Source: Thermoanaerobaculia bacterium (lineage in GTDB: Bacteria; Acidobacteriota; Thermoanaerobaculia; UBA5066; Gp7-AA6). Taken from it: DNA of 64,000 nucleotides. How positions within the stretch are numbered: position 1 is the stretch's first letter; every line of letters begins with the position of its first letter. The position numbers and the translations under genes are program-made. Below the pieces are notes generated by a model. That model ran no database searches and had not been told where the DNA came from. It saw only the letters and a list, made by a program, of their open reading frames with translations. The stretch is taken from NCBI GenBank assembly GCA_041912555.1, contig JAYRMU010000019.1:9119-73118 (forward strand), in the 5' to 3' direction. Below are positions 1 through 64,000 of this stretch, piece by piece.

Positions 1-965
1 CGTGCGGCTATCTCCGCAAGAACTCCGTGCTTCAAACCATGCTCCCGGCTGCCTGGAGCACGGGCCGGCTTACTGTCTACACTGGCCGTAAAGCGCTTCA
101 TCTCGTCGGCGCAACCATGAACGGCAGATTCACCGCCACCGGAGTGCTCGTGCGCTGCCGACAGGAGAGGCTTGGCGGCCACGGGACAATCAAGGGCAAA
201 GCGATAGTTGTGAGTGCGGGAGCTGTCGCGAGTAGCGGGCTGCTCCTTCGGAGCCCGGAGATAGCCTCCAGCGGTCTTCCCATCGGGCATCATTTTGCCT
301 TCAATTTCGGCAGCCCCGTACACGCCGAGTACGACACGCCTCAAAGAGCGTTCGATGGCCTTCAGATCGCCCACTATTATCTTGAGAACCACCCTGACGG
401 CTTCGTGATCGAAACCTGGTTCAACCCACCAGCCACCCAGTCGCTTGCCCTACCTGGATGGATGGATGCCTTTCAGCACAATATCGACCGACTCCAGTTC
501 TACGCCTGCGCGGCGCCGCTTGTGGGGTCCAGCAGCCAGTCTCGAATCACGGCCGTGGGAGACAAAGAGACCATTCACATCGCGCTCGGGGCGAACGACC
601 TGGCTCGGATAAAGGCGGGCCTGTTGATGACGAGCAGGCTCTTCTTCAATTCGAATCCCCCGCCTCGTCGCGTCCTCATCGGGGCACCACGTGACTGGGA
701 GCTCACGCCCGCCACGTACGAGGCGCGCATCAACACAATCGCCAACTTTTCCGACATCCAGATCGGAACAGGTCACCCTCAGGGGGGCAACGGACTGAGC
801 TCCGACCCGAAGACGGGTGTTGTCAGCCCTGAATTCCGCGTACACGGAACCAGAAACGTCTACGCTGCCGACGCCAGCGTGTTTCCAACCAGCCTAGGCG
901 TCAATCCCCACTGGACGATCATGGCGCTGGCCGACCTGGCTGCAACGTCCGTTGCCGGCGCATAG
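1..965 (+). CDS. GMC family oxidoreductase, C-terminal part (5' end outside window)
   Basis: C-terminal GMC-oxidoreductase signature ...VHGTRNVYAADASVFPTSLGVNPHWTIMALADLAA. The reading frame is open to the window edge. Confidence 0.7.
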   Translation, partial: CGYLRKNSVLQTMLPAAWSTGRLTVYTGRKALHLVGATMNGRFTATGVLVRCRQERLGGHGTIKGKAIVVSAGAVASSGLLLRSPEIASSGLPIGHHFAFNFGSPVHAEYDTPQRAFDGLQIAHYYLENHPDGFVIETWFNPPATQSLALPGWMDAFQHNIDRLQFYACAAPLVGSSSQSRITAVGDKETIHIALGANDLARIKAGLLMTSRLFFNSNPPPRRVLIGAPRDWELTPATYEARINTIANFSDIQIGTGHPQGGNGLSSDPKTGVVSPEFRVHGTRNVYAADASVFPTSLGVNPHWTIMALADLAATSVAGA

Positions 966-992
966 CACACCCCAACGAGAAGGAAGGCCATC

Positions 993-1571
993 ATGCCAGC
1001 TGACCCATGGACTTACGACACACTGGCTCAAGCCGATAACGCGACCCTCGAAAGCGTGCTCCTTTCATGCGGACCGCCGGACCCCGAGCAACTCAACGGC
1101 TATATCTACTGCGGCTGGAATCACGAGTGGGCGGCTGGGGTCGTCTCGGGCCAGAAGTTCAAGAAGGCATTCTGGAAAAGGGAGGGCAAGAACTTCGGGT
1201 ACAACGAGGTCGTCATCCAGGACCACAAGAAGTACCAAGGTGAGTGGAAGGTTCAGATGCAGCACGGTCACCCCCATCAGCTTGGCTTCTTCCGAGTTTC
1301 CTTGACCAAGGATGAGCCCCCGGTCCAGCTCTATGAACCGTACCGGCACACAGCCCACTTCAACTACGACCTACCAATGAACGACGGCGTCAATTCGTTC
1401 TTTCGCCTTGTTCGCGATTTCGTTGTCCTTCCAAATCCCGACGACCACACACTCATGCTTTGCAAGGCCTATCTCCACTTCGGGCCCACGAACGATCTTT
1501 TCTACTGCTACTTTCTCCTCGGATATCGCCTTCCAATCACGTTCCCACCGCCATGGGCGTTGCCCACGTGA
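993..1571 (+). CDS. hypothetical protein (co-operonic with GMC oxidoreductase)
   Basis: 192-aa ORF with ATG preceded by an aaggaagg RBS, 28 nt after the upstream stop. No recognisable domain. Confidence 0.5.
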   Translation: MPADPWTYDTLAQADNATLESVLLSCGPPDPEQLNGYIYCGWNHEWAAGVVSGQKFKKAFWKREGKNFGYNEVVIQDHKKYQGEWKVQMQHGHPHQLGFFRVSLTKDEPPVQLYEPYRHTAHFNYDLPMNDGVNSFFRLVRDFVVLPNPDDHTLMLCKAYLHFGPTNDLFYCYFLLGYRLPITFPPPWALPT

Positions 1572-1626
1572 CCGGCGCTCAGAAGGCCCCTGCGCCCGCC
1601 AGGCCTCGCAGGAAGGGGACCCGGAA

Positions 1627-3294
1627 ATGACAGCAGGCCTCACACTGAAGGGTAGCGGTCGAACACGGGTGATCGGCCACTTGGCAGCGCTGCTGTTGGT
1701 ACCTGTGGTCGGTTACGCTCTCCTCCGCTACGCACCAGCACTGGATACCGATTTCGCTGATCGAGTGTTCTGGGTCTTCGCCATTCTTCCGGGCCTCACG
1801 GCAGTCCTCAACTTCCTACTCTCAGTGGATCCTCATTACGAGCTGAGTCGGCGTGCCGTTGAGCCGTACTTGCAGGTTCGTAGACGGCAGATCCGCCTGC
1901 ACGGCGCCGAGCATCAGGGTTGGGAGCGAGCCGTCACTGATATGCGGCCTAGCCTGGCCTCTGTCGTGATTGGAGCAGGTGCACTCACGGTCGTCTTCGC
2001 CCTGCCAGCGGCTCTCTCGTCGCCCCGCCGTCCCTCAAGCCTCGGTTTAGAGCGATCAGGTGCTCCGACCGAACCGTCGCGTACTCCCACCACGACGCCC
2101 ACGGCGCAGCTACTGCACTCGCTAGCTGGCGGCTCTCCTCCGCAGTCACCTACCGGGCCACCCGCCGGGCCAGTAGTGAGCCGCACTGTTACCCCGCAAA
2201 CGACTAGTGCACCCGACGTCCGGACAGGACACGCTCCCACGACATCCGGTCCGATCCTCCAATCCACGGCCGCCGCACCCACGCTGGTAGCGTCCCCGTT
2301 GGATGACTCACGCCCCCTTTCTGACGGCGTGATCGGTCTCGTGTTCGCGGGATACGGCGCGTACGTCTACACGTTTCTTCTCGTGATCGGCCGTCTTAAT
2401 TCGAGCGCCCTGACGGGTAAGTTCCTACTCACCTCATCGATTCGCTCAGGTATTAGCCTTCTCTTAGGGTACGTCGTTGGCGTATTCGGGCTTTTCAGTG
2501 CGATCACAACGCCGAAAGCTAGCCTGTTCTTGTATTTCGCGCTCGGTCTCTTCCCGTCATGGGCCTTGGGCGCACTGCGGAACAAAGCCAAAGAGGTCTT
2601 CCAGCCGGCGGAGACCGGCTGCGAGGTCCTACCCCTCTGCCTCGTAGACGGCGTCGAAGACGGTGTCATCGACCGCCTCGCGGAGATCGGAATTACGGAT
2701 GTAGAGCACCTCGCCACCGCGGAGCCGGTAGAGTTCGCCCTTCGCACTCTCTACCCATTCAACCGCGTTCTTGATTGGGTGGACCAAGCCATCCTAATCA
2801 ACTACGTCAAGCACGCGATCGCGGATTTCCGTCGTCAGGGCATCCGGAGCTCGATCGAGCTCGCGACACTCTACGGAGATGCCACACTCCGGATGGGGAC
2901 CTCTACCGGCGTCAAGCCCTATCCGGCTACAACTGCCGGGCCCTCTGCCACTTCGGAGACATCATCGTCCAACACAGAAGGGCAGCGGCCACCTTCGGAG
3001 AACAACACTCAGGTCATCGACTTGGAGGATTCTGTCGCCCGCCAGACGCGAGCGAAGGCCATCATCACGTCGCTGAGCCAGAAGACCACTTTTTCCGAGC
3101 AGTCGCTCTATGCAATCGGGCGCTCGCTCTTCGAGGACTACCTGGTCAACCGAATTTGGGCATATTGGCAACATGTAGCGGAGGAGACCCGTTCCGCGGG
3201 CGGCGAGCGGCAGCCTGATGGTCAAGCTGCCAGTCGACCGGTCGTAGCAGCGGATACCCAGCAGGTGCAACCAGACGTGAAGCCACAACTCTAG
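1627..3294 (+). CDS. hypothetical multi-pass membrane protein with Pro/Thr-rich linker and unknown C-terminal soluble domain
   Basis: An internal ATG at 1627 follows a ggaagggga RBS. It has several hydrophobic segments, a PT-rich low-complexity linker and a conserved-looking C-terminal region (…LAEIGITDVEHLATAEPVEFALRTLYPFNRVLDW…). Confidence 0.5.
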   Translation: MTAGLTLKGSGRTRVIGHLAALLLVPVVGYALLRYAPALDTDFADRVFWVFAILPGLTAVLNFLLSVDPHYELSRRAVEPYLQVRRRQIRLHGAEHQGWERAVTDMRPSLASVVIGAGALTVVFALPAALSSPRRPSSLGLERSGAPTEPSRTPTTTPTAQLLHSLAGGSPPQSPTGPPAGPVVSRTVTPQTTSAPDVRTGHAPTTSGPILQSTAAAPTLVASPLDDSRPLSDGVIGLVFAGYGAYVYTFLLVIGRLNSSALTGKFLLTSSIRSGISLLLGYVVGVFGLFSAITTPKASLFLYFALGLFPSWALGALRNKAKEVFQPAETGCEVLPLCLVDGVEDGVIDRLAEIGITDVEHLATAEPVEFALRTLYPFNRVLDWVDQAILINYVKHAIADFRRQGIRSSIELATLYGDATLRMGTSTGVKPYPATTAGPSATSETSSSNTEGQRPPSENNTQVIDLEDSVARQTRAKAIITSLSQKTTFSEQSLYAIGRSLFEDYLVNRIWAYWQHVAEETRSAGGERQPDGQAASRPVVAADTQQVQPDVKPQL

Positions 3295-3539
3295 CTTGCG
3301 CGCTAAATGATCACCTGCCCCTCATCGATCATCTTCGGTCCGGCGCGGGTGTACGCCCCGCGTAGACGCCTGAGTCGCCGGACCTCCACGACATCGCGAC
3401 GGCGTTGTGAAGGCCTCCCACTCAGCAACGACTAAAGCATTGATACCATCATACCAAGCAAGGAGTTGGCGCCCGTGACGACAATCATTAGGAGCACTTG
3501 CCACCACACGTTCGCTTACCGAGGCAGTCGGCGCAAGCC

Positions 3540-4169
3540 ATGACGACGACAACGCCGCCAGCCGACAGCCTCCTCGCCAAGTTCGCGCACTGGGCCACGT
3601 TATACGCCGCCTACCTTTACTTGGCTGGCTGGGGTTATCTTCGTACCTACTATCACGTATTTGGAGTGGGCGGCTCCAGCCTTGACATAGGTTTCAATGA
3701 CACCTTGGCGCAGGGGTTCGCGGTCCTGTTTGGTAGCGGATGGGCGCTGTCCCTTATCTACGTCGTGGTGTTTGGTCTCTCTGTCGTGGTCGAGATGACG
3801 GCCCTAGGTCGGCGAACGCTCCTGCGCACAGCTTTACCGACCATCCTCGTCGCCTTCTTTCCCGTGACTTATCTTTTCGCAACGCGAGCAGGGATCGACC
3901 GCGCCAATATCGACCGAGGCCAGCACACTACGCTTCCTAGCATGGCGTTCACGGCCGGAACCTGCGCCTACAACGGCAAGCTGGTCCATCTCAAGGGCGA
4001 TTTACTCTATGTCTACAATCTGGCGTATCTCGGCGTCCCCCACTGCTGTGACGGATGTCCTCTTGACCTTTCGAACACATCGCCCTCTGTTCCGCAACTC
4101 TGGCTCATTCGCGCTGCGGACATCAGAGATGTCCGCGTCATACATTACGCAAAGGAGGTTGCCCCGTGA
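3540..4169 (+). CDS. hypothetical membrane protein (about 4 TM)
   Basis: The ORF has hydrophobic helices. Its stop overlaps the GTG start of the next gene. Confidence 0.45.
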   Translation: MTTTTPPADSLLAKFAHWATLYAAYLYLAGWGYLRTYYHVFGVGGSSLDIGFNDTLAQGFAVLFGSGWALSLIYVVVFGLSVVVEMTALGRRTLLRTALPTILVAFFPVTYLFATRAGIDRANIDRGQHTTLPSMAFTAGTCAYNGKLVHLKGDLLYVYNLAYLGVPHCCDGCPLDLSNTSPSVPQLWLIRAADIRDVRVIHYAKEVAP

Positions 4170-4567
4170 CCAATCCCCGACCCGCACTACTAGCTTGGGC
4201 CCCCATTGGTATCCTGTTCTTGGCCAATGCGGTCTCTCTCGGCGCCATACTTTTCAAAGGAGCGCAACCCGTAAAGATTGGTCTTGGCACGCTTGAGGGT
4301 GGCACGATTCGCTGGACTGACTGCAGCGGTAAGCATCCGGAGTCGTTCCAAAGCCCGCCTTATACTCTTGATCTCGCAGACAACTGCACGGTCGGACCTC
4401 CAGCTTTTGGACTCGAGTGTCAGGGTGAGTCGTGTCGGGTCGTCGATCCGAGTAGGCTCGAGAAGTATGTAACAGGCTTTAAGAAGGGCGACTCAATACA
4501 GTTCCGCATTCAAGACCGGTCCGTCACCTTGACGGGGGGCGGGCACGTGCTGACGATAGATAGGTAG
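4166..4567 (+). CDS. hypothetical protein with N-terminal TM anchor and Cys-containing periplasmic domain
   Basis: GTG start 8 nt after an aaaggagg RBS, overlapping the upstream stop (GTGA). Contains an N-terminal hydrophobic helix. Confidence 0.45.
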   Translation: MTNPRPALLAWAPIGILFLANAVSLGAILFKGAQPVKIGLGTLEGGTIRWTDCSGKHPESFQSPPYTLDLADNCTVGPPAFGLECQGESCRVVDPSRLEKYVTGFKKGDSIQFRIQDRSVTLTGGGHVLTIDR

Positions 4568-4751
4568 CGGGCGTGACATACGTCGGAAGCGAAGCTGGTT
4601 CATCCTAGCGATCCGGACAGGTTGTACTCGGCCGCGGTCGGTCGCCGCGTGCTCGGTTTGGGTGTTCGTAGAAGGCGACTCGAGTGGATGTCTGGCCGAA
4701 GCGTGACGAACGACTCGGCGAGTTAGTGCTATCGATAAGACTATTTGACTC

Positions 4752-4790
4752 CCCTCGGCGAGGCCTGAGCAATCGCATCTCGCCGAGGGA
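4752..4790. terminator. putative bidirectional hairpin between convergent genes
   Basis: Near-perfect ~10-bp stem (cctcggcgag … ctcgccgagg) with a 16-nt loop, in the 245-nt gap between convergent gene ends. Confidence 0.3.
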
Positions 4791-4812
4791 CCGTCTATTG
4801 TTGAAACGCCGC

Positions 4813-7422
4813 CTATGCTGGCCTTGCGGCCGTCGGTCTTACGCGGACAGGTGCCCGAAGTCGATCGAGGGCGACTTTCACCTGGTTGTAGATGCTGACC
4901 GGCAGGCCGGGGGCGACTTCGAGAGTCACCATGAGGGCATACGGTACAGCTGAAGGTAGTGAACTTGAAGCATCGGTCCGACAGTTCACTTGCACCTCGA
5001 TCGTCTCGCCTTCCTCTATCGCCACCGCATCGGTTCCCTCGAGGATTTCATGCTGGAGGGTGCCCCTAGTTACCGTGTCATGGTCGACATCTCGGCGTTT
5101 GAGCCTGAGCTTCTCGGTCGGAGGATCGAACCATAGGTCGGCGATTCGATAGTTTCGATGCCGGGGATTGATCGGTGTGAACCAGGCCAACGTCAAAGAT
5201 AGGCGGCGCCCTATCGCCTGGGCGTGCAGGGCGGGAGGAATTGGAAGTTGATAAACATGCGCCTCGTCAACGCCAAGGTCGCCGCTGCCCAGGAGAATCA
5301 CCCGTTGATCCGTGCACAGCGATCCTCCATCGAAATCTGCTGGACCGTACCCGAGAATCTGAGCACACGCACGCTTTAGGCGCCGCCAGCGCTCCGTGCC
5401 TGTATCGGGGGCGTCAAACACATTCTCGATGAAGGCTTCCCACTCTCCCCAGGAGGCGCCGTGAGCGAGCATTGCTTTGAGGATCACGGCGGCCCTCAGA
5501 TCGCTTAACGCGGCGCCGCCAGGCCCCTCTCGAAGCTGCAGGAGCTCGCCGTGAAATTGCGTTGCTCTGCGTGTCGCGAGAGCAGCAGCATTGCTGGTGC
5601 CGCAAGTTCGCCAAGTGTGGTTCGGAGGGACCGCCCTCCCCCCGGGAGCCGCGACAACCTGGCCGGGCTGGCCGACAGCCTTTAGAATCTCGAACTCAGC
5701 CGCAGTCGATGAGGCCGTCACGAGCTTTTGCGCGTAGAACTGGCGCCCGCCCGGCACTAGGATCTCGGGCTTGATCGCCCGGCGGACACCGCTCGCAACG
5801 GGATTAAGGGGACTTGGAAGAGATGCACCCCTGAACAGATCTAGGAGCCTGCCCGCGCCTGCCGACAGGCCGGCCTGCGAGTGCAGCGAACCCACGGTTA
5901 ATGCGTTAACTGACTCCGCAGGTGCGAGCAGTCGACGCTGAACCCTCTGATGAACAATTGAGCGGAGCACATGAGCGCGCAAATCGGCGTCGGCCATTCC
6001 CACGATCGCTCCCGGCGGAGCTGGAACTGAAAGATCGGCCAGGTGGTTGCCCGCCGAAACGACAAAGAGGACCTGATACCTCCACGCGAGCCAATCGAGC
6101 AGTCGTGCCCACGGTGAAATGTAACGGTCGAAGAGCTGCCAACTGTCGCCGATGCTCAAGTTGATGATCTTGACCGATGGGGCCTCGGCAGGGCGATTGT
6201 CGTCCCCCTCAAAGATCCGCCGCACGGCACGATGTACCAAGTCAACTGGAAGCTCATCCGGCGGAAAGGTCTCCCAGCGCTGTCCATTGAAGTCTGGTTG
6301 ACCGGGGATCATCACGGGACGCACATACACTTTTGAAACCAGGGCTGGTTCTCCGGAGTCCAGCTCGCCACGCGTTATCAGCGACGCCATTGAGGTACCG
6401 TGCCGATGTTCGCCTACCCGATAACTCGCTGCGACCCCGTCCGGGTCGTCCAGAGTCAACCGACCTTGGAGAGCGGCGTGGTTAGCGAGCGGTAGGCCGT
6501 CCAGTAGGGCCGCAATGGGTTCACCGGTTGGCAACGGCAGCTCCGGCACGCCCAACGGTGCAGCTTCCGCTGCTACAAGAAGTGAAGCCTGGCCTTTAGG
6601 GGAAAAGTACTTGACGTCCGACACCCGCAAGAGCTTGGTGTCGGCGCCTCGAGCAATGGCCTCCACGGTCTCGCGCACCACATTGGCCGACAGCTCGATG
6701 ACAACGCCGTGATAATCGATCTCAGGAATTGCAGCATCGGAGATGCATTGCCCGTTGGCATCCGAAACAACGGCCCGAAGCCGAGCGTACGCTGCATTTC
6801 GTGCTTCGCTATCGGAGCGGCACCATAGCTCTGCCTCAAAGCGGATGGCCGGATCGTTCGAGGAGAGGCCTTGCTCCCAATACGCCACGACTCCCGTTGC
6901 GAGCACGCGATCTCGTGGCCCCCATTCGCGTACATCATTCAGGTGCTTAAAGACGTCGGCGAGCGCTCCAAAGCCCCGAGGCAACTTTTCGTCCGCGGAC
7001 CGGACCCAGGCTCTCCACAAAGCCAGTAACTCTCTGTACGCGGTCCGATTGCCGACGACTACGAAAAGGCGACCTGAAACCAGGGGTGCAGCAGTGCCCT
7101 CAAGCAAGAAGCCTGAATCCGGGTCTGCAATATCAACGTCGAAATCGCCAAGCCACTCCATTCCGGGGATCCTCTTGACGACCCGCTGGAAGTCGCTGAC
7201 TGAACCGACGGTCTCCAGGACGATCACCTGCTCGGGGTCGACGCCTCCGGAATCTGCTTGGATCGTGCCGAATCGGTTACCTAGAGATGTGAAGCGCTTA
7301 GCCAGGCGTCGCCGTTGCTCAGCTTGGCTCGGTCGGGGGCCGCGAGGAGTAAAACTCTGAGGGAGTTTCGTTCGGGCTGAGGTGGTTGCGGAGGGAAAGA
7401 CGAGAATTGGCTGGTTTGGCAA
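4813..7422 (-). CDS. S8 family (subtilisin-like) serine peptidase, ietS-like
   Basis: Shows the subtilase catalytic signatures HGTSMASLI (His) and GTSNAAALA (Ser). It is 869 aa and lies directly downstream of an AAA+ ATPase with a 12-nt gap. Confidence 0.75.
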   Translation of the reverse strand: MPNQPILVFPSATTSARTKLPQSFTPRGPRPSQAEQRRRLAKRFTSLGNRFGTIQADSGGVDPEQVIVLETVGSVSDFQRVVKRIPGMEWLGDFDVDIADPDSGFLLEGTAAPLVSGRLFVVVGNRTAYRELLALWRAWVRSADEKLPRGFGALADVFKHLNDVREWGPRDRVLATGVVAYWEQGLSSNDPAIRFEAELWCRSDSEARNAAYARLRAVVSDANGQCISDAAIPEIDYHGVVIELSANVVRETVEAIARGADTKLLRVSDVKYFSPKGQASLLVAAEAAPLGVPELPLPTGEPIAALLDGLPLANHAALQGRLTLDDPDGVAASYRVGEHRHGTSMASLITRGELDSGEPALVSKVYVRPVMIPGQPDFNGQRWETFPPDELPVDLVHRAVRRIFEGDDNRPAEAPSVKIINLSIGDSWQLFDRYISPWARLLDWLAWRYQVLFVVSAGNHLADLSVPAPPGAIVGMADADLRAHVLRSIVHQRVQRRLLAPAESVNALTVGSLHSQAGLSAGAGRLLDLFRGASLPSPLNPVASGVRRAIKPEILVPGGRQFYAQKLVTASSTAAEFEILKAVGQPGQVVAAPGGRAVPPNHTWRTCGTSNAAALATRRATQFHGELLQLREGPGGAALSDLRAAVILKAMLAHGASWGEWEAFIENVFDAPDTGTERWRRLKRACAQILGYGPADFDGGSLCTDQRVILLGSGDLGVDEAHVYQLPIPPALHAQAIGRRLSLTLAWFTPINPRHRNYRIADLWFDPPTEKLRLKRRDVDHDTVTRGTLQHEILEGTDAVAIEEGETIEVQVNCRTDASSSLPSAVPYALMVTLEVAPGLPVSIYNQVKVALDRLRAPVRVRPTAARPA

Positions 7423-7434
7423 ACAATCACTCCG

Positions 7435-8412
7435 TCAACCCCGACGCTTGGTCGGTGTGACCTGCCGCGACCAGGCTGTCATACGTTGCCGAACGATTCT
7501 GGGGATATTCGGTTCAGGCGATTCTAGGACAGCGCGCCGTGAAATGTCGAGAAAGAGATCTTCCACTTCGGAATAGCTGGCGCCTCGTAGGTGATTGGCC
7601 ACGCCGGCCACGTCAACCCTTCCCCGAAGATGCAGCCCGGCTATCAACCCTGAGAGGAAGCGATGCAGTTCCTTTGGGCCTGGAGGAGGCAGGTGAAGGC
7701 GAAGCTGGAATCTTCGCCATACCGCTCGATCGAGGAGTTCGGCGTGATTGGTCGCGGTCACGATCACGACGTGTGCGGGAAGTTGGTCCATCTGAAGGAG
7801 CAGCGTGCTGACAACCCTCTTTATCTCCCCTGTTTCGTGGATATCGCCCCGCTCCTTGCCTACTGTGTCGAACTCATCGAGAAAAAGAACACAGGCTCGC
7901 TGTCTCGCAAAGTCAAAGATCTTCCGTAACCGCGACGCCGTTTCACCTAGATAGCTGCCAATTAGCCCTTCATAACGGACAAGAAGGAGAGGTACCAGCA
8001 GGTCGTGCGCGAGGGCGAACGCAACGCTCGTCTTGCCGTTCCCCGGCGGTCCTACGAGCAACACCCGATGACGAGGAGCCAGGCCGTACGAACGGAGCAG
8101 CTCAGCTCGCTGATGTTCTTCGATGAGTAGGCGGCACTCCTCCAGAGCGTGGGGCGGCAGTACCAGGTCGCTTAGAGACCGCTCAGGATTGATTTCGTAG
8201 AGAAGCTCTTCGATGTTCGAGGGCGATGTGGGTTGCGGTGGGCGAGAGCCACCGGCGCCGTTCGAGAGTGCGGTGGCCAGCTGGTCTGCGAGAATCGTGT
8301 GTTGCTTCCCTCGTTCCTCGGCGATCAGCGCCTCGACCGCGCGGCGAAACCGCGGATCGGGGCTCTGCCGGCCGAATTGGACGAGAGAAACAAGCAAATC
8401 AGAGCGCGCCAT
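7435..8412 (-). CDS. AAA+ ATPase, ietA-like
   Basis: Walker A GPPGNGKT, Walker B VLFLDEFD and a sensor/arginine-finger region. It is paired with an S8 peptidase, the ietAS architecture (Gao et al. 2020). Confidence 0.75.
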   Translation of the reverse strand: MARSDLLVSLVQFGRQSPDPRFRRAVEALIAEERGKQHTILADQLATALSNGAGGSRPPQPTSPSNIEELLYEINPERSLSDLVLPPHALEECRLLIEEHQRAELLRSYGLAPRHRVLLVGPPGNGKTSVAFALAHDLLVPLLLVRYEGLIGSYLGETASRLRKIFDFARQRACVLFLDEFDTVGKERGDIHETGEIKRVVSTLLLQMDQLPAHVVIVTATNHAELLDRAVWRRFQLRLHLPPPGPKELHRFLSGLIAGLHLRGRVDVAGVANHLRGASYSEVEDLFLDISRRAVLESPEPNIPRIVRQRMTAWSRQVTPTKRRG

Positions 8413-8609
8413 GATTTCGAGTCGAGTCGCCTCCTCTCGGGGATTCTACGCTGGCCACGGAACGCTCTGGTGCTAACGGTTCTGAGGCCGCGCCCGCCGC
8501 TGCGCCTCAATCATTCCCGGCGCGTGAGCATCGGTTTGCGGCTCTTTGGCGCTGATGTCTTGCGTCGCGCTCGGGCCGGGACTGGTCATCGGCTAGTATT
8601 CCTTATCCC

Positions 8610-9179
8610 ATGAACGCCGAATGGTCGCTGTCGGAAGCCGCGCGTCTTCTCCGCCAACCTCAGCATCGACTCATCTATTTTTGCGAGAAGAAAGTCGTAG
8701 TCCCTGATTTCGGAGACGCTCATGGCCGAGGGAGCAGTCGGCGATTCTCCTCGCGCAACCTGCTCGAATTCGAAATAGCTCTCAAGCTTCGTGGGCTAAC
8801 CGTGCCAGTTGGCTCGATTGGGGCGATTCTTTATGCGTTGCGAGCCTTCGAGGCAAGAGTCGGGCAGCAGATTCCTGGATTCTCACTGCCGGGCGGATTG
8901 AGAACAGGACGAGCGCCAGATCTCCGCGCCCTTGTGACCGACGAGGGGCGACTGTACTTCTCGCTCGGCAGGGGCTCCGCTAGCTCAAAGCTCTACGGAG
9001 GGGTCGATTTCGCCCAATTGGCTGGCTCGAGACGTACTCGGCGACGATCGAGGGCCCGAACAGGCGGACCGGATTTAGCCCTGCCGGCTTTGCCTGCGGC
9101 GCGATCGGCCGAAATGGCCAAAGCCCGGGTAGAGGTCAGCGTGACCCGAATTGCGAGGGATCTTGATTTGGGGCGGTAG
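8610..9179 (+). CDS. hypothetical protein with N-terminal HTH (excisionase/AlpA-MerR-like)
   Basis: The N-terminus WSLSEAARLLRQPQHRLIYF resembles the excisionase-family HTH_17. The gene lies just upstream of the integrase module. Confidence 0.4.
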   Translation: MNAEWSLSEAARLLRQPQHRLIYFCEKKVVVPDFGDAHGRGSSRRFSSRNLLEFEIALKLRGLTVPVGSIGAILYALRAFEARVGQQIPGFSLPGGLRTGRAPDLRALVTDEGRLYFSLGRGSASSKLYGGVDFAQLAGSRRTRRRSRARTGGPDLALPALPAARSAEMAKARVEVSVTRIARDLDLGR

Positions 9180-9192
9180 GCGTTTCGCTAGG

Positions 9193-9218
9193 TTGCTATA
9201 ATAGACACTGTCTATTAT
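9193..9218 (+). promoter_or_regulatory. extended -10 promoter (TGcTATAAT) overlapping a perfect 10-bp-arm palindrome ATAATAGACA-c-TGTCTATTAT
   Basis: Seen directly in the sequence at 9194-9202 and 9198-9218. The palindrome ends at the ATG of the small ORF preceding the integrase. Confidence 0.45.
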
Positions 9219-9402
9219 GACCGAGAACGAGAATCACCGAGGCGGAACGGTCGGGGAGCCGGACGACCGCAGGGCCTTCCTGGAAGACCCGGCGGTTAGA
9301 GCGCTGCTCGATCACGTGGCCGAAGAGCTGGCGTTCGAATTCGTGAGGCTGATGAGGGGTTCCACCGAGGCGGAGGGCAAACCGAAGGAGGAGAAGCCAT
9401 GA
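9217..9402 (+). CDS. small acidic protein (61 aa) translationally coupled to serine integrase; candidate RDF or regulator
   Basis: Its stop overlaps the integrase ATG (ATGA). It starts within the palindrome. Confidence 0.4.
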   Translation: MTENENHRGGTVGEPDDRRAFLEDPAVRALLDHVAEELAFEFVRLMRGSTEAEGKPKEEKP

Positions 9403-11153
9403 AGGCAGCGATCTATGCGCGGTACAGCTCGGAGAACCAACGGCCAGAAAGTATCGATGACCAGGTGTCCGCGTGCCGGAAGATGGCAGCTGCCCGCGGT
9501 TACGTGGTGGATGATGCACAGATCTACACGGACGTGGCGGCCTCGGGCGCCCGGAAGGATCGAACGGGCCTGAACACTCTCCTGCTGGCGGCAGAACGAC
9601 ACGAGTTCGAAGTCGTTTTGATCGACGATCTCTCTCGGCTGGCGCGGAATACCCTGCTGATGCTTTCAGTCCTCGAGGAGCTGCGGTTTAACGGCGTAAG
9701 AGTGCTCTCGGTGGCGGATGGCCTTGACTCGAATGACGAGGAGGCGAATGTCGGTATTCAGGTGCGCGGGATCTTCAACGAGTTGCAGCTTACCGACCTG
9801 AGGAAGAAGACGTTGAGAGGCCAGATCGGGCAGAAGCAGCGAGGCTTCACCGTCGGGGAATCGACGTTCGGGTTCCAGTCAGTTCCCGTCGGAGCAGTTC
9901 GGATGGACAAGAAGGGGCGGCAAAGACCGGAGGGCTACCGAATGGTAATAGAACCGCGAGAGGCCGCGGTCGTGGTTAGCGTGTTCCGAGAGTTTGCGGA
10001 GGGGCGGTCGGAATCGACGATCGTTCGGCGGCTGAACGAGCAGGGGGTCACCGGCCGTCGATGCTCAAAGGGGTGGTCGGCGTCCACGGTTCACCGGCTC
10101 CTGAGAAACGAGAAGTACGTAGGCCGGTGGATCTGGAATCGGAGCCAGACTCGCCGTGATCCGAAGACCGGCCGCCGCCGACAGTTCCCGAAGCCCGAGT
10201 CGGAGTGGATAACCTCGACGGACGAGACGCTCCGGATCGTGCCGCAGGAGCTGTGGGATCGCGTCCGGAAGCGGCTCGCGGAAGTCGAGAAGACGTGGCC
10301 GTCGAGAAAGGGCGTGAGCGGGTTCCGAGCGCAGACCGGCAGTCGGGTCGTCGAGTATCCCGCCGAACTTCTTTCAGGGGGCATGGTGTGTGGAGTCTGT
10401 GGCGCCGGGATCTCGAAGGTGAGTGGGAAGAGCGGGGGCTACTACGGCTGTTTCGGGGCGGTCAGGGGAAAATGCGAGAATCGGCTTCTCGTTCGACGAA
10501 CCATAGCTGAGCGGATTATCTTGGCTGCCGTCCGCGATGCACTCGTCTCAGCTGAGAACATCGCCTACGTCTTCAAGAGAGTCCAGCAGGAGGTACTGAA
10601 GGCGTCGAAAGAATCGCCGGAGGTGATCCGTCTCAAGGCTGCCGAGCTCGAGGCCGAGGACCGGCGGATTGCGAACTTCGTCGAATTCGTGGCTGAAGGA
10701 AGAGGCAGCCGTACGCTGGCAGAAGCCCTCCTCACGTCCGAGCAAAGGCGCGAGGACCTGAGGTCCGAGCTGGAACTGTTACGGAGGGCCCAGAGCGCGG
10801 TCCACAGCGTTCCCCCGCGCGTCTGGATAGAGCAACGTGTCTCCACCCTCCAGGAGGTCCTGGAGAGGCGCACGGAGCTATCAGCGCGGCTTCTTCGGGC
10901 ACTCCTTGGGAAGATCCGGCTCGATCCGGTCGTCCGAGAAAAGGGCCGCCCGTACTACCGGGCGGTATCGAAGCTCCAAGCCCTGGCTCTTTTCGAGCTG
11001 GGGCCTCCTCCGGAAGGGGGCGGAACCCCAGGTTCGAATGCTTTGCATTGGCGGAGGAGGAGGGATTCGAACCCCCGGTGCCGTTTCCGGCACAGCGGTT
11101 TTCAAGACCGCCGCCATCAACCGCTCGGCCACTCCTCCGGAATTCCAGTGTAG
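9399..11153 (+). CDS. large serine recombinase (serine integrase)
   Basis: N-terminal resolvase catalytic domain (IYARYSSENQ…, catalytic Ser), a recombinase domain and a Cys-rich zinc-ribbon (CGVCG…C…C), followed by a coiled-coil. The 3' end of the ORF runs antisense through the tRNA-Ser gene, so the true stop is uncertain. Confidence 0.8.
   Translation: MKAAIYARYSSENQRPESIDDQVSACRKMAAARGYVVDDAQIYTDVAASGARKDRTGLNTLLLAAERHEFEVVLIDDLSRLARNTLLMLSVLEELRFNGVRVLSVADGLDSNDEEANVGIQVRGIFNELQLTDLRKKTLRGQIGQKQRGFTVGESTFGFQSVPVGAVRMDKKGRQRPEGYRMVIEPREAAVVVSVFREFAEGRSESTIVRRLNEQGVTGRRCSKGWSASTVHRLLRNEKYVGRWIWNRSQTRRDPKTGRRRQFPKPESEWITSTDETLRIVPQELWDRVRKRLAEVEKTWPSRKGVSGFRAQTGSRVVEYPAELLSGGMVCGVCGAGISKVSGKSGGYYGCFGAVRGKCENRLLVRRTIAERIILAAVRDALVSAENIAYVFKRVQQEVLKASKESPEVIRLKAAELEAEDRRIANFVEFVAEGRGSRTLAEALLTSEQRREDLRSELELLRRAQSAVHSVPPRVWIEQRVSTLQEVLERRTELSARLLRALLGKIRLDPVVREKGRPYYRAVSKLQALALFELGPPPEGGGTPGSNALHWRRRRDSNPRCRFRHSGFQDRRHQPLGHSSGIPV
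11049..11138 (-). tRNA. tRNA-Ser (anticodon TGA)
   Basis: Cloverleaf readable on the minus strand: acceptor GGAGGAG/CTCCTCC, anticodon loop cTTGAaa, long variable arm, T-loop GGTTCGAATCC and CCA end. Confidence 0.8.
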
Positions 11154-11218
11154 CCGAGGCTTCTCGGTTCGCGCGTCCTCGCGCGGCGGCGTTCTGCTCC
11201 CGCCGCGTCAAAGAAGGC

Positions 11219-11866
11219 CTATTGGAAAGCCACGGCCAGCCACCGGTCGACGCCGGGCGCCAGGGCCGAGGCGGCGGTCCAGACCCAGAGCGCGGCGATC
11301 GCGCCGGTGAAGACGTCCATCGTGTAGTGGGCGCGCAGGACGAGGACCGCCGTGGCTTCGACGAGGACGATCGCGAGGCCGAGGACGACGCCCGCCGGGC
11401 CCAGGCAGTGCGCCAGCTCGAGGCTGCCGTAGACGGCGATCGCGGTGTGGCCGGAAAAGAAGAGGTCGGACGTCGTCCCGTAGGTCACGAGAAGCGAAGG
11501 GAACCCGGGGCGGCGCCAGATCATGCGTTCGGGCGCGGGCAGCGCGCAGAGTCCCTGGCAGACCTGGCGCAGCGCGAACAGGATCACGAGGCCGAGGAAG
11601 GGGCGGACGCTCGGGCCGAGGATCGCGAGGGCGACGAGAAAGAGGCCGAGCAGGTCGATGACGGCCGACGTCGCGATGAGAACGGCGTCGGCCGCGCGCG
11701 GGCGGTCCCAGAGGAAGCGGTTCAGGGGGGCCGTGAGCTCGAGGAGCCGGTCGCCGATCTGTCCCTCCGGGAAGGCGCGGCGCGCGATCAGGGATTGCGT
11801 CCAGAACCAGAGGCCGAGGCCGGCCGTGACGAGGAGGAGGCGCAGAGCCCAGAGCGGAATCGTCAT
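11219..11866 (-). CDS. PAP2 superfamily phosphatase-like membrane protein
   Basis: Has SGH and HYTMDV motifs matching the PAP2 PSGH / SRxxxxxHxxxD pattern. Start taken at MTIPLW. It overlaps the upstream stop. Confidence 0.5.
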   Translation of the reverse strand: MTIPLWALRLLLVTAGLGLWFWTQSLIARRAFPEGQIGDRLLELTAPLNRFLWDRPRAADAVLIATSAVIDLLGLFLVALAILGPSVRPFLGLVILFALRQVCQGLCALPAPERMIWRRPGFPSLLVTYGTTSDLFFSGHTAIAVYGSLELAHCLGPAGVVLGLAIVLVEATAVLVLRAHYTMDVFTGAIAALWVWTAASALAPGVDRWLAVAFQ

Positions 11867-13257
11867 TCGCGCCGCCCCGTTTCGGAGCCCGGCACGCTCC
11901 ACTCTTCGGGGGCGAGGCGGACCAGCTCGGCGAGCTCGGCCGCGAGGGCGCGGCGCTTCTCCCGCAGCCGGCGCGGGAGCTCGCGATCGCGGAGGAACCG
12001 GCCGAACGTCCGCGCCTCCTTCACGATGCGATCGAGACGCTCCTGCCACGCGAGGGCGAAGAAGCCGGTGGGGAGCAGCGCGGCGAGAAAGACGCCGAGG
12101 GCGACCGTTCCGCCGAGCGCCCCGACGGCCCAGGCCTCCGCCGCCCAGGCCAGCGGGTAGAGGACGAGCCCGGCGGCGATCTTGTCGGTCGCCTCCTCCT
12201 CGTCGGTGTGAGGGATGAGCCGGACGGCGAGGGCCGTCAGCTGGTACGGGACGACGTGAAGGACGATGCCGCAGAGGGCGAGCGGAGCCCCGAGGAGAAT
12301 CGAAAGGCCTTCGCCGACGGCGAAGCGGACGACCCCGCCGAACGTGTACGTCCGGGAGAGACCTTCCGCGGCGAGGCCCGCCCGGTCCGACTCGGCGTCG
12401 CAGGCGTCGAGGTCCGCCCGGAAGGCTGCCACGCGCTCGGGCGCGCGCTCCCGCAGCGAGCGGTAGGTGCGCATCGCGCGCTGCATCCAGGCGACGCGCT
12501 CGGCCCCGGCCGGGGGAGGAACGCCGCCGCCCTCGCGCCAGAGCTCCTCGACGAGCCGGAGCAGGCGGAGCGTGCGCCGGTCGTCCGCTTCGACGATCTG
12601 CGCCCGGAGCGCGTCGGCGAGGCGCCCGGTGAGCAGGCGGGCGCCGCGCGCGGAGGCGGCTTCGTCGCCTCCGAGGCAGTCGGCGGTCGCGACCGGGGAG
12701 CCGATCAGGACGAGGGCGCGGCCGGTCCGGAACGTCCCGGGCTGGTCGAAGACGAGGCCGACCGGAAGCAGCGTCACGCGGAAGGTCCCGGGCGCGCCGC
12801 GCTCCGCGGCGAGCAGCATGCGGGCCGTCCCGGTCCGTACCTCCTGGAGAACGGGCTCGGGCTGCGTGCGTCCCTCGGGAAAGATGAGGATCGCGCCCCC
12901 GGACCGCAGCGCCGCGGTGGTCGCCGCGAAGAGCGCCGCGTTCTTGCCGGGGTCGTCGCCCGCCTCCTTGCGGCGATGGACCGGCAGCCCGCCGACGAGC
13001 CGCAGGAACGGCCCGATCAGGGGGTGGCGGAAGAGCGGGGCGTTGGCGAGGATGCGCACGGGCCGGGGGATCACCGCCATCAGCAGCATCGCGTCCACGA
13101 TGGAGTTGTGGTGGTTGGCGGCGACGATCAGGGGCCCCGAGGAGGGCACGTTCTCGGCGCCCACGACCTCGATCCGGGCGTAGAAGAGCCGCAGGAGCAG
13201 GCGCGTGAGGCCGCGGACGAGGACGTACCCGGCGCCGCCCCCGGTCGTCGCCGTCAT
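11863..13257 (-). CDS. lysophospholipid (1-acyl-sn-glycerol-3-phosphate-type) acyltransferase, PlsC family, with C-terminal extension
   Basis: Shows the HxxxxD motif (NHHNSIVD) and FPEGRT motif of the PlsC family. The ATG overlaps the MFS stop (ATGA). Confidence 0.75.
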   Translation of the reverse strand: MTATTGGGAGYVLVRGLTRLLLRLFYARIEVVGAENVPSSGPLIVAANHHNSIVDAMLLMAVIPRPVRILANAPLFRHPLIGPFLRLVGGLPVHRRKEAGDDPGKNAALFAATTAALRSGGAILIFPEGRTQPEPVLQEVRTGTARMLLAAERGAPGTFRVTLLPVGLVFDQPGTFRTGRALVLIGSPVATADCLGGDEAASARGARLLTGRLADALRAQIVEADDRRTLRLLRLVEELWREGGGVPPPAGAERVAWMQRAMRTYRSLRERAPERVAAFRADLDACDAESDRAGLAAEGLSRTYTFGGVVRFAVGEGLSILLGAPLALCGIVLHVVPYQLTALAVRLIPHTDEEEATDKIAAGLVLYPLAWAAEAWAVGALGGTVALGVFLAALLPTGFFALAWQERLDRIVKEARTFGRFLRDRELPRRLREKRRALAAELAELVRLAPEEWSVPGSETGRRE

Positions 13258-14624
13258 TGCAGGCGTGTCGGAGCGAGGCTCGTGTCGCGTTCGAGGTGTC
13301 GCGCGCCGAAGAGCCACAGGACGCCGGCGGCGAGGAACATCCCTCCCACGACCAGAAACGCGCGGTTCATGTCGTACCGGTCGCCGAGGACGCCGATGAC
13401 GACCGGCGAAATCACGTCGCCGAAGGCGTGGATCAGGAGGATGTTGAGCGCGAAACCGGCCGCGCGCAGCGACGGGTGGCTGACGTTGGCGAGGATCGTG
13501 TTCGTCGGCCCGGTGTTGAAGAAGAGGCAGAAGCAGGTCAGGAAGATCCAGATCCAGATCGTCGGAAAGCCCGCGCCGAGCGTGAGGACCATGAACGGGA
13601 ATCCGGCGAGCATCGCGACGCCCGAGACGAGGAAGTAGGAGCCGGGGAAGCGTCCGCGGAGACGGTCTCCCGCGATGCCGCCGGCCAGCGTCGCGACCAG
13701 GCCCGCCACGCAGGTGATGCCTCCGAAGATCACGGTCGCGGACGCCGGGGCGCCGGGCTTGCGGGCGAGGTAGTAGGGCATCCAGAAGGCGATGCCGCCA
13801 ATCGCGAACGTCATTGCCGTCATGCCGAGCGTGCAGAAGACCCACGAGCGCGTCCGGAGCAGAACGCCGTAGTCCCGCCAGCGCACGTGCCGGCGCGGCT
13901 GCCCGGCCGTGCCGTCCGCGTGGCCGGGCGAGGGCTCCTTCATGAAGAAGGACCAGAGCCCGAGGACGATGCCGGGGGGGACCACGAGGAAAAAGGCCCA
14001 CCGCCAGCTCTCGGCATGGATCCCGAGAAGACGGGCGCCCGTGTCGCCGATGGACGAGGAGGCGACGGCCCCGCCGAGCACGTAGCCGAGGGCGCTCCCG
14101 ACCGGGATGGCCATGTAGAACCAGGCCAGGATCCGCCCGCGCTGCGCGACGGGGTAGTAGTCCGAGAGAATCGCCGGCGCCACCGGCCCGTAGGCGGCTT
14201 CGCCCACGCCGACCAGGCAGCGCGTCAGCAGCAGTCCGAAGAACGTCGCGGCGAGGCCGGATGCGCCGCTGGCCAGGCTCCAGAGAATCACCCCGACGCC
14301 GACGAGCATCCACCGCGGATGGCGCTCGGCGAGACGGCCGAAGACCGGTGCGCCCACCATGTACAGGACCATGAACGCCATCGAGAGGACGCCGATGAGC
14401 GCGAGCTCCGGCTGGAAGCCGAGGTGCGCGCGGCACCAGTCCTGGATCGCGTCGAGGGCCGCGGACCGTCCGGCGCCGCCGCCGAAGAAGCTCCGCTCGA
14501 TCGACGGGACGACGGCCGCGAGGACCTGCCGGTCGACGTAGTTGAAGAGGTTGATGAAGAGAAGCAGGGCGAGCGCGGTTCGCGCGCCGGACGAGCCGCC
14601 GGGGCCGCCCGCGCGAGCCCTCAA
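13254..14624 (-). CDS. MFS transporter, Spinster-like
   Basis: 12-TM MFS with LFINLFNYVDRQ…, typical of the Spns family. There is no in-frame ATG, so a TTG start overlapping the SDR stop is inferred. Confidence 0.65.
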   Translation of the reverse strand: MRARAGGPGGSSGARTALALLLFINLFNYVDRQVLAAVVPSIERSFFGGGAGRSAALDAIQDWCRAHLGFQPELALIGVLSMAFMVLYMVGAPVFGRLAERHPRWMLVGVGVILWSLASGASGLAATFFGLLLTRCLVGVGEAAYGPVAPAILSDYYPVAQRGRILAWFYMAIPVGSALGYVLGGAVASSSIGDTGARLLGIHAESWRWAFFLVVPPGIVLGLWSFFMKEPSPGHADGTAGQPRRHVRWRDYGVLLRTRSWVFCTLGMTAMTFAIGGIAFWMPYYLARKPGAPASATVIFGGITCVAGLVATLAGGIAGDRLRGRFPGSYFLVSGVAMLAGFPFMVLTLGAGFPTIWIWIFLTCFCLFFNTGPTNTILANVSHPSLRAAGFALNILLIHAFGDVISPVVIGVLGDRYDMNRAFLVVGGMFLAAGVLWLFGARHLERDTSLAPTRLQ

Positions 14625-15400
14625 CGCCGCTTCTCCTGGATCCTGCGGGCGATCGCCGTGACCAGGCGGCGCGGCGAGACGCGGAGCGACTGGACGAGGG
14701 CGTTGTTGAGGAGCCCGGGGATGACCACGCGGTCGCCGCGCAGCATGCCCCGGTACCCGGCCAGCGCCGCGGCCGGGGCGTCCATGACGAGCGGTCCGCC
14801 GAAGAGGGGCGTCTTCTCGGCGCCCGCGCGCTTCTGGAAGCCCGTCGCCGTCGGCCCCGGACAGAGCGCGGTGACGGTCACGCCGCTGCCGGAGGTCTCG
14901 TTCGCGAGGGCTTCGGAGAACGACAGCACGTAGGCCTTCGTCGCGTAGTAGACGGCCATGAGGGGCCCGGGCTGAAAGGCCGCCGTCGACGCGAGGTTGA
15001 GGATGCGGCCGCGGCGCCGGTCGAGCATGCCCGGCAGGAGGAGCCCGGTCAGGTGCGTCAGCGCGGCGACGTTGACCTGGATCATCGCGAGCTCCGTCTC
15101 GAGCGGCGACCGCGCGAAGAAGCCGTGGAGGCCGAACCCGGCGTTGTTGACGAGGACGTCGATCGACAGGCCGCGCTCCGCGAGCTCCCGCGCGATCTCG
15201 CCGGGGGCCTCCGGACGCGCGAGGTCCGCGGCGAGGACGGCGGCCTGGATGCCGAACTCCTCCGCCAGCCCGCGCGCGATCCCCTCGAGCCGCGCGAGGC
15301 CGCGCGCGACGAGGACGAGGTCGTTGCGATCGCGGGCGAGGAGGGTCGCGAGCTCGAGACCGATTCCGCTGGAGGCCCCGGTGACGAGAGCCGTCGGCAT
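14621..15400 (-). CDS. SDR family NAD(P)-dependent oxidoreductase
   Basis: Has TGASSGIG cofactor motif, NNAG, and catalytic YxxxK (YYATK). Confidence 0.8.
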   Translation of the reverse strand: MPTALVTGASSGIGLELATLLARDRNDLVLVARGLARLEGIARGLAEEFGIQAAVLAADLARPEAPGEIARELAERGLSIDVLVNNAGFGLHGFFARSPLETELAMIQVNVAALTHLTGLLLPGMLDRRRGRILNLASTAAFQPGPLMAVYYATKAYVLSFSEALANETSGSGVTVTALCPGPTATGFQKRAGAEKTPLFGGPLVMDAPAAALAGYRGMLRGDRVVIPGLLNNALVQSLRVSPRRLVTAIARRIQEKRR

Positions 15401-15514
15401 TGGGGCGACGATACGCGAGGGGGGACGGGGAGGGAACCCCTCCTCCGTCCCGCGCCGCCGGGGACCCCGATTTTTCTCCCGTTCCCGAAGGGGAGAGGGC
15501 CCGCGCGGGGGGCG

Positions 15515-17110
15515 CTAACGCGCTTCGGCGCCGCGGGGCTCGGGCGCGGCGGGCGCGGGCGCGGGCCTCGCGATCGGCCGGGGGCGCACCACGTGGGTCC
15601 ACGCGTTGGCGAGCTCGGCTTTTCCCCAACGCAGGAGGCCGTGGAAGAGCATGACCCAGATGGCGCTGCGCACCGAGAAGCCGACGAACTTCGGCCGGCG
15701 GCCGGCGTTGTGGTTGCCGTAGATGCCGAGGGCCATCTTGCGCTTCGCGATCGCGGTCAGGCGGCGGTTGTAGAAGCGGATGGGGTAGTACCCGATCTCG
15801 GCCCCGTCCTCGAAGAACGGCGGAATGCCGAGGCGGTCGTGCGACCACCGGTAGAGCGGCATGATCGCGGCGAAGTAGTAGAGCGCGGTGTCGAGCAGGA
15901 ACGCCGTCGTCATGGTGTCGTAGTCGCCCATGACGTAGTACTTGTCCTTGTAGATCGCGTCGTAGAAGTACTTGAAGAATCGGTCGTAGCGCCGGTTGTG
16001 CTCGGCGTACTTCGCCGTCATGGCCCCGGGGGCGGCGCCCGCGAGGTCTTCGAGGATCAGGCGCGTCCGCGTCCACACCGAGAAGGCCATCTGGTCGAGG
16101 CCGGGCGAGTAGAAGGGATCGAGGAAGCCGCCGGCGTCGCCGACCTGGGCCCAGCCCGGGCCGATGAACTTGTCCACGAAGTAGGGAAGGTGCGCGTAAT
16201 ACCGGCAGTCGCCCTCGATCGCCGTGGCGCCCTCGATCATCTGCCGCGTGAGCGGGTTCGTGTCGAGGAAGCGCGTCAGCTTGTCGAGCGGCGTCGTGCC
16301 CTCCGGCGTGACGAGCCGCTTGTCCCAGACGAGTCCGACGCTGACCTCCCCGTCGTGCAGGGGGATGAACCAGATCCAGTAGCCCCAGCCCGTGAAGTGG
16401 TTCGTCGCCAGGCGGCGCGGCGCGAGCACGGCGCGCTGCCAGGGGTCCGCCGGATCGGTCCCCGCAAGCGCGATCCCGTCCATGTCCTTGACGTTCGCGT
16501 AGCGGACCCAGATCGCCGCCGTCGGATGCGAGTCGACCGGCGTGACGCCCCCGCGCTTTCGCGCGAGCATGGCCTGGCGGCCGGTCGCGTCCACGAGCCA
16601 CCGGCAGGAGACGGTCGCCGTCGTGCCGTCGCTCTTCTCGACGGTCAGCGTGTTCGGGCCGGAGCCTTCCCCGAGCGTCCAGGCCGTGACCTTCGCCGGG
16701 CGCCAGACCTCGCTGCCTTCCTCGGCGGCCACCTCGAGCAGGTGCTCGTCGAGCCTGGCGCGGTCGAGCTGGAACGAGGGCGTCCGGGCGAGCTGCGTCG
16801 GCCCCGTTTCCGAGGCTTCGCGCAGGCAGGTGACGTCGTCGTTGAAGAACCAGTAGCGGAAGGCCTGCTTGGGAAGCTGCTCGCGCGTCAGGTAGGTCCA
16901 CTGCTTGAGGACGCGCGTGAGGAAGTAGGCGGAGACCTCGACGGTGGATTCGCCGACCTTCCAGTCGAACTTCTCGGTCTTCTCGACGACGAGGATCCGG
17001 AGGCTCGGGTTGCCGCGCTTGAGGACGATCGCGGTCGAGGCGCCGGAGACGGCGCCGCCCACGATCACGACGTCGTAGGAAAGAGGATCGTCGGCGCGCC
17101 GGGGTTCCAT
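15515..17110 (-). CDS. flavin-dependent halogenase (tryptophan-halogenase family)
   Basis: GxGxxG FAD motif (VIVGGAVSGAST) plus the halogenase-specific WxWxIP motif (GWGYWIWFIPL). Start taken at MEPRR. Confidence 0.7.
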   Translation of the reverse strand: MEPRRADDPLSYDVVIVGGAVSGASTAIVLKRGNPSLRILVVEKTEKFDWKVGESTVEVSAYFLTRVLKQWTYLTREQLPKQAFRYWFFNDDVTCLREASETGPTQLARTPSFQLDRARLDEHLLEVAAEEGSEVWRPAKVTAWTLGEGSGPNTLTVEKSDGTTATVSCRWLVDATGRQAMLARKRGGVTPVDSHPTAAIWVRYANVKDMDGIALAGTDPADPWQRAVLAPRRLATNHFTGWGYWIWFIPLHDGEVSVGLVWDKRLVTPEGTTPLDKLTRFLDTNPLTRQMIEGATAIEGDCRYYAHLPYFVDKFIGPGWAQVGDAGGFLDPFYSPGLDQMAFSVWTRTRLILEDLAGAAPGAMTAKYAEHNRRYDRFFKYFYDAIYKDKYYVMGDYDTMTTAFLLDTALYYFAAIMPLYRWSHDRLGIPPFFEDGAEIGYYPIRFYNRRLTAIAKRKMALGIYGNHNAGRRPKFVGFSVRSAIWVMLFHGLLRWGKAELANAWTHVVRPRPIARPAPAPAAPEPRGAEAR

Positions 17111-17123
17111 CAGAACCCCAAGT

Positions 17124-19325
17124 CTACCGCCGGGCCGGCTCGAATACCTGGACACCGCGCTCCTCGTCGAGCACGACGGTCCGGTCCACTTCGGAGACGG
17201 GGCCGGCGTCCTGGACGCGGCCCGAGGGCCAGCGCACCGTGAGGCCTTCCAGGCGCGTCGCCTTGCCGAGGCCGAGGTGCACGATGGGGCTCCCCGTCGA
17301 GACGTAGCCGCTGGCGTTGCCGTTCTGCGTGACGATCCGGCGGCCTCCCGGGAGGACGGCCGTCACCTCGGCGCCGATCCCGTCGCGGTTGTCCCGGCCG
17401 GGGGTCCCGGCGAGGCGGATGCGCAGGAAGTGCTCGTCCGGTCGGCGCGAGCCGAGGAAGAGGGCCTCGGGCGCGCCGATCGAGCGGACGTAGAGGTCGA
17501 GGGCGCCGTCGCCGTTCGCGTCGAAGGCGACCGCCGCGCGGCCGTTCGTCTCGAGGTCGAGCCCGTCGAGGAAGGCGCGGTCCTCGAAGAGGGGAGCCCC
17601 CGCCGCGGCGCCGCCGCGATTGTGGAAGTAGCGGTCGCGCTCGATGCCGGCGATGCCCGCGCCCTTGCGGTCGAACGTGCGCGTGCCGGCGACGTAGTCG
17701 TCCCAGTAGGCGAGCGAGTCCCACCAGAACTCGAGCTCCACGTCGCGGTCGCGGCCGTCGCCCCACATCCCGTTGGTCGCGTAGAGGTCCGGCCACCCGT
17801 CGTCGTCGAGGTCGGCGGCGATCGAGCTCCAGTTCCAGCCGGCGTGCTGCGCGCCCGAGCGCGCGGTCGCGTCCTCGAAGGTGTGGTCCGGTTTCTGGAG
17901 GAGCAGCGTGTTGCCCGAGGCCATGTCCTCGCACCACCGGATCGCGAAGGGCAGGAAGAGGCGGCCCCAGAAGCCGACGGGCACCGAGGGGTACTCGTGG
18001 AGGAAGTACCACTGCGTGTCGGCGCCGGTCGTGTAGAGATCCGGGCGGCCGTCTCCGTCGAAGTCGGCCCACGCGCCGGACATCCCGTAGGCGCGGGCCT
18101 GCGTGCCGGTCTTCTTCGCGACGTCCTCGAAGCGGCGGCCGTTCACGTTGCGGTAAAGGTTCTTCAGGCCGAAGTCGTTGGTCGCCATGAGGTCCACGCG
18201 GCCGTCCTGGTCGTAATCCTGGAAGAGGGACGAGAGCGTCCAGCGGGTCGTTCCGGCGAGGCCCCAGGCCTTCGTCGCGTCGGTGAAGTGGCCGTGGCCG
18301 TCGTTCAGGTAGAGGACGTTCGGTCGGCCGTCGTTCGCGTCGAAGGGAGGGTCGGGCATCTGGTTGTAGTAGTCGCCGGTCACGCACACGAAGAGGTCGA
18401 GGTCGCCGTCGCCGTCCACGTCGGCGAAGGCGGCCGAGCGCGCGTTGCCGCCGACGGAGATGCCGGCGGCCGCGGTCGTCTCCTCGAAGGTGCCGTCGCC
18501 GCGGTTGCGGAAGAGGCGCGCGGGGCCGAACGCGTTGGTGACGAAGAGGTCGGGGTAGCCGTCGCCGTCCACGTCGGCGGCCGCGACGCCGGTCGCGGCG
18601 ATTCCCTCCGAAGCCGATTTTGCGAGGCCGGCGCGCTCGGTGACGTCGGTGAACCGGCCGTGGCCGTCGTTGCGGTACAGGATCGAGCGGAGGCCGTCGG
18701 CGACGAAGAGGTCCTCGAAGCCGTCGCGGTCGTAGTCGAGGACCGCGACGCCCGAGCCCGGCCAGATGTCGGCGATGAGATGGTTGACGAGCTTCAGGGG
18801 CGGGTCGTGGCGGGGCGCGCCGAGGCCGGCGTCGGCGGTGGCGTCGTGGAAGCGCGGCGAGGTCTCGACGCGGTTCCAGAGAGGTCGCTCGAGCTTCAGG
18901 GAGACGTGCGACCCGCCGGCGTCCCGCCGCTCGGTGACGATCGTCTCCGCGGCGCGCTCGACCCGGGCGCCATCGGCGCGAAAGCCGCCGACCGTGAAGA
19001 CGACGCGGCCGGCCGTGGTCTCGACCGCGCCGCCGATCTCGTGCGTCGGCTTCTCGACGCGGTAGTCCACGTAGCCGAGGCGGTCCAGGCCGTCCCACGC
19101 CCACGCGCGGAGCGCGGCGATCCCGTCCGGCTCGGCCGTGCCGGGGTCGCGGCGGCGCAGGGCTCGCCGCGTCGCCTCGCAGCCGTCGCGCCACCGGACG
19201 AGCCGCTGCATCCAGGGAGCGAACTCCGCGCGCAGCCGCTCGATGGAGGCGTTCCGGTAGACCCACCACCCCGCGCCGGCGAGGAGGACGAGGATCGCGG
19301 CGATGAGCAGATTGCGGCGTCGCAC
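17124..19325 (-). CDS. CRTAC1 family protein (FG-GAP/VCBS repeats + ASPIC/UnbV domain) with N-terminal membrane anchor
   Basis: Repeated DxDGDGxxDL motifs and a C-terminal ASPIC/UnbV-like region. Its stop lies 13 nt upstream of the halogenase start on the same strand. Confidence 0.7.
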   Translation of the reverse strand: MRRRNLLIAAILVLLAGAGWWVYRNASIERLRAEFAPWMQRLVRWRDGCEATRRALRRRDPGTAEPDGIAALRAWAWDGLDRLGYVDYRVEKPTHEIGGAVETTAGRVVFTVGGFRADGARVERAAETIVTERRDAGGSHVSLKLERPLWNRVETSPRFHDATADAGLGAPRHDPPLKLVNHLIADIWPGSGVAVLDYDRDGFEDLFVADGLRSILYRNDGHGRFTDVTERAGLAKSASEGIAATGVAAADVDGDGYPDLFVTNAFGPARLFRNRGDGTFEETTAAAGISVGGNARSAAFADVDGDGDLDLFVCVTGDYYNQMPDPPFDANDGRPNVLYLNDGHGHFTDATKAWGLAGTTRWTLSSLFQDYDQDGRVDLMATNDFGLKNLYRNVNGRRFEDVAKKTGTQARAYGMSGAWADFDGDGRPDLYTTGADTQWYFLHEYPSVPVGFWGRLFLPFAIRWCEDMASGNTLLLQKPDHTFEDATARSGAQHAGWNWSSIAADLDDDGWPDLYATNGMWGDGRDRDVELEFWWDSLAYWDDYVAGTRTFDRKGAGIAGIERDRYFHNRGGAAAGAPLFEDRAFLDGLDLETNGRAAVAFDANGDGALDLYVRSIGAPEALFLGSRRPDEHFLRIRLAGTPGRDNRDGIGAEVTAVLPGGRRIVTQNGNASGYVSTGSPIVHLGLGKATRLEGLTVRWPSGRVQDAGPVSEVDRTVVLDEERGVQVFEPARR

Positions 19326-19425
19326 CGAAATGGATCCTAACCCGGGCCGCCGGGCGGACCTTTGGCGTTACCATCCCCTGGGAGTCTCGAACACGGCCGT
19401 TTTCCCATTGCTGGAGGAATCAAGC

Positions 19426-20196
19426 ATGAAGCTCCGCACCGAATGGATCTTGCTCTTCGCCCTGGCGGCCTCGCCGCTGCTCGGCCAGACGTCGAACGAT
19501 GGAACGCGGGACCTCCTCCGGAATCCGCTCCCCGGGGCGCGGCCGAGCGCTCCTCAGACCTATGGAGCCAACGACTCGCTGCAGCGCATCGCGGTCCAGA
19601 GCTTCGCCCCGGTCGCCTCGACCGAGGGCTACGCCTACACGAACGGCACGACGAGCTTCACGCGCTACGCGACGATCGCCGGGAGCCAGCCGTTTGCCGC
19701 GCACCCCGTGCTGCCGTCGGGCGCGGTCGTGACCGCCGTCGACTTCGACGTCTGCGATTCCAGCGCGTCGGACGACATCAGCGTGGCGGTGCTGACGACC
19801 GACCGTTTCGGCCAGGGCATCCAGCAGGTCGGTCCGACGTTCACGACGGAGTCGGCTCCCGGCTGCGTGACCCTCACCGACGACCTGGGCGCGACGAACA
19901 TCATCGTCGACAACACGAGCCAGATCGTCCTCGACGTCATCCTGGCGTCCGGCGACGCGTCGAACTCGTTCGCGGGAGCGACGGTTCACTACCATCTCCA
20001 GGTCTCGCCCGGGCCGGTCACGGCCGACTTCACGGACGTTCCGACCAGCCACCCGTTCTTCCAGTTCGTCGAGGCGCTCTACCACGCGGGGATCACGGCG
20101 GGCTGCGGCGGCGGGAACTTCTGTCCGGACACGCCTCTGACGCGCGGGCAGATGGCCGTGTTCCTGTCGAAGGCCCTCGGGCTGCAGTTTCCGTAG
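19426..20196 (+). CDS. secreted protein with C-terminal S-layer homology (SLH) domain, paralogue 1
   Basis: Has a signal peptide. The C-terminus FTDVPTSHPFFQFVEALYHAGITAGCGGGNFCPDTPLTRGQMAVFLSKALGL matches the SLH consensus. Confidence 0.65.
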   Translation: MKLRTEWILLFALAASPLLGQTSNDGTRDLLRNPLPGARPSAPQTYGANDSLQRIAVQSFAPVASTEGYAYTNGTTSFTRYATIAGSQPFAAHPVLPSGAVVTAVDFDVCDSSASDDISVAVLTTDRFGQGIQQVGPTFTTESAPGCVTLTDDLGATNIIVDNTSQIVLDVILASGDASNSFAGATVHYHLQVSPGPVTADFTDVPTSHPFFQFVEALYHAGITAGCGGGNFCPDTPLTRGQMAVFLSKALGLQFP

Positions 20197-20302
20197 GTCT
20201 CCGGGACCGGCCCGGGTCGCGGGTCGCGATCGGCCAACGGGGCGGCCGGACATCCTCGGGGATGCCCGGTCGCCGGTCGCCGGCCGCGGTCGCGGGTGAG
20301 AA

Positions 20303-21097
20303 CTAGAAGGAGAGGCCGAGCGCCTTGGCGAGGAAGACCGCCATCTGGCCGCGGGTGACGGGGTTGTCGGGACAGTAGTTTCCGCCGCCGCATCCGCCGG
20401 TGATGCCGGACGCCGAGAGGGCCTGGATGTACTGGAAAAACGGGTGGTTGGTCGGAACGTCGAGGAACGTCGCCGTGGCGGGCGCCGGGCTCACCTGGAG
20501 CTTGTAGCCGACGACCATCCCGGACAGGCCGATCTGGAACGCCCCCGTCTGAGTCACGACCGCATAGAGCCAGTAGTGGTAGCTGAAGTTGTCCACGACG
20601 AGGTTGTTCGGCGTCAGGTCTTCCGAGAAGTAGGCACACCCGCTGCCGTCGGAGGCGAGAAATCCCGTGGCCGTCGAGTCCCCGTAGACGTCCGATTTTA
20701 CGAGGGAGCCCTGGACCCAGCCCGAACCGCCCGTATTGTCGCAGCCATCGAGCTCGAGGTACGTGATGACGGCCCCTTGCGGCAGGTTGAGCGGGGCCGC
20801 GAAGTCGGTCCCGGGAAACAGATCTCCGGTCCTTAGAACGCTGTCGTGATACCCGTTCGTGGTTCCCCAGGCAGCCGCGGAGGACGTCGGTGTGAACGCG
20901 GAGCCGGCGACCTGGACGTACGTGACCTTGCTGGTTCCGTAGTCGGGCGCCAGCGGCTTGGCGACGAGGGGAGCGCCGTTCGGCACGGCCTGGAGAATCG
21001 GCCGGCTGGGTCCGGCGCTTTGCTGGGCCAGGGCGCTTCCTGCGACGAAGAGGCCCGCGAGGACTGCGCCGTTGACGCGAGAGACGAGGGGCTTCAT
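20303..21097 (-). CDS. secreted SLH-domain protein, paralogue 2
   Basis: Same C-terminal SLH domain, homologous N-domain and signal peptide as paralogue 1. The start at MKPLV follows an RBS. Confidence 0.65.
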   Translation of the reverse strand: MKPLVSRVNGAVLAGLFVAGSALAQQSAGPSRPILQAVPNGAPLVAKPLAPDYGTSKVTYVQVAGSAFTPTSSAAAWGTTNGYHDSVLRTGDLFPGTDFAAPLNLPQGAVITYLELDGCDNTGGSGWVQGSLVKSDVYGDSTATGFLASDGSGCAYFSEDLTPNNLVVDNFSYHYWLYAVVTQTGAFQIGLSGMVVGYKLQVSPAPATATFLDVPTNHPFFQYIQALSASGITGGCGGGNYCPDNPVTRGQMAVFLAKALGLSF

Positions 21098-21264
21098 GGC
21101 TTTTCTCCTTGAGTTAGCGAAGGCCGAGGCGCCGGCCCTGGCATCGACCAAGGATAGCGGGTAGCGGCGGTTTTGGGGTTCCAAATCCGCGCCCCCGCTG
21201 CAGCGGCGGACCGCTGGTTTCTTCTCGAAGCGTAATCCACTACCATCGGCGGTCCGACCACTTG

Positions 21265-21358
21265 CGGAGAGGTGGGTGAGTGGCTGAAACCAGCGGTTTG
21301 CTAAACCGCCGTAGGGGCCTAAACCTCTACCACGGGTTCGAATCCCGTCCTCTCCGCC
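21265..21358 (+). tRNA. tRNA-Ser (anticodon GCT)
   Basis: Acceptor GGAGAGG/CCTCTCC, anticodon loop ttGCTaa, long variable arm and a GGTTCGAATCC T-loop, ending GCCA. Confidence 0.8.
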
Positions 21359-21514
21359 ACTTTGCGCCGCGAGCCTCCACGGGTTCGAGCCGGCCACCGA
21401 AGGCAGACCCCCGGCAGTAGGCAACGCCGTCCGAAGGACGGCCTTTATCCCGTCCTCTCCGCCACTTTGCGCCGCGAGCCCCCACGGGTTCGAGCCGGCC
21501 ACCGAAGGCAGACC
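21341..21514 (+). repeat. tandem 69-bp direct repeat (copies 21341-21409 and 21446-21514) comprising the last 18 nt of tRNA-Ser(GCT) plus 51 nt of downstream sequence; spacer contains perfect hairpin gccgtcc-gaag-ggacggc
   Basis: Read directly from the sequence. The copies differ at one position (t/c). Confidence 0.85.
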
Positions 21515-21529
21515 CTAGCCGAACCGTTC

Positions 21530-23008
21530 TCAGCGCGAACGCAGAGTCCAGGCGCCCACCGCCATGAGCGAAAGCACGAGAACGAGCGGGGCGATTCCGT
21601 CCAGCGTGGGGACGGCGGCGAGGACGCCGCCGACCGCCGCGGAGCCGGTCGCCGTTGCGGTCGCCGTACCGGGGGCATCGTCGGTGAGGGTCACCGACAG
21701 GACGTACGTCCCGGTGGCCGCATAGGTATGGCTTCCGTTCACGGTGAACGATCCTGACGCCCCGGCGACGGTTCCGGGAGTCGTCGCTCCGTCTCCCCAG
21801 CCGATCGTCGCGACGAAATCCCCCGCGACGTTGGCGGTGTTGGTGTCGGAAAACGTGGCCACGGCTCCGGAGAAGGGAAGGCCCCGGGTCGCGCTGATCG
21901 CCAGTCCCGTGCCCGCAAGGACGTCCGTCTCCGCGACGGCCGCCGTGCCGTTCGCCGTCGCGCTGAGCGAGTTGGCGAGGTCGTTGACGACCGTCGTGAC
22001 CGAAAAGCTCCCTTCGTCCGCGTAGGTGTGCGTCCCGGCGACGGAGAACGAGCCGGCCGATCCGCTGACGGTCCCCGCCGTGGCCGAGCCGTCGCCCCAG
22101 TCGATCGTGGCGGTGAAATTGCCCGCCGGCTGGACCGTGTCCGAATCGGTGAACGTCGCGACCGGTCCCGCGAAGCTCACGCCCTCCGACGCCGAGACGC
22201 CCACGGGCGCCGCGTCCAGCACGGCGGCCGCGACTCCGTCCAGGGAGAAGGCCGCGTTGAACGTCGGGGGAGTGGCTCCTCCCACGATGTCCGTCCCGAC
22301 GCGGAGCCAGTCCGGCGCGAGGTTCGCGTTCCGGATCCAGCTCTGCAGGTCGGGAGCGAACGGCGTTCCCGGCGGCACGATGGGTTTGGGCGCCGAGAGG
22401 AAGTAGAAATTCTCGCTCGCGCTCGCCAGGAGGACCTGGGGAACGAAGAAGTAATGGCCGGGCGGCAGCAGGAGGGCCGGCGTGAACGTGACGTCGACGA
22501 GGACTTCCTGCCCCGTGACCGGACCCTCGCCGCCGGTGGTCTGGCCGGGGATCGGGTTGATCCCGTTGAGAACGGAGTTGGCGGCCGTGAAGGTCGCGTT
22601 GAGGGTCGAAACGGTGAACGACAGGGTCGCCGCGGCGCTGTCCCGCGAGTCGAAGGCCACGTCCGACGGCGAATTGACCCGCGTCGGGACGTTCCCCGAG
22701 GGAGGCACGGTCGAGTCGAGAGGGAACACCCGGTAGATCTCGACCACGACCTGGCCGACGTCCGAAAGGGAGGCGCTCGAGGGGATCAGGCCCGTGACGG
22801 TGGCATGGTTGATGGTCGTCTGCGCCGCGAGGACGAAGTCGTCGGCGGATTCGGTCTCGATCTGTCCGTTCCCGTCCGGCCGGGAGGCGGTCGCCATCGA
22901 GCCGTCGGGATCTCCGGTGCTGAACTGGAAGACCGGAACGCCCCGGCTCGTCGCGGCCGCCGAGAGACCGAGGACGAGAATCGCCGCGCGCAGTCCGTGT
23001 CTGCCCAT
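21530..23008 (-). CDS. secreted protein with two PKD-like repeats and IPTL-CTERM-like C-terminal sorting signal
   Basis: Has a signal peptide. IDWGDGSAT…GTHTYA and IGWGDGATT…GSHTYA are PKD motifs. The C-terminus is VPTLDGIAPLVLVLSLMAVGAWTLRSR. Confidence 0.6.
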   Translation of the reverse strand: MGRHGLRAAILVLGLSAAATSRGVPVFQFSTGDPDGSMATASRPDGNGQIETESADDFVLAAQTTINHATVTGLIPSSASLSDVGQVVVEIYRVFPLDSTVPPSGNVPTRVNSPSDVAFDSRDSAAATLSFTVSTLNATFTAANSVLNGINPIPGQTTGGEGPVTGQEVLVDVTFTPALLLPPGHYFFVPQVLLASASENFYFLSAPKPIVPPGTPFAPDLQSWIRNANLAPDWLRVGTDIVGGATPPTFNAAFSLDGVAAAVLDAAPVGVSASEGVSFAGPVATFTDSDTVQPAGNFTATIDWGDGSATAGTVSGSAGSFSVAGTHTYADEGSFSVTTVVNDLANSLSATANGTAAVAETDVLAGTGLAISATRGLPFSGAVATFSDTNTANVAGDFVATIGWGDGATTPGTVAGASGSFTVNGSHTYAATGTYVLSVTLTDDAPGTATATATGSAAVGGVLAAVPTLDGIAPLVLVLSLMAVGAWTLRSR

Positions 23009-23099
23009 GTTCGATCTCCTTCCGTCGCCGGGACGGCCGACTCCGGACGAGGCCGGCCGCGAGCCGGCACGAAGGCTACCGCATCCCCGGCGAGCCGGT

Positions 23100-24479
23100 T
23101 CAGTTACAGGGAAACGCCGCGGTGTCCTGGATCGGGACGAACGCCGTGCCCTGGGGGTTCGTGTACGGGTTCGTGGTTCCGGTGACGACGTCGGTGACGG
23201 TCAGGCTGACGCGGACGTTGGTCAGGCCGCTCGCGAAGACCCAGCGGTGCCCGTTGACGCCGCAGCCCTCGAGGACCTTGACCATCACCTCGACGTTCGC
23301 GCTGTCGAAAAACCAGAAATAGCCGGTGTCGCCGGTCAGGCGGACGGCGTTTCCCTGCCCGCTCGTCCCGTCGGACCTCGTCCACCCGGCGCGGACGCGG
23401 AAGCGCGCGGCGTCGAGGCAGAGAGTCTGGCCGTCGGCCTGGCAGGACGCCTGGCCGCCGGTGAACGTGCGCTCGTAGACGCCCAGTCCCGTCGCGGCAT
23501 ACACGAGCGTGCCGCCGGCGGACAGCGCGATCCGGGTCGCTCCGGACGCCGGAAGAAACGTGTCGCTCCACGTCGCGCCCCCGTCGAGGCTGGCGTACAC
23601 CCCGCCCGTCTGGAGGAGCCCGCCCGCGTCGCTTCCGGCGGCGAAGGCGCGCGTCGGGGCGTGGGGGTCGATGGCGACGTCGGTGACGTACACGCCCGTC
23701 AGGGAGCTCGCGGTCCAGGTGTTTCCCCCGTTCGTGCTGCGGTAGACCCCGCCGCACGCCAGGCCTCCGGCGCCGAACACGCCGGCGCCGGCGACGAGGA
23801 CGTTCGCGTTGGTCGGGTCGGCGCGCAGGGCGTTCATGCCGGCGCAGGGCAGCGGGTTGCCGACCTTCTGCCACGAGGTCCCTCCCGCGGCGCTCCGGAA
23901 GAGCGTCGTCTGCCCGTACGCGAGGAGGGCGCCCGCTCCGTCGGCCGTCAGCCGCGTCGGCTCGGTGAAGGGAACGGCGATCTCCTGCCAGGTCAGGCCC
24001 GCGTCGCCGGTCTTGTAGAGACGGGTCCCGCACGCGACGAAGGCCGCCCCGGCGGACGCGCCCGGCGCGAAGGACGGGACGCAGAACACGGGGATCTCCT
24101 GCCCGAGGGTCCACGTCGCGCCCGTGTCCGCGGAGCGGTAGATGCGCGTGGTCGAGCCGGAGGCGAGCGCGCCGGCGTAGAGCGTGGCGGGATTGGCCGG
24201 GTCGACGAGGAGGTCGGAATAGAACTCGCCCGAGGCCGCCTGGACGACCGTGCTCCAGGTATGGCCGCCGTTGACGCTCCGGAAGATCGCGCTCTGCCCC
24301 GCCGAGAAGTCGGCGCTCCCGGAGTAGACGGTGAGCTCGTCCGGCGCCGTCGCGACGGCGTTGACCTGGAAGAGCGGAGGCCCGAAGGTCTCCCACGCGG
24401 GCGACTGGGCGAGGGCGCGGGAGGCGCAGGCGGCGAGGAGGACGAAGGCCGCGCGCGCTCCGGATCGCATCGCGCCCAT
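23100..24479 (-). CDS. secreted BNR/Asp-box repeat beta-propeller protein with conserved unknown ~110-aa C-terminal domain
   Basis: At least six SxDxGxTW Asp-box motifs. The C-terminal domain is shared with the protein at 55652-56488. Confidence 0.65.
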   Translation of the reverse strand: MGAMRSGARAAFVLLAACASRALAQSPAWETFGPPLFQVNAVATAPDELTVYSGSADFSAGQSAIFRSVNGGHTWSTVVQAASGEFYSDLLVDPANPATLYAGALASGSTTRIYRSADTGATWTLGQEIPVFCVPSFAPGASAGAAFVACGTRLYKTGDAGLTWQEIAVPFTEPTRLTADGAGALLAYGQTTLFRSAAGGTSWQKVGNPLPCAGMNALRADPTNANVLVAGAGVFGAGGLACGGVYRSTNGGNTWTASSLTGVYVTDVAIDPHAPTRAFAAGSDAGGLLQTGGVYASLDGGATWSDTFLPASGATRIALSAGGTLVYAATGLGVYERTFTGGQASCQADGQTLCLDAARFRVRAGWTRSDGTSGQGNAVRLTGDTGYFWFFDSANVEVMVKVLEGCGVNGHRWVFASGLTNVRVSLTVTDVVTGTTNPYTNPQGTAFVPIQDTAAFPCN

Positions 24480-24523
24480 TGTACGTGAGCGTTTCCTCGT
24501 GGCCGGAGCGGCGCGGGGTTAGG

Positions 24524-25150
24524 ATGGGAGCCATGTCGGCGGGCCTCGGCGCGCGCCTGCGCCGTTACTGGGTGGCGGGGATCGTCGTCCTCGCGCCGAC
24601 GGCGCTGACGGCGTGGGTCGTCTGGAAGCTCTTCTCGTTCTTCGACAACATCCTCGGGGCCCAGCTGCGGGCGCGCGGGATCTCGGTCGTGGGCCTCGGC
24701 TTCGTCCTGCTCAACCTGCTGCTCCTGCTGCTCGGGTTCATCGCGGCGAACATCCTCGGAAAGCGGGCCTTCGCGGTGTGGGACCGCCTCATGCACCGCG
24801 TTCCCCTGATCAACAAGATCTACGCGACGTTGAGGCAGATCGCGGAGCTGCTGCTCGGGCCGTCGCGGGTGGGCTCGTTCGGCCGCGTGGCGATCGTCGA
24901 GTTCCCCTCTCCCGGGACGTGGGGGCTCGGCTTCGTGACCTCCACGGCGGACGGAGAGGCCGGCGAGAAGCTCGAGCGGAAGGTGTGCAGCCTCTTCATC
25001 CCGAGCGCGGTCAACCCGACGACCGGGTTCCTGCTCGTCGTGCCGGAGGAGAAGGTCACCTACCTCGACATGACGCCGGAGCAGGCGATGAAGATGATCG
25101 TGTCGGCGGGCGCCCTCGTGCCGCCGGCGTCGCCGCCCGGGCTCGCCTAG
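24524..25150 (+). CDS. DUF502 family membrane protein
   Basis: N-terminal TM pair and conserved RVPLINKIY…VAIVEFPSPGTWGLGFVT…PSAVNPTTGFLLVVPEE…MTPEQAMKMIVSAG blocks. Confidence 0.65.
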   Translation: MGAMSAGLGARLRRYWVAGIVVLAPTALTAWVVWKLFSFFDNILGAQLRARGISVVGLGFVLLNLLLLLLGFIAANILGKRAFAVWDRLMHRVPLINKIYATLRQIAELLLGPSRVGSFGRVAIVEFPSPGTWGLGFVTSTADGEAGEKLERKVCSLFIPSAVNPTTGFLLVVPEEKVTYLDMTPEQAMKMIVSAGALVPPASPPGLA

Positions 25151-25908
25151 GCCGGCTCCTTCCGCGCCGTCACCAGGAGCTGCTCGCTCGCGAGCATCGC
25201 GGGGCGCGTCATCCAGCGGAAGAGGTCGTCTTCGCCGCGCGCGTGCTCGGCGTTGCCGCGGTGGCGCGAGGTTTCGATCCGCGTGGAGACCCAGACGAAC
25301 GGGTAGAAGAGGAGCATCCACGCGTGCTTCGCCTTGAAGAGGGTGAAGTCGAGGCGCTCGACGCGCAGGCCGGCCTGGCGCAGCAGCGTGTGGAGCAGCG
25401 GGAAATCGATCGGGTTGATGTGGTACGCGTAGAGGTCGTCGGGCGAGAGGTCCCACCCCGCGCGGCGGCGGATGAGCTTGTGCGTCCCGGTGAAGAAGAA
25501 GTGCCAGCGGGAGTGCAGGCGCGCGACGTTCGGGGTCGAGAGGACCAGGTGGCCGCCGGCCGCGAGCACGCGGCCGATCTCGGCGATGACCGGGATCTCG
25601 GTCGGCAGGTGCTCGGCGACCTCGCAGAGGATCACGAGGTCGAAGGCGGCGTCGGGATAGGGCAGCGGCTTCACGAGGTCCACGTCGGCATCGATCGGCA
25701 CGGCGTCGGTGTGCAGCGGCGCCCGCGTGTCGGCGAGCTTGTAGTCGTCGGCGCGGAAGTGCGTGCCGCGCACGGCGCAGCCGTCCTTCGCCAGGGCCGC
25801 CGCGATTTCGCCGCGGCCGGCCGAGAGATCGAGCACGCGCAGGCGCGGGTAGCCCGGCAGGCGCCGCGCCGCCCGGAGCACCGCCTCGAAGACGTGGGGC
25901 TGGGGCAT
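25147..25908 (-). CDS. class I SAM-dependent methyltransferase
   Basis: Motif I (VLDLSAGRGE) and motif II (LVIL). Confidence 0.6.
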   Translation of the reverse strand: MPQPHVFEAVLRAARRLPGYPRLRVLDLSAGRGEIAAALAKDGCAVRGTHFRADDYKLADTRAPLHTDAVPIDADVDLVKPLPYPDAAFDLVILCEVAEHLPTEIPVIAEIGRVLAAGGHLVLSTPNVARLHSRWHFFFTGTHKLIRRRAGWDLSPDDLYAYHINPIDFPLLHTLLRQAGLRVERLDFTLFKAKHAWMLLFYPFVWVSTRIETSRHRGNAEHARGEDDLFRWMTRPAMLASEQLLVTARKEPA

Positions 25909-25923
25909 GGGATCGAAGATTAT

Positions 25924-26076
25924 GGGGTCAGGTCTCTAAAAGAGCGATCTTCTGCCGCTTCGAAGCAACGCCGACGCCATCGCCGCCTCCCATTGCCTGG
26001 CGGCACGTCGCTCCTTGAGAGACCTGACCCCGCGACCTTTGCCTCGCATCGCTTGGAGCGGCAGCAAGACGCTCCT

Positions 26077-26092
<16 letters not shown>
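25924..26092. repeat. inverted-repeat element: 23-bp motif ggggtcaggtctctaa[a/g]gagcg present once in + and twice in - orientation (25924-25946, 26009-26031, 26070-26092); outer copies flanked by ~30 bp of further imperfect complementarity
   Basis: Read directly from the sequence. The rightmost copy encodes the serS C-terminus and stop. The mRNA can form a long stem enclosing ~120 nt. Confidence 0.7.
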
Positions 26093-27339
<1,247 letters not shown>

Positions 27340-27409
27340 CGCAGCGCGATTTCATATCGCGCACGCCGATCGAGTCAACCGTTTGAGCGGGGTCCCGCAC
27401 CTTCCGGAC

Positions 27410-28327
27410 GTGGACGCCATCGTGGTCAACCGCGACGGCGGCGGCGCGCTCCTGCGCGCGCTCGCGTCGCTCGAGCGGCAGAACGGCGTGACGCTCTCGG
27501 TCCTCGTCGTGGACAACGGATCGGCCGCCGAGGAGCGGGCCCGCATCGCGCGCGAGGCGCCGGCGGCCCGGGTCGTGGCGTTCTCGCGCAACCTCGGCTT
27601 CGCCGGCGGGGCCAACGAGGGCATCGCGCGGACGCGCGCGCCCTACGTCCTGCTCCTCAACAACGACGCCGTGCTCGAGCCGGACTACACGGCGCGGCTG
27701 GCGGCCCGCCTCGAGTTCGACGGGCGCCTCGCCGCCGCGCAGGGCCTGGTCCTCTCCGAGGACGGCCGCCAGATCGACACCGCGGGCCTCGCTTGGAACG
27801 GGCGGGGCGAGGCGGTCCCGGTCCTTTCGGGGAAGGACGCGTCGGTCGCGCCGCGGGAGCCGTTCGAGGTGTCCGGGGCGTCGGCGACCGCGACGCTGTA
27901 CCGCCGCGAAGCGCTCGACGCCGTTTCCCGGGGCGGCTCGGTCTTCGACGGCGCCTTCTTCGCCTACTACGAGGACGTGGACCTCTCGCTGCGGCTGTCC
28001 CGCGCGGGGTGGAGGTTCGTGTGCGATCCGCGGGCCGTCGCCCGCCACGAGGGCTCGCGGACGGGCCGTCGGACGCCGTTTCGCCGGGCGTTCTGGACCG
28101 CGCGCAACCGCTGGCGCACGCTCTTCCGCAACTTCGAGCCCGGCCTGATCGGGCGCAGCCTGCCGGCGCTCCTGCGCGCCGACCTCGCCCACGCGCGGGC
28201 GCTCGGCTGGACGGGGCTCGCCCTGCCGCTGCTCGTCTGGCCGGGGGTGCCGTGGATGGCGATGACGGCCGGGAAGGAGCCCAAGAGGCTCGACGCGTGG
28301 CCGGGCGCGCCTCCCGCCGCGCCATGA
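27410..28327 (+). CDS. glycosyltransferase family 2
   Basis: GT2 fold motifs (VVDNGS…, DxD-like DNDAV, YYEDVDLSLR). The start is uncertain (no ATG; TTG 27383 or GTG 27410/27422). Confidence 0.65.
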   Translation: MDAIVVNRDGGGALLRALASLERQNGVTLSVLVVDNGSAAEERARIAREAPAARVVAFSRNLGFAGGANEGIARTRAPYVLLLNNDAVLEPDYTARLAARLEFDGRLAAAQGLVLSEDGRQIDTAGLAWNGRGEAVPVLSGKDASVAPREPFEVSGASATATLYRREALDAVSRGGSVFDGAFFAYYEDVDLSLRLSRAGWRFVCDPRAVARHEGSRTGRRTPFRRAFWTARNRWRTLFRNFEPGLIGRSLPALLRADLAHARALGWTGLALPLLVWPGVPWMAMTAGKEPKRLDAWPGAPPAAP

Positions 28328-29319
28328 TCCGCGAGATCACCGCCATCCTCGTGTCCTGGAACGACGCGGACGAGCTGCTGGAGTCGGTCGTCGCGCTCGC
28401 GCAGGCGCGGGCGCGGATCCCGGCCTCGGGCGTCGCGGTGTCGCTCGTCGTCGTGGACAACGGCGGAAGGCTCGCGGCCGGCGCGGTGCGCGGCGCCTGG
28501 CCGGACGCCGAGGTGATCGCCAACCCGGAGAACCGCGGGTTCGGGCCCGCGGCGAACCAGGCCGCCGCCCGGTCGCGCGCCGACGTGCTCCTCTTCCTCA
28601 ACCCGGACACGCGCGTGGAGGGCGATCCGTTCTCGCCGATCGCGCGCGCGTTCGCGGAAGACCCGCGCGTCGCCGCGGTCGCGCCGCGCCTGGTCGAAAT
28701 GGACGGCGCCGCGGCGCCCGCGGGCCCGCTCCGCCTGGCCCCTCCCGCCCGGGAGGACCAGGCGACCTTTCAGCTGCGGCGGCTGCCGTCGCTCGGCTCG
28801 GATGCGAGCGAGCTGCTCCTCGTGGACCACGCGTTCCCGAATCACCGGGGGCGGCGCCGGTTTCGCTACGCGGACGAGGACCGGGACCGCGGCTTCCCCG
28901 TGGAGCAGGCCGCCGCGGCGGCCCTCGCCGTGCGGCGCGACGCGTTCCTGCGCTGCGGCGGGTTCGACGAGCGGTACGTCCCCGCGTGGTGGGAGGACGT
29001 GGACCTGTGCGCGCGCCTGTCCGCCGAGGGGACGATCCTGTACCTCCCGGACGCCCGCGTCCGGCACCGGGGCGGCGACTCGGCCTCGCGCCTGGGCTAT
29101 GCGCGTTTCCTGCCGGCCTTCTACCGAAACGCCCTGCGCTACCGCCGAGAGCACTACGGATCCGCCGCGCGCGCCGCGTACCGCGGTCTGCTGGCCGCGG
29201 GGATGATCCTGCGGCTCGCCCTGCTGCCGTTTCGCCGCGAGGTGCCGCGTCCGCGGCCGGAAGCCGGGCGCGCCTACGGGAAGGTGCTCCTCCTCGCCCT
29301 GGGGCTCGATCGTGCCTGA
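28324..29319 (+). CDS. glycosyltransferase family 2
   Basis: ATG overlaps the upstream stop. Motifs VVVDNGG, LNPDTRV and WWEDVDLCAR. Confidence 0.7.
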   Translation: MIREITAILVSWNDADELLESVVALAQARARIPASGVAVSLVVVDNGGRLAAGAVRGAWPDAEVIANPENRGFGPAANQAAARSRADVLLFLNPDTRVEGDPFSPIARAFAEDPRVAAVAPRLVEMDGAAAPAGPLRLAPPAREDQATFQLRRLPSLGSDASELLLVDHAFPNHRGRRRFRYADEDRDRGFPVEQAAAAALAVRRDAFLRCGGFDERYVPAWWEDVDLCARLSAEGTILYLPDARVRHRGGDSASRLGYARFLPAFYRNALRYRREHYGSAARAAYRGLLAAGMILRLALLPFRREVPRPRPEAGRAYGKVLLLALGLDRA

Positions 29320-30274
29320 CGTTTCGATCGTCGTCGTCTCGAAGGACAGCGCGGACGACCTGCCGGTCTCGCTCGCCTCCGCGGTCGCGCAGCGGGGCGT
29401 TTCGCTCGAGACCGTCCTCGTCGACAACGCCTCGACGGACGCGTCGCGCGAGGTGGCCGGGAGGTTCGGCGGCGCGGTCCGTCTCGTCGCCCTCTCCGAG
29501 AACGTGGGCTACGCCGCGGGCATGAACGCCGGGATCGACGCGACGAGCGGCCGCTACGTCCTTGCGCTCAATCCCGATTGCCGGCTCGAGCCCGACTTCG
29601 CCGCGATCCTCGCGGGCCGCCTCGACGCGCCCGACGCGGCCGACGTGGGCTCCGCGTCGGGGCGGCTGTACCGGGCCTCGGGGCCGGGCCTCGCGCGGAC
29701 GGACGTCCTCGACTCGGCCGGGATCCGGTTCACCGCCTCCGGCCGCCACTTCGACCGCGGCGCGGGCGAGCCGGCCGCCGGCCGCTACGAGGCCGAGGAG
29801 CCCGTCGCCGGGGCGTCGGGCGCCGCCGGCTTCTACCGCCGCGCCGCGCTCGAGGAGGCGCGCATCTCGACGGGTTTCTTCGACGCCGACTTCTTTCTCT
29901 ACCGCGAGGACGCCGACCTCGCCTGGCGGCTCTCGAAGCTCGGGTGGCGGTGCCTCTACGTCCCGTCGGCCGCCGCGGCCCACCGCCGCCGGAACACGCC
30001 CGAGCGGCGGCGGCAGATGTCGGCGCTGGCGAACCGGCACTCCGTCAAGAACCGCTTCCTGCTGCGGATCAACAACCAGACCGCGGGCCAGTGCGTCCGG
30101 ACGGCGGTGCCGACCTTCGCGCGCGACCTCGTCGTCCTCGGGGCGTGCCTCACGGTCGAGCGCTCGTCGCTTCCGGCGTTCGGGTGGCTCTGGGAGAACC
30201 GGAGGCGGCTCTGGGCCAAGCGGAGGGAGATCCAGGAAAAGGTGGCGGCTAGGCGGAGTTCGCCACTGCGATAG
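29312..30274 (+). CDS. glycosyltransferase family 2
   Basis: Motifs VLVDNAS, LNPDCRL and LYREDADLAWR. Overlaps the upstream stop. Confidence 0.7.
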   Translation: MPDVSIVVVSKDSADDLPVSLASAVAQRGVSLETVLVDNASTDASREVAGRFGGAVRLVALSENVGYAAGMNAGIDATSGRYVLALNPDCRLEPDFAAILAGRLDAPDAADVGSASGRLYRASGPGLARTDVLDSAGIRFTASGRHFDRGAGEPAAGRYEAEEPVAGASGAAGFYRRAALEEARISTGFFDADFFLYREDADLAWRLSKLGWRCLYVPSAAAAHRRRNTPERRRQMSALANRHSVKNRFLLRINNQTAGQCVRTAVPTFARDLVVLGACLTVERSSLPAFGWLWENRRRLWAKRREIQEKVAARRSSPLR

Positions 30275-30283
30275 CGTCCCCCC

Positions 30284-31387
30284 GTGCGCATCGGCATTCT
30301 CGGCACGCGCGGCATTCCGGCCCGCTACGGCGGCTTCGAGACGCTCGCGGAGGAGCTCTCGGCGCGCCTGGCCGCGCGCGGGCACGACGTCACCGTGTAC
30401 ACGCGCTCGCGGTACGCGGAGCCGGGGCTCGCGACGCACCGCGGCGCGAAGATCCGGGTGCTTCCGACGATCCCGACGAAGTACCTCGACACCGTCGTCC
30501 ACGGCGCCCTGTCCGGCGTCGACGCCGCCTTCGAGCGGTTCGACGCCGTGCTCGTCTGCAACGCGATCAACGCCGCGTCCTGCTTCCTGCCGCGCCTCTC
30601 GGGCCGGACGCGGGTGGTCCTCAACGTGGACGGCCTCGAGCGCCACCGCCGGAAATGGAGCGCCGCGGGCAAGCTCGCGTACCGCGTCTCGGAGTGGCTC
30701 TCGACCGTCATCCCGGACGCGATCGTCTCGGACGCGCGCGTCATCCAGGAGTACTACCGGACGCGCTACGGCCTCGAGTCCGTGTTCATCCCCTACGGCG
30801 GGGACCTTCCGCAGCCCGCCGGGCGCGCGACGCTCGACCGCCTCGGCCTCGAGCCCGAGCGCTACGTCCTCTACGTGTCCCGCCTCGAGCCCGAGAACAA
30901 CGCCCTGGAGGTCGTGACCGCCTACCGGGACGTCCCGGGCCGCGTGCCCCTCGTCGTGGTCGGGGACGCGCCGTACGCCGCCGGTTACATCGCGCGCCTG
31001 CGGGCCGCGGCCGACCCGCGCGTGCTCTTTCCCGGCGCGATCTACGGCGAGGGGTACCGGGAGCTGCTGTCCAGCGCCGCCGCCTACGTCCAGGCGACGG
31101 AAGTCGGTGGAACGCATCCCGCGCTCGTCGAGGCGATGGGCTACGGCCGCGTCGTGTGCTACAACGCGACCCCCGAGAACGAGGAGGTCGCCGGCGGCGC
31201 CGCCCTCCCCTTCGACGCCCGGGAGCCGGCGTCGCTGACCCGGCTCCTGCGGGGCATCCTGGATGATCCGGCCGGCCACTCCGTATGGAAAGAACGGGCC
31301 AGGGAGCGCACACGAGAGAAATATCGCTGGGACGACGTGGTCGACCGGTACGAGGCCGTTCTTGAAGCGGGGCGCGCCTTCCCATAA
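30284..31387 (+). CDS. glycosyltransferase family 4 (DUF1972-type N-terminus)
   Basis: MRIGILGTRGIPARYGGFET N-terminus, characteristic of DUF1972/GT4. C-terminal GT1-like EGYR…E motif. Confidence 0.65.
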   Translation: MRIGILGTRGIPARYGGFETLAEELSARLAARGHDVTVYTRSRYAEPGLATHRGAKIRVLPTIPTKYLDTVVHGALSGVDAAFERFDAVLVCNAINAASCFLPRLSGRTRVVLNVDGLERHRRKWSAAGKLAYRVSEWLSTVIPDAIVSDARVIQEYYRTRYGLESVFIPYGGDLPQPAGRATLDRLGLEPERYVLYVSRLEPENNALEVVTAYRDVPGRVPLVVVGDAPYAAGYIARLRAAADPRVLFPGAIYGEGYRELLSSAAAYVQATEVGGTHPALVEAMGYGRVVCYNATPENEEVAGGAALPFDAREPASLTRLLRGILDDPAGHSVWKERARERTREKYRWDDVVDRYEAVLEAGRAFP

Positions 31388-31429
31388 CATCGGGCCGGTC
31401 GCTTGGAATCCCGCCCTCGGAAACGATTC

Positions 31430-32863
31430 ATGCTGAAACAGAAGGCCCGCGCGATCGCACTCGGGGTGCTGCTGACGGACCTCGTCCTGACGGCGCTGTC
31501 CCTCCCGCTGGCGTGGGCGCTGCGGCAGGGGCTCCTGAAGTCCCTGTTTCCACGGATCTTCCCGCTACCGCTGCAGCCCCTCGACCAGTATCTGCTCCTG
31601 CTCTTCTTCATCCTGCCGATCTGGGGGCTCCTGCTCGCCGCGGCGGGCTTCTACCGCAGCCACCGGACCCTTCCGCTCGGCGAGGAGATCTGGGGCTCCG
31701 CCCGGGTCGCGTTCGGCGGGACGGCCATGCTCGTCCTGCTCATCTTCGGCCTGAGGCTCGACTTCGTCAGCCGCTGGTTCCTCGTTCTCTTCGGTTTCCT
31801 CGACTTCCTCCTGCTCGCCAGCGAGAAGGTCGCGCTGCGGATGCTCTCGCGCGGCATCCGCGCCCGCGGGTTCAACTTCCGGACGGCGCTCATCGTCGGC
31901 ACGGGGCCCAAGGCCGCGCAGTTCGGCGACTTCCTCGAGGGCCATCCGCACTGGGGATTCCGCGTGATCGGGTACCTCGACGACGACAACGGGGGAGAGA
32001 TCGGCTTCGGAGGACGGTGGCCCTGCCTCGGCCGGATCACCGACATGGAGGCGATCCTGGCGGCGGAGGTGATCGACGAGGTGATCTTCGTCATCGAGAA
32101 GGGCAAGCTCGGCGAGTACGAGCAGGCCCTGCTCGTCGCCGAGCGCTACGGCGTCCGGGCGCACGTCTCGCTCGACATCTTCCCGCACGTCCTCGCGCGC
32201 CCGGTCCTCGAGGAGCTCGACGGGATTCCGCTGCTGACGTTCACGACGACGCCCTCGAACCCGGCCGAGCTCGCGGCCAAGCGGGCGATCGACCTGACCT
32301 TCGCGCTCCTGCTCTTTCTCGTCACGCTGCCGATCCAGCTGCTCGCGGCCCTGGCCGTCCTGGTCACCTCCGGCAAGCCCGTGCTCTTCCGTCAGGTGCG
32401 CTGCGGCCTGAACGGCCGACACTTCACGCTCGTGAAGTTCCGCACCATGGAGCCGGGCGCGGAGGAGCGCCTGGCCGAGATCTCCCACCTGAACGAGATG
32501 ACGGGGCCGGTCTTCAAGGCGACGCACGATCCGCGGCTGACGCCGGTCGGGCGGATCCTGCGGCGCCTGTCGATCGACGAGCTGCCGCAGCTCTGGAACG
32601 TCATCGTGGGCAACATGAGCCTGGTCGGCCCCCGGCCGCCTCTTCCGGAGGAGGTGGCGCGCTACGAGCCGTGGCAGCACCGGCGGCTGAGCATGAAGCC
32701 GGGGCTGACGTGCCTCTGGCAGGTCTCCGGGAGAAGCGAGGTCGACTTCGACCGGTGGATGGCGCTCGACCTCAAGTACATCGACACCTGGTCGCCGCTG
32801 CTCGACCTGAAGATCCTGCTGAAGACGGTCCCGGCGGTGTTGTCGGGACGGGGAGCGAGGTAG
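31430..32863 (+). CDS. undecaprenyl-phosphate sugar phosphotransferase (exopolysaccharide priming transferase, WbaP/EpsB-like)
   Basis: N-terminal TM bundle, central NAD-binding-like loop, and a C-terminal bacterial sugar transferase domain (…LTCLWQVSGRSE…DLKYI…). Confidence 0.8.
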   Translation: MLKQKARAIALGVLLTDLVLTALSLPLAWALRQGLLKSLFPRIFPLPLQPLDQYLLLLFFILPIWGLLLAAAGFYRSHRTLPLGEEIWGSARVAFGGTAMLVLLIFGLRLDFVSRWFLVLFGFLDFLLLASEKVALRMLSRGIRARGFNFRTALIVGTGPKAAQFGDFLEGHPHWGFRVIGYLDDDNGGEIGFGGRWPCLGRITDMEAILAAEVIDEVIFVIEKGKLGEYEQALLVAERYGVRAHVSLDIFPHVLARPVLEELDGIPLLTFTTTPSNPAELAAKRAIDLTFALLLFLVTLPIQLLAALAVLVTSGKPVLFRQVRCGLNGRHFTLVKFRTMEPGAEERLAEISHLNEMTGPVFKATHDPRLTPVGRILRRLSIDELPQLWNVIVGNMSLVGPRPPLPEEVARYEPWQHRRLSMKPGLTCLWQVSGRSEVDFDRWMALDLKYIDTWSPLLDLKILLKTVPAVLSGRGAR

Positions 32864-32891
32864 GTTTCGATCCGCGGCGCCGCCCCCGGGC

Positions 32892-32956
32892 GGGGACGCA
32901 CGTGGGTTTCAGGTTTCTGGTTCAGGTTTCAAGGAGCCCGCCCCCTGAAACCTGAA
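32892..32956. terminator. hairpin between convergent genes (caggtttcaagg…cctgaaacctg with ggtttc repeats)
   Basis: Inverted repeat read in the sequence between convergent gene ends. Confidence 0.3.
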
Positions 32957-32964
32957 GCTTTCGA

Positions 32965-33342
32965 TCAGCGGTTCCCGCCGCCCTCGTCCGGCCCGGCGTC
33001 GGAGGCCTTGTACATGTACTTGATCGAGGCTTTCGGGACGAGCAGGTTCGGGCCGTCGTCGCGGTTCACCTTCAGGCACGCCTTGTCGTACCACTCGATC
33101 CAGCCGTTGAGCTTCTCGCCGTCGTTCAACACGACGACCATCGGCGTCTTGGCCGCCATCTGCTTGAGGTAGTAGTAGCTCTCGGCGTTGGTCTGCTCGG
33201 GGGGGACCTGTTTGCGCTGGGCGAACGAGCGTGTCGGGTAGCGGTCCGCGAGCTCGGCCAGGTTGGGTCGGATCAGCTTGCGGTTCGCGGCAGTCTCGTC
33301 GTCGCTACGGAAGGCACCGCCCGAAGAATTGCGATTGACCAC
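32965..33342 (-). CDS. Sm-like / Hfq-like RNA-binding protein with N-terminal extension
   Basis: The C-terminal segment PMVVVLNDGEKLNGWIEWYDKACLKVNRDDGPNLLVPKASIKYMYK fits the Hfq Sm1/Sm2 pattern ([VI]xxxLxNGxxLxGxI…). Confidence 0.4.
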   Translation of the reverse strand: MVNRNSSGGAFRSDDETAANRKLIRPNLAELADRYPTRSFAQRKQVPPEQTNAESYYYLKQMAAKTPMVVVLNDGEKLNGWIEWYDKACLKVNRDDGPNLLVPKASIKYMYKASDAGPDEGGGNR

Positions 33343-33387
33343 GGCTGTCTCTCTTTGTCCCGGTAAAGGGTGGGACGTCTTGACAGC

Positions 33388-34140
33388 TCAAACAGGCACG
33401 TTCGCCGGAATATTCTGAGCTTTCTTCGGGCCCGCCGCGGCCCGGTCGCCGCCCTCGTCCTCGTAGGCCAGGCAGCACATCAGGCGGCCGCACATGCCCG
33501 AAATTTTGGACGGGTTGAGAGAGAGGTTCTGGTTCTTGGCCATTTTGATGGTTACAGGGTGGAAGGACTTGAGAAAAGTCGAGCAGCAAAGGGTCAGCCC
33601 GCAGGGCCCGATTCCGCCCCGCATCTTGGTCTCGTCCCGGGGCCCGACCTGGCGCATCTCGATGCGGACCGGGTGGGCCATCGCCAGGTCCGAAACCAGC
33701 TTCCGGTAGTCGATCCGCGTCTCGGAAGTGTAATAAACGGTGACCTTTCGGCCGTCGAAGCTCTCTTCGGCCCGCACGAGCTTCATGGCCAGCCGCTTCT
33801 CGTCGGCGAGGGTCCGCGTGTCGCTCAGAAAGCGGCTCTCCCTTGCGACCTTGGCCTTGTACGAGGCGAGATCCGCTTCGCTGGCCACCCGGACGAGCCG
33901 GCGCGAATCGCGCAACTGGCATTGTTTCAGGATCATAGGGCGAAGGTTGACCACCTCGGCGTACTCCATGCCGCCGTCCCCCTCGACGATGACCCGCTGC
34001 TTGCGGGCGACCTCGAGGCCCATGGTGTCGCAGAGGACGCTGCGGCCGTCCTCGTGCTCGTTCATCCGGATGCCGACGTACTGGCCGGGGTTGTATGCGT
34101 TGCCGACCCCGCAACCGCCCCCGCTACCGCAACCGCCCAT
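33388..34140 (-). CDS. PSP1 C-terminal domain protein (RicT/YaaT family)
   Basis: Conserved Cys clusters GIGPCGLTLCCSTFL and GMCGRLMCCL, typical of PSP1/RicT. Confidence 0.65.
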   Translation of the reverse strand: MGGCGSGGGCGVGNAYNPGQYVGIRMNEHEDGRSVLCDTMGLEVARKQRVIVEGDGGMEYAEVVNLRPMILKQCQLRDSRRLVRVASEADLASYKAKVARESRFLSDTRTLADEKRLAMKLVRAEESFDGRKVTVYYTSETRIDYRKLVSDLAMAHPVRIEMRQVGPRDETKMRGGIGPCGLTLCCSTFLKSFHPVTIKMAKNQNLSLNPSKISGMCGRLMCCLAYEDEGGDRAAAGPKKAQNIPANVPV

Positions 34141-34265
34141 GTGAGGACCCCCAAAACCGCGAAATTACCACGGTTCGGCAGGCCTTCCCGGGACCCGGAC
34201 CCCGGGGCTCCGCCGGGAGGCTCGGGAAGGGATGTCCGAACGGCCAGAAAAATGACCTGTCCATC

Positions 34266-34292
34266 TTGACAGGCCGGCTCGAGGTCTATAAC
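34266..34292 (+). promoter_or_regulatory. putative sigma70-type promoter (TTGACA – 15 nt – TATAAC)
   Basis: Hexamers read 35 nt upstream of the ATG at 34329. The spacer is short (15 nt), so confidence is low. Confidence 0.3.
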
Positions 34293-34328
34293 TTTCTTCT
34301 AAATTTCGATCTTGAAAGGCGGATCTCC

Positions 34329-35303
34329 ATGAAGCGTCTCGTCGTGGTCCTCGCGTGCTTCGCCCTTGCGTCGCCGATGCTGGCCGAGAAGAGCCGCCGG
34401 ATAGCGCGGCAGATTTCCAATCCGCTGGCACCGACCGTCGTGACGATCGTCGGGAGCCCGCTGACGATCGACGTCGGAAACGACACCTCGATGCAGGTGT
34501 ACAACACCGCGGTGCCCGGTTCGGGCCAGTACTACCCGCCCGACTGCTCCGCGGGTGAAACCGCCGACTCCGGCGTCTTCGCGTCCATCGGCGGTGTCGT
34601 CTACGGGCCGGATTTCGACAACCATCCATGCGGCTCGGCCTCGAACAGCTACACGGCCTGGACTCCGGTCTCGATGTCTCCCGTGACGGGAACCGGCACG
34701 GCCGGCGACCCGTTCACGGTCGTCATCGTGGCCAACGCCGGCGCCACAGGCGTGGTCCTGACCGAGACGCTGACCTACGTCAACGGCGCCAGCGGCGCGA
34801 CGATCTCCCTCTCCTTCGTGGCTCCGCCGCCGCCGGGACGGCCGGCGGCTCCGAACGCCACCGTCGACGCCTTCGTCGGGTGCGATCTCTATCTGGCGGA
34901 CAGCGACTCTGGATTCTCCTTCGCCAACACGACCGCCGCGGGCGGTCACGGCGCCAGCTCGAACTGCACGCAGCTGCAGTACACGATCTCGTGGAAGGGC
35001 ACGACGCCCGCGACCCAGTACGCGGCCGAGGGCTTTGGCACGATCTGGGACGAGATTTCGGCCGGAGCGCTGAGCAATACGGTCGATCCGACCTGCACGG
35101 ACAACGGCGCCGCCCTCGAGTGGGCAGGCTTGAACGTGGGAGCGGTCCCGGTCGTCATCAGCACGGGCGTGTCGTTCACCGGTCAGGCGATCCCGGTCGC
35201 CGCGGCCGTTCCGGCCCTGTCGACCACCGGCCTCGCGGCCGTGGTTCTTCTGCTTGCCGTGGTGGGTTACGTCCTCGCGAGAAAGTCTTCTCTGGGGGCG
35301 TGA
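34329..35303 (+). CDS. secreted protein with IPTL-CTERM-like C-terminal sorting signal
   Basis: Signal peptide MKRLVVVLACFALASPMLA. C-terminus VPALSTTGLAAVVLLLAVVGYVLARKSS (motif + TM + basic). Confidence 0.55.
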   Translation: MKRLVVVLACFALASPMLAEKSRRIARQISNPLAPTVVTIVGSPLTIDVGNDTSMQVYNTAVPGSGQYYPPDCSAGETADSGVFASIGGVVYGPDFDNHPCGSASNSYTAWTPVSMSPVTGTGTAGDPFTVVIVANAGATGVVLTETLTYVNGASGATISLSFVAPPPPGRPAAPNATVDAFVGCDLYLADSDSGFSFANTTAAGGHGASSNCTQLQYTISWKGTTPATQYAAEGFGTIWDEISAGALSNTVDPTCTDNGAALEWAGLNVGAVPVVISTGVSFTGQAIPVAAAVPALSTTGLAAVVLLLAVVGYVLARKSSLGA

Positions 35304-35435
35304 GGAGGAGGAGCGCGGGCCTGAAAACCCGCGCGCGTTTCGGGGCGGCCGATCGGCCGCCCTTTTCTTTTTGAGCGAGACGCCGTTGCGGGGACGCCGA
35401 GGCCCGCGCCACGAGCGGCCCGGCGGATCGGGAGG

Positions 35436-35758
35436 CTAGCCTTCGTTCTGGAGCAGCCGGGCGAGGGCGGCGACGGTCGCCTCGGGCTCGGCGTCGGCGA
35501 GAGGGACGGCGTGCGGGACCGGCCCGGCCGAGGCGGGCGCGTAGAACGGCGGCGCCCCCGGGTCTTCCTCGCGAAGGATTCTCGCCGCTTCGGCCGCAGC
35601 GGGGCCGCCGAGCAGGAGCACGGCGTCGATGCGCCGGTTGCGCGCGAGCTTCTCGAGGGCGTCCTCGGCGTCGGACGCGGCGAGCACCTCGACCGAGGGA
35701 TCGCGGGAGAACGCGGGAGCGACGTCGTGGGCGGCGCCCCCCACGGCGAGGATCGTGA

Positions 35759-35765
<7 letters not shown>
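35436..35765 (-). CDS. small hypothetical protein (receiver-like alpha/beta pattern, no conserved Asp seen)
   Basis: GTG start overlapping the CAP-protein stop (GTGA). 109 aa. Confidence 0.35.
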
Positions 35766-38486
<2,721 letters not shown>

Positions 38487-38555
38487 CGGCCGGCCGGACG
38501 CGCCGGCCCTCGCGGCCGGCATAGAATCTCCCGACCGATTCCTGAGGAGTTCGCA

Positions 38556-40382
38556 ATGGCCGTGGGAACGAGCCGCAGGAGCTTCCTGAAGCACGCGCTC
38601 GCGGGCGCCGCGGTGGCGCCTCTGGCCGGCCGCCTCGCACGGGCCGCCGCGCCTTCCGGCGCGCCGGCGCGCGCCCCCGGCAGCGGCGTCGAGCCGTTCG
38701 AGTACCAGGGCGTGACGCTGCTCGACGGGCCCCTGCGGGCCCAGTGCTCCGCGATGCGCGACTACTACTTCGCGATCGCCGACGACGACATCCTCAAGGG
38801 CTTCCGGGCGCGGGCCGGCCAGCGGGCGCGCGGCGAGGACCTCGGCGGCTGGTACAGCGGCGATCCGAAGCACCGGACCTGGTGGTCGAACGGGGACACG
38901 TTCAACACCTTCGGCCAGTGGCTTTCCGGAATGGCGCGCCTCTCGCGGGCCACCGGCGACGACGCCATGCGCCGCAAGGCCGTGTTCCTGATGTCGGAGT
39001 GGGGCAACGCGATCGAGCCGGACGGCTGGTTCTTCTACTCGCGGCGTCCGTGGCAGCCGCACTACATCTATGACAAGACCGTCGGCGGGCTCGTGGACAT
39101 GGCGCTCTACGCCGGCCGCCGGGACGCGCTGCCCCACCTCTCGAAGATCACCGACTGGGCCGCCGGGAACCTCGACCGGAGCCGGAAGGTGGACTCGGAC
39201 ACGGAGTGGTACACGCTCTCGGAGAACCTCTACCGGGCCTACGAGCTGACGGGCGACGCGAAGTACCGCGAGTTCGGCGACGTGTGGCGCTTCACCGACT
39301 ACTGGAGGGCCTTCACGGGCGAATCCCCGATCTCGCGCCACGGCCACCACGCGTACAGCCACGTCAACACGCTCTCGAGCGCGGCCATGACGTATCGCGT
39401 CACGGGGGACCCCGAGTACCTGAAGGCGATCGTGAACGCGCACGACTGGCTGCAGCAGACCCAGTGCTACGCGACCGGCGGGTACGGTCCCGACGAGGAC
39501 CTCGTCGCGCCCGACGGCGAGCTCGGAAGGCGCCTCGAGACGACGTTCGCGTCCTTCGAGACGCCGTGCGGCTGCTGGGCGGGCTTCAAGCTCTCGCGGT
39601 ACCTGATCGGGTTCACGGGCGACGCGCGCTACGGCGACTGGATCGAGAGGCTCCTCTACAACGGCATTCTCGGGGCGCTGCCGATGGGGCCGAAGGGCGC
39701 GACCTTCTACTACTCGGACTACCGGATGGGCGGCGGGCGGAAGATCTACCACCTCGACGGGACCTGGCCGTGCTGCTCGGGGACGTACCCGCAGGTCATC
39801 GCCGACTACCACAACGTCCTCTATTTCCGGGACGCGTCGGGCCTCCTCGTCAACCTCTTCGTGCCGTCGCGCGTCGCGTGGAACCAGGCCGGCACCGAGG
39901 TCGTCGTGGAGCAGGAGACCGCGTTCCCCGACTCGGACACGACCGTCCTGACCGTGCGCCCGGGAAGGCCGGCGACGTTCGACGTCAAGTTTCGCGTTCC
40001 GGCCTGGACGCGCGACGCGTCCGTCGCGGTCAACGGCGCGCCCGTGTCCGTCGCGGCGGTCCCGGAAACCTGGGCGGCGATCCGCCGGCGCTGGTCCGCG
40101 GGAGACCGGATCTCGATCACGCTGCCGATGCGCCTCGCGCTCGTCCCGGTGGACCCGCAGCATCCGAAGCGCGTCGCGCTGACGTACGGGCCCGTCGTGC
40201 TGGTGCGCAACGCGGCGCCGCGGCTCGCGCCGCCGCCGGGCGGCGACCTTTCGCAGTGGATCACGCCGCGCGGCGGGGCGCTCGAGTTCACCGCGGCCGG
40301 ACAGCCCCAGGGACCGTTTCTTCCGTTCTACAAGGTGGACGGCGAAACGCCTTACAACATGTACTTCGATCTGACGGCCTGA
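38556..40382 (+). CDS. glycoside hydrolase family 127 (beta-L-arabinofuranosidase-like, DUF1680) with Tat signal
   Basis: Twin-arginine motif RRSFLKH. GH127 Cys-rich region (…CGCW…WPCCSGT…). Confidence 0.7.
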   Translation: MAVGTSRRSFLKHALAGAAVAPLAGRLARAAAPSGAPARAPGSGVEPFEYQGVTLLDGPLRAQCSAMRDYYFAIADDDILKGFRARAGQRARGEDLGGWYSGDPKHRTWWSNGDTFNTFGQWLSGMARLSRATGDDAMRRKAVFLMSEWGNAIEPDGWFFYSRRPWQPHYIYDKTVGGLVDMALYAGRRDALPHLSKITDWAAGNLDRSRKVDSDTEWYTLSENLYRAYELTGDAKYREFGDVWRFTDYWRAFTGESPISRHGHHAYSHVNTLSSAAMTYRVTGDPEYLKAIVNAHDWLQQTQCYATGGYGPDEDLVAPDGELGRRLETTFASFETPCGCWAGFKLSRYLIGFTGDARYGDWIERLLYNGILGALPMGPKGATFYYSDYRMGGGRKIYHLDGTWPCCSGTYPQVIADYHNVLYFRDASGLLVNLFVPSRVAWNQAGTEVVVEQETAFPDSDTTVLTVRPGRPATFDVKFRVPAWTRDASVAVNGAPVSVAAVPETWAAIRRRWSAGDRISITLPMRLALVPVDPQHPKRVALTYGPVVLVRNAAPRLAPPPGGDLSQWITPRGGALEFTAAGQPQGPFLPFYKVDGETPYNMYFDLTA

Positions 40383-40398
40383 ACGGCGGGGGAGAGCC

Positions 40399-42066
40399 AT
40401 GAGCACACGGAAAGCGGGCGGCCGGGACGTCGTCCTCGTCGCGAGCGGCGATTCGCGGATCACGGCCAACCAGCGCTGCTGGCCGGCGCAGGAGGCCCTG
40501 GAGAAGGCGGTCACGGGAGCGTTCGCCGACCTCGGCGCGCGCGTGACGCGCGGCCACCCCTACGACCCGGTCAAGAAGCACGGCTTCATCGACGGGCAGG
40601 CGAAGGGCATCGCCCTCTTCCGCCACATCGACCAGGACGCGCCGCTGATCGTCGCCGAGGCCGTCTGGGAATACACGAGCCACATCCTCGCGGGCCTGAC
40701 GAAGCACCGCGGGCCGATCCTCACGCTCGCCAACTGGAGCGGGGAATGGCCGGGGCTCGTCGGCATGCTCAACGTCAACGCCTCGATGACGAAGGCGGGA
40801 ATCCCGTACAGCTCGATCTGGAGCGAGAACTTCCAGGACGGCTTCGCGCGGGGAGGCATCCGGCAGTGGCTCGAGAAGGGCGCGATCGAGCACGACCGCA
40901 GCCACGCCCGGGCCGTCGACGACCGCACGTTCGGGGCGCCGCTCGAGGCGGACCGGGTGCGGGGGTTCGAGCTCGGCGAGGCCCTGCGGCGCGACCAGGC
41001 GATCCTCGGCGTCTTCGACGAGGGCTGCATGGGGATGTACAACGCGATCGTTCCGGACGAGCTGCTCCACGCGCTCGGCCTCTTCAAGGAGCGGCTGTCC
41101 CAGTCCATGCTCTACGCCGCGATGCGCGACGTGTCCGACGCGACCGCGCACGAGCACTACGAGTGGCTCCGGCGGCGCGGCATGCGGTTCGCGCTCGGGC
41201 GCGACGAGGCGAGCGAGCTGACGGAGGGACAGGTCCTCGAAGGCCTGAAGATGTACGACGCCGCGGTGCGCATGGCCTCCGATTTCGGGTGCGCCGCGAT
41301 CGGCATCCAGTACCAGCAGGGCCTGAAGGACACGTGCGTCGCCTCGGACCTCGCCGAGGGGCTCCTCAACAACCCCGACCGGCCGCCCGTGCGCGGAGCG
41401 GAGGGGGGCGTCCTGTTCGACGGCCTCGCGGTGCCGCACTTCAACGAGGTGGACGAGTGCGCCGGCGTGGACGCCCTGCTGACCAACCGCGTGTGGACGG
41501 ACCTCGGGATCGACCCGTCGACGACGCTGCACGACGTGCGCTGGGGCGCCCCCGTCCGGGAGAACGGCGTGGACGCCTACGTGTGGGTCTTCGAGATCTC
41601 CGGGGCCGCGCCCGCGAGCCACTTCATCGGCGGCTACGGCGGGGCGCGCGGCGAGCGGCAGCCCCCGATGTACTTCCCGAAGGGCGGCTCGACGCTGAAG
41701 GGCGTCTCGAAGCCCGGAGAGATCGTCTTCTCCCGCATCTACGTCAAGGACCACGCGCTCCACATGGACATCGGGCGCGGCGGCGTCGTCAAGCTCTCGG
41801 ACGCGGAAACGGAACGGCGCTGGCAGGCGACGACGCCGCAGTGGCCGATCATGCACGCGGTGCTCTACGGGATCACCCGCGACCAGATGATGGCCAAGCA
41901 CATGGCCAACCACATCCAGGTCGCGTACGCCCCGGACGCCGCGACGGCGCGGCGGGCGCTCGTCCGCAAGGCCTCGATGGCGCGGGCCCTCGGGCTGCGC
42001 GTCAACCTGTGCGGCGACCTGGACGACTCGCTCGACGCGCACCAGGCCGCGAAATACCGCGCGTGA
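40399..42066 (+). CDS. L-fucose isomerase family protein, probable L-arabinose isomerase
   Basis: Has FucI-family N-terminal and catalytic domains. Sits between GH127 and ribulokinase. Confidence 0.6.
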   Translation: MSTRKAGGRDVVLVASGDSRITANQRCWPAQEALEKAVTGAFADLGARVTRGHPYDPVKKHGFIDGQAKGIALFRHIDQDAPLIVAEAVWEYTSHILAGLTKHRGPILTLANWSGEWPGLVGMLNVNASMTKAGIPYSSIWSENFQDGFARGGIRQWLEKGAIEHDRSHARAVDDRTFGAPLEADRVRGFELGEALRRDQAILGVFDEGCMGMYNAIVPDELLHALGLFKERLSQSMLYAAMRDVSDATAHEHYEWLRRRGMRFALGRDEASELTEGQVLEGLKMYDAAVRMASDFGCAAIGIQYQQGLKDTCVASDLAEGLLNNPDRPPVRGAEGGVLFDGLAVPHFNEVDECAGVDALLTNRVWTDLGIDPSTTLHDVRWGAPVRENGVDAYVWVFEISGAAPASHFIGGYGGARGERQPPMYFPKGGSTLKGVSKPGEIVFSRIYVKDHALHMDIGRGGVVKLSDAETERRWQATTPQWPIMHAVLYGITRDQMMAKHMANHIQVAYAPDAATARRALVRKASMARALGLRVNLCGDLDDSLDAHQAAKYRA

Positions 42067-43697
42067 GGCAAGCCGCCGAAGAGCCCTGCGCGCTCGGCCT
42101 CGACTTCGGGACCGCGTCGGTGCGGGCCCTGGTCGTCGAGACGCGCACCGGACAGGAGCGCGGGTCCGCCGTCGCCGACTACCGGCACGGCGTGATCGAC
42201 GCCGCGCTGCCCGGTTCGTCGGCGCGCCTTCCGGCCGACTGGGCGCTGCAGCATCCGGGCGACTACCTCGAGGCGATCGAGAGGGCCGTGCCGGCGGCGC
42301 TCGCCGCGGCCCGGGTCGGCCCGGCGGCGGTCGTCGGGATCGGCATCGATTTCACCTCCTGCACGATCCTGCCCGTCGGCGCGGACGGCGCGGCCCTCTG
42401 CCTCGATCCGAAGTGGGCCGCCCGGCCGCACGCCTGGGTCAAGCTGTGGAAGCACCACGCCGCGCAGCCCCAGGCCGACCGGATCAACGCCGTGGCCGCG
42501 GCGCGCCGCGAGGCGTTCCTCGCCGACTACGGCGGCAAGACCTCGTCGGAGTGGCTCTGCGCCAAGGCCCTCCAGGTCCTCGAGGAGGACGCCGAGGTCT
42601 TCGACGCCGCAGCCGCATTCGTCGAGGCGGGCGACTGGGTCGTCCGGGAGCTGACGGGCGTCCTCGTGCGCAACTCCTGCGGCGCGGGCTACAAGGGGTT
42701 CTGGAGCCGCGAGCGGGGCTTCCCGACGCGCGACTTCTTCGGCTCGCTCGACCCGCGCTTCGCCGCGCTCGCGGACAAGCTCGGCGGGGAGATCCTGCCG
42801 CCGGGCCGCGCCGTCGGGGGCCTGACTCCCGCGATGGCGCGCCGCCTCGGCCTGTCCGCGGGCACGGCCGTCGGCGCGGCGATCATCGACGCCCACAGCG
42901 CCGTTCCGGCCGCGACGGTCGTCGGGACCGGGCGCATGGTGATGGTGATCGGCACCTCGACCTGCCACATGCTCCTCGCCGACCGCCACGCGGCCGTCGA
43001 GGGCATCGGCGGCGTCGTGAAGGACGGGATCGTCGAGGGGTTCTACGGCTACGAGGCCGGCCAGCCCGCCGTCGGCGATCTCTTCGGCTGGTTCGCGAAG
43101 CTCGCGGGCTCGGGCGACTTCGGCGCGCTCGAGCGCGACGCGGCGGCGTGTCCGCCCGGCGGGCGGGGGCTCCTCGCGCTCGACTGGTGGAACGGGAACC
43201 GGTCCGTCCTGGTGGACGCGAACCTCTCCGGCCTGATCGTCGGGCTGACGCTCTCGACCACGGCCCCCGAGATCTACCGCGCGCTGATCGAGGCGACCGG
43301 CTACTCGACGCGGCGCATCCTCGAGGCCTTCGAGGCGCAGCGGATTCCCGTCACGGAGCTGATCGCGGTCGGCGGGCTCGCGGAGCGCAGTCCTCTCCTC
43401 CTCCAGGTCTACGCGGACATCACGCGCCGGCCCATCGCGCTCGCGGCGACCGCCAACGCCTCGGCGCTCGGGGCGGCGATGCTGGGGGCGGTCGCCGCCG
43501 GCGTCGAGCGCGGCGGCCACGCCTCGTTCGTCGGCGCGGCGCGCGCGATGGCTCACCTGAAGGCGGACACCGTCCGGCCGGATCCGGAGGCCGCGGCGGC
43601 CTACGATTCGCTCTACCGGGACTGGCTCGAGCTCCACGACCACTTCGGTCGCGGAGGCTCCGGCGTCATGGCGCGCCTGAGGCGGGGGAGAGGGTGA
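42063..43697 (+). CDS. araB: ribulokinase (FGGY carbohydrate kinase)
   Basis: N-terminal LGLDFGTASVRALVV, …IGIDFTSCT…, VIGTSTCHM and LDWWNGNRS, closely following the AraB pattern. GTG overlaps the upstream stop. Confidence 0.8.
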   Translation: MRQAAEEPCALGLDFGTASVRALVVETRTGQERGSAVADYRHGVIDAALPGSSARLPADWALQHPGDYLEAIERAVPAALAAARVGPAAVVGIGIDFTSCTILPVGADGAALCLDPKWAARPHAWVKLWKHHAAQPQADRINAVAAARREAFLADYGGKTSSEWLCAKALQVLEEDAEVFDAAAAFVEAGDWVVRELTGVLVRNSCGAGYKGFWSRERGFPTRDFFGSLDPRFAALADKLGGEILPPGRAVGGLTPAMARRLGLSAGTAVGAAIIDAHSAVPAATVVGTGRMVMVIGTSTCHMLLADRHAAVEGIGGVVKDGIVEGFYGYEAGQPAVGDLFGWFAKLAGSGDFGALERDAAACPPGGRGLLALDWWNGNRSVLVDANLSGLIVGLTLSTTAPEIYRALIEATGYSTRRILEAFEAQRIPVTELIAVGGLAERSPLLLQVYADITRRPIALAATANASALGAAMLGAVAAGVERGGHASFVGAARAMAHLKADTVRPDPEAAAAYDSLYRDWLELHDHFGRGGSGVMARLRRGRG

Positions 43698-46240
43698 GCG
43701 GCGCCGGCGAGGACGCCCCCCTCGTCGAGGCCCGGGGCGTCTCGATGCAGTTTCCCGGCGTGCGCGCGCTCGACGGCGTGGACTTCGACGTGCGGCCGGG
43801 CGAGATCCACGCGCTCATCGGCGAGAACGGCGCCGGCAAGTCCACGCTCGTGAGGATCCTCGCGGGCGAGATCTCGGGCTACGGCGGCGAGGTCTTCCGC
43901 GACGGGCAGGCGCGCCGGCTCGCGGACCCCCGCGAGGCGATCGCGGGCGGCATCGCCGTCATTCCCCAGGAGCTTCAGCTCGTCTCGAGCCTGTCGGCGG
44001 CGGAGAACATCTTCCTCGGGCGCGAGCCGCGCACGCCCCTCGGCCTGGTGGACGGGCGCGCGCTGGCGGCCCGCTCGGCGGAGGAGCTCGCGGCCCTCGG
44101 CGAGACGCACGTGCCCCCGGGCGAGATCGTGGAGCACCTCGAGGCGGGCCAGCGCCAGCTCGTGGCCATCGCGCGCGCCCTGTCGCTCGAGGCGCGCCTG
44201 ATCATCATGGACGAGCCGACGACTTCGCTCGGCAACGAAGAGGCCGCGCGCCTCGAGCGCCTCGTGCGGCGCCTGTCCGAGCGCGGCGTCGCGATCGTGT
44301 ACATCTCGCACCGCCTCGACGAAGTGCGGCGGCTCGCCCACCGGGTGACCGTCCTGCGCGACGGGCGGCGGATCACGACCCGCGACGCCGCGGGCCTCGA
44401 CGAGGCGGAGATGGTGCGCCTGATGGTCGGTCGCGAGATCCCGAACGTCGAGCTCGCCCCGCTGCCGGCCGGGTCGCCGGAAGTCCTGCACGTCCAGGGC
44501 CTCTCCGTCGCCGACCCGGAGCGCCCGGGCGGGTTCCGCGTCCGCGACGTGTCCCTCTCGGTCCGGCGCGGGGAGATCGTCGGGCTCGCGGGCCTGGTCG
44601 GCGCGGGACGCACGGACTTTCTCCTCGCGCTGACGGGGGCCCTCGAGGCCGAGGTGTCGGGGCGGGTGCGCGTCGGCGGGAGCGACTATCGGCCGACCGA
44701 TCCGGCCGCCGCGCGCGAGGCGGGGCTGGTTCTCCTTCCGGAGGAGCGCAAGTCGCAGGCGATCTTCCCGGGCATGGGGGTCGGCGAGAACGTGACGGTG
44801 GGCGCCCTCGAGAAGGTCAGCCGGATGGGCTGGATCGACGCGCCGCGCGCCCGGGAGGCCGCGGCCCGCGGAATGCGGGACACGGGCGTGCGCGCCGCGT
44901 CGGCGTCCACGCCGATCGCGACGCTGTCGGGCGGCAACCAGCAGAAGGCCGTGCTCGCGCGCTGCCTCTTCGCGTCGCCCTCGGTGCTCCTGCTCGACGA
45001 GCCGACGCGCGGCATCGACCTGGCGGCCCGGGCCGAGATCTACGCGCTCCTGCGCCGCCTCTCCGCCGAGGGCTTCGGGATCGTCCTGTGCTCCTCCGAG
45101 ATGTCGGAGATCCTGACGCAGTGCCACCGCGTCGTCGTGTTCCGCGAGGGACGCGTCACGGCGGAGCTCTCCCGCGAAGAGGCGACCGAGGAGCGCGTGC
45201 TCGCGGCGGCGTCGGGCGCCGCGTCGGGCGCCCGGGAGGAAGCGGCGCAGCGGCCCGGAGATGGCCCGCCCCCTTCGCCGCCGCGCGGCGCGCGCCTGGC
45301 CCGGTTCAAGAGCATCCTCGGTCTCGCGGCGGTGCTGCTGCTGTCCATCGTCTTCTCGCCCGTCCGGGGCGGCCGACCGGTGTTCCTCGGGATCGGCAAC
45401 CTGACGGACATCCTCCGGCAGGTCGCGGAGAAGGGGATCCTCGCGGTCGGGATGACGGCCGTCGTCGTCTCGGGCGGCATCGACCTCTCGGTGGGCTCGG
45501 TGCTCGCGCTCGCGGCGACGCTGACGGCGTGGTTCCTCATGAAGGGTGGGCTGTCGCTGGCGGCCGCGGCGCTCGCCGTGCTCTTCATCGGCGCCCTGTG
45601 GGGGGCGGTCAACGGCTTCGTCGTCGCGCGCTGGCGGCTCCAGCCGTTCATCGCGACGCTCGCGACGATGAGCGCCGCCCGGGGCGTGGCGCGGTACGTC
45701 AGCGGCGGCGCCGCCATCCCGCTCGGCTTCGGGCCGGGGGGCGCGCCCGAATCCATGCACGCGATCGCGGGCGTCGTGCTGCCCTACGTGCCCGTGCCCG
45801 CCGTCCTCTTCGTCGCGTCGGTCGTCGCGATGCACCTCTATCTCGCGCGCACGCGGGCCGGCCGGTACCTCTACGCGATCGGCGACAACGAGACCGCGGC
45901 GCGCCTGTCGGGCATCCGGGTCGGCTGGCACAAGGCGTCGGTGTACGTGATCGCGGCGACCCTCGCGGCGCTGGCCGGGATCGTCCACTGCGCCCAGCTC
46001 GAACAGGGCAATCCCAGCGACGGCGTCGCGTACGAGCTCGACGCGATCGCCGCGGTCGTCATCGGCGGAACGAGCCTCTCGGGCGGAACCGGAACGGTCG
46101 GCGGCACGCTCGTCGGCGTGCTGATCATCGGAGTCCTCAACAACATCATGGGGTTGAACAATGTCGACGCGAACCTGCAGCTCATCCTCAAGGGCGTCAT
46201 CATCCTCGGCGCGGTCTGGCTCCAGCGGCGCAAGCGCTGA
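43694..46240 (+). CDS. sugar ABC transporter, fused tandem-ATPase (RbsA-like) and permease (RbsC-like) domains
   Basis: Two Walker A / LSGGQQ / Walker B sets followed, in frame and without a stop, by a ~330-aa permease (…AIGDNETAARLSGI…). GTG overlaps the araB stop. Confidence 0.7.
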   Translation: MSGAGEDAPLVEARGVSMQFPGVRALDGVDFDVRPGEIHALIGENGAGKSTLVRILAGEISGYGGEVFRDGQARRLADPREAIAGGIAVIPQELQLVSSLSAAENIFLGREPRTPLGLVDGRALAARSAEELAALGETHVPPGEIVEHLEAGQRQLVAIARALSLEARLIIMDEPTTSLGNEEAARLERLVRRLSERGVAIVYISHRLDEVRRLAHRVTVLRDGRRITTRDAAGLDEAEMVRLMVGREIPNVELAPLPAGSPEVLHVQGLSVADPERPGGFRVRDVSLSVRRGEIVGLAGLVGAGRTDFLLALTGALEAEVSGRVRVGGSDYRPTDPAAAREAGLVLLPEERKSQAIFPGMGVGENVTVGALEKVSRMGWIDAPRAREAAARGMRDTGVRAASASTPIATLSGGNQQKAVLARCLFASPSVLLLDEPTRGIDLAARAEIYALLRRLSAEGFGIVLCSSEMSEILTQCHRVVVFREGRVTAELSREEATEERVLAAASGAASGAREEAAQRPGDGPPPSPPRGARLARFKSILGLAAVLLLSIVFSPVRGGRPVFLGIGNLTDILRQVAEKGILAVGMTAVVVSGGIDLSVGSVLALAATLTAWFLMKGGLSLAAAALAVLFIGALWGAVNGFVVARWRLQPFIATLATMSAARGVARYVSGGAAIPLGFGPGGAPESMHAIAGVVLPYVPVPAVLFVASVVAMHLYLARTRAGRYLYAIGDNETAARLSGIRVGWHKASVYVIAATLAALAGIVHCAQLEQGNPSDGVAYELDAIAAVVIGGTSLSGGTGTVGGTLVGVLIIGVLNNIMGLNNVDANLQLILKGVIILGAVWLQRRKR

Positions 46241-46244
46241 GGGG

Positions 46245-47183
46245 ATGCGCCGGCTCCTCGCCCTCGGTGCCGCCGCCGCGCTCGCCGCGGCCGCCCTCCT
46301 CCCGGCGGCGGGGTGCGGCAAGGCGAAGGCGGGAAAGCACCTGATCGGTTTCTCGCAGTGCAACCTCGGCGAGCCGTGGCGCGTGGCCATGAACGCCGAG
46401 GTCGCGGCGCGCGCGAAGGACTTCCCGGACCTCGAGGTCGCCTTCGCCGACGCGCAGCAGGACAACGCGCGCCAGGTGGCCGACGTCGAGAACTTCCTGC
46501 GCCAGAAGATCGACCTGCTCATGATCTCGCCCAACGAGGCCAGGCCCCTGACGCCCATCGTGCGCAAGGCGTTCGAGCAGGGGATCCCCGTCATCGTGCT
46601 CGACCGGGCGATCGAGGGCGACACGTACACGGTCTTCATCGGCGCCGACAACCGCGAGATCGGAAAGGCCGCCGGCAAGTACATCGCCGATCTCCTGCAG
46701 GGCAAGGGCCAGGTCGTCGAGATCAAGGGACTGCCGGGCTCTCCGCCGGCCCGCGACCGGAGCGAGGGCTTCCGCGAGGCGATCGCGCCCTTCCCGGGCA
46801 TTCAGATCGTCCACGACCCGGTGGCCAACTGGCTGCGCGAGGAGGCGATGGCCCAGATGGAGTCGGCCCTCGCGGCGCACGACCACATCGACCTCGTCTA
46901 CGCGCACAACGATCCCATGGCGATGGGCGCCTACCTCGCCGCCAAGGCCAAGGGGCGGGACGGCGAGATGAAGTTCATCGGCATCGACGGCCTGCCCGGC
47001 CTCGACGGAGGCCGCCAGATGGTCGCCGACGGCAAGCTCGCCGCGACGTTCGTCTACCCGACGGGCGGCCGCGAGGCCGTGGATGCCGCGGTCCGCATCT
47101 TCGCGGGGGAGAAGGTCCCGCACAAGATCGTGCTGCCGACGCTCATGATCACGAAGGAGAACGCCGGCCCGCCGGCGAAATGA
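46245..47183 (+). CDS. sugar ABC transporter periplasmic substrate-binding lipoprotein (RbsB-like)
   Basis: Lipobox AAGC. Periplasmic-binding type I fold motifs. Confidence 0.75.
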   Translation: MRRLLALGAAAALAAAALLPAAGCGKAKAGKHLIGFSQCNLGEPWRVAMNAEVAARAKDFPDLEVAFADAQQDNARQVADVENFLRQKIDLLMISPNEARPLTPIVRKAFEQGIPVIVLDRAIEGDTYTVFIGADNREIGKAAGKYIADLLQGKGQVVEIKGLPGSPPARDRSEGFREAIAPFPGIQIVHDPVANWLREEAMAQMESALAAHDHIDLVYAHNDPMAMGAYLAAKAKGRDGEMKFIGIDGLPGLDGGRQMVADGKLAATFVYPTGGREAVDAAVRIFAGEKVPHKIVLPTLMITKENAGPPAK

Positions 47184-47252
47184 GCCGGCCCCGGCGCCCC
47201 CCGGCGGCTCGGCTTGACGGGATTGGCCGTCTCCGATAAGGTGCGCCCTCTG

Positions 47253-47310
<58 letters not shown>

Positions 47311-47330
<20 letters not shown>

Positions 47331-47556
47331 AGTCCTTGATCGCCGGGAGGCAACTCCCGGCGTTGTCATTTCTAGACCACCTCGGGGTAGGATTTGAACC
47401 TACGAACCCGCCGCACCAGCGGCGGGTAGGTTCGGGCGACGAGCGCGGCCGCAGGCCGCATCGGCGCCAACGCCGGGCGAAGCCCGGCGGTAAATCCTAC
47501 CCCCGCAACCAAGATCCTTTAGCGCCGGGGGGCAACTCCCGGCGTTGTCATTTCTA
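47311..47556 (+). repeat. direct repeat of tRNA-fMet 3' end + terminator (copy 1 47311-47374, copy 2 47492-47556) flanking a ~115-bp insert that contains an inverted tRNA T-arm/acceptor fragment (47384-47413)
   Basis: Read directly from the sequence. The copies are ~90% identical with a small indel. Confidence 0.8.
47341..47373 (+). terminator. rho-independent terminator after tRNA-fMet (cgccgggag-gcaac-tcccggcg + ttgtcatttct)
   Basis: GC-rich hairpin followed by a T-rich tract. Confidence 0.6.
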
Positions 47557-47645
47557 CGGGAAGGCCGCAGGGGCTCGGGCGAAAGGGGGCCGATTTCAGG
47601 ATCGACGCACTGCGGGCCCAGCTCCAAAGCCATCCGAACCCAGCG

Positions 47646-48137
47646 TCAGCCGTACGTGAGATCGGTGCTCTGGCCGACCTCGATGATGTAGCCGTCCGGA
47701 TCGCGTATGTAGCAGCGAATCTCGCCGTACTTGGGTATGGGCGCGGTGATGAACTCGGCTCCTCGACTTTTCCATAATTCGTAGCAGACGTGAATATCCG
47801 CCACGCGCATGTTCAGAAAGCTGTTGATCCTATTTGGGTCTGGGACGCTGAGCGTCACCGTCGGCTTGTCGGGAGTAGGACCGCCTCCGACGTTGAGAAT
47901 CATCCAGATATTCGCAAGCTGAAGGTAGGCGGGTGCGTTGCCGTCACCCATGCTGAGAATGCGGGCGCCGAAGACTTTCTCGTACCAGTGAGCCGATCGG
48001 TTGATGTCGGCGACGGTGAGAAAATGCGCGATGCTGACGCCATCCTTGGGGGGCATCTCATAGGTCTTGTGTTCGACTTGTACGCCGTTCGTTCTTTCGC
48101 TGCCCGTCCTTACGCCGGTGACTCTTGCGTCGCTCAT
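47646..48137 (-). CDS. VOC (glyoxalase/bleomycin-resistance) family protein
   Basis: VOC-type beta-alpha-beta-beta-beta pattern. Lower GC than its surroundings. Confidence 0.55.
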   Translation of the reverse strand: MSDARVTGVRTGSERTNGVQVEHKTYEMPPKDGVSIAHFLTVADINRSAHWYEKVFGARILSMGDGNAPAYLQLANIWMILNVGGGPTPDKPTVTLSVPDPNRINSFLNMRVADIHVCYELWKSRGAEFITAPIPKYGEIRCYIRDPDGYIIEVGQSTDLTYG

Positions 48138-48183
48138 GGTCTCCTCCAGTTCCGATCCATAAGCAGTATTTCCAGCTCGACCG

Positions 48184-48789
48184 TTACCGGGCCCCGCATG
48201 ACTCCATGAATCCCCGCGTCAACTCGGCAATCTTATCGGCCGCAGTGTCGAGTGCGAAGTGGCCGCCGTCGACGATATGGACTTCCGCGTTCGGAACGTC
48301 CCTGCGGTAGCTCTCCGGTTCGCTCGCGTCAAACGAGGATTCGTACTTTCCCCAGATCACCAGCAGCCGGGGTTGCTGTTCCTGCATCCAGGCCTGCCAC
48401 TTCGGATAAGACTCGACATTGGTTCGGTAGTCGTAGAAAAGATCGCTCTGGATCTCAGCCTGGCCCGGCCGACTCAGAAAGTAGAACTCGTCAGTCCAGA
48501 GGTCGGGATCGTGGCGCTCTACATCGGGATCATCTCCGACGTGTCGCGCGCGCGTCGTCTCGAGCGAAAAGAGACTGGTGCGCAATGTACTCTCGTTGGC
48601 AGCGCGATCGGCCCAGAACGCACGTCGCGTCTTCCAGTTGGCCCCCAGACCTTCGTTGTGCGCGACGGCGTCCTGGACGATGAGGGCTTCGAGGCGTTCC
48701 GGATGCGCTTTGCAAAACGATCCTCTGCCGGTGAATGTTACGGAAGCCTCGCCCTCGCGTCGTCTCAGATCGCTCGCTCGGATCAACAT
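48184..48789 (-). pseudogene. 5'-truncated paralogue of the alpha/beta hydrolase at 58113-59090
   Basis: The last ~170 aa are ~85% identical to the C-terminus of the 58113-59090 product. The N-terminal 30 aa are unrelated, and the oxyanion and nucleophile motifs are missing. Confidence 0.6.
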
Positions 48790-49184
48790 GCTCGTCGGGC
48801 CTGGGAACGCGGCTCGAGCGGGACGTCGCCTTCAGGGTGCGGCCGGAAAATCAAATTACTGCGTCCGCCTGCCTCCGATGAGCAGCACTCCCTGCCCCTA
48901 GCTGTCGCCCCTCCCCGACGTTGTGTCCCCCAGATCCAGCATGGACACGACACGGACATTCGAGTGCAAAGCGAGCGGATGTCAGGCCTTGTCACTCGAG
49001 GTCGGTGTAACGCCGGCCGGGGGCTGACGGTCAACCCCTGCAATCACTTCCTCTCTCGCGCCGGGACCGAATCTCGGGCGCCCCGAAAAGCCTGTCAGGG
49101 GGGCAAAAGGAATCGTCCCCCCGTGGCCGGACTCTTGCAATGGGAGGAAACGGCCTCAGATTCGGCCCGAAAGGACACTCAAGA

Positions 49185-49637
49185 ATGGAAGCCACGACCC
49201 TTCTCATCAAGGATCACGAGACCGTCAAGAAGCTCTTCGAGCAGTTCGACGCCGCGGGCGACACCGCGTTCAAGGCGAAGAAGGACCTCTTCGATGCGAT
49301 CAAGACCGAGCTCCTGATCCACATGGACATCGAAGAGACCATCTTCTATCCGAGCGTCAAGGCGGAGCCCTCCGAGGAGCTCAAGGACGAGATCCGCGAG
49401 GCCGACGAGGAACATCACGTCGCGAAGCTGCTGATCGCGGAGATCTCGGGCATGAAGCCGGAGGACGAGGAGTACGACGCGAAGGTCACGGTGCTCAAGG
49501 AGAACATCGAGCACCACGTCCGGGAAGAAGAGGGTGAGCTCTTTCCGAAGACCAGGAAGCGCCTGGGCCGGGAGCGCCTGGAAGAGCTCGGCGAGGAAAT
49601 GGAAGAGCGGAAAGAAGAGATCGAAGCGAAGGCATAG
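49185..49637 (+). CDS. hemerythrin HHE cation-binding domain protein
   Basis: Has H…HxxxE…H…HxxxE spacing (HETVKKLFEQF…HMDIEE…HHVAKLL…HHVREEE). Confidence 0.6.
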   Translation: MEATTLLIKDHETVKKLFEQFDAAGDTAFKAKKDLFDAIKTELLIHMDIEETIFYPSVKAEPSEELKDEIREADEEHHVAKLLIAEISGMKPEDEEYDAKVTVLKENIEHHVREEEGELFPKTRKRLGRERLEELGEEMEERKEEIEAKA

Positions 49638-49693
49638 AAATTCACAGTCCGGGCCGCCGTGCCCGGACGAACACGAAAGGTGAAAAGAGCTCC

Positions 49694-50548
49694 ATGATCG
49701 ACAATGTCGTCGGGATTCCAACTGCGACGAGGGCCGAGCCCCTCGACGCGACCAGCAGCGGTCTTTCCTGGCCGGCCATCCTGGCCGGCGCCTCCGTAGC
49801 GGCCGCGATGTGGTTCAGCCTCATGGCTCTGGGAGCCGGAATGGGCCTTTCGTCGGTGTCGCCGTGGCCGCTCTCCGGCGCGTCGGCGCGCGAAGCGGCT
49901 CCGGGGGCGATCGTCTGGATCATGATCGTCCAGGCGCTTTCCTGTTCGCTCGGCGGGTACCTCGCGGGCAGGCTGCGGAGCCGGTGGGCGTCGCTGCACA
50001 GGCACGAAGTCCACTTCCGCGACACCGCCCACGGGTTCCTGGTGTGGGCCGTGGGACTGGTCCTGTCGGTCGTCTTCCTGTCGTCGATGGGCGCGACGAT
50101 GGCGAAGGACGCGACGAGGGCCGCCGCGGAGAACGGCAACGACTACTTCGTGGATACCCTCTTCCGGGCCGAGCCGTCGGCCGCGGCGGGTATCGACTCC
50201 GCTCTCAAGAGTGAAGACCGGCAGGCCGTGAAGAAGGAAGCGGGCGCCATTCTCGCTCGCGCCCTGGGGCGGACCGAGATCGTTCCCCAGGACAAGGCCT
50301 ATCTCGCCGACATGGTCGCGGCCAACACGGGCCTCGATCGCGCGCGCGCCGAAGCGCGGGTGGCCGACACGCTCGCGGCGTCCCGCGAGGCGCTGGATTC
50401 GGCCCGCAAGGCCGTCGCGCACTCGCTGTACTGGCTGTTCGCGGCCCTGCTTCTCGGAGCTTTCTGCGGGAGCCTGGCCGCGACGATCGGGGGCCGGCAG
50501 CGGGACAACGTGGCTTACGCCGGCGCGAAGCCGGCAGGGAGAATCTGA
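49694..50548 (+). CDS. hypothetical membrane protein
   Basis: Multiple hydrophobic helices. No domain recognised. Confidence 0.45.
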   Translation: MIDNVVGIPTATRAEPLDATSSGLSWPAILAGASVAAAMWFSLMALGAGMGLSSVSPWPLSGASAREAAPGAIVWIMIVQALSCSLGGYLAGRLRSRWASLHRHEVHFRDTAHGFLVWAVGLVLSVVFLSSMGATMAKDATRAAAENGNDYFVDTLFRAEPSAAAGIDSALKSEDRQAVKKEAGAILARALGRTEIVPQDKAYLADMVAANTGLDRARAEARVADTLAASREALDSARKAVAHSLYWLFAALLLGAFCGSLAATIGGRQRDNVAYAGAKPAGRI

Positions 50549-50624
50549 TGCGATCCGTCATCCTGTACCTTCTCGGCGTTCCTCTGACTCTGGTCATTCT
50601 GATCGGCCTGGTCAGCCACTTCTG
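50547..50624 (+). CDS. 25-aa hydrophobic micro-protein (MRSVILYLLGVPLTLVILIGLVSHF)
   Basis: Its ATG overlaps the upstream stop (TGATG). It has a single predicted TM helix. Too short for the ORF track. Confidence 0.35.
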
Positions 50625-50736
50625 AGGATTTCCGGGCTTCCGGGACGCCCCCGGAGGGCGTGGATAATGTCGGGCACCGCCGGGTCGGAATTCCGAGCCC
50701 GGCTCCGACCCCCCGGGGAATGCGAAGGAGGCATCC

Positions 50737-51204
50737 TTGAGAGTGACTCGAATTCCGAGCGGCCGGATCCAATCGGTTCTTGCCGCAATCCTCGTCGGCG
50801 CGGTCGGGTCGGCGGTCGCGGCGGAAGAGCCCGCGGCCTCGCCGGCCTCGCAGATCGAACGCATGGAGCGCGCGTGGGCGCAGTGTTTCGTGACCGGCGA
50901 ACCGGGAGCCGCCCGGGATTTCATCGCCGACGACTTCGTAGGCGTTTCGTCGAAGGGCGTCCGTTACGGAAAGGCGCAGGGGCTCCAGGACATCGTCGAC
51001 AGCAAGGGCAAGTTCAAGTCGTTCGTCGTCCGCGAAATCACGGTGCGCGTCTACGGCGATGCCGCGGTGTCCCAGGGGTCGGACACGTGGGAGGCGGCCG
51101 ACGGGAGCAGGGGCTCGGCCCTCTGGACCGACACGTGGATCCGCACCGGCGGGACGTGGCGCATCGTGGCGGCGCAGGACACCCGGCCGGGAAACCAGCC
51201 CTAA
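50737..51204 (+). CDS. NTF2-like (SnoaL/DUF4440) protein with signal peptide
   Basis: Pattern …WAQCFVTGEPGAARDFIADDFVGVSSKG…GTWRIVAAQ…. Confidence 0.5.
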   Translation: MRVTRIPSGRIQSVLAAILVGAVGSAVAAEEPAASPASQIERMERAWAQCFVTGEPGAARDFIADDFVGVSSKGVRYGKAQGLQDIVDSKGKFKSFVVREITVRVYGDAAVSQGSDTWEAADGSRGSALWTDTWIRTGGTWRIVAAQDTRPGNQP

Positions 51205-51235
51205 CTCCCGTTCTCGCGCCCGGGCGCCCGGGCGA

Positions 51236-51997
51236 TCAGTTCGGGAAGCTCAGTCCGAGGGCCTTCGCCAGGAAGACGGCGATCTGCCCGCGCGTCACCG
51301 GCGCGTCCGGGCAGTAGTTCCCATCCCCGCAGCCCGACGTGATGCGCGACGCGGCGAGCGCCTCGACGAACTGGAAGAACGGGTGGGACGCCGGCACGTC
51401 GTTGAAGGTGGCCGTCGCGGGCGCGGGGCTGACCTGGAGCTGGTAGCCGACGCGGATTGCGCCGAAGCGGACGTCCGTTCCCGGAGCGGCGGAGACTTCC
51501 ACGACGTAGCTGTTGGCCTGGTTGTCCACGGTATGGTCCACCGCCACGGGAAACAGCGCGCACCCGGGCGTGTCGGCGATCCCCGTGCCCGCTCCGGGAA
51601 AGACGGGTACCGCGGCCTGCATCGGGACGGGATGCCGCGTCAGGGCGAAGGAGACTTTCGATGCCGGGTCCTCGTCGCACGCCTCGAGCTCGATCTGCGT
51701 GATGCGCGAGCCCGACGGCAGCGCCAGTCCGGCGAGCCAGATGCAGGGAGGGTTGCCCGCGCAGCTTCTCGCGGCTTCCGCGTCGAGGGAGTTCTCGGTT
51801 CCCTCCACGAGCTGGAAGGTGACGGCCGGCAGGGTCAGGATGGACGTGGAGGACGTCCCGAAGAGCGGATGGACGGCGGCGCGCCCGGTCGAGGCGCCCT
51901 CCCGCGGATCCAGACTCTGGGCGCGGGCGGCGGCGGCCATCGCCACCAGCGCGGCGATCGAGAGAACGAGAAGGCGACCCGTTCGCGCGGAACGCAT
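51236..51997 (-). CDS. secreted SLH-domain protein, paralogue 3
   Basis: Signal peptide, homologous N-domain, and C-terminus FNDVPASHPFFQFVEALAASRITSGCGDGNYCPDAPVTRGQIAVFLAKALGL. Confidence 0.65.
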   Translation of the reverse strand: MRSARTGRLLVLSIAALVAMAAAARAQSLDPREGASTGRAAVHPLFGTSSTSILTLPAVTFQLVEGTENSLDAEAARSCAGNPPCIWLAGLALPSGSRITQIELEACDEDPASKVSFALTRHPVPMQAAVPVFPGAGTGIADTPGCALFPVAVDHTVDNQANSYVVEVSAAPGTDVRFGAIRVGYQLQVSPAPATATFNDVPASHPFFQFVEALAASRITSGCGDGNYCPDAPVTRGQIAVFLAKALGLSFPN

Positions 51998-52280
51998 TGG
52001 AATCCCCCTTGCGGGCGGCAGAGTATCGGCAAGCCGTCCGTTTGCCGCGCCCCTCACGAATCGCTAATAGTCGGGCGGGGCGCCACCGTGCCACCCGGGG
52101 CCGACGGGCCCACCCGGCGGGGATATGCTGCGAGGCGAGGCGAGGCGAGTCCCCGTCCGGGACCTTGGGCCCACCGCCGGCGTCCCGACCGTCCGTGCGC
52201 AATCGCTCCGGGGGCGACGACGAAGCACGCGTTCCGTCGCGAGGAGCGGCCGATACCGCTCGAAACGAGAGGAGAAGCCC

Positions 52281-52922
52281 ATGAAGCCCGTTTCGACCCC
52301 AGACCTGAAGCTGGAGGCCGTGGTCATTCCCGTCGCGGACGTGGGGCGCGCGAAGGCGTTCTACGAGAAGCTCGGGTGGCGGCTGGACGCCGACTTCCCG
52401 TTCGACAACGGCTTCCGGGTCGTCCAGTTCACGCCTCCCGGCTCCGGTTGCTCGATCCAGTTCGGAACGAAGATCACGTCCGCCGAGCCGGGCTCGGCAC
52501 AGGGTCTCTACCTCGTCGTCTCCGACATCGAGGCCGCGCGCGCGGAGCTCGCGGGACGGGGCGTCGACGTCAGCGAGGTGTTCCACGCCGGGGCGCCCGG
52601 CGCCCAGTTCCGGCCCGCCGGCGCGAGCGGACGCGTCCGCGGGCCCGCGGCCGATCGCGCCACCTACGGCTCTTTCGCCACCTTCAACGACGTGGACGGC
52701 AACGGCTGGCTCCTGCAGGAGGTCACGAAGCGGCTGCCCGGCCGGATCGACGCCGCGCAGACGTCCTTCGCCTCGGCGGCGGACCTCGCCGGCGCGTTCC
52801 GGCGCGCGGAGGCTGCCCACGGGGAGCACGAGAAGCGCACGGGGCAGCGCGACGCCAACTGGGCCGACTGGTACGCCGCGTACATGGTGGCGGAGCAGGC
52901 CGGCACGGAGTTGCCGTCGTGA
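52281..52922 (+). CDS. VOC family (glyoxalase-like) protein with C-terminal extension
   Basis: N-terminal VOC pattern (AVVIPVADVGRAKAFYEKLGW…). Confidence 0.55.
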   Translation: MKPVSTPDLKLEAVVIPVADVGRAKAFYEKLGWRLDADFPFDNGFRVVQFTPPGSGCSIQFGTKITSAEPGSAQGLYLVVSDIEAARAELAGRGVDVSEVFHAGAPGAQFRPAGASGRVRGPAADRATYGSFATFNDVDGNGWLLQEVTKRLPGRIDAAQTSFASAADLAGAFRRAEAAHGEHEKRTGQRDANWADWYAAYMVAEQAGTELPS

Positions 52923-52952
52923 GCGGGGAGCCGCGGTCCGGGCGACCGGGCG

Positions 52953-54044
52953 TCAGGAGCGGCGGACGCCGAGCCCCGGGAAACCGCGGACGTACTGGAC
53001 CGGGATCGGAGCGCGATTCTCGCACCCCAGGTCGCGTGCCGCGTGGATCGGCCAGTACGGGTCGCGCAACTCGGCGCGCGCGAGCAGGACGAGGTCGGCC
53101 TGGCCGTTGCGCACGATCTGGTCGGCCTGCATCGGGTCGGTGATCATGCCGACGGCCGCCGTGGCGACGCCGGCGCCGCGCCGGACGGCCTCCGAGAACG
53201 GAACCTGGTAACCGGCGCCCGACGGGATCTTCGCGCCGGCCACGTTACCGCCCGAGCTGCAATCGACGAGATCGGCGCCCTCCTGGCGGAGCCGGCGCGC
53301 GAGGGACACGGTGTCCTCGACGGTCCAGCCGCCCTCCGTCCAGTCGGTGCACGACACGCGCACCGCGACCGGAAGCCGTTCCGGCCATTCGGAGCGCACG
53401 GCGCGGAGGGCTTCGAGGGTGAAGCGGACCCGGTTGTCGAACGACCCGCCGTACGCGTCGTCGCGGAAGTTCGAGAGCGGGGAATAGAAGTTGTGGCAGA
53501 GATAACCATGCGCGGCGTGCAGCTCGACCCAGGTGAACCCCGCCTCGCGCGCCCGGGCTGCGCCGGCGCGGAACGCGGCGAGCGCGGCCGCGATGTCCGC
53601 CTCCGTCATCGCCGCCGGAACTCGCCATCCGTCCCGGAACGCGACCGCGCTCGGGCCGATCACCGGCCAGCCGCCCTCCGCGTCCGCGAGCGGACGGTCG
53701 CCCTCCCAAGGCCGCGCGGTGCTCGCCTTGCGTCCGGCGTGGGCGAGCTGGATCCCCGCGGCGGCGCCCTGCGCCGCGACGAAACGGGCCACGCGCGCGA
53801 GCGGCTCGACGTGCGCGTCGGACCAGATGCCCATGTCCTGCGGGGAGATGCGCCCGCGGGCCTCGACGGCCGTCGCTTCCACGACCACCAGGCCCGCCCC
53901 GCCGACGGCGCGCGAGCCGAGGTGCACGAGATGCCAGTCGTTCGCGAGGCCGTCGTCGGAGCTGTACTGGCACATCGGGGAGACGCCGACGCGGTTGCGG
54001 AGGGTGACGTCGCGGAGCGCGAGCGGATCGAAGAGGGTGGGCAC
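52953..54044 (-). CDS. namA: NADH:flavin oxidoreductase, Old Yellow Enzyme family
   Basis: OYE motifs (…VSPMCQYS…, HAAHGYL…, RVSCTDW…). Confidence 0.8.
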   Translation of the reverse strand: MPTLFDPLALRDVTLRNRVGVSPMCQYSSDDGLANDWHLVHLGSRAVGGAGLVVVEATAVEARGRISPQDMGIWSDAHVEPLARVARFVAAQGAAAGIQLAHAGRKASTARPWEGDRPLADAEGGWPVIGPSAVAFRDGWRVPAAMTEADIAAALAAFRAGAARAREAGFTWVELHAAHGYLCHNFYSPLSNFRDDAYGGSFDNRVRFTLEALRAVRSEWPERLPVAVRVSCTDWTEGGWTVEDTVSLARRLRQEGADLVDCSSGGNVAGAKIPSGAGYQVPFSEAVRRGAGVATAAVGMITDPMQADQIVRNGQADLVLLARAELRDPYWPIHAARDLGCENRAPIPVQYVRGFPGLGVRRS

Positions 54045-54277
54045 GCACGGAGCTTAACCCGCGGCGCTTTCGGCCGGATTCGCCCCTCCGGCGCGGGCCT
54101 GGGGTTCCGGAGGGCATCTTCCGCGACTCGTCGAGTCAAGGAGTTGGACACGAGAGGCTGGACCCCGCCTCCGGACGTCCGAGGGCGGGGCGGACTGGCG
54201 CCTCGGACGGAGGCTCGGGCTCGTGCGACGAAAGCGATCGTCGCGGGCTGTTAGTGTTAGGCCGTCGCGAGAGACGC

Positions 54278-55600
54278 ATGACGCTCGAGGAACACCGTCG
54301 GCAGGGGATCTTCGGCCCCGGGGAAGTTCGACCCGAGGCGATCCGGTTCGTCAGCGAGCTCACGCATTCCACGGTCGCGCTCGTTCTCGCCGGGGGTCGC
54401 GGCACGCGGCTGCGGCAACTCACCTCCTGGCGCTGCAAGCCGGCGGTGCCCTTCGGCGGCAAGTTCCGGATCATCGACTTCACGCTCTCCAACTGCGTCA
54501 ATTCCGGCATTCGCCGCATCGGGGTGGCCACGCAGTACAAGGCGAACAGCCTGATTCGCCACATCCAGAGAGGATGGAGCTTCCTCGACGGCCGCTTCGA
54601 GGAGTTCATCGAGCTGCTGCCCGCGCAGCAGCAGGTGACCGAAGCCTGGTACAGCGGCACCGCCGACGCCGTCTTCCAGAATCTCTCCGTGCTGCACCGG
54701 CATTCGGCCAAGCACGTGCTGGTCCTGGCCGGCGACCACGTCTACAAGATGGACTACGGCCGGATGCTCGCCTCCCACGTCGCGCGCGGCGCGGACCTCA
54801 CGGTGGGGTGCGCGGAGGTGCCGCTCGCGGAGGCCGGCTCGTTCGGCGTGATGGGCGTCGACGGGGAGGGGCGGGTCACGAGCTTCGAGGAGAAGCCCGC
54901 GCGGGCGCAGCCGATCCCCGGCCAGCCCGAGCGGGCGCTCGCGAGCATGGGCATCTACGTGTTCAATGCCGCGTTCCTGAACGAGGAGCTGATCCGCGAC
55001 GCCGCCGACCCCGCCTCCTCGCACGACTTCGGCAAGGACGTCATTCCGCACGTCATCGCCCGGCATCGCGTCTTCGCGCACAGCCTGGCGGACAGCTGCA
55101 TCGGCGTGGCGCCGGGAGGCGCGCCGTACTGGCGCGACGTCGGCACCATCGACGCCTACTGGCAGGCCAACATCGAGCTCACGAGGGTGGTGCCGGAGCT
55201 CAACCTGTACGACAGCACCTGGCCGATCTGGACTTACCAGGAGCAGATGCCTCCCGCGAAGTTCGTGTTCGACGACGACGACCGGCGGGGAATGGCGGTC
55301 GACTCCCTGGTCTCGGGCGGATGCGTCATCAGCGGCGCGACGGTGCGCCGTTCGCTCCTCTTCACCGACGTGCGGATCGAGTCCCGCAGCCTGGTCGAGG
55401 ACTCGGTGGTGCTGCCCAACGTCCGGCTCGGAAGGAACGTGGTGCTCCGGCGCGTCGTCGTGGACCGCGGCTGCGAGATCGAGGACGGCCTGGAGATCGG
55501 GGTCGACGCCGAGCTCGACCGGCGGCGCTTTCACGTGACCGAAAGCGGCATCACGCTGGTGACGCCGGAGATGCTCGGGCAGAGCGTCCACGCGGTGTGA
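54278..55600 (+). CDS. glgC: glucose-1-phosphate adenylyltransferase
   Basis: LAGGRGTRL…PAVPFGGK…RIIDF, and a left-handed beta-helix C-terminus. Confidence 0.85.
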
Positions 55601-55651
55601 CGGGGCCGCGGCGCTCCGAACGCCGCCCGCGCCCGGCCCCGTTGCGGTCTT

Positions 55652-56488
55652 CTAGAAGGCGCTCGTGTCGGCGAACGACGTCAGGGCGCCCTGCGGGTTG
55701 TCGTACGTCCGATACCGGCCGTCGGACTTGTCGTTGACCGTGATCGTATATCGCACGTCCGAGAGCGCGCCGTAGAAGACCCAGAAGTGGCCGTTGATGC
55801 CGCGCCCGTCGAGGACCTTGACGACGAGCTCGACGTTGGCGGCGTCGAAGAACCAGAAGTAGCCGGTGTCGTCGCTCAGGACCACGGCCTGCCCCGACCC
55901 GGTGCGGCCGTCGCTGGTGGCCCAGGCGACGGAGACGCCGAACCGCGAGGACAGGAGGCAGAGCGAGGTCGTCGTGGAGCACGAGCCCGGAGGAGGCGCG
56001 GCGGTTCCCTGGAGAGAGAGCGTGTAGCCTCCGGTGATCTGGGGAAACAGGCTCGTCACGGCGATGACCCAGGTGCCCGTGGACGTCAGCGTGAACGCGA
56101 TGTGGGAGTCGGTGCCGCTGCCGTAGTCGTCGTTCTGGGCGGCCACGGCGGCCGTCGAGTCCTGGAGACCCAGGTAGGTGTCGAAGTCGCCGGACCCGAG
56201 GTCGATGATCACGAGGTCGCCCGTGGCGCCCTGGAACTGCCAGTAGTCCACGTAGCTGCTGTCGCTCGGGAGGAGACAGTCGGTCGTCGTCAGCGCGCCC
56301 GTGACGGTCTGGCCGTAGGCGATCTGTCCGGCCGGGACGCACTGCGTGCCGGGCCGCATCGGCGCGGAGCGCTGACGGAGGAAGGCGATTTCCTTCGCCC
56401 CGGCCAGCGTCCGCTTGTCGGCCATGGGACGTCCGATCGCCGCCGCCGCCAGGAAGAACAGGGTCAGCGCCGCCGCTGCGCGTTTCAT
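55652..56488 (-). CDS. secreted protein with PPC (pre-peptidase C-terminal) domain and the same unknown ~110-aa C-terminal domain as 23100-24479
   Basis: Signal peptide. PPC pattern (DYWQFQGATGDLVIIDL…FDTYLGL…NDDYG…GTDSHIAFTLTSTGTWVIAVTS). C-terminus …DTGYFWFFDAANVE…NPQG…. Confidence 0.6.
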   Translation of the reverse strand: MKRAAAALTLFFLAAAAIGRPMADKRTLAGAKEIAFLRQRSAPMRPGTQCVPAGQIAYGQTVTGALTTTDCLLPSDSSYVDYWQFQGATGDLVIIDLGSGDFDTYLGLQDSTAAVAAQNDDYGSGTDSHIAFTLTSTGTWVIAVTSLFPQITGGYTLSLQGTAAPPPGSCSTTTSLCLLSSRFGVSVAWATSDGRTGSGQAVVLSDDTGYFWFFDAANVELVVKVLDGRGINGHFWVFYGALSDVRYTITVNDKSDGRYRTYDNPQGALTSFADTSAF

Positions 56489-56605
56489 GTCCGGCCTCCT
56501 TCGGGCCCGGGGCGGAGTCCGCGGCCCGGGCGCGTCTCCAGTAGGCCAGCAACTCCCGCGCGCCGCAAGCACTTTTCGCGGCGCGCGGGAGCGGCGCCCG
56601 GGCGC

Positions 56606-57106
56606 TCAGGCGAAGGGATTCTCGTCCGCGCTCGGGCCGTAGATCGAGGGAACCGCGACGCCGAGCTCGCGCAGGTACGCGGTCAGCTGGCCGCGGTGGT
56701 GATACCAGTGGTTGAGCATGATCGACCGCAGAAACGCGGCGCGAGGAAGCGCGAGCAGCTCGCGATCCCCCTGCATCAGCCGCCACGTGGCCGTGAGCGC
56801 GGCGTCGTCCATTCCTCCGAGGACGCGCTTCGCCCTCGCGACGCTCTCCTCGAGGGCGGGGAGCAGCTCCGCGGCGCTCTTCGGGCTGGGATCGGGAAAC
56901 TGCGGAACCTGGGCGGGGGAGGGCGACGCGGAAAGCTCGGCGACGGCGCCGGGCACGGTGGCCACGTGCAGGGCGAGCTGTCCGAGAGATCGCGCCTTCT
57001 CCTGCGGGCGCCAATCCAGCCGGTGGGCGGGCACGCGCTCGAGGACGCGGCGCGTCGTCTGCGTTTCCTGGTCGAGCTCCTGGAGCATTCCGTCGATCAT
57101 GGCCAT
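56606..57106 (-). CDS. DinB-family (DinB_2) four-helix-bundle protein
   Basis: Has a conserved His triad pattern (H…HHxxH: LALHVAT…NHWYHHRGQ). Confidence 0.55.
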   Translation of the reverse strand: MAMIDGMLQELDQETQTTRRVLERVPAHRLDWRPQEKARSLGQLALHVATVPGAVAELSASPSPAQVPQFPDPSPKSAAELLPALEESVARAKRVLGGMDDAALTATWRLMQGDRELLALPRAAFLRSIMLNHWYHHRGQLTAYLRELGVAVPSIYGPSADENPFA

Positions 57107-57139
57107 GGTTCTTTCTCCTCGAGGTCCCCGGGGACCTGG

Positions 57140-57595
57140 TTACGGTTTTTCGACGCGCCGGCGAAGCCGGGCGAACAGGAGCGTCCAGCCCTGCGACAGC
57201 GCGTCGCGATAGCCCTCCGGAAAGAGCCCGAGGGCCGTGTGGCGCAGCGTGATGAGCGTCCCGCCGTCGACCTCCTTGAGCCGGTACTGGACGTTGGACG
57301 CCACGGCGAACGACATCATGAGCGGCCCCGTGATCTCGAGCAGGGTGGGCCGCTTGATGGCCTGGACGTGGCCCCAGAGGTGCCCGTTCCGGGCGCCGAG
57401 GTCGCGGAACCAGCGGCCGCCGGGCCACGGCTCGAGGACCATCGGCATGGGCGCGCCCTTCTCGCCCTCGTTGGAGGGTCCCATTTCCTCGAGCAGCGCG
57501 GCGAAGGCCGTGTCGAGGGGCGCGCGGACGTGGATTTCTTCGGTGACGGTGAGCGACAGGTCGTCGATGGCGGGGGCGATCGCGGTCATGGCTGC
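57140..57595 (-). CDS. SRPBCC / AHSA1-domain protein
   Basis: Typical ~150-aa Aha1-like pattern. Partner of the ArsR gene upstream. Confidence 0.55.
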   Translation of the reverse strand, partial: AAMTAIAPAIDDLSLTVTEEIHVRAPLDTAFAALLEEMGPSNEGEKGAPMPMVLEPWPGGRWFRDLGARNGHLWGHVQAIKRPTLLEITGPLMMSFAVASNVQYRLKEVDGGTLITLRHTALGLFPEGYRDALSQGWTLLFARLRRRVEKP

Positions 57596-57948
57596 CTCCT
57601 CGGTATCCTGGTTTCTTCGCTGCGTTTCGATTCCCGCTCCGCGCGCTCCTTCACGCGCAGGAGCTGATGGCGCCAGTAACGTTCGAACCGGGTCGTCCAT
57701 TCGTGGAGCGGCCGGAGGGCATCCGCGTTGGTGCGGTAGAAGATCTGTCGCCCGTCCCGGCGCTGTTCCACGAGCCCGACGTCGCGCAGCACCTTGAGGT
57801 GCTTGGACACCGAAGGCTGCGCCAGGCGCAGCTCGACGACGATGTCGCCGACGGACCGCTCGCGGGGCGCGAGGTAATCGAGGATGTCGCGGCGGCGCGG
57901 CTGCGCGATCGCGGTGAAGGGGTCCGACGTGGCGGCGGCGGGCGGCAT
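57586..57948 (-). CDS. ArsR/SmtB family transcriptional regulator
   Basis: wHTH (…ILDYLAPRERSVGDIVVELRLAQPSVSKHLKVLRDVGLVEQRRDGRQIFYR…). Confidence 0.8.
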   Translation of the reverse strand: MPPAAATSDPFTAIAQPRRRDILDYLAPRERSVGDIVVELRLAQPSVSKHLKVLRDVGLVEQRRDGRQIFYRTNADALRPLHEWTTRFERYWRHQLLRVKERAERESKRSEETRIPRRQP

Positions 57949-58112
57949 GGGGAGATAATATTCCTATATAGGAATATGTCAAGCCCGCCCGGGCGGCGCG
58001 CGGCGGTAGGATCGCCCGCGCGGCGGGAAATCTTTTGGGGCGCCGCGCGGTAAGAGGAGAGAGGGGGGCGACGCGGGCTCCGGCCGCGGGGCGCTCCGAA
58101 TCGGAGGACACG

Positions 58113-59090
58113 ATGCGCCTGACGCGCCCGGCCGCGGGGGTCCGACGGCCGCCGATCTTTCGCCTGGTCCTCGCGGCGTCCGCCATGCTCGCCGCGGGTC
58201 CGATGCTCGCCCGGCCCCAGGGAAAGGAGAGCCCCGTGGAACACCCGACGTTCTATCGCACGATCCAGGTCGACGGCCTCTCCCTCTTCTACCGCGAAGC
58301 CGGCCCCCGGGACGCGCCGACGATCCTCCTGCTGCATGGGCTGCCGTCCTCGTCGCGGATGTTCGAGCCCCTCTTCGCCCGGCTGTCGGACCGGTACCAC
58401 CTCGTGGCGCCCGACTACCCGGGCTTCGGACACAGCGACTGGCCCGACCCCGGGAAGTTCCCGTACACGTTCGACCGGTACGCGGAGATCCTGAACCACT
58501 TCACCGAGGCGCTCGGGCTCTCGCGCTACACGCTCTACATGCAGGACTACGGCGGTCCGGTGGGGTTCCGGATGGCCCTCGCCCACCCGGACCGGATCGA
58601 GGCCCTCATCGTCCAGGACGCCGTGGCGCACGACGAGGGGCTCGGGGCGAACTGGAAGACGAGGCGGGCCTTCTGGGCCGACCGGGCCGCCAACGAGAGC
58701 GCCCTTCGCGCGAATCTCCTGTCCCTGCAGACGGCCCGGACGCGCCACGTCGGGAGCGATCCCGCCGTGGAGCGCTATGACCCGGATCTCTGGACCGATG
58801 AATTCGCTTTTCTCAGCCAGCCGGGCCAGGCCGACATTCAGAGCGACCTCTTCTACGACTACCGCACGAACGTCGAGGCCTACCCGAAGTGGCAGGCCTG
58901 GATGCGAAAGACCCAGCCTCGCCTTCTCGTCCTCTGGGGCAGGTACGACCTGTCGTTCGAGCTGACCGAGCCGGAAGCGTATCGACGCGACGTGCCGAAG
59001 GCGGAGGTCCACGTCCTCGACGCGGGCCACTTCGCGCTCGATACCGCGGCGGACGAGATCGCCCGGCTCGTCCGGGCCTTCCTGAAGTAG
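58113..59090 (+). CDS. secreted alpha/beta hydrolase, epoxide-hydrolase / haloalkane-dehalogenase type
   Basis: Signal peptide. HGLP oxyanion motif, Asp nucleophile elbow MQDYGG, and a C-terminal His (…DAGHFA…). Confidence 0.7.
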   Translation: MRLTRPAAGVRRPPIFRLVLAASAMLAAGPMLARPQGKESPVEHPTFYRTIQVDGLSLFYREAGPRDAPTILLLHGLPSSSRMFEPLFARLSDRYHLVAPDYPGFGHSDWPDPGKFPYTFDRYAEILNHFTEALGLSRYTLYMQDYGGPVGFRMALAHPDRIEALIVQDAVAHDEGLGANWKTRRAFWADRAANESALRANLLSLQTARTRHVGSDPAVERYDPDLWTDEFAFLSQPGQADIQSDLFYDYRTNVEAYPKWQAWMRKTQPRLLVLWGRYDLSFELTEPEAYRRDVPKAEVHVLDAGHFALDTAADEIARLVRAFLK

Positions 59091-59195
59091 CGGCGGCCGG
59101 ATCCCGGCTCCGCCGGGCTGGTACGCGGAGTGCATGGCGCAGGGGCAGGCCGGGCAACGGCGCGGCGGCGTTTCCGACGGAGGTAGAGTTCCGTG

Positions 59196-59702
59196 ATGGC
59201 CAAGAAGCAGAGCCCCGGAAAGAGGAAGCCCGCGGGAGCGAAGAAGAGCGCGCCCCGGAAGAAGGCGACGCGCAGGAAGCCGGTGGCCAGGAAGAAGCCG
59301 GCGGCCAGGAAGCCGGCGGCCAGGAAGAGGGCGCCCAGGAAGGCGGCGCCCCGGAAGGTGGCGCGCAAGCCGGTCGCCCGCAGGAAGGCGCCGCGGGGGA
59401 GCGCGGCACGTCGGGGAGCGGCTCCGCGATCCGCCGGACGGATGGGCTCCGCGATTCCGACCCGCTCGACGACGCGCGGACTGGGCCCGGAGGCGGGCGG
59501 ACAGTCCGGCGACATCGAGGGGCTCTCCCGGGCGGAGATGGCCGACTCGGAGAGCGTCGAGGAGCTGGTCGAGGAGGGTCAGGCGTTCGAGGCGGGAATC
59601 GTCGACGGAGTGGAGAACGCTCCCGACGCCGACGAGGGCGGAGTCCGCACGCGCCAGGTTCCCGAGGACGACGTTCCCCAGGAGTATCTGGACGAGGACT
59701 GA
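59196..59702 (+). CDS. histone H1-like basic protein (K/R/A/P-rich repeats) with acidic C-terminal tail
   Basis: About 85 aa of KKPAARK-type repeats, followed by a Glu/Asp-rich tail. Confidence 0.5.
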   Translation: MAKKQSPGKRKPAGAKKSAPRKKATRRKPVARKKPAARKPAARKRAPRKAAPRKVARKPVARRKAPRGSAARRGAAPRSAGRMGSAIPTRSTTRGLGPEAGGQSGDIEGLSRAEMADSESVEELVEEGQAFEAGIVDGVENAPDADEGGVRTRQVPEDDVPQEYLDED

Positions 59703-59777
59703 GCGGGCGGGGCCGATCGGGCGCGCCCTCGGGAGGCGCCGGTTCGCGCATCCCCCGCGCGCCGTGGAGGAGAACCG

Positions 59778-60410
59778 ATGAGCGAAGCCGGGACGAAGCC
59801 GCGCCTGCCCCCGGGGCAGGTCCTCACGCAGAAGTGGCCGGTCCTGACGTACGGCGACACGCCGCGCGTCGACCTGGAAACGTGGACCTTTCGGTGCTCC
59901 GGCCTCGTCGCGGACGAGGTCTCCTGGACCTGGAAGGAGTTCCTCGCGCTGCCGCGGATCACGGTCACCTCCGACATCCACTGCGTGACGCGCTGGAGCC
60001 GGTACGACAACCGATGGGAGGGCATCGCCGTCTCGGAAATCCTCCGCCGCGTGAAGGTCCTCCCGCAGGCGGTCGCGGTGATGGCCCACACGCAGGAGGG
60101 CTACACGACCAACATCGCCCTCGCGGACCTCGCCGCCCCGGACGCCCTGCTCGCTCTCCGGCACGACGGCCGGGACCTGGCGCCCGAGCACGGGGGCCCC
60201 TGCCGCCTCGTGGTGCCGCAGCTCTATCTCTGGAAGAGCGCCAAGTGGATCCGCGGCTTCGAGTTTCTCGACGTCAACGCGCCGGGGTTCTGGGAAGTCA
60301 ACGGCTACCACCTTCACGCGGATCCGTGGAAGGACGAGCGCTTCTCCGACCAGGAGACGGACGCCATGCAGCGGATGCGCTCGGAGGCGGCCCGGCGCCG
60401 CCGGCCCTGA
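59778..60410 (+). CDS. sulfite-oxidase-like molybdopterin-binding oxidoreductase (MsrP/YedY family)
   Basis: Mo-cofactor-binding Cys region (…DIHCVTRWSRYDNRWEG…) and dimerisation-less short form. Confidence 0.65.
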   Translation: MSEAGTKPRLPPGQVLTQKWPVLTYGDTPRVDLETWTFRCSGLVADEVSWTWKEFLALPRITVTSDIHCVTRWSRYDNRWEGIAVSEILRRVKVLPQAVAVMAHTQEGYTTNIALADLAAPDALLALRHDGRDLAPEHGGPCRLVVPQLYLWKSAKWIRGFEFLDVNAPGFWEVNGYHLHADPWKDERFSDQETDAMQRMRSEAARRRRP

Positions 60411-60461
60411 GGAGATCGCCCCGAGCGCGCCGGGAGGCCCGCGCGAGGGAGGAGCCGGCGG

Positions 60462-61112
60462 TCAGCGGGAGCTCGCCGGGCCTCCGCGGAACACGGCGTG
60501 AAACAGCTCGTCCATGCGCTCCGGCGTGTGCGGCGCGGCCGCGTCCACCCACCAGCGAAGCATCGCGAACAACGCGCCCGAGAGGGCGCGCGCCTGCACG
60601 GCCACGGGCGCCGACGTCGGCAGGGATCCCCGGGCCGCCAGCCGCCGCTCGATCGCTCCGCTGAGGCTGTCGGCGCCCGCCCAGTAGAGGCGGTCCAGCA
60701 TGTGCGCGCGGGACAGCGCCCGATGGAATTTCACGGACGCGCCGACGTGACGAAAGAGCTCCGCCACCGGCGCCACCCGGTCTCCGGGGCCATCGCCGAG
60801 CGAGCGATCCATCATGTCGAGCATGGCGGCGAAGCTCGTCAGGAGCAGGTCGTCCTTGCCGCGGTAATGCGCGTAGAAGGTGGAGCGGCCGACGTCGGCG
60901 CGGTCGAGCAGGTCCTGGACCGTGATCGACGCATAGCGTTTCGCGACCACGAGATCGACGAGAGCCTGGACGAGGGCCCGTTGCGTCCGGCGGACACGCC
61001 GGTCCGCCGTCCCCCGCCGTGCGGGAGCCTCTCGTTTTCGAACAGGGGGGGCGGTTTCGTTCCGTTGCGAACGGGGGCGCCCCCCTTGTCCGTTGATCCC
61101 GCCTCGCGTCAT
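60462..61112 (-). CDS. TetR/AcrR family transcriptional regulator
   Basis: N-terminal HTH RTQRALVQALVDLVVAKRYASITVQDLLDRADVGRSTFYAHY. Confidence 0.75.
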   Translation of the reverse strand: MTRGGINGQGGRPRSQRNETAPPVRKREAPARRGTADRRVRRTQRALVQALVDLVVAKRYASITVQDLLDRADVGRSTFYAHYRGKDDLLLTSFAAMLDMMDRSLGDGPGDRVAPVAELFRHVGASVKFHRALSRAHMLDRLYWAGADSLSGAIERRLAARGSLPTSAPVAVQARALSGALFAMLRWWVDAAAPHTPERMDELFHAVFRGGPASSR

Positions 61113-61126
61113 CGGCACACTGCGCC

Positions 61127-61817
61127 GATGATGTCGGCAATGGACGTTTCGCACAAGCCCGAGCCCCAATTCGCCGGGGGAGCCCTGCTCGTCGCGGGGT
61201 CGCTCTGCGGCGTCCTCGCGATGGCGCACCACCCGCGCGGCCGCGATCTTCTGGAGGCGGGGCGATTCCTCGCCATGGCGCGGGTCAATGCCGCCGTCCA
61301 CGGCGCCGCGCTCCTCGGAGTCGGGGCGGTCTTCCTCGGCCTGCTCGCCCTGAGGAGGCGCCTCGCCGGGACGGATCTCGCCACGGCGGCGATGGTGGCG
61401 TACGGGTTCGCGGCGGCCGCCGTGATCTCCGCGGCGGTGGCCAGCGGGTTCGTCGCGACCGAGCTGATCGGACGGATCGCGGAGCAGGGGGACGCGGCCG
61501 CGGGCCTCGACCGCGCGCTCCTCGGCTACACGCACCTGCTCAACGAGGCGTACGCGAAGGTCTACGTCGCGGCCTCGTCCCTGTCGCTCGTTCTCTGGGC
61601 CGCCGCGATCCTGCGCACGCGCCGCCTGTCGCCCGCGGCCGGGGTCGCCGGAGCGGGGATCGGCGCCGTCGTGCTGTTCTCCCTCGTCGCGGGCCTGTTG
61701 CGCCTGGACGTGCACGGATTCGGCCTCGTGACGTTCGCGCAGTCGGCGTGGCTCGCCTGGGTGGGGGTCCTGCTGGCGGGGGCGCGCGAAGGCCGTCCGC
61801 CGCGTCCGGGGGCGTGA
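61127..61817 (+). CDS. hypothetical membrane protein (divergent from TetR)
   Basis: Six or more hydrophobic helices. The start codon is uncertain (several in-frame ATG). Confidence 0.45.
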
Positions 61818-61912
61818 CCGGGGCGGCGGACGATTCGCCGATCCCCGGAAAAAGAAAGCGGCGCACCGGGGATCCGGCGCGCCGCGCGTGAAACCGATCC
61901 GGGGGGTTCGGA

Positions 61913-62164
61913 CTACGACTTGGGGGTCGGCTTCGGCGCCGGGGCCTTCTCGGTCGTGGTCTTGGTGCTCTTCGTGTGCTTCTTGGTGGACTTCTTCGTG
62001 CCCGCCTTGGTCGAGGACGTCTCGCTCTTGGTCTCGGTCGACTCCGTCTTCTTGGTCTCCATCGTCGGAGCCGTGGTGGGCTTCGGGGCCGGAGCCGCGG
62101 ACTGCTGGGCGAACGCCGCCAGGGGAAGGGCCAGGGCCAACGCGCTGATCAGGGACTTTTTCAT
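61913..62164 (-). CDS. small secreted Lys/Thr/Ser-rich low-complexity protein
   Basis: Signal peptide MKKSLISALALALPLAAFA, then a low-complexity K/T/S/P tail. Confidence 0.4.
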   Translation of the reverse strand: MKKSLISALALALPLAAFAQQSAAPAPKPTTAPTMETKKTESTETKSETSSTKAGTKKSTKKHTKSTKTTTEKAPAPKPTPKS

Positions 62165-62326
62165 GTCGATCTCCTTTGCGCCGCGCATGCCTCATGCAGC
62201 GCGTCGACGGGAAGGAGACTACGCGGACCTTCGTGAACCGAAGGTGAACGGATTCGGGCCGGCGAGAGCCGACGGGCGGATATGATGCGCGTTCGGGTTC
62301 GCCCGCACCGACGAGGAGCAACTCCC

Positions 62327-62701
62327 ATGCCGCACGACGTTGCCCTGTGGATCGATCACCGGCAGGCCGTCATGGCCGCCGTCACGAAGGACACGGAAAG
62401 CCTGACGCGCCTCGAATCCGGGCTCGAGAAGCACGTCCGGTTCTCCGCGGGCGAGGGCGGGGCGGAGGATTCCCGGGACAAGCGGTTCGAAGGGCACCTC
62501 CACCAGTACTACGACAAGGTCGTCGCGGCGGTGCGCGAGGCGCGGTCCATCCTGATCCTCGGCCCCGGCGAGGCGAAGCACGAGCTGGAAAAGCGGCTCC
62601 GCGATGCGGGGCTCGGAGGGGCCATTGCGGGCGTCGAAGCCGCCGACAAGATGACCGACCCCCAGGTCGCCGCGGCGGCCCGGCGGCGGTTCCGCGAGTA
62701 G
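62327..62701 (+). CDS. hypothetical protein
   Basis: 124-aa ORF with typical codon bias. No domain recognised. Confidence 0.4.
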   Translation: MPHDVALWIDHRQAVMAAVTKDTESLTRLESGLEKHVRFSAGEGGAEDSRDKRFEGHLHQYYDKVVAAVREARSILILGPGEAKHELEKRLRDAGLGGAIAGVEAADKMTDPQVAAAARRRFRE

Positions 62702-62715
62702 GGGCGCAACCGACG

Positions 62716-63426
62716 ATGCGCGCGATCCGCCGGCCCGCCGGCCACGAGGAGAGGCACCGCACCGGCCGCATCGGCTGGCTGCGGGCCGCGGTGCTCGGCG
62801 CCAACGACGGCATCGTGTCCACGGCCAGCCTGGTGCTCGGCGTCGCCGCCGCCCACGCCTCCCACGGCAACATCCTGGTCGCGGGCGTCGCCGGCCTCGT
62901 GGCCGGGGCGATGTCCATGGCGGCGGGCGAATACGTGTCGGTGCACTCGCAGGCCGACAGCGAGAAGGCCGCGCTCGACCTCGAGCGCGCGGAGCTCGCG
63001 GCGGACGACCAGGGGGAGCGCAACGAGCTGACGGCGATCTACGTCGGCCGCGGGCTCGATCCGGCGCTCGCGAAACAGGTGACCGACCAGCTCATGGCCC
63101 ACGACGCGCTCGGCGCGCACGCGCGCGACGAGCTCGGCATCTCCGAGACGTTCCGCGCGCGCCCGATCCAGGCGGCGCTGGCCTCGGCGGCCAGTTTCGC
63201 CGTCGGAGCGGCCATGCCCCTCGTGGTCGCCGTGCTGTCGCCGGAGGCCGGGCTGATCCCGCTCGTGTCGGCGACGTCGCTCGTGTTCCTCGCGGCCCTC
63301 GGGGGCGTGGCGGCGCGCGTGGGCGGCGCCGGCGTCTGGAAGGGCGCGCTCCGCGTCACGTTCTGGGGGGCGCTCGCGATGGCGATCACAGCGGGCGTCG
63401 GCGCGCTCTTCGGAACCACGGCCTGA
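62716..63426 (+). CDS. VIT1/CCC1 family iron/manganese transporter
   Basis: GANDGIVSTASLVLGVAAA and two TM bundles separated by an acidic loop. Confidence 0.75.
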   Translation: MRAIRRPAGHEERHRTGRIGWLRAAVLGANDGIVSTASLVLGVAAAHASHGNILVAGVAGLVAGAMSMAAGEYVSVHSQADSEKAALDLERAELAADDQGERNELTAIYVGRGLDPALAKQVTDQLMAHDALGAHARDELGISETFRARPIQAALASAASFAVGAAMPLVVAVLSPEAGLIPLVSATSLVFLAALGGVAARVGGAGVWKGALRVTFWGALAMAITAGVGALFGTTA

Positions 63427-63488
63427 GCCGCCGCGGTGCCGGGCGGCGGCGAACCGCCGCACCGGCGGAAGGCGGAGCGAAGCCTGGC

Positions 63489-63638
63489 TCAGCCGACGCG
63501 GCGGCCCTGAACGAGCTGGATGATCAGGACGACGACCGCGATCACGAGAAGAACGTGGACGAAGCCCGACATCGTGTAGCCCGTGACCAGACCCAGCGCC
63601 CAGAGCACCAGGAGAATGAGGAAGATCGTCCAGAGCAT
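63489..63638 (-). CDS. lmo0937-family small membrane protein (49 aa)
   Basis: MLWTIFLILLVLWALGLVTGYTMSGFVHVLLVIAVVVLIIQLVQGRRV, typical of this family. Confidence 0.55.
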   Translation of the reverse strand: MLWTIFLILLVLWALGLVTGYTMSGFVHVLLVIAVVVLIIQLVQGRRVG

Positions 63639-63685
63639 GATTCCTCCTCGAGATCAGGCCGACCGATTTGGTCGGCCCGTTCTCA

Positions 63686-63976
63686 CTAATGCGCGACGTG
63701 GTCGTGCTCGTCGGCGAGCGCGTCCGCTTTCAGGTGGTGGACCGTGCCGTCCTTGTGGTTCGGCGGAGCGTAGACGGTGAACAGCCTCAAATCCGTGGTT
63801 CCGGTGTTGATGAGGTTGTGACGTGCGCCCGCGGGAACGACGACGACGTCGTTTTCCTTCACCTCGACCGTGTCGCTGTTGACGACCGCCTTGCCCGTGC
63901 CCGCGACGATGAAGAGCATCTGGTCCGTATCCGGATGCACCTCGGATCCGATGTCGTCCTTCGGCTTGATGCTCAT
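63686..63976 (-). CDS. cupin domain protein
   Basis: Cupin pattern (HPDTDQMLFIVAGTG…VVVVPAGARHN). Confidence 0.6.
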   Translation of the reverse strand: MSIKPKDDIGSEVHPDTDQMLFIVAGTGKAVVNSDTVEVKENDVVVVPAGARHNLINTGTTDLRLFTVYAPPNHKDGTVHHLKADALADEHDHVAH

Positions 63977-64000
63977 GGTGACGAGCTGGCTGTGGGGAGC

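What the first reader, a model, noticed from the sequence alone, without database searches (positions are those of the whole stretch)
4813..8412. ietAS-like defence pair (AAA+ ATPase + S8 subtilase) on the island
The two-gene ATPase→S8 peptidase architecture with a 12-nt gap matches the ietAS system reported among anti-phage systems (Gao et al. 2020). Both catalytic cores appear intact (Walker A/B; HGTS…GTSNAA).
Basis: partly seen in the sequence, partly recalled or inferred. Interest (0 to 1): 0.55.

Follow-up and report, generated by a model that had tools for sequence, protein, structure and literature searches.

The report
IetAS ATPase–protease defence/toxin pair
This is an intact two-gene IetAS module (an AAA+ ATPase that restrains a toxic subtilisin-like protease), a known toxin–antitoxin and anti-phage system, carried on a horizontally acquired island in an uncultured acidobacterium; it is a clear but ordinary new member of a known family.

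Summary
On the minus strand, ietA (7435-8412, 325 aa) and ietS (4813-7422, 869 aa, TTG start) are separated by 12 nt that carry a GGAG ribosome-binding site.

PADLOC models call both genes full length: IetA 1.5e-135, IetS 4.2e-285. The active sites are intact and invariant in relatives: Walker A K127, Walker B D179/E180, sensor N222, Arg fingers R233/R234 and a Y-L-G pore loop in IetA; D308/H341/N459/S610 in IetS.

The ATPase-then-protease order holds in 79 of 80 related loci across many phyla, and these often sit beside type I restriction-modification, DrmD-like or Hma defence genes.

The pair lies on a 60% GC island in a 71% GC Thermoanaerobaculia genome. It is next to a serine recombinase and tRNA-Ser.

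It belongs to a divergent clade:
- IetA is 36% identical to the pTiC58 founder.
- IetS matches the founder only at profile level, over the catalytic and C-terminal domains.
- The narrow NCBIfam IteA/IteS equivalog cut-offs are not met.

Most likely function: a toxin-antitoxin-like abortive-infection module that may also stabilise the island. Anti-phage activity has not been tested for this clade.

Verdict: new member of a known kind; modest interest.

The parts
7435..8412 (-). ietA: 325-aa single-domain classic-clade AAA+ ATPase (predicted antitoxin/regulator). Key residues: Walker A K127 (8032-8034), pore-loop Y154-L155-G156 (Y154 at 7951-7953), Walker B D179/E180 (7873-7878), sensor-1 N222 (7747-7749), Arg fingers R233/R234.
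   Evidence: PADLOC IetA PDLC04232 E 1.5e-135, residues 1-321 against profile 1-323/330. Pfam AAA 7.5e-30. Best solved relatives are the p97/Cdc48 D2 domain, E 4e-47. 36% identity to pTiC58 IetA, E 1e-43. Motifs are at least 97% conserved in 78 orthologues. Codon positions verified.
7423..7434 (-). 12-nt spacer CGGAGTGATTGT with a GGAG ribosome-binding site between the ietA stop (TGA) and the ietS start (TTG); consistent with an operon and translational coupling.
   Evidence: Sequence read directly. Relatives also have short or overlapping junctions, mostly -8 to +25 nt.
4813..7422 (-). ietS: 869-aa cytoplasmic S8 (subtilisin-like) serine peptidase (predicted toxin/effector). Layout: conserved N-terminal tail (1-20); two ferredoxin/ACT- or prodomain-like alpha/beta domains (about 62-275); S8 catalytic domain (about 300-690) with D308 (6499-6501), H341 (6400-6402), N459 (6046-6048) and S610 (5593-5595); C-terminal beta-sandwich (about 705-840).
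   Evidence: PADLOC IetS PDLC04233 E 4.2e-285, residues 1-861 against profile 1-850/855. Pfam Peptidase_S8 1.2e-10. Invariant residues in 39 homologues. hhalign to founder IetS: probability 96.2%, E 2.4e-9, columns 307-856 against 289-821, with the catalytic residues aligned. AlphaFold model pLDDT 80.7, pTM 0.87. Foldseek best hits are pro-form subtilases, 3afg_B at E 4e-15. No TM segment or signal-peptide-like stretch. The TTG start is supported by conservation of M1, P5, L7 and P10 in homologues covering 100% of the query.
4747..4795 (-). GC-rich 12-bp hairpin starting about 18 nt after the ietS stop; possible transcription terminator, but without a U-tract.
   Evidence: RNA fold -29.3 kcal/mol, z = -2.28 against shuffles. 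The consensus terminator scan did not flag it, so this is tentative.
8413..8609 (.). 197-nt divergent intergenic region between ietA and the MerR-like gene; presumed promoter region of the operon, but no promoter was identified.
   Evidence: Sequence read. The sigma-70 consensus scan found nothing above chance here.
8610..9179 (+). Island context: 189-aa protein with a weak MerR-type helix-turn-helix; a possible excisionase or regulator of the island.
   Evidence: Pfam MerR_1 E 0.0056, below the cut-off. No PADLOC hit. Not found next to ietAS in other loci.
9399..11153 (+). Island context: large serine recombinase (integrase). The ORF's 3' end runs into the tRNA gene.
   Evidence: Pfam Resolvase 1.5e-26, Recombinase 2.7e-24, Zn_ribbon_recom 5.5e-6.
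11049..11138 (-). tRNA-Ser(tga); the island's integration site (right-hand boundary).
   Evidence: ARAGORN. The GC step occurs here. An independent assembly of the same DNA (Logan SRR26835170) breaks at window position 11078, inside the tRNA.

Best explanation
The locus is an intact two-gene IetAS module. IetS is a cytoplasmic subtilisin-like protease whose uncontrolled activity is toxic. IetA is a hexamer-type AAA+ ATPase translated just upstream from the same transcript, and it keeps IetS harmless in an ATP-dependent way. When a phage (or loss of the element) disturbs this control, IetS is released and cleaves cell or phage proteins. Growth stops and the infection aborts.

Shown here: gene order and coupling; family assignment; intact ATPase, pore-loop and protease catalytic residues; strict co-inheritance of the two genes across phyla; residence on a horizontally acquired island; and defence-gene neighbourhoods in relatives.

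Taken from experiments on other clades: IetS is the toxin and IetA the antitoxin, protease activity is needed for defence, and the phenotype is abortive infection triggered by a phage protein.

My inference: IetA acts on IetS directly. It may engage the conserved N-terminal tail and the prodomain/ACT-like N-terminal module that, in the model, accompanies the catalytic domain much as a subtilase propeptide does.
For: PADLOC IetA 1.5e-135 and IetS 4.2e-285, both full length. IetA is 36% identical to founder IetA. IetS aligns to founder IetS at profile level, 96% probability, through the catalytic and C-terminal domains with D/H/N/S aligned. Walker A/B, sensor-1, Arg fingers and the pore-loop L-G-E-T are at least 97% conserved in 78 IetA orthologues. 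D308, H341, N459 and S610 are invariant in 39 IetS sequences. IetA lies directly upstream on the same strand in 79 of 80 loci from Planctomycetota, Nitrospirota, Acidobacteriota, Chloroflexota, Proteobacteria, Firmicutes and Spirochaetes; the one exception is cut by a contig end. There is no conserved third gene. Flanks hold PADLOC-verified type I R-M, DrmD-like SNF2 and HmaB/C genes in at least 22 of 80 loci. The island signature is clear. Literature: IetS is the toxin and IetA the antitoxin on pTiC58 and SGI1 (PMC5006074; PMC13069673). A mycoplasma AAA-ATPase/subtilisin pair behaves the same way, and deleting the ATPase alone is lethal (PMC8562856). B. cereus ietAS acts by abortive infection and becomes toxic when SPbeta yosG is expressed (bioRxiv 10.1101/2022.08.27.505566). 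Protease activity is required for defence, and an ietA mutant could not be constructed (PMC13069673). Structure: the model resembles pro-form subtilases. IetA resembles the substrate-threading p97 D2 domain.
Against: No member of this particular clade (869-aa IetS with this N-terminal module) is known to me to have been tested against phage. The NCBIfam equivalogs for the tested pair are not reached. The N-terminal roughly 300 residues of IetS have no detectable similarity to the founder. No other recognised defence gene lies on the visible part of this island. [quoted passage not shown] No promoter was identified.
Confidence: 0.8

Rival explanations
1. The pair works mainly as an addiction (post-segregational killing) module that stabilises the integrated island against excision and loss. 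It would do what its homologues do for pTiC58 and for Salmonella Genomic Island 1, rather than act as an anti-phage system. The molecular logic is the same (IetS toxin, IetA antitoxin), but the selected function differs.
For: The operon sits about 1 kb from the island's serine recombinase and next to the tRNA-Ser attachment site. The homologous sgiAT pair was shown to be needed for stable maintenance of an integrative mobilisable island (PMC5006074). IetAS was first found as a plasmid-stability system (PMC13069673). No other defence gene is recognised on the visible island. Relatives are abundant on conjugative plasmids: 602 plasmid records carry an IetA-like gene, 389 of them conjugative.
Against: Relatives of this clade are mostly chromosomal, and at least 22 of 80 loci lie next to R-M, DrmD-like or Hma defence genes. 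Homologues of this island's serine recombinase were found in only 2 of 80 loci; other integrase or transposase families were not surveyed. The two roles are not exclusive, because several TA systems do both.
Confidence: 0.3
2. This is a housekeeping protein-quality-control pair: an AAA+ unfoldase feeding a partner protease, like FtsH, PAN-proteasome or Clp, with no toxin or defence role.
For: IetA belongs to the classic AAA clade, with an intact pore loop like Cdc48, PAN and FtsH. The ATPase-plus-protease pairing superficially recalls AAA+ proteases.
Against: All housekeeping equivalogs score far below their cut-offs, for example FtsH 87 vs 600 bits and PAN 98 vs 500 bits. The genes have foreign composition (GC3 0.63 vs 0.93) and sit on an integrase-bearing island. 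Their distribution across phyla is patchy, and the nearest relatives (61-68% identity) are in Planctomycetota, not Acidobacteriota. Homologues are toxic when the ATPase is removed (PMC8562856).
Confidence: 0.03
3. This is a secreted or cell-envelope subtilase with a dedicated chaperone ATPase, for example for nutrition or for maturing a secreted product.
For: Most characterised S8 peptidases are secreted pro-enzymes. The model's best structural matches are pro-form secreted subtilases.
Against: IetS has no signal-peptide-like or transmembrane segment: maximum 19-residue hydropathy is 1.54 and the N-terminal 30 residues are hydrophilic. The N-terminus is a conserved non-hydrophobic motif, MPxxPILxFP. 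The family-specific HMM assignment is to IetS.
Confidence: 0.02

Closest known systems
IetAS of Agrobacterium pTiC58 (founder toxin-antitoxin pair; ATU_RS23410/23415, fetched as L002)
   Same: The ATPase gene comes first, then the S8 peptidase gene, with a 3-12 nt junction. IetA is about 325 aa and 36% identical. The IetS catalytic and C-terminal domains are homologous at 96% hhalign probability, with D/H/N/S and the C-terminal RG(T/S)(L/V)(Q/H) and V(P/R)YAL motifs aligned.
   Different: Pairwise BLASTP between the two IetS proteins is not significant (E 0.18). The N-terminal roughly 300 residues do not align at all. The founder is plasmid-borne in an alphaproteobacterium, whereas this pair is on a chromosomal island in an acidobacterium. 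The best PADLOC models differ: PDLC02196/02198 for the founder and PDLC04232/04233 here.
Phage-tested ietAS systems (Gao et al. 2020 E. coli system; B. cereus m1293; ECOR52) as represented by NCBIfam NF042959 IteA / NF042956 IteS
   Same: The two-gene architecture and domain content are the same. Both NCBIfam models are the top hits for the window proteins.
   Different: Scores are far below the equivalog cut-offs (219 vs 510 bits; 54.5 vs 900 bits). The IteS profile is 747 positions against 869 aa here. I could not obtain the tested sequences for direct comparison, because the supplement sequences are truncated.
sgiAT (S026/S025) of Salmonella Genomic Island 1 and related enterobacterial plasmid pairs (e.g. 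pBK32533, fetched as L084)
   Same: Both are IetAS homologues carried on an integrative element, and sgiAT's demonstrated role is island maintenance (PMC5006074). The ATPase is 37% identical over residues 1-242.
   Different: It belongs to a different IetS clade: its best PADLOC model is PDLC02198, and it matches PDLC04233 only at 2.5e-24. The host phylum and integrase type also differ.
ietHAS (Liu-DS4; IetAS plus a DrmD-like SNF2 helicase; PMC13069673)
   Same: The IetA and IetS modules are shared. Some relatives of this clade (7 of 80 loci) do have a DrmD-like SNF2 helicase nearby, sometimes directly upstream on the same strand.
   Different: There is no helicase in this window. The gene upstream of ietA is a divergently oriented MerR-like ORF.

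Membership tests
IetAS (PADLOC 'ietAS' / Gao_Iet; AAA+ ATPase + S8 peptidase toxin-antitoxin/defence pair) | Two adjacent co-directional genes, with the ATPase immediately upstream of the S8 peptidase | tested here: met
   ietA 7435-8412 and ietS 4813-7422, both on the minus strand with a 12-nt spacer. The same order is found in 79 of 80 related loci.
IetAS (PADLOC 'ietAS' / Gao_Iet; AAA+ ATPase + S8 peptidase toxin-antitoxin/defence pair) | The ATPase matches an IetA family profile and is homologous to founder IetA | tested here: met
   PDLC04232 E 1.5e-135, full length. 36% identity and E 1e-43 to pTiC58 IetA.
IetAS (PADLOC 'ietAS' / Gao_Iet; AAA+ ATPase + S8 peptidase toxin-antitoxin/defence pair) | The peptidase matches an IetS family profile and is homologous to founder IetS | tested here: met
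   PDLC04233 E 4.2e-285, full length. hhalign to pTiC58 IetS gives probability 96.2% and E 2.4e-9 over the S8 and C-terminal domains only. Pairwise BLASTP is not significant, so homology to the founder is partial: the N-terminal third is not shared detectably.
IetAS (PADLOC 'ietAS' / Gao_Iet; AAA+ ATPase + S8 peptidase toxin-antitoxin/defence pair) | Intact catalytic residues (Walker A/B in IetA; Asp/His/Ser triad in IetS). Protease activity is reported as required for defence. | tested here: met
   K127, D179/E180, N222 and R233/R234 are conserved. D308, H341, N459 and S610 are invariant and aligned to the founder.
IetAS (PADLOC 'ietAS' / Gao_Iet; AAA+ ATPase + S8 peptidase toxin-antitoxin/defence pair) | IetS is toxic and is neutralised by IetA | not testable with these tools
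   Known only from homologues (PMC5006074, PMC8562856, PMC13069673).
IetAS (PADLOC 'ietAS' / Gao_Iet; AAA+ ATPase + S8 peptidase toxin-antitoxin/defence pair) | Confers phage resistance (abortive infection) | not testable with these tools
   Shown for other clades (bioRxiv 10.1101/2022.08.27.505566; PMC13069673). Here there is only indirect support from defence-gene neighbourhoods in relatives.
NCBIfam equivalogs NF042959 (IteA) / NF042956 (IteS): the narrow subfamily of the phage-tested pair | Whole-protein score at or above the curated cut-off (510 and 900 bits) | tested here: not met
   219.1 and 54.5 bits. The founder pTiC58 pair scores 198.8 bits with no IteS hit, and an E. coli plasmid pair scores 201.6 and 89.3 bits. 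These also fail, so this excludes membership only of the narrow equivalog, not of the IetAS family.
ietHAS (three-gene variant with SNF2 helicase) | A DrmD-like SNF2 helicase gene in the operon | tested here: not met
   No helicase lies within or next to the operon, and the neighbours have no PADLOC hits.
Housekeeping AAA+ proteases/unfoldases (FtsH, PAN, Cdc48, ClpX) | Score at or above the NCBIfam equivalog/subfamily cut-off | tested here: not met
   FtsH 87.5 vs 600 bits; PAN 97.7 vs 500; CDC48 85 vs 802; ClpX 20 vs 359.

The most novel reading that the evidence does not exclude
In this clade IetS may be a permanently tethered cytoplasmic zymogen. A tandem ACT/prodomain-like N-terminal module and a conserved N-terminal tail (MPxxPILxFP) would dock on the catalytic body and auto-inhibit it. 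IetA would then be more than a passive antitoxin: a threading AAA+ motor that grips this tail, so that a phage cue (or a small-molecule ligand of the ACT-like domains) switches it between holding and stripping the inhibitory module. That would give a concrete, testable mechanism for a defence family whose mode of action is still unknown.
Probability: 0.15. Interest if true: 0.6.

Novelty: new member of a known kind. Interest (0 to 1): 0.3.

Why it matters
The result adds a confidently assigned IetAS system to an uncultured, high-GC acidobacterial lineage (Thermoanaerobaculia). It shows the module arriving on a tRNA-integrated island whose nearest relatives are planctomycete, which illustrates cross-phylum traffic of defence and addiction cargo.

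It also flags that public annotation of this same DNA truncates IetS and misses IetA, so automated defence censuses that start from those gene calls would overlook the pair.

At family level, the mechanism of IetAS is unresolved. The pro-subtilase-like architecture and the strictly conserved pore loop of IetA seen here suggest specific mutants to test.

None of this is surprising to a specialist. A standard PADLOC run would report the system.

Tried and rejected
- **Solved structures by sequence.** The search with IetS found nothing at E <= 0.01.
- **Promoter and terminator scans.** The consensus scans were not above chance. Only a hairpin after ietS is noted.
- **Island left end.** I searched for the att repeat (the tRNA 3' segment). 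It is absent from window 1-11000 and from the 5.2 kb further left in L003. The island is therefore longer than 16 kb and its left border is unknown.
- **A conserved third gene.** None of the window's neighbouring ORFs recurs in 80 related loci, and no flank cluster exceeds 11 loci.
- **Phage-tested sequences.** I tried to obtain the B. cereus ietAS sequence for direct comparison, but the supplement text is truncated. Gao 2020 and Yamamoto 2009 are not held in the library.
- **N-terminal 296 residues modelled alone.** The model was poor (pLDDT 62.7). Its fold matches to tandem-ACT proteins are weak (E about 1e-3, TM 0.2-0.3), so the ACT/prodomain-like label is tentative.
- **Carriage on phages.** The clade is rare on viral contigs: 7 loci among 2.9 million.
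- **Rejected readings.** Housekeeping protease-chaperone and secreted subtilase; see the rival explanations.
Full report
**What is there.**
The minus strand carries two back-to-back ORFs. ietA runs 7435-8412 (ATG start, TGA stop, 325 aa) and ietS runs 4813-7422 (TTG start, TAG stop, 869 aa). They are separated by 12 nt, CGGAGTGATTGT, which contain a GGAG ribosome-binding site. Homologues covering 100% of the query conserve M1, P5, L7 and P10, so the TTG start is correct. A GC-rich 12-bp hairpin follows the ietS stop at 4747-4795 (dG -29.3, z -2.3). No promoter could be called.

**Family assignment.**
- PADLOC-DB gives IetA PDLC04232 at E 1.5e-135 (residues 1-321 against profile 1-323/330). It gives IetS PDLC04233 at E 4.2e-285 (1-861 against 1-850/855).
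- Pfam sees only the generic AAA (7.5e-30) and Peptidase_S8 (1.2e-10) domains.
- In NCBIfam the top hits are the IteA and IteS anti-phage equivalogs, but far below their cut-offs: 219 vs 510 bits and 54.5 vs 900 bits. All housekeeping AAA families (FtsH, PAN, Cdc48, ClpX) are further still from theirs.
- I fetched the founder pair from pTiC58. IetA is 36% identical (E 1e-43).
- The two IetS proteins show no significant pairwise similarity. A 39-sequence profile of the window's clade does align to founder IetS with 96.2% probability (E 2.4e-9). The alignment runs from the catalytic Asp to the C-terminus and pairs D308, H341, N459 and S610 with the founder's catalytic residues.
- The founder pair and an E. 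coli IncC/IncFII plasmid pair also miss the NCBIfam cut-offs. Those equivalogs therefore describe one narrow clade.
- Conclusion: the window pair is a bona fide IetAS member, but in a clade of its own. Its N-terminal third of IetS is not recognisably shared with the founder.

**Integrity of the active sites.**
- In IetA, these features are at least 97% conserved among 78 orthologues: Walker A GPPGNGKT (K127), pore-loop-1 Y154-L155-G156, Walker B D179/E180, sensor-1 N222 and the second-region-of-homology arginines R229/R233/R234. Y154 itself reaches only about 60%.
- The closest solved relatives of IetA are the D2 rings of p97/Cdc48 (E 4e-47). These are substrate-threading hexamers.
- In IetS, D308-G309, H341-G342-T343, G458-N459 and G608-x-S610-N611 are invariant in 39 homologues of 43-68% identity.
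- IetS has no hydrophobic signal or membrane segment, so it should be cytoplasmic.

**Architecture of IetS.**
- An AlphaFold model built from the 39-sequence alignment is confident (pLDDT 80.7, pTM 0.87).
- Foldseek's best PDB matches are subtilases solved with their propeptides: ProN-Tk-SP 3afg at E 4e-15, PCSK9, and Pro-Tk-subtilisin. Weaker sub-domain matches go to tandem ACT/ferredoxin-like regulators.
- The secondary structure shows two beta-alpha-beta-beta-alpha units (about 62-141 and 161-257), then the S8 core, then a C-terminal beta-sandwich (about 705-840).
- Modelled alone, the N-terminal 296 residues are less confident (pLDDT 62.7). They again match tandem-ACT proteins, but only weakly.
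- Residues 1-20 have pLDDT about 83 in the full-length model but about 30 in the isolated fragment. This suggests the conserved tail packs against the catalytic or C-terminal body. The caveat is that the second alignment was shallower.

**Conservation of the pair and its context.**
- A scan of one genome per species found at least 569 loci encoding relatives. Among the 80 best, from at least ten phyla, IetA lies directly upstream on the same strand in 79. The exception is truncated by the contig end.
- None of the window's other ORFs recurs near these loci, and no third gene is conserved.
- The recurrent neighbours are PADLOC-verified defence genes: type I R-M subunits, a DrmD-like SNF2 helicase (as in the published ietHAS variant), and HmaB/HmaC. 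They occur in at least 22 of 80 loci.
- The clade is rare on viral contigs (7 loci). IetA-like genes are common on plasmids, many of them conjugative.

**The island and its host.**
- Positions 1-11048 are 60.4% GC (ietAS GC3 0.63), against 70.8% (GC3 0.93) for the rest of the window.
- The island ends at tRNA-Ser(tga), 11049-11138. A large serine recombinase (9399-11153) and a weak MerR-like ORF (8610-9179) lie between the tRNA and ietA.
- An independent assembly (Logan SRR26835170) is identical over window 1-11078 and stops inside the tRNA. It shows the island continuing at least 5.2 kb to the left, with a GMC oxidoreductase and a patatin-like protein. None of these genes hit PADLOC.
- The enolase at 36715-38088 is 88-94% identical to proteins labelled Thermoanaerobaculia. 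The nearest IetS relatives (61-68%) are from Phycisphaerales and Planctomycetota. This indicates cross-phylum transfer.

**How it most likely works.**
Evidence from homologues:
- The protease is toxic and the ATPase neutralises it on pTiC58 and SGI1 (PMC5006074; PMC13069673).
- The same holds in mycoplasmas, where loss of the ATPase alone is lethal (PMC8562856).
- The B. cereus system aborts infection and turns toxic when phage SPbeta yosG is expressed (bioRxiv 10.1101/2022.08.27.505566).
- Protease activity is needed for defence, and ietA mutants cannot be built (PMC13069673). The same paper states that the anti-phage mechanism is unknown.

Combining this with the intact threading-type AAA+ and the pro-subtilase-like IetS, I propose the following. 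IetA hexamers hold IetS inactive through ATP-dependent engagement. A phage trigger, or loss of the island, releases IetS. IetS then degrades essential proteins. Because the pair sits beside the integrase, an island-stabilising addiction role, as shown for sgiAT on SGI1, is a serious and compatible alternative.

**Verdict.**
The locus is a new member (divergent clade) of a known system. A standard defence-finder run would report it, so interest is modest. Its main value is contextual: host lineage, island transfer and defective public annotation. It also yields a structural hypothesis for a family whose mechanism is still open.

Noticed in passing
window 4813-8412 (same DNA in public records): Public gene calls for this exact locus are defective. 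The NCBI product identical to IetS is only 782 aa, missing the conserved first 87 residues. The Logan contig's gene calls omit ietA entirely and list two antisense ORFs in its place. The exact 325-aa IetA sequence is not in the 15-billion-protein collection.
   Followed up: partly
window 9399-11153 and 11049-11138; L003 1-30: The serine recombinase ORF reads about 100 nt into tRNA-Ser(tga). An independent assembly breaks at window 11078 inside the tRNA, which marks the attachment site. The island's left end lies beyond the window and beyond a further 5.2 kb; no repeat of the tRNA 3' segment was found.
   Followed up: partly
window 4670-4688 and 8417-8435: A 19-nt imperfect inverted repeat (84% complementary) brackets the ietAS operon almost exactly. 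It is probably chance, since four comparable pairs occur in 12 kb, but it could mark a cassette boundary.
   Followed up: no
L010, L015, L037, L041, L064, L068, L071 (flanks of ietAS relatives): Seven relatives of this clade have a DrmD-like SNF2 helicase nearby. In L010 it is directly upstream on the same strand, resembling the published three-gene ietHAS variant. Five loci have HmaB/HmaC and twelve have type I R-M subunits.
   Followed up: partly
L003 10114-15324 (island DNA left of window position 1) and window 27-4567: The rest of the island encodes a GMC oxidoreductase, a patatin-like phospholipase (Pfam 6.5e-10) and several ORFs with no Pfam or PADLOC match. Two of the latter look membrane-embedded from the sequence by eye. 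Their function is unknown.
   Followed up: partly
window 33000-35000 and 47300-50500: Two further low-GC patches (0.60-0.66 against about 0.71). The second starts right after tRNA-Met (47254-47330). From the sequence by eye it holds glyoxalase-like, alpha/beta-hydrolase-like and hemerythrin-like ORFs, with no integrase seen.
   Followed up: no
window 7363-7422 (IetS residues 1-20): The conserved N-terminal tail of IetS is modelled confidently only when the whole protein is present (pLDDT about 83 against about 30). This hints that it docks on the catalytic or C-terminal body.
   Followed up: partly
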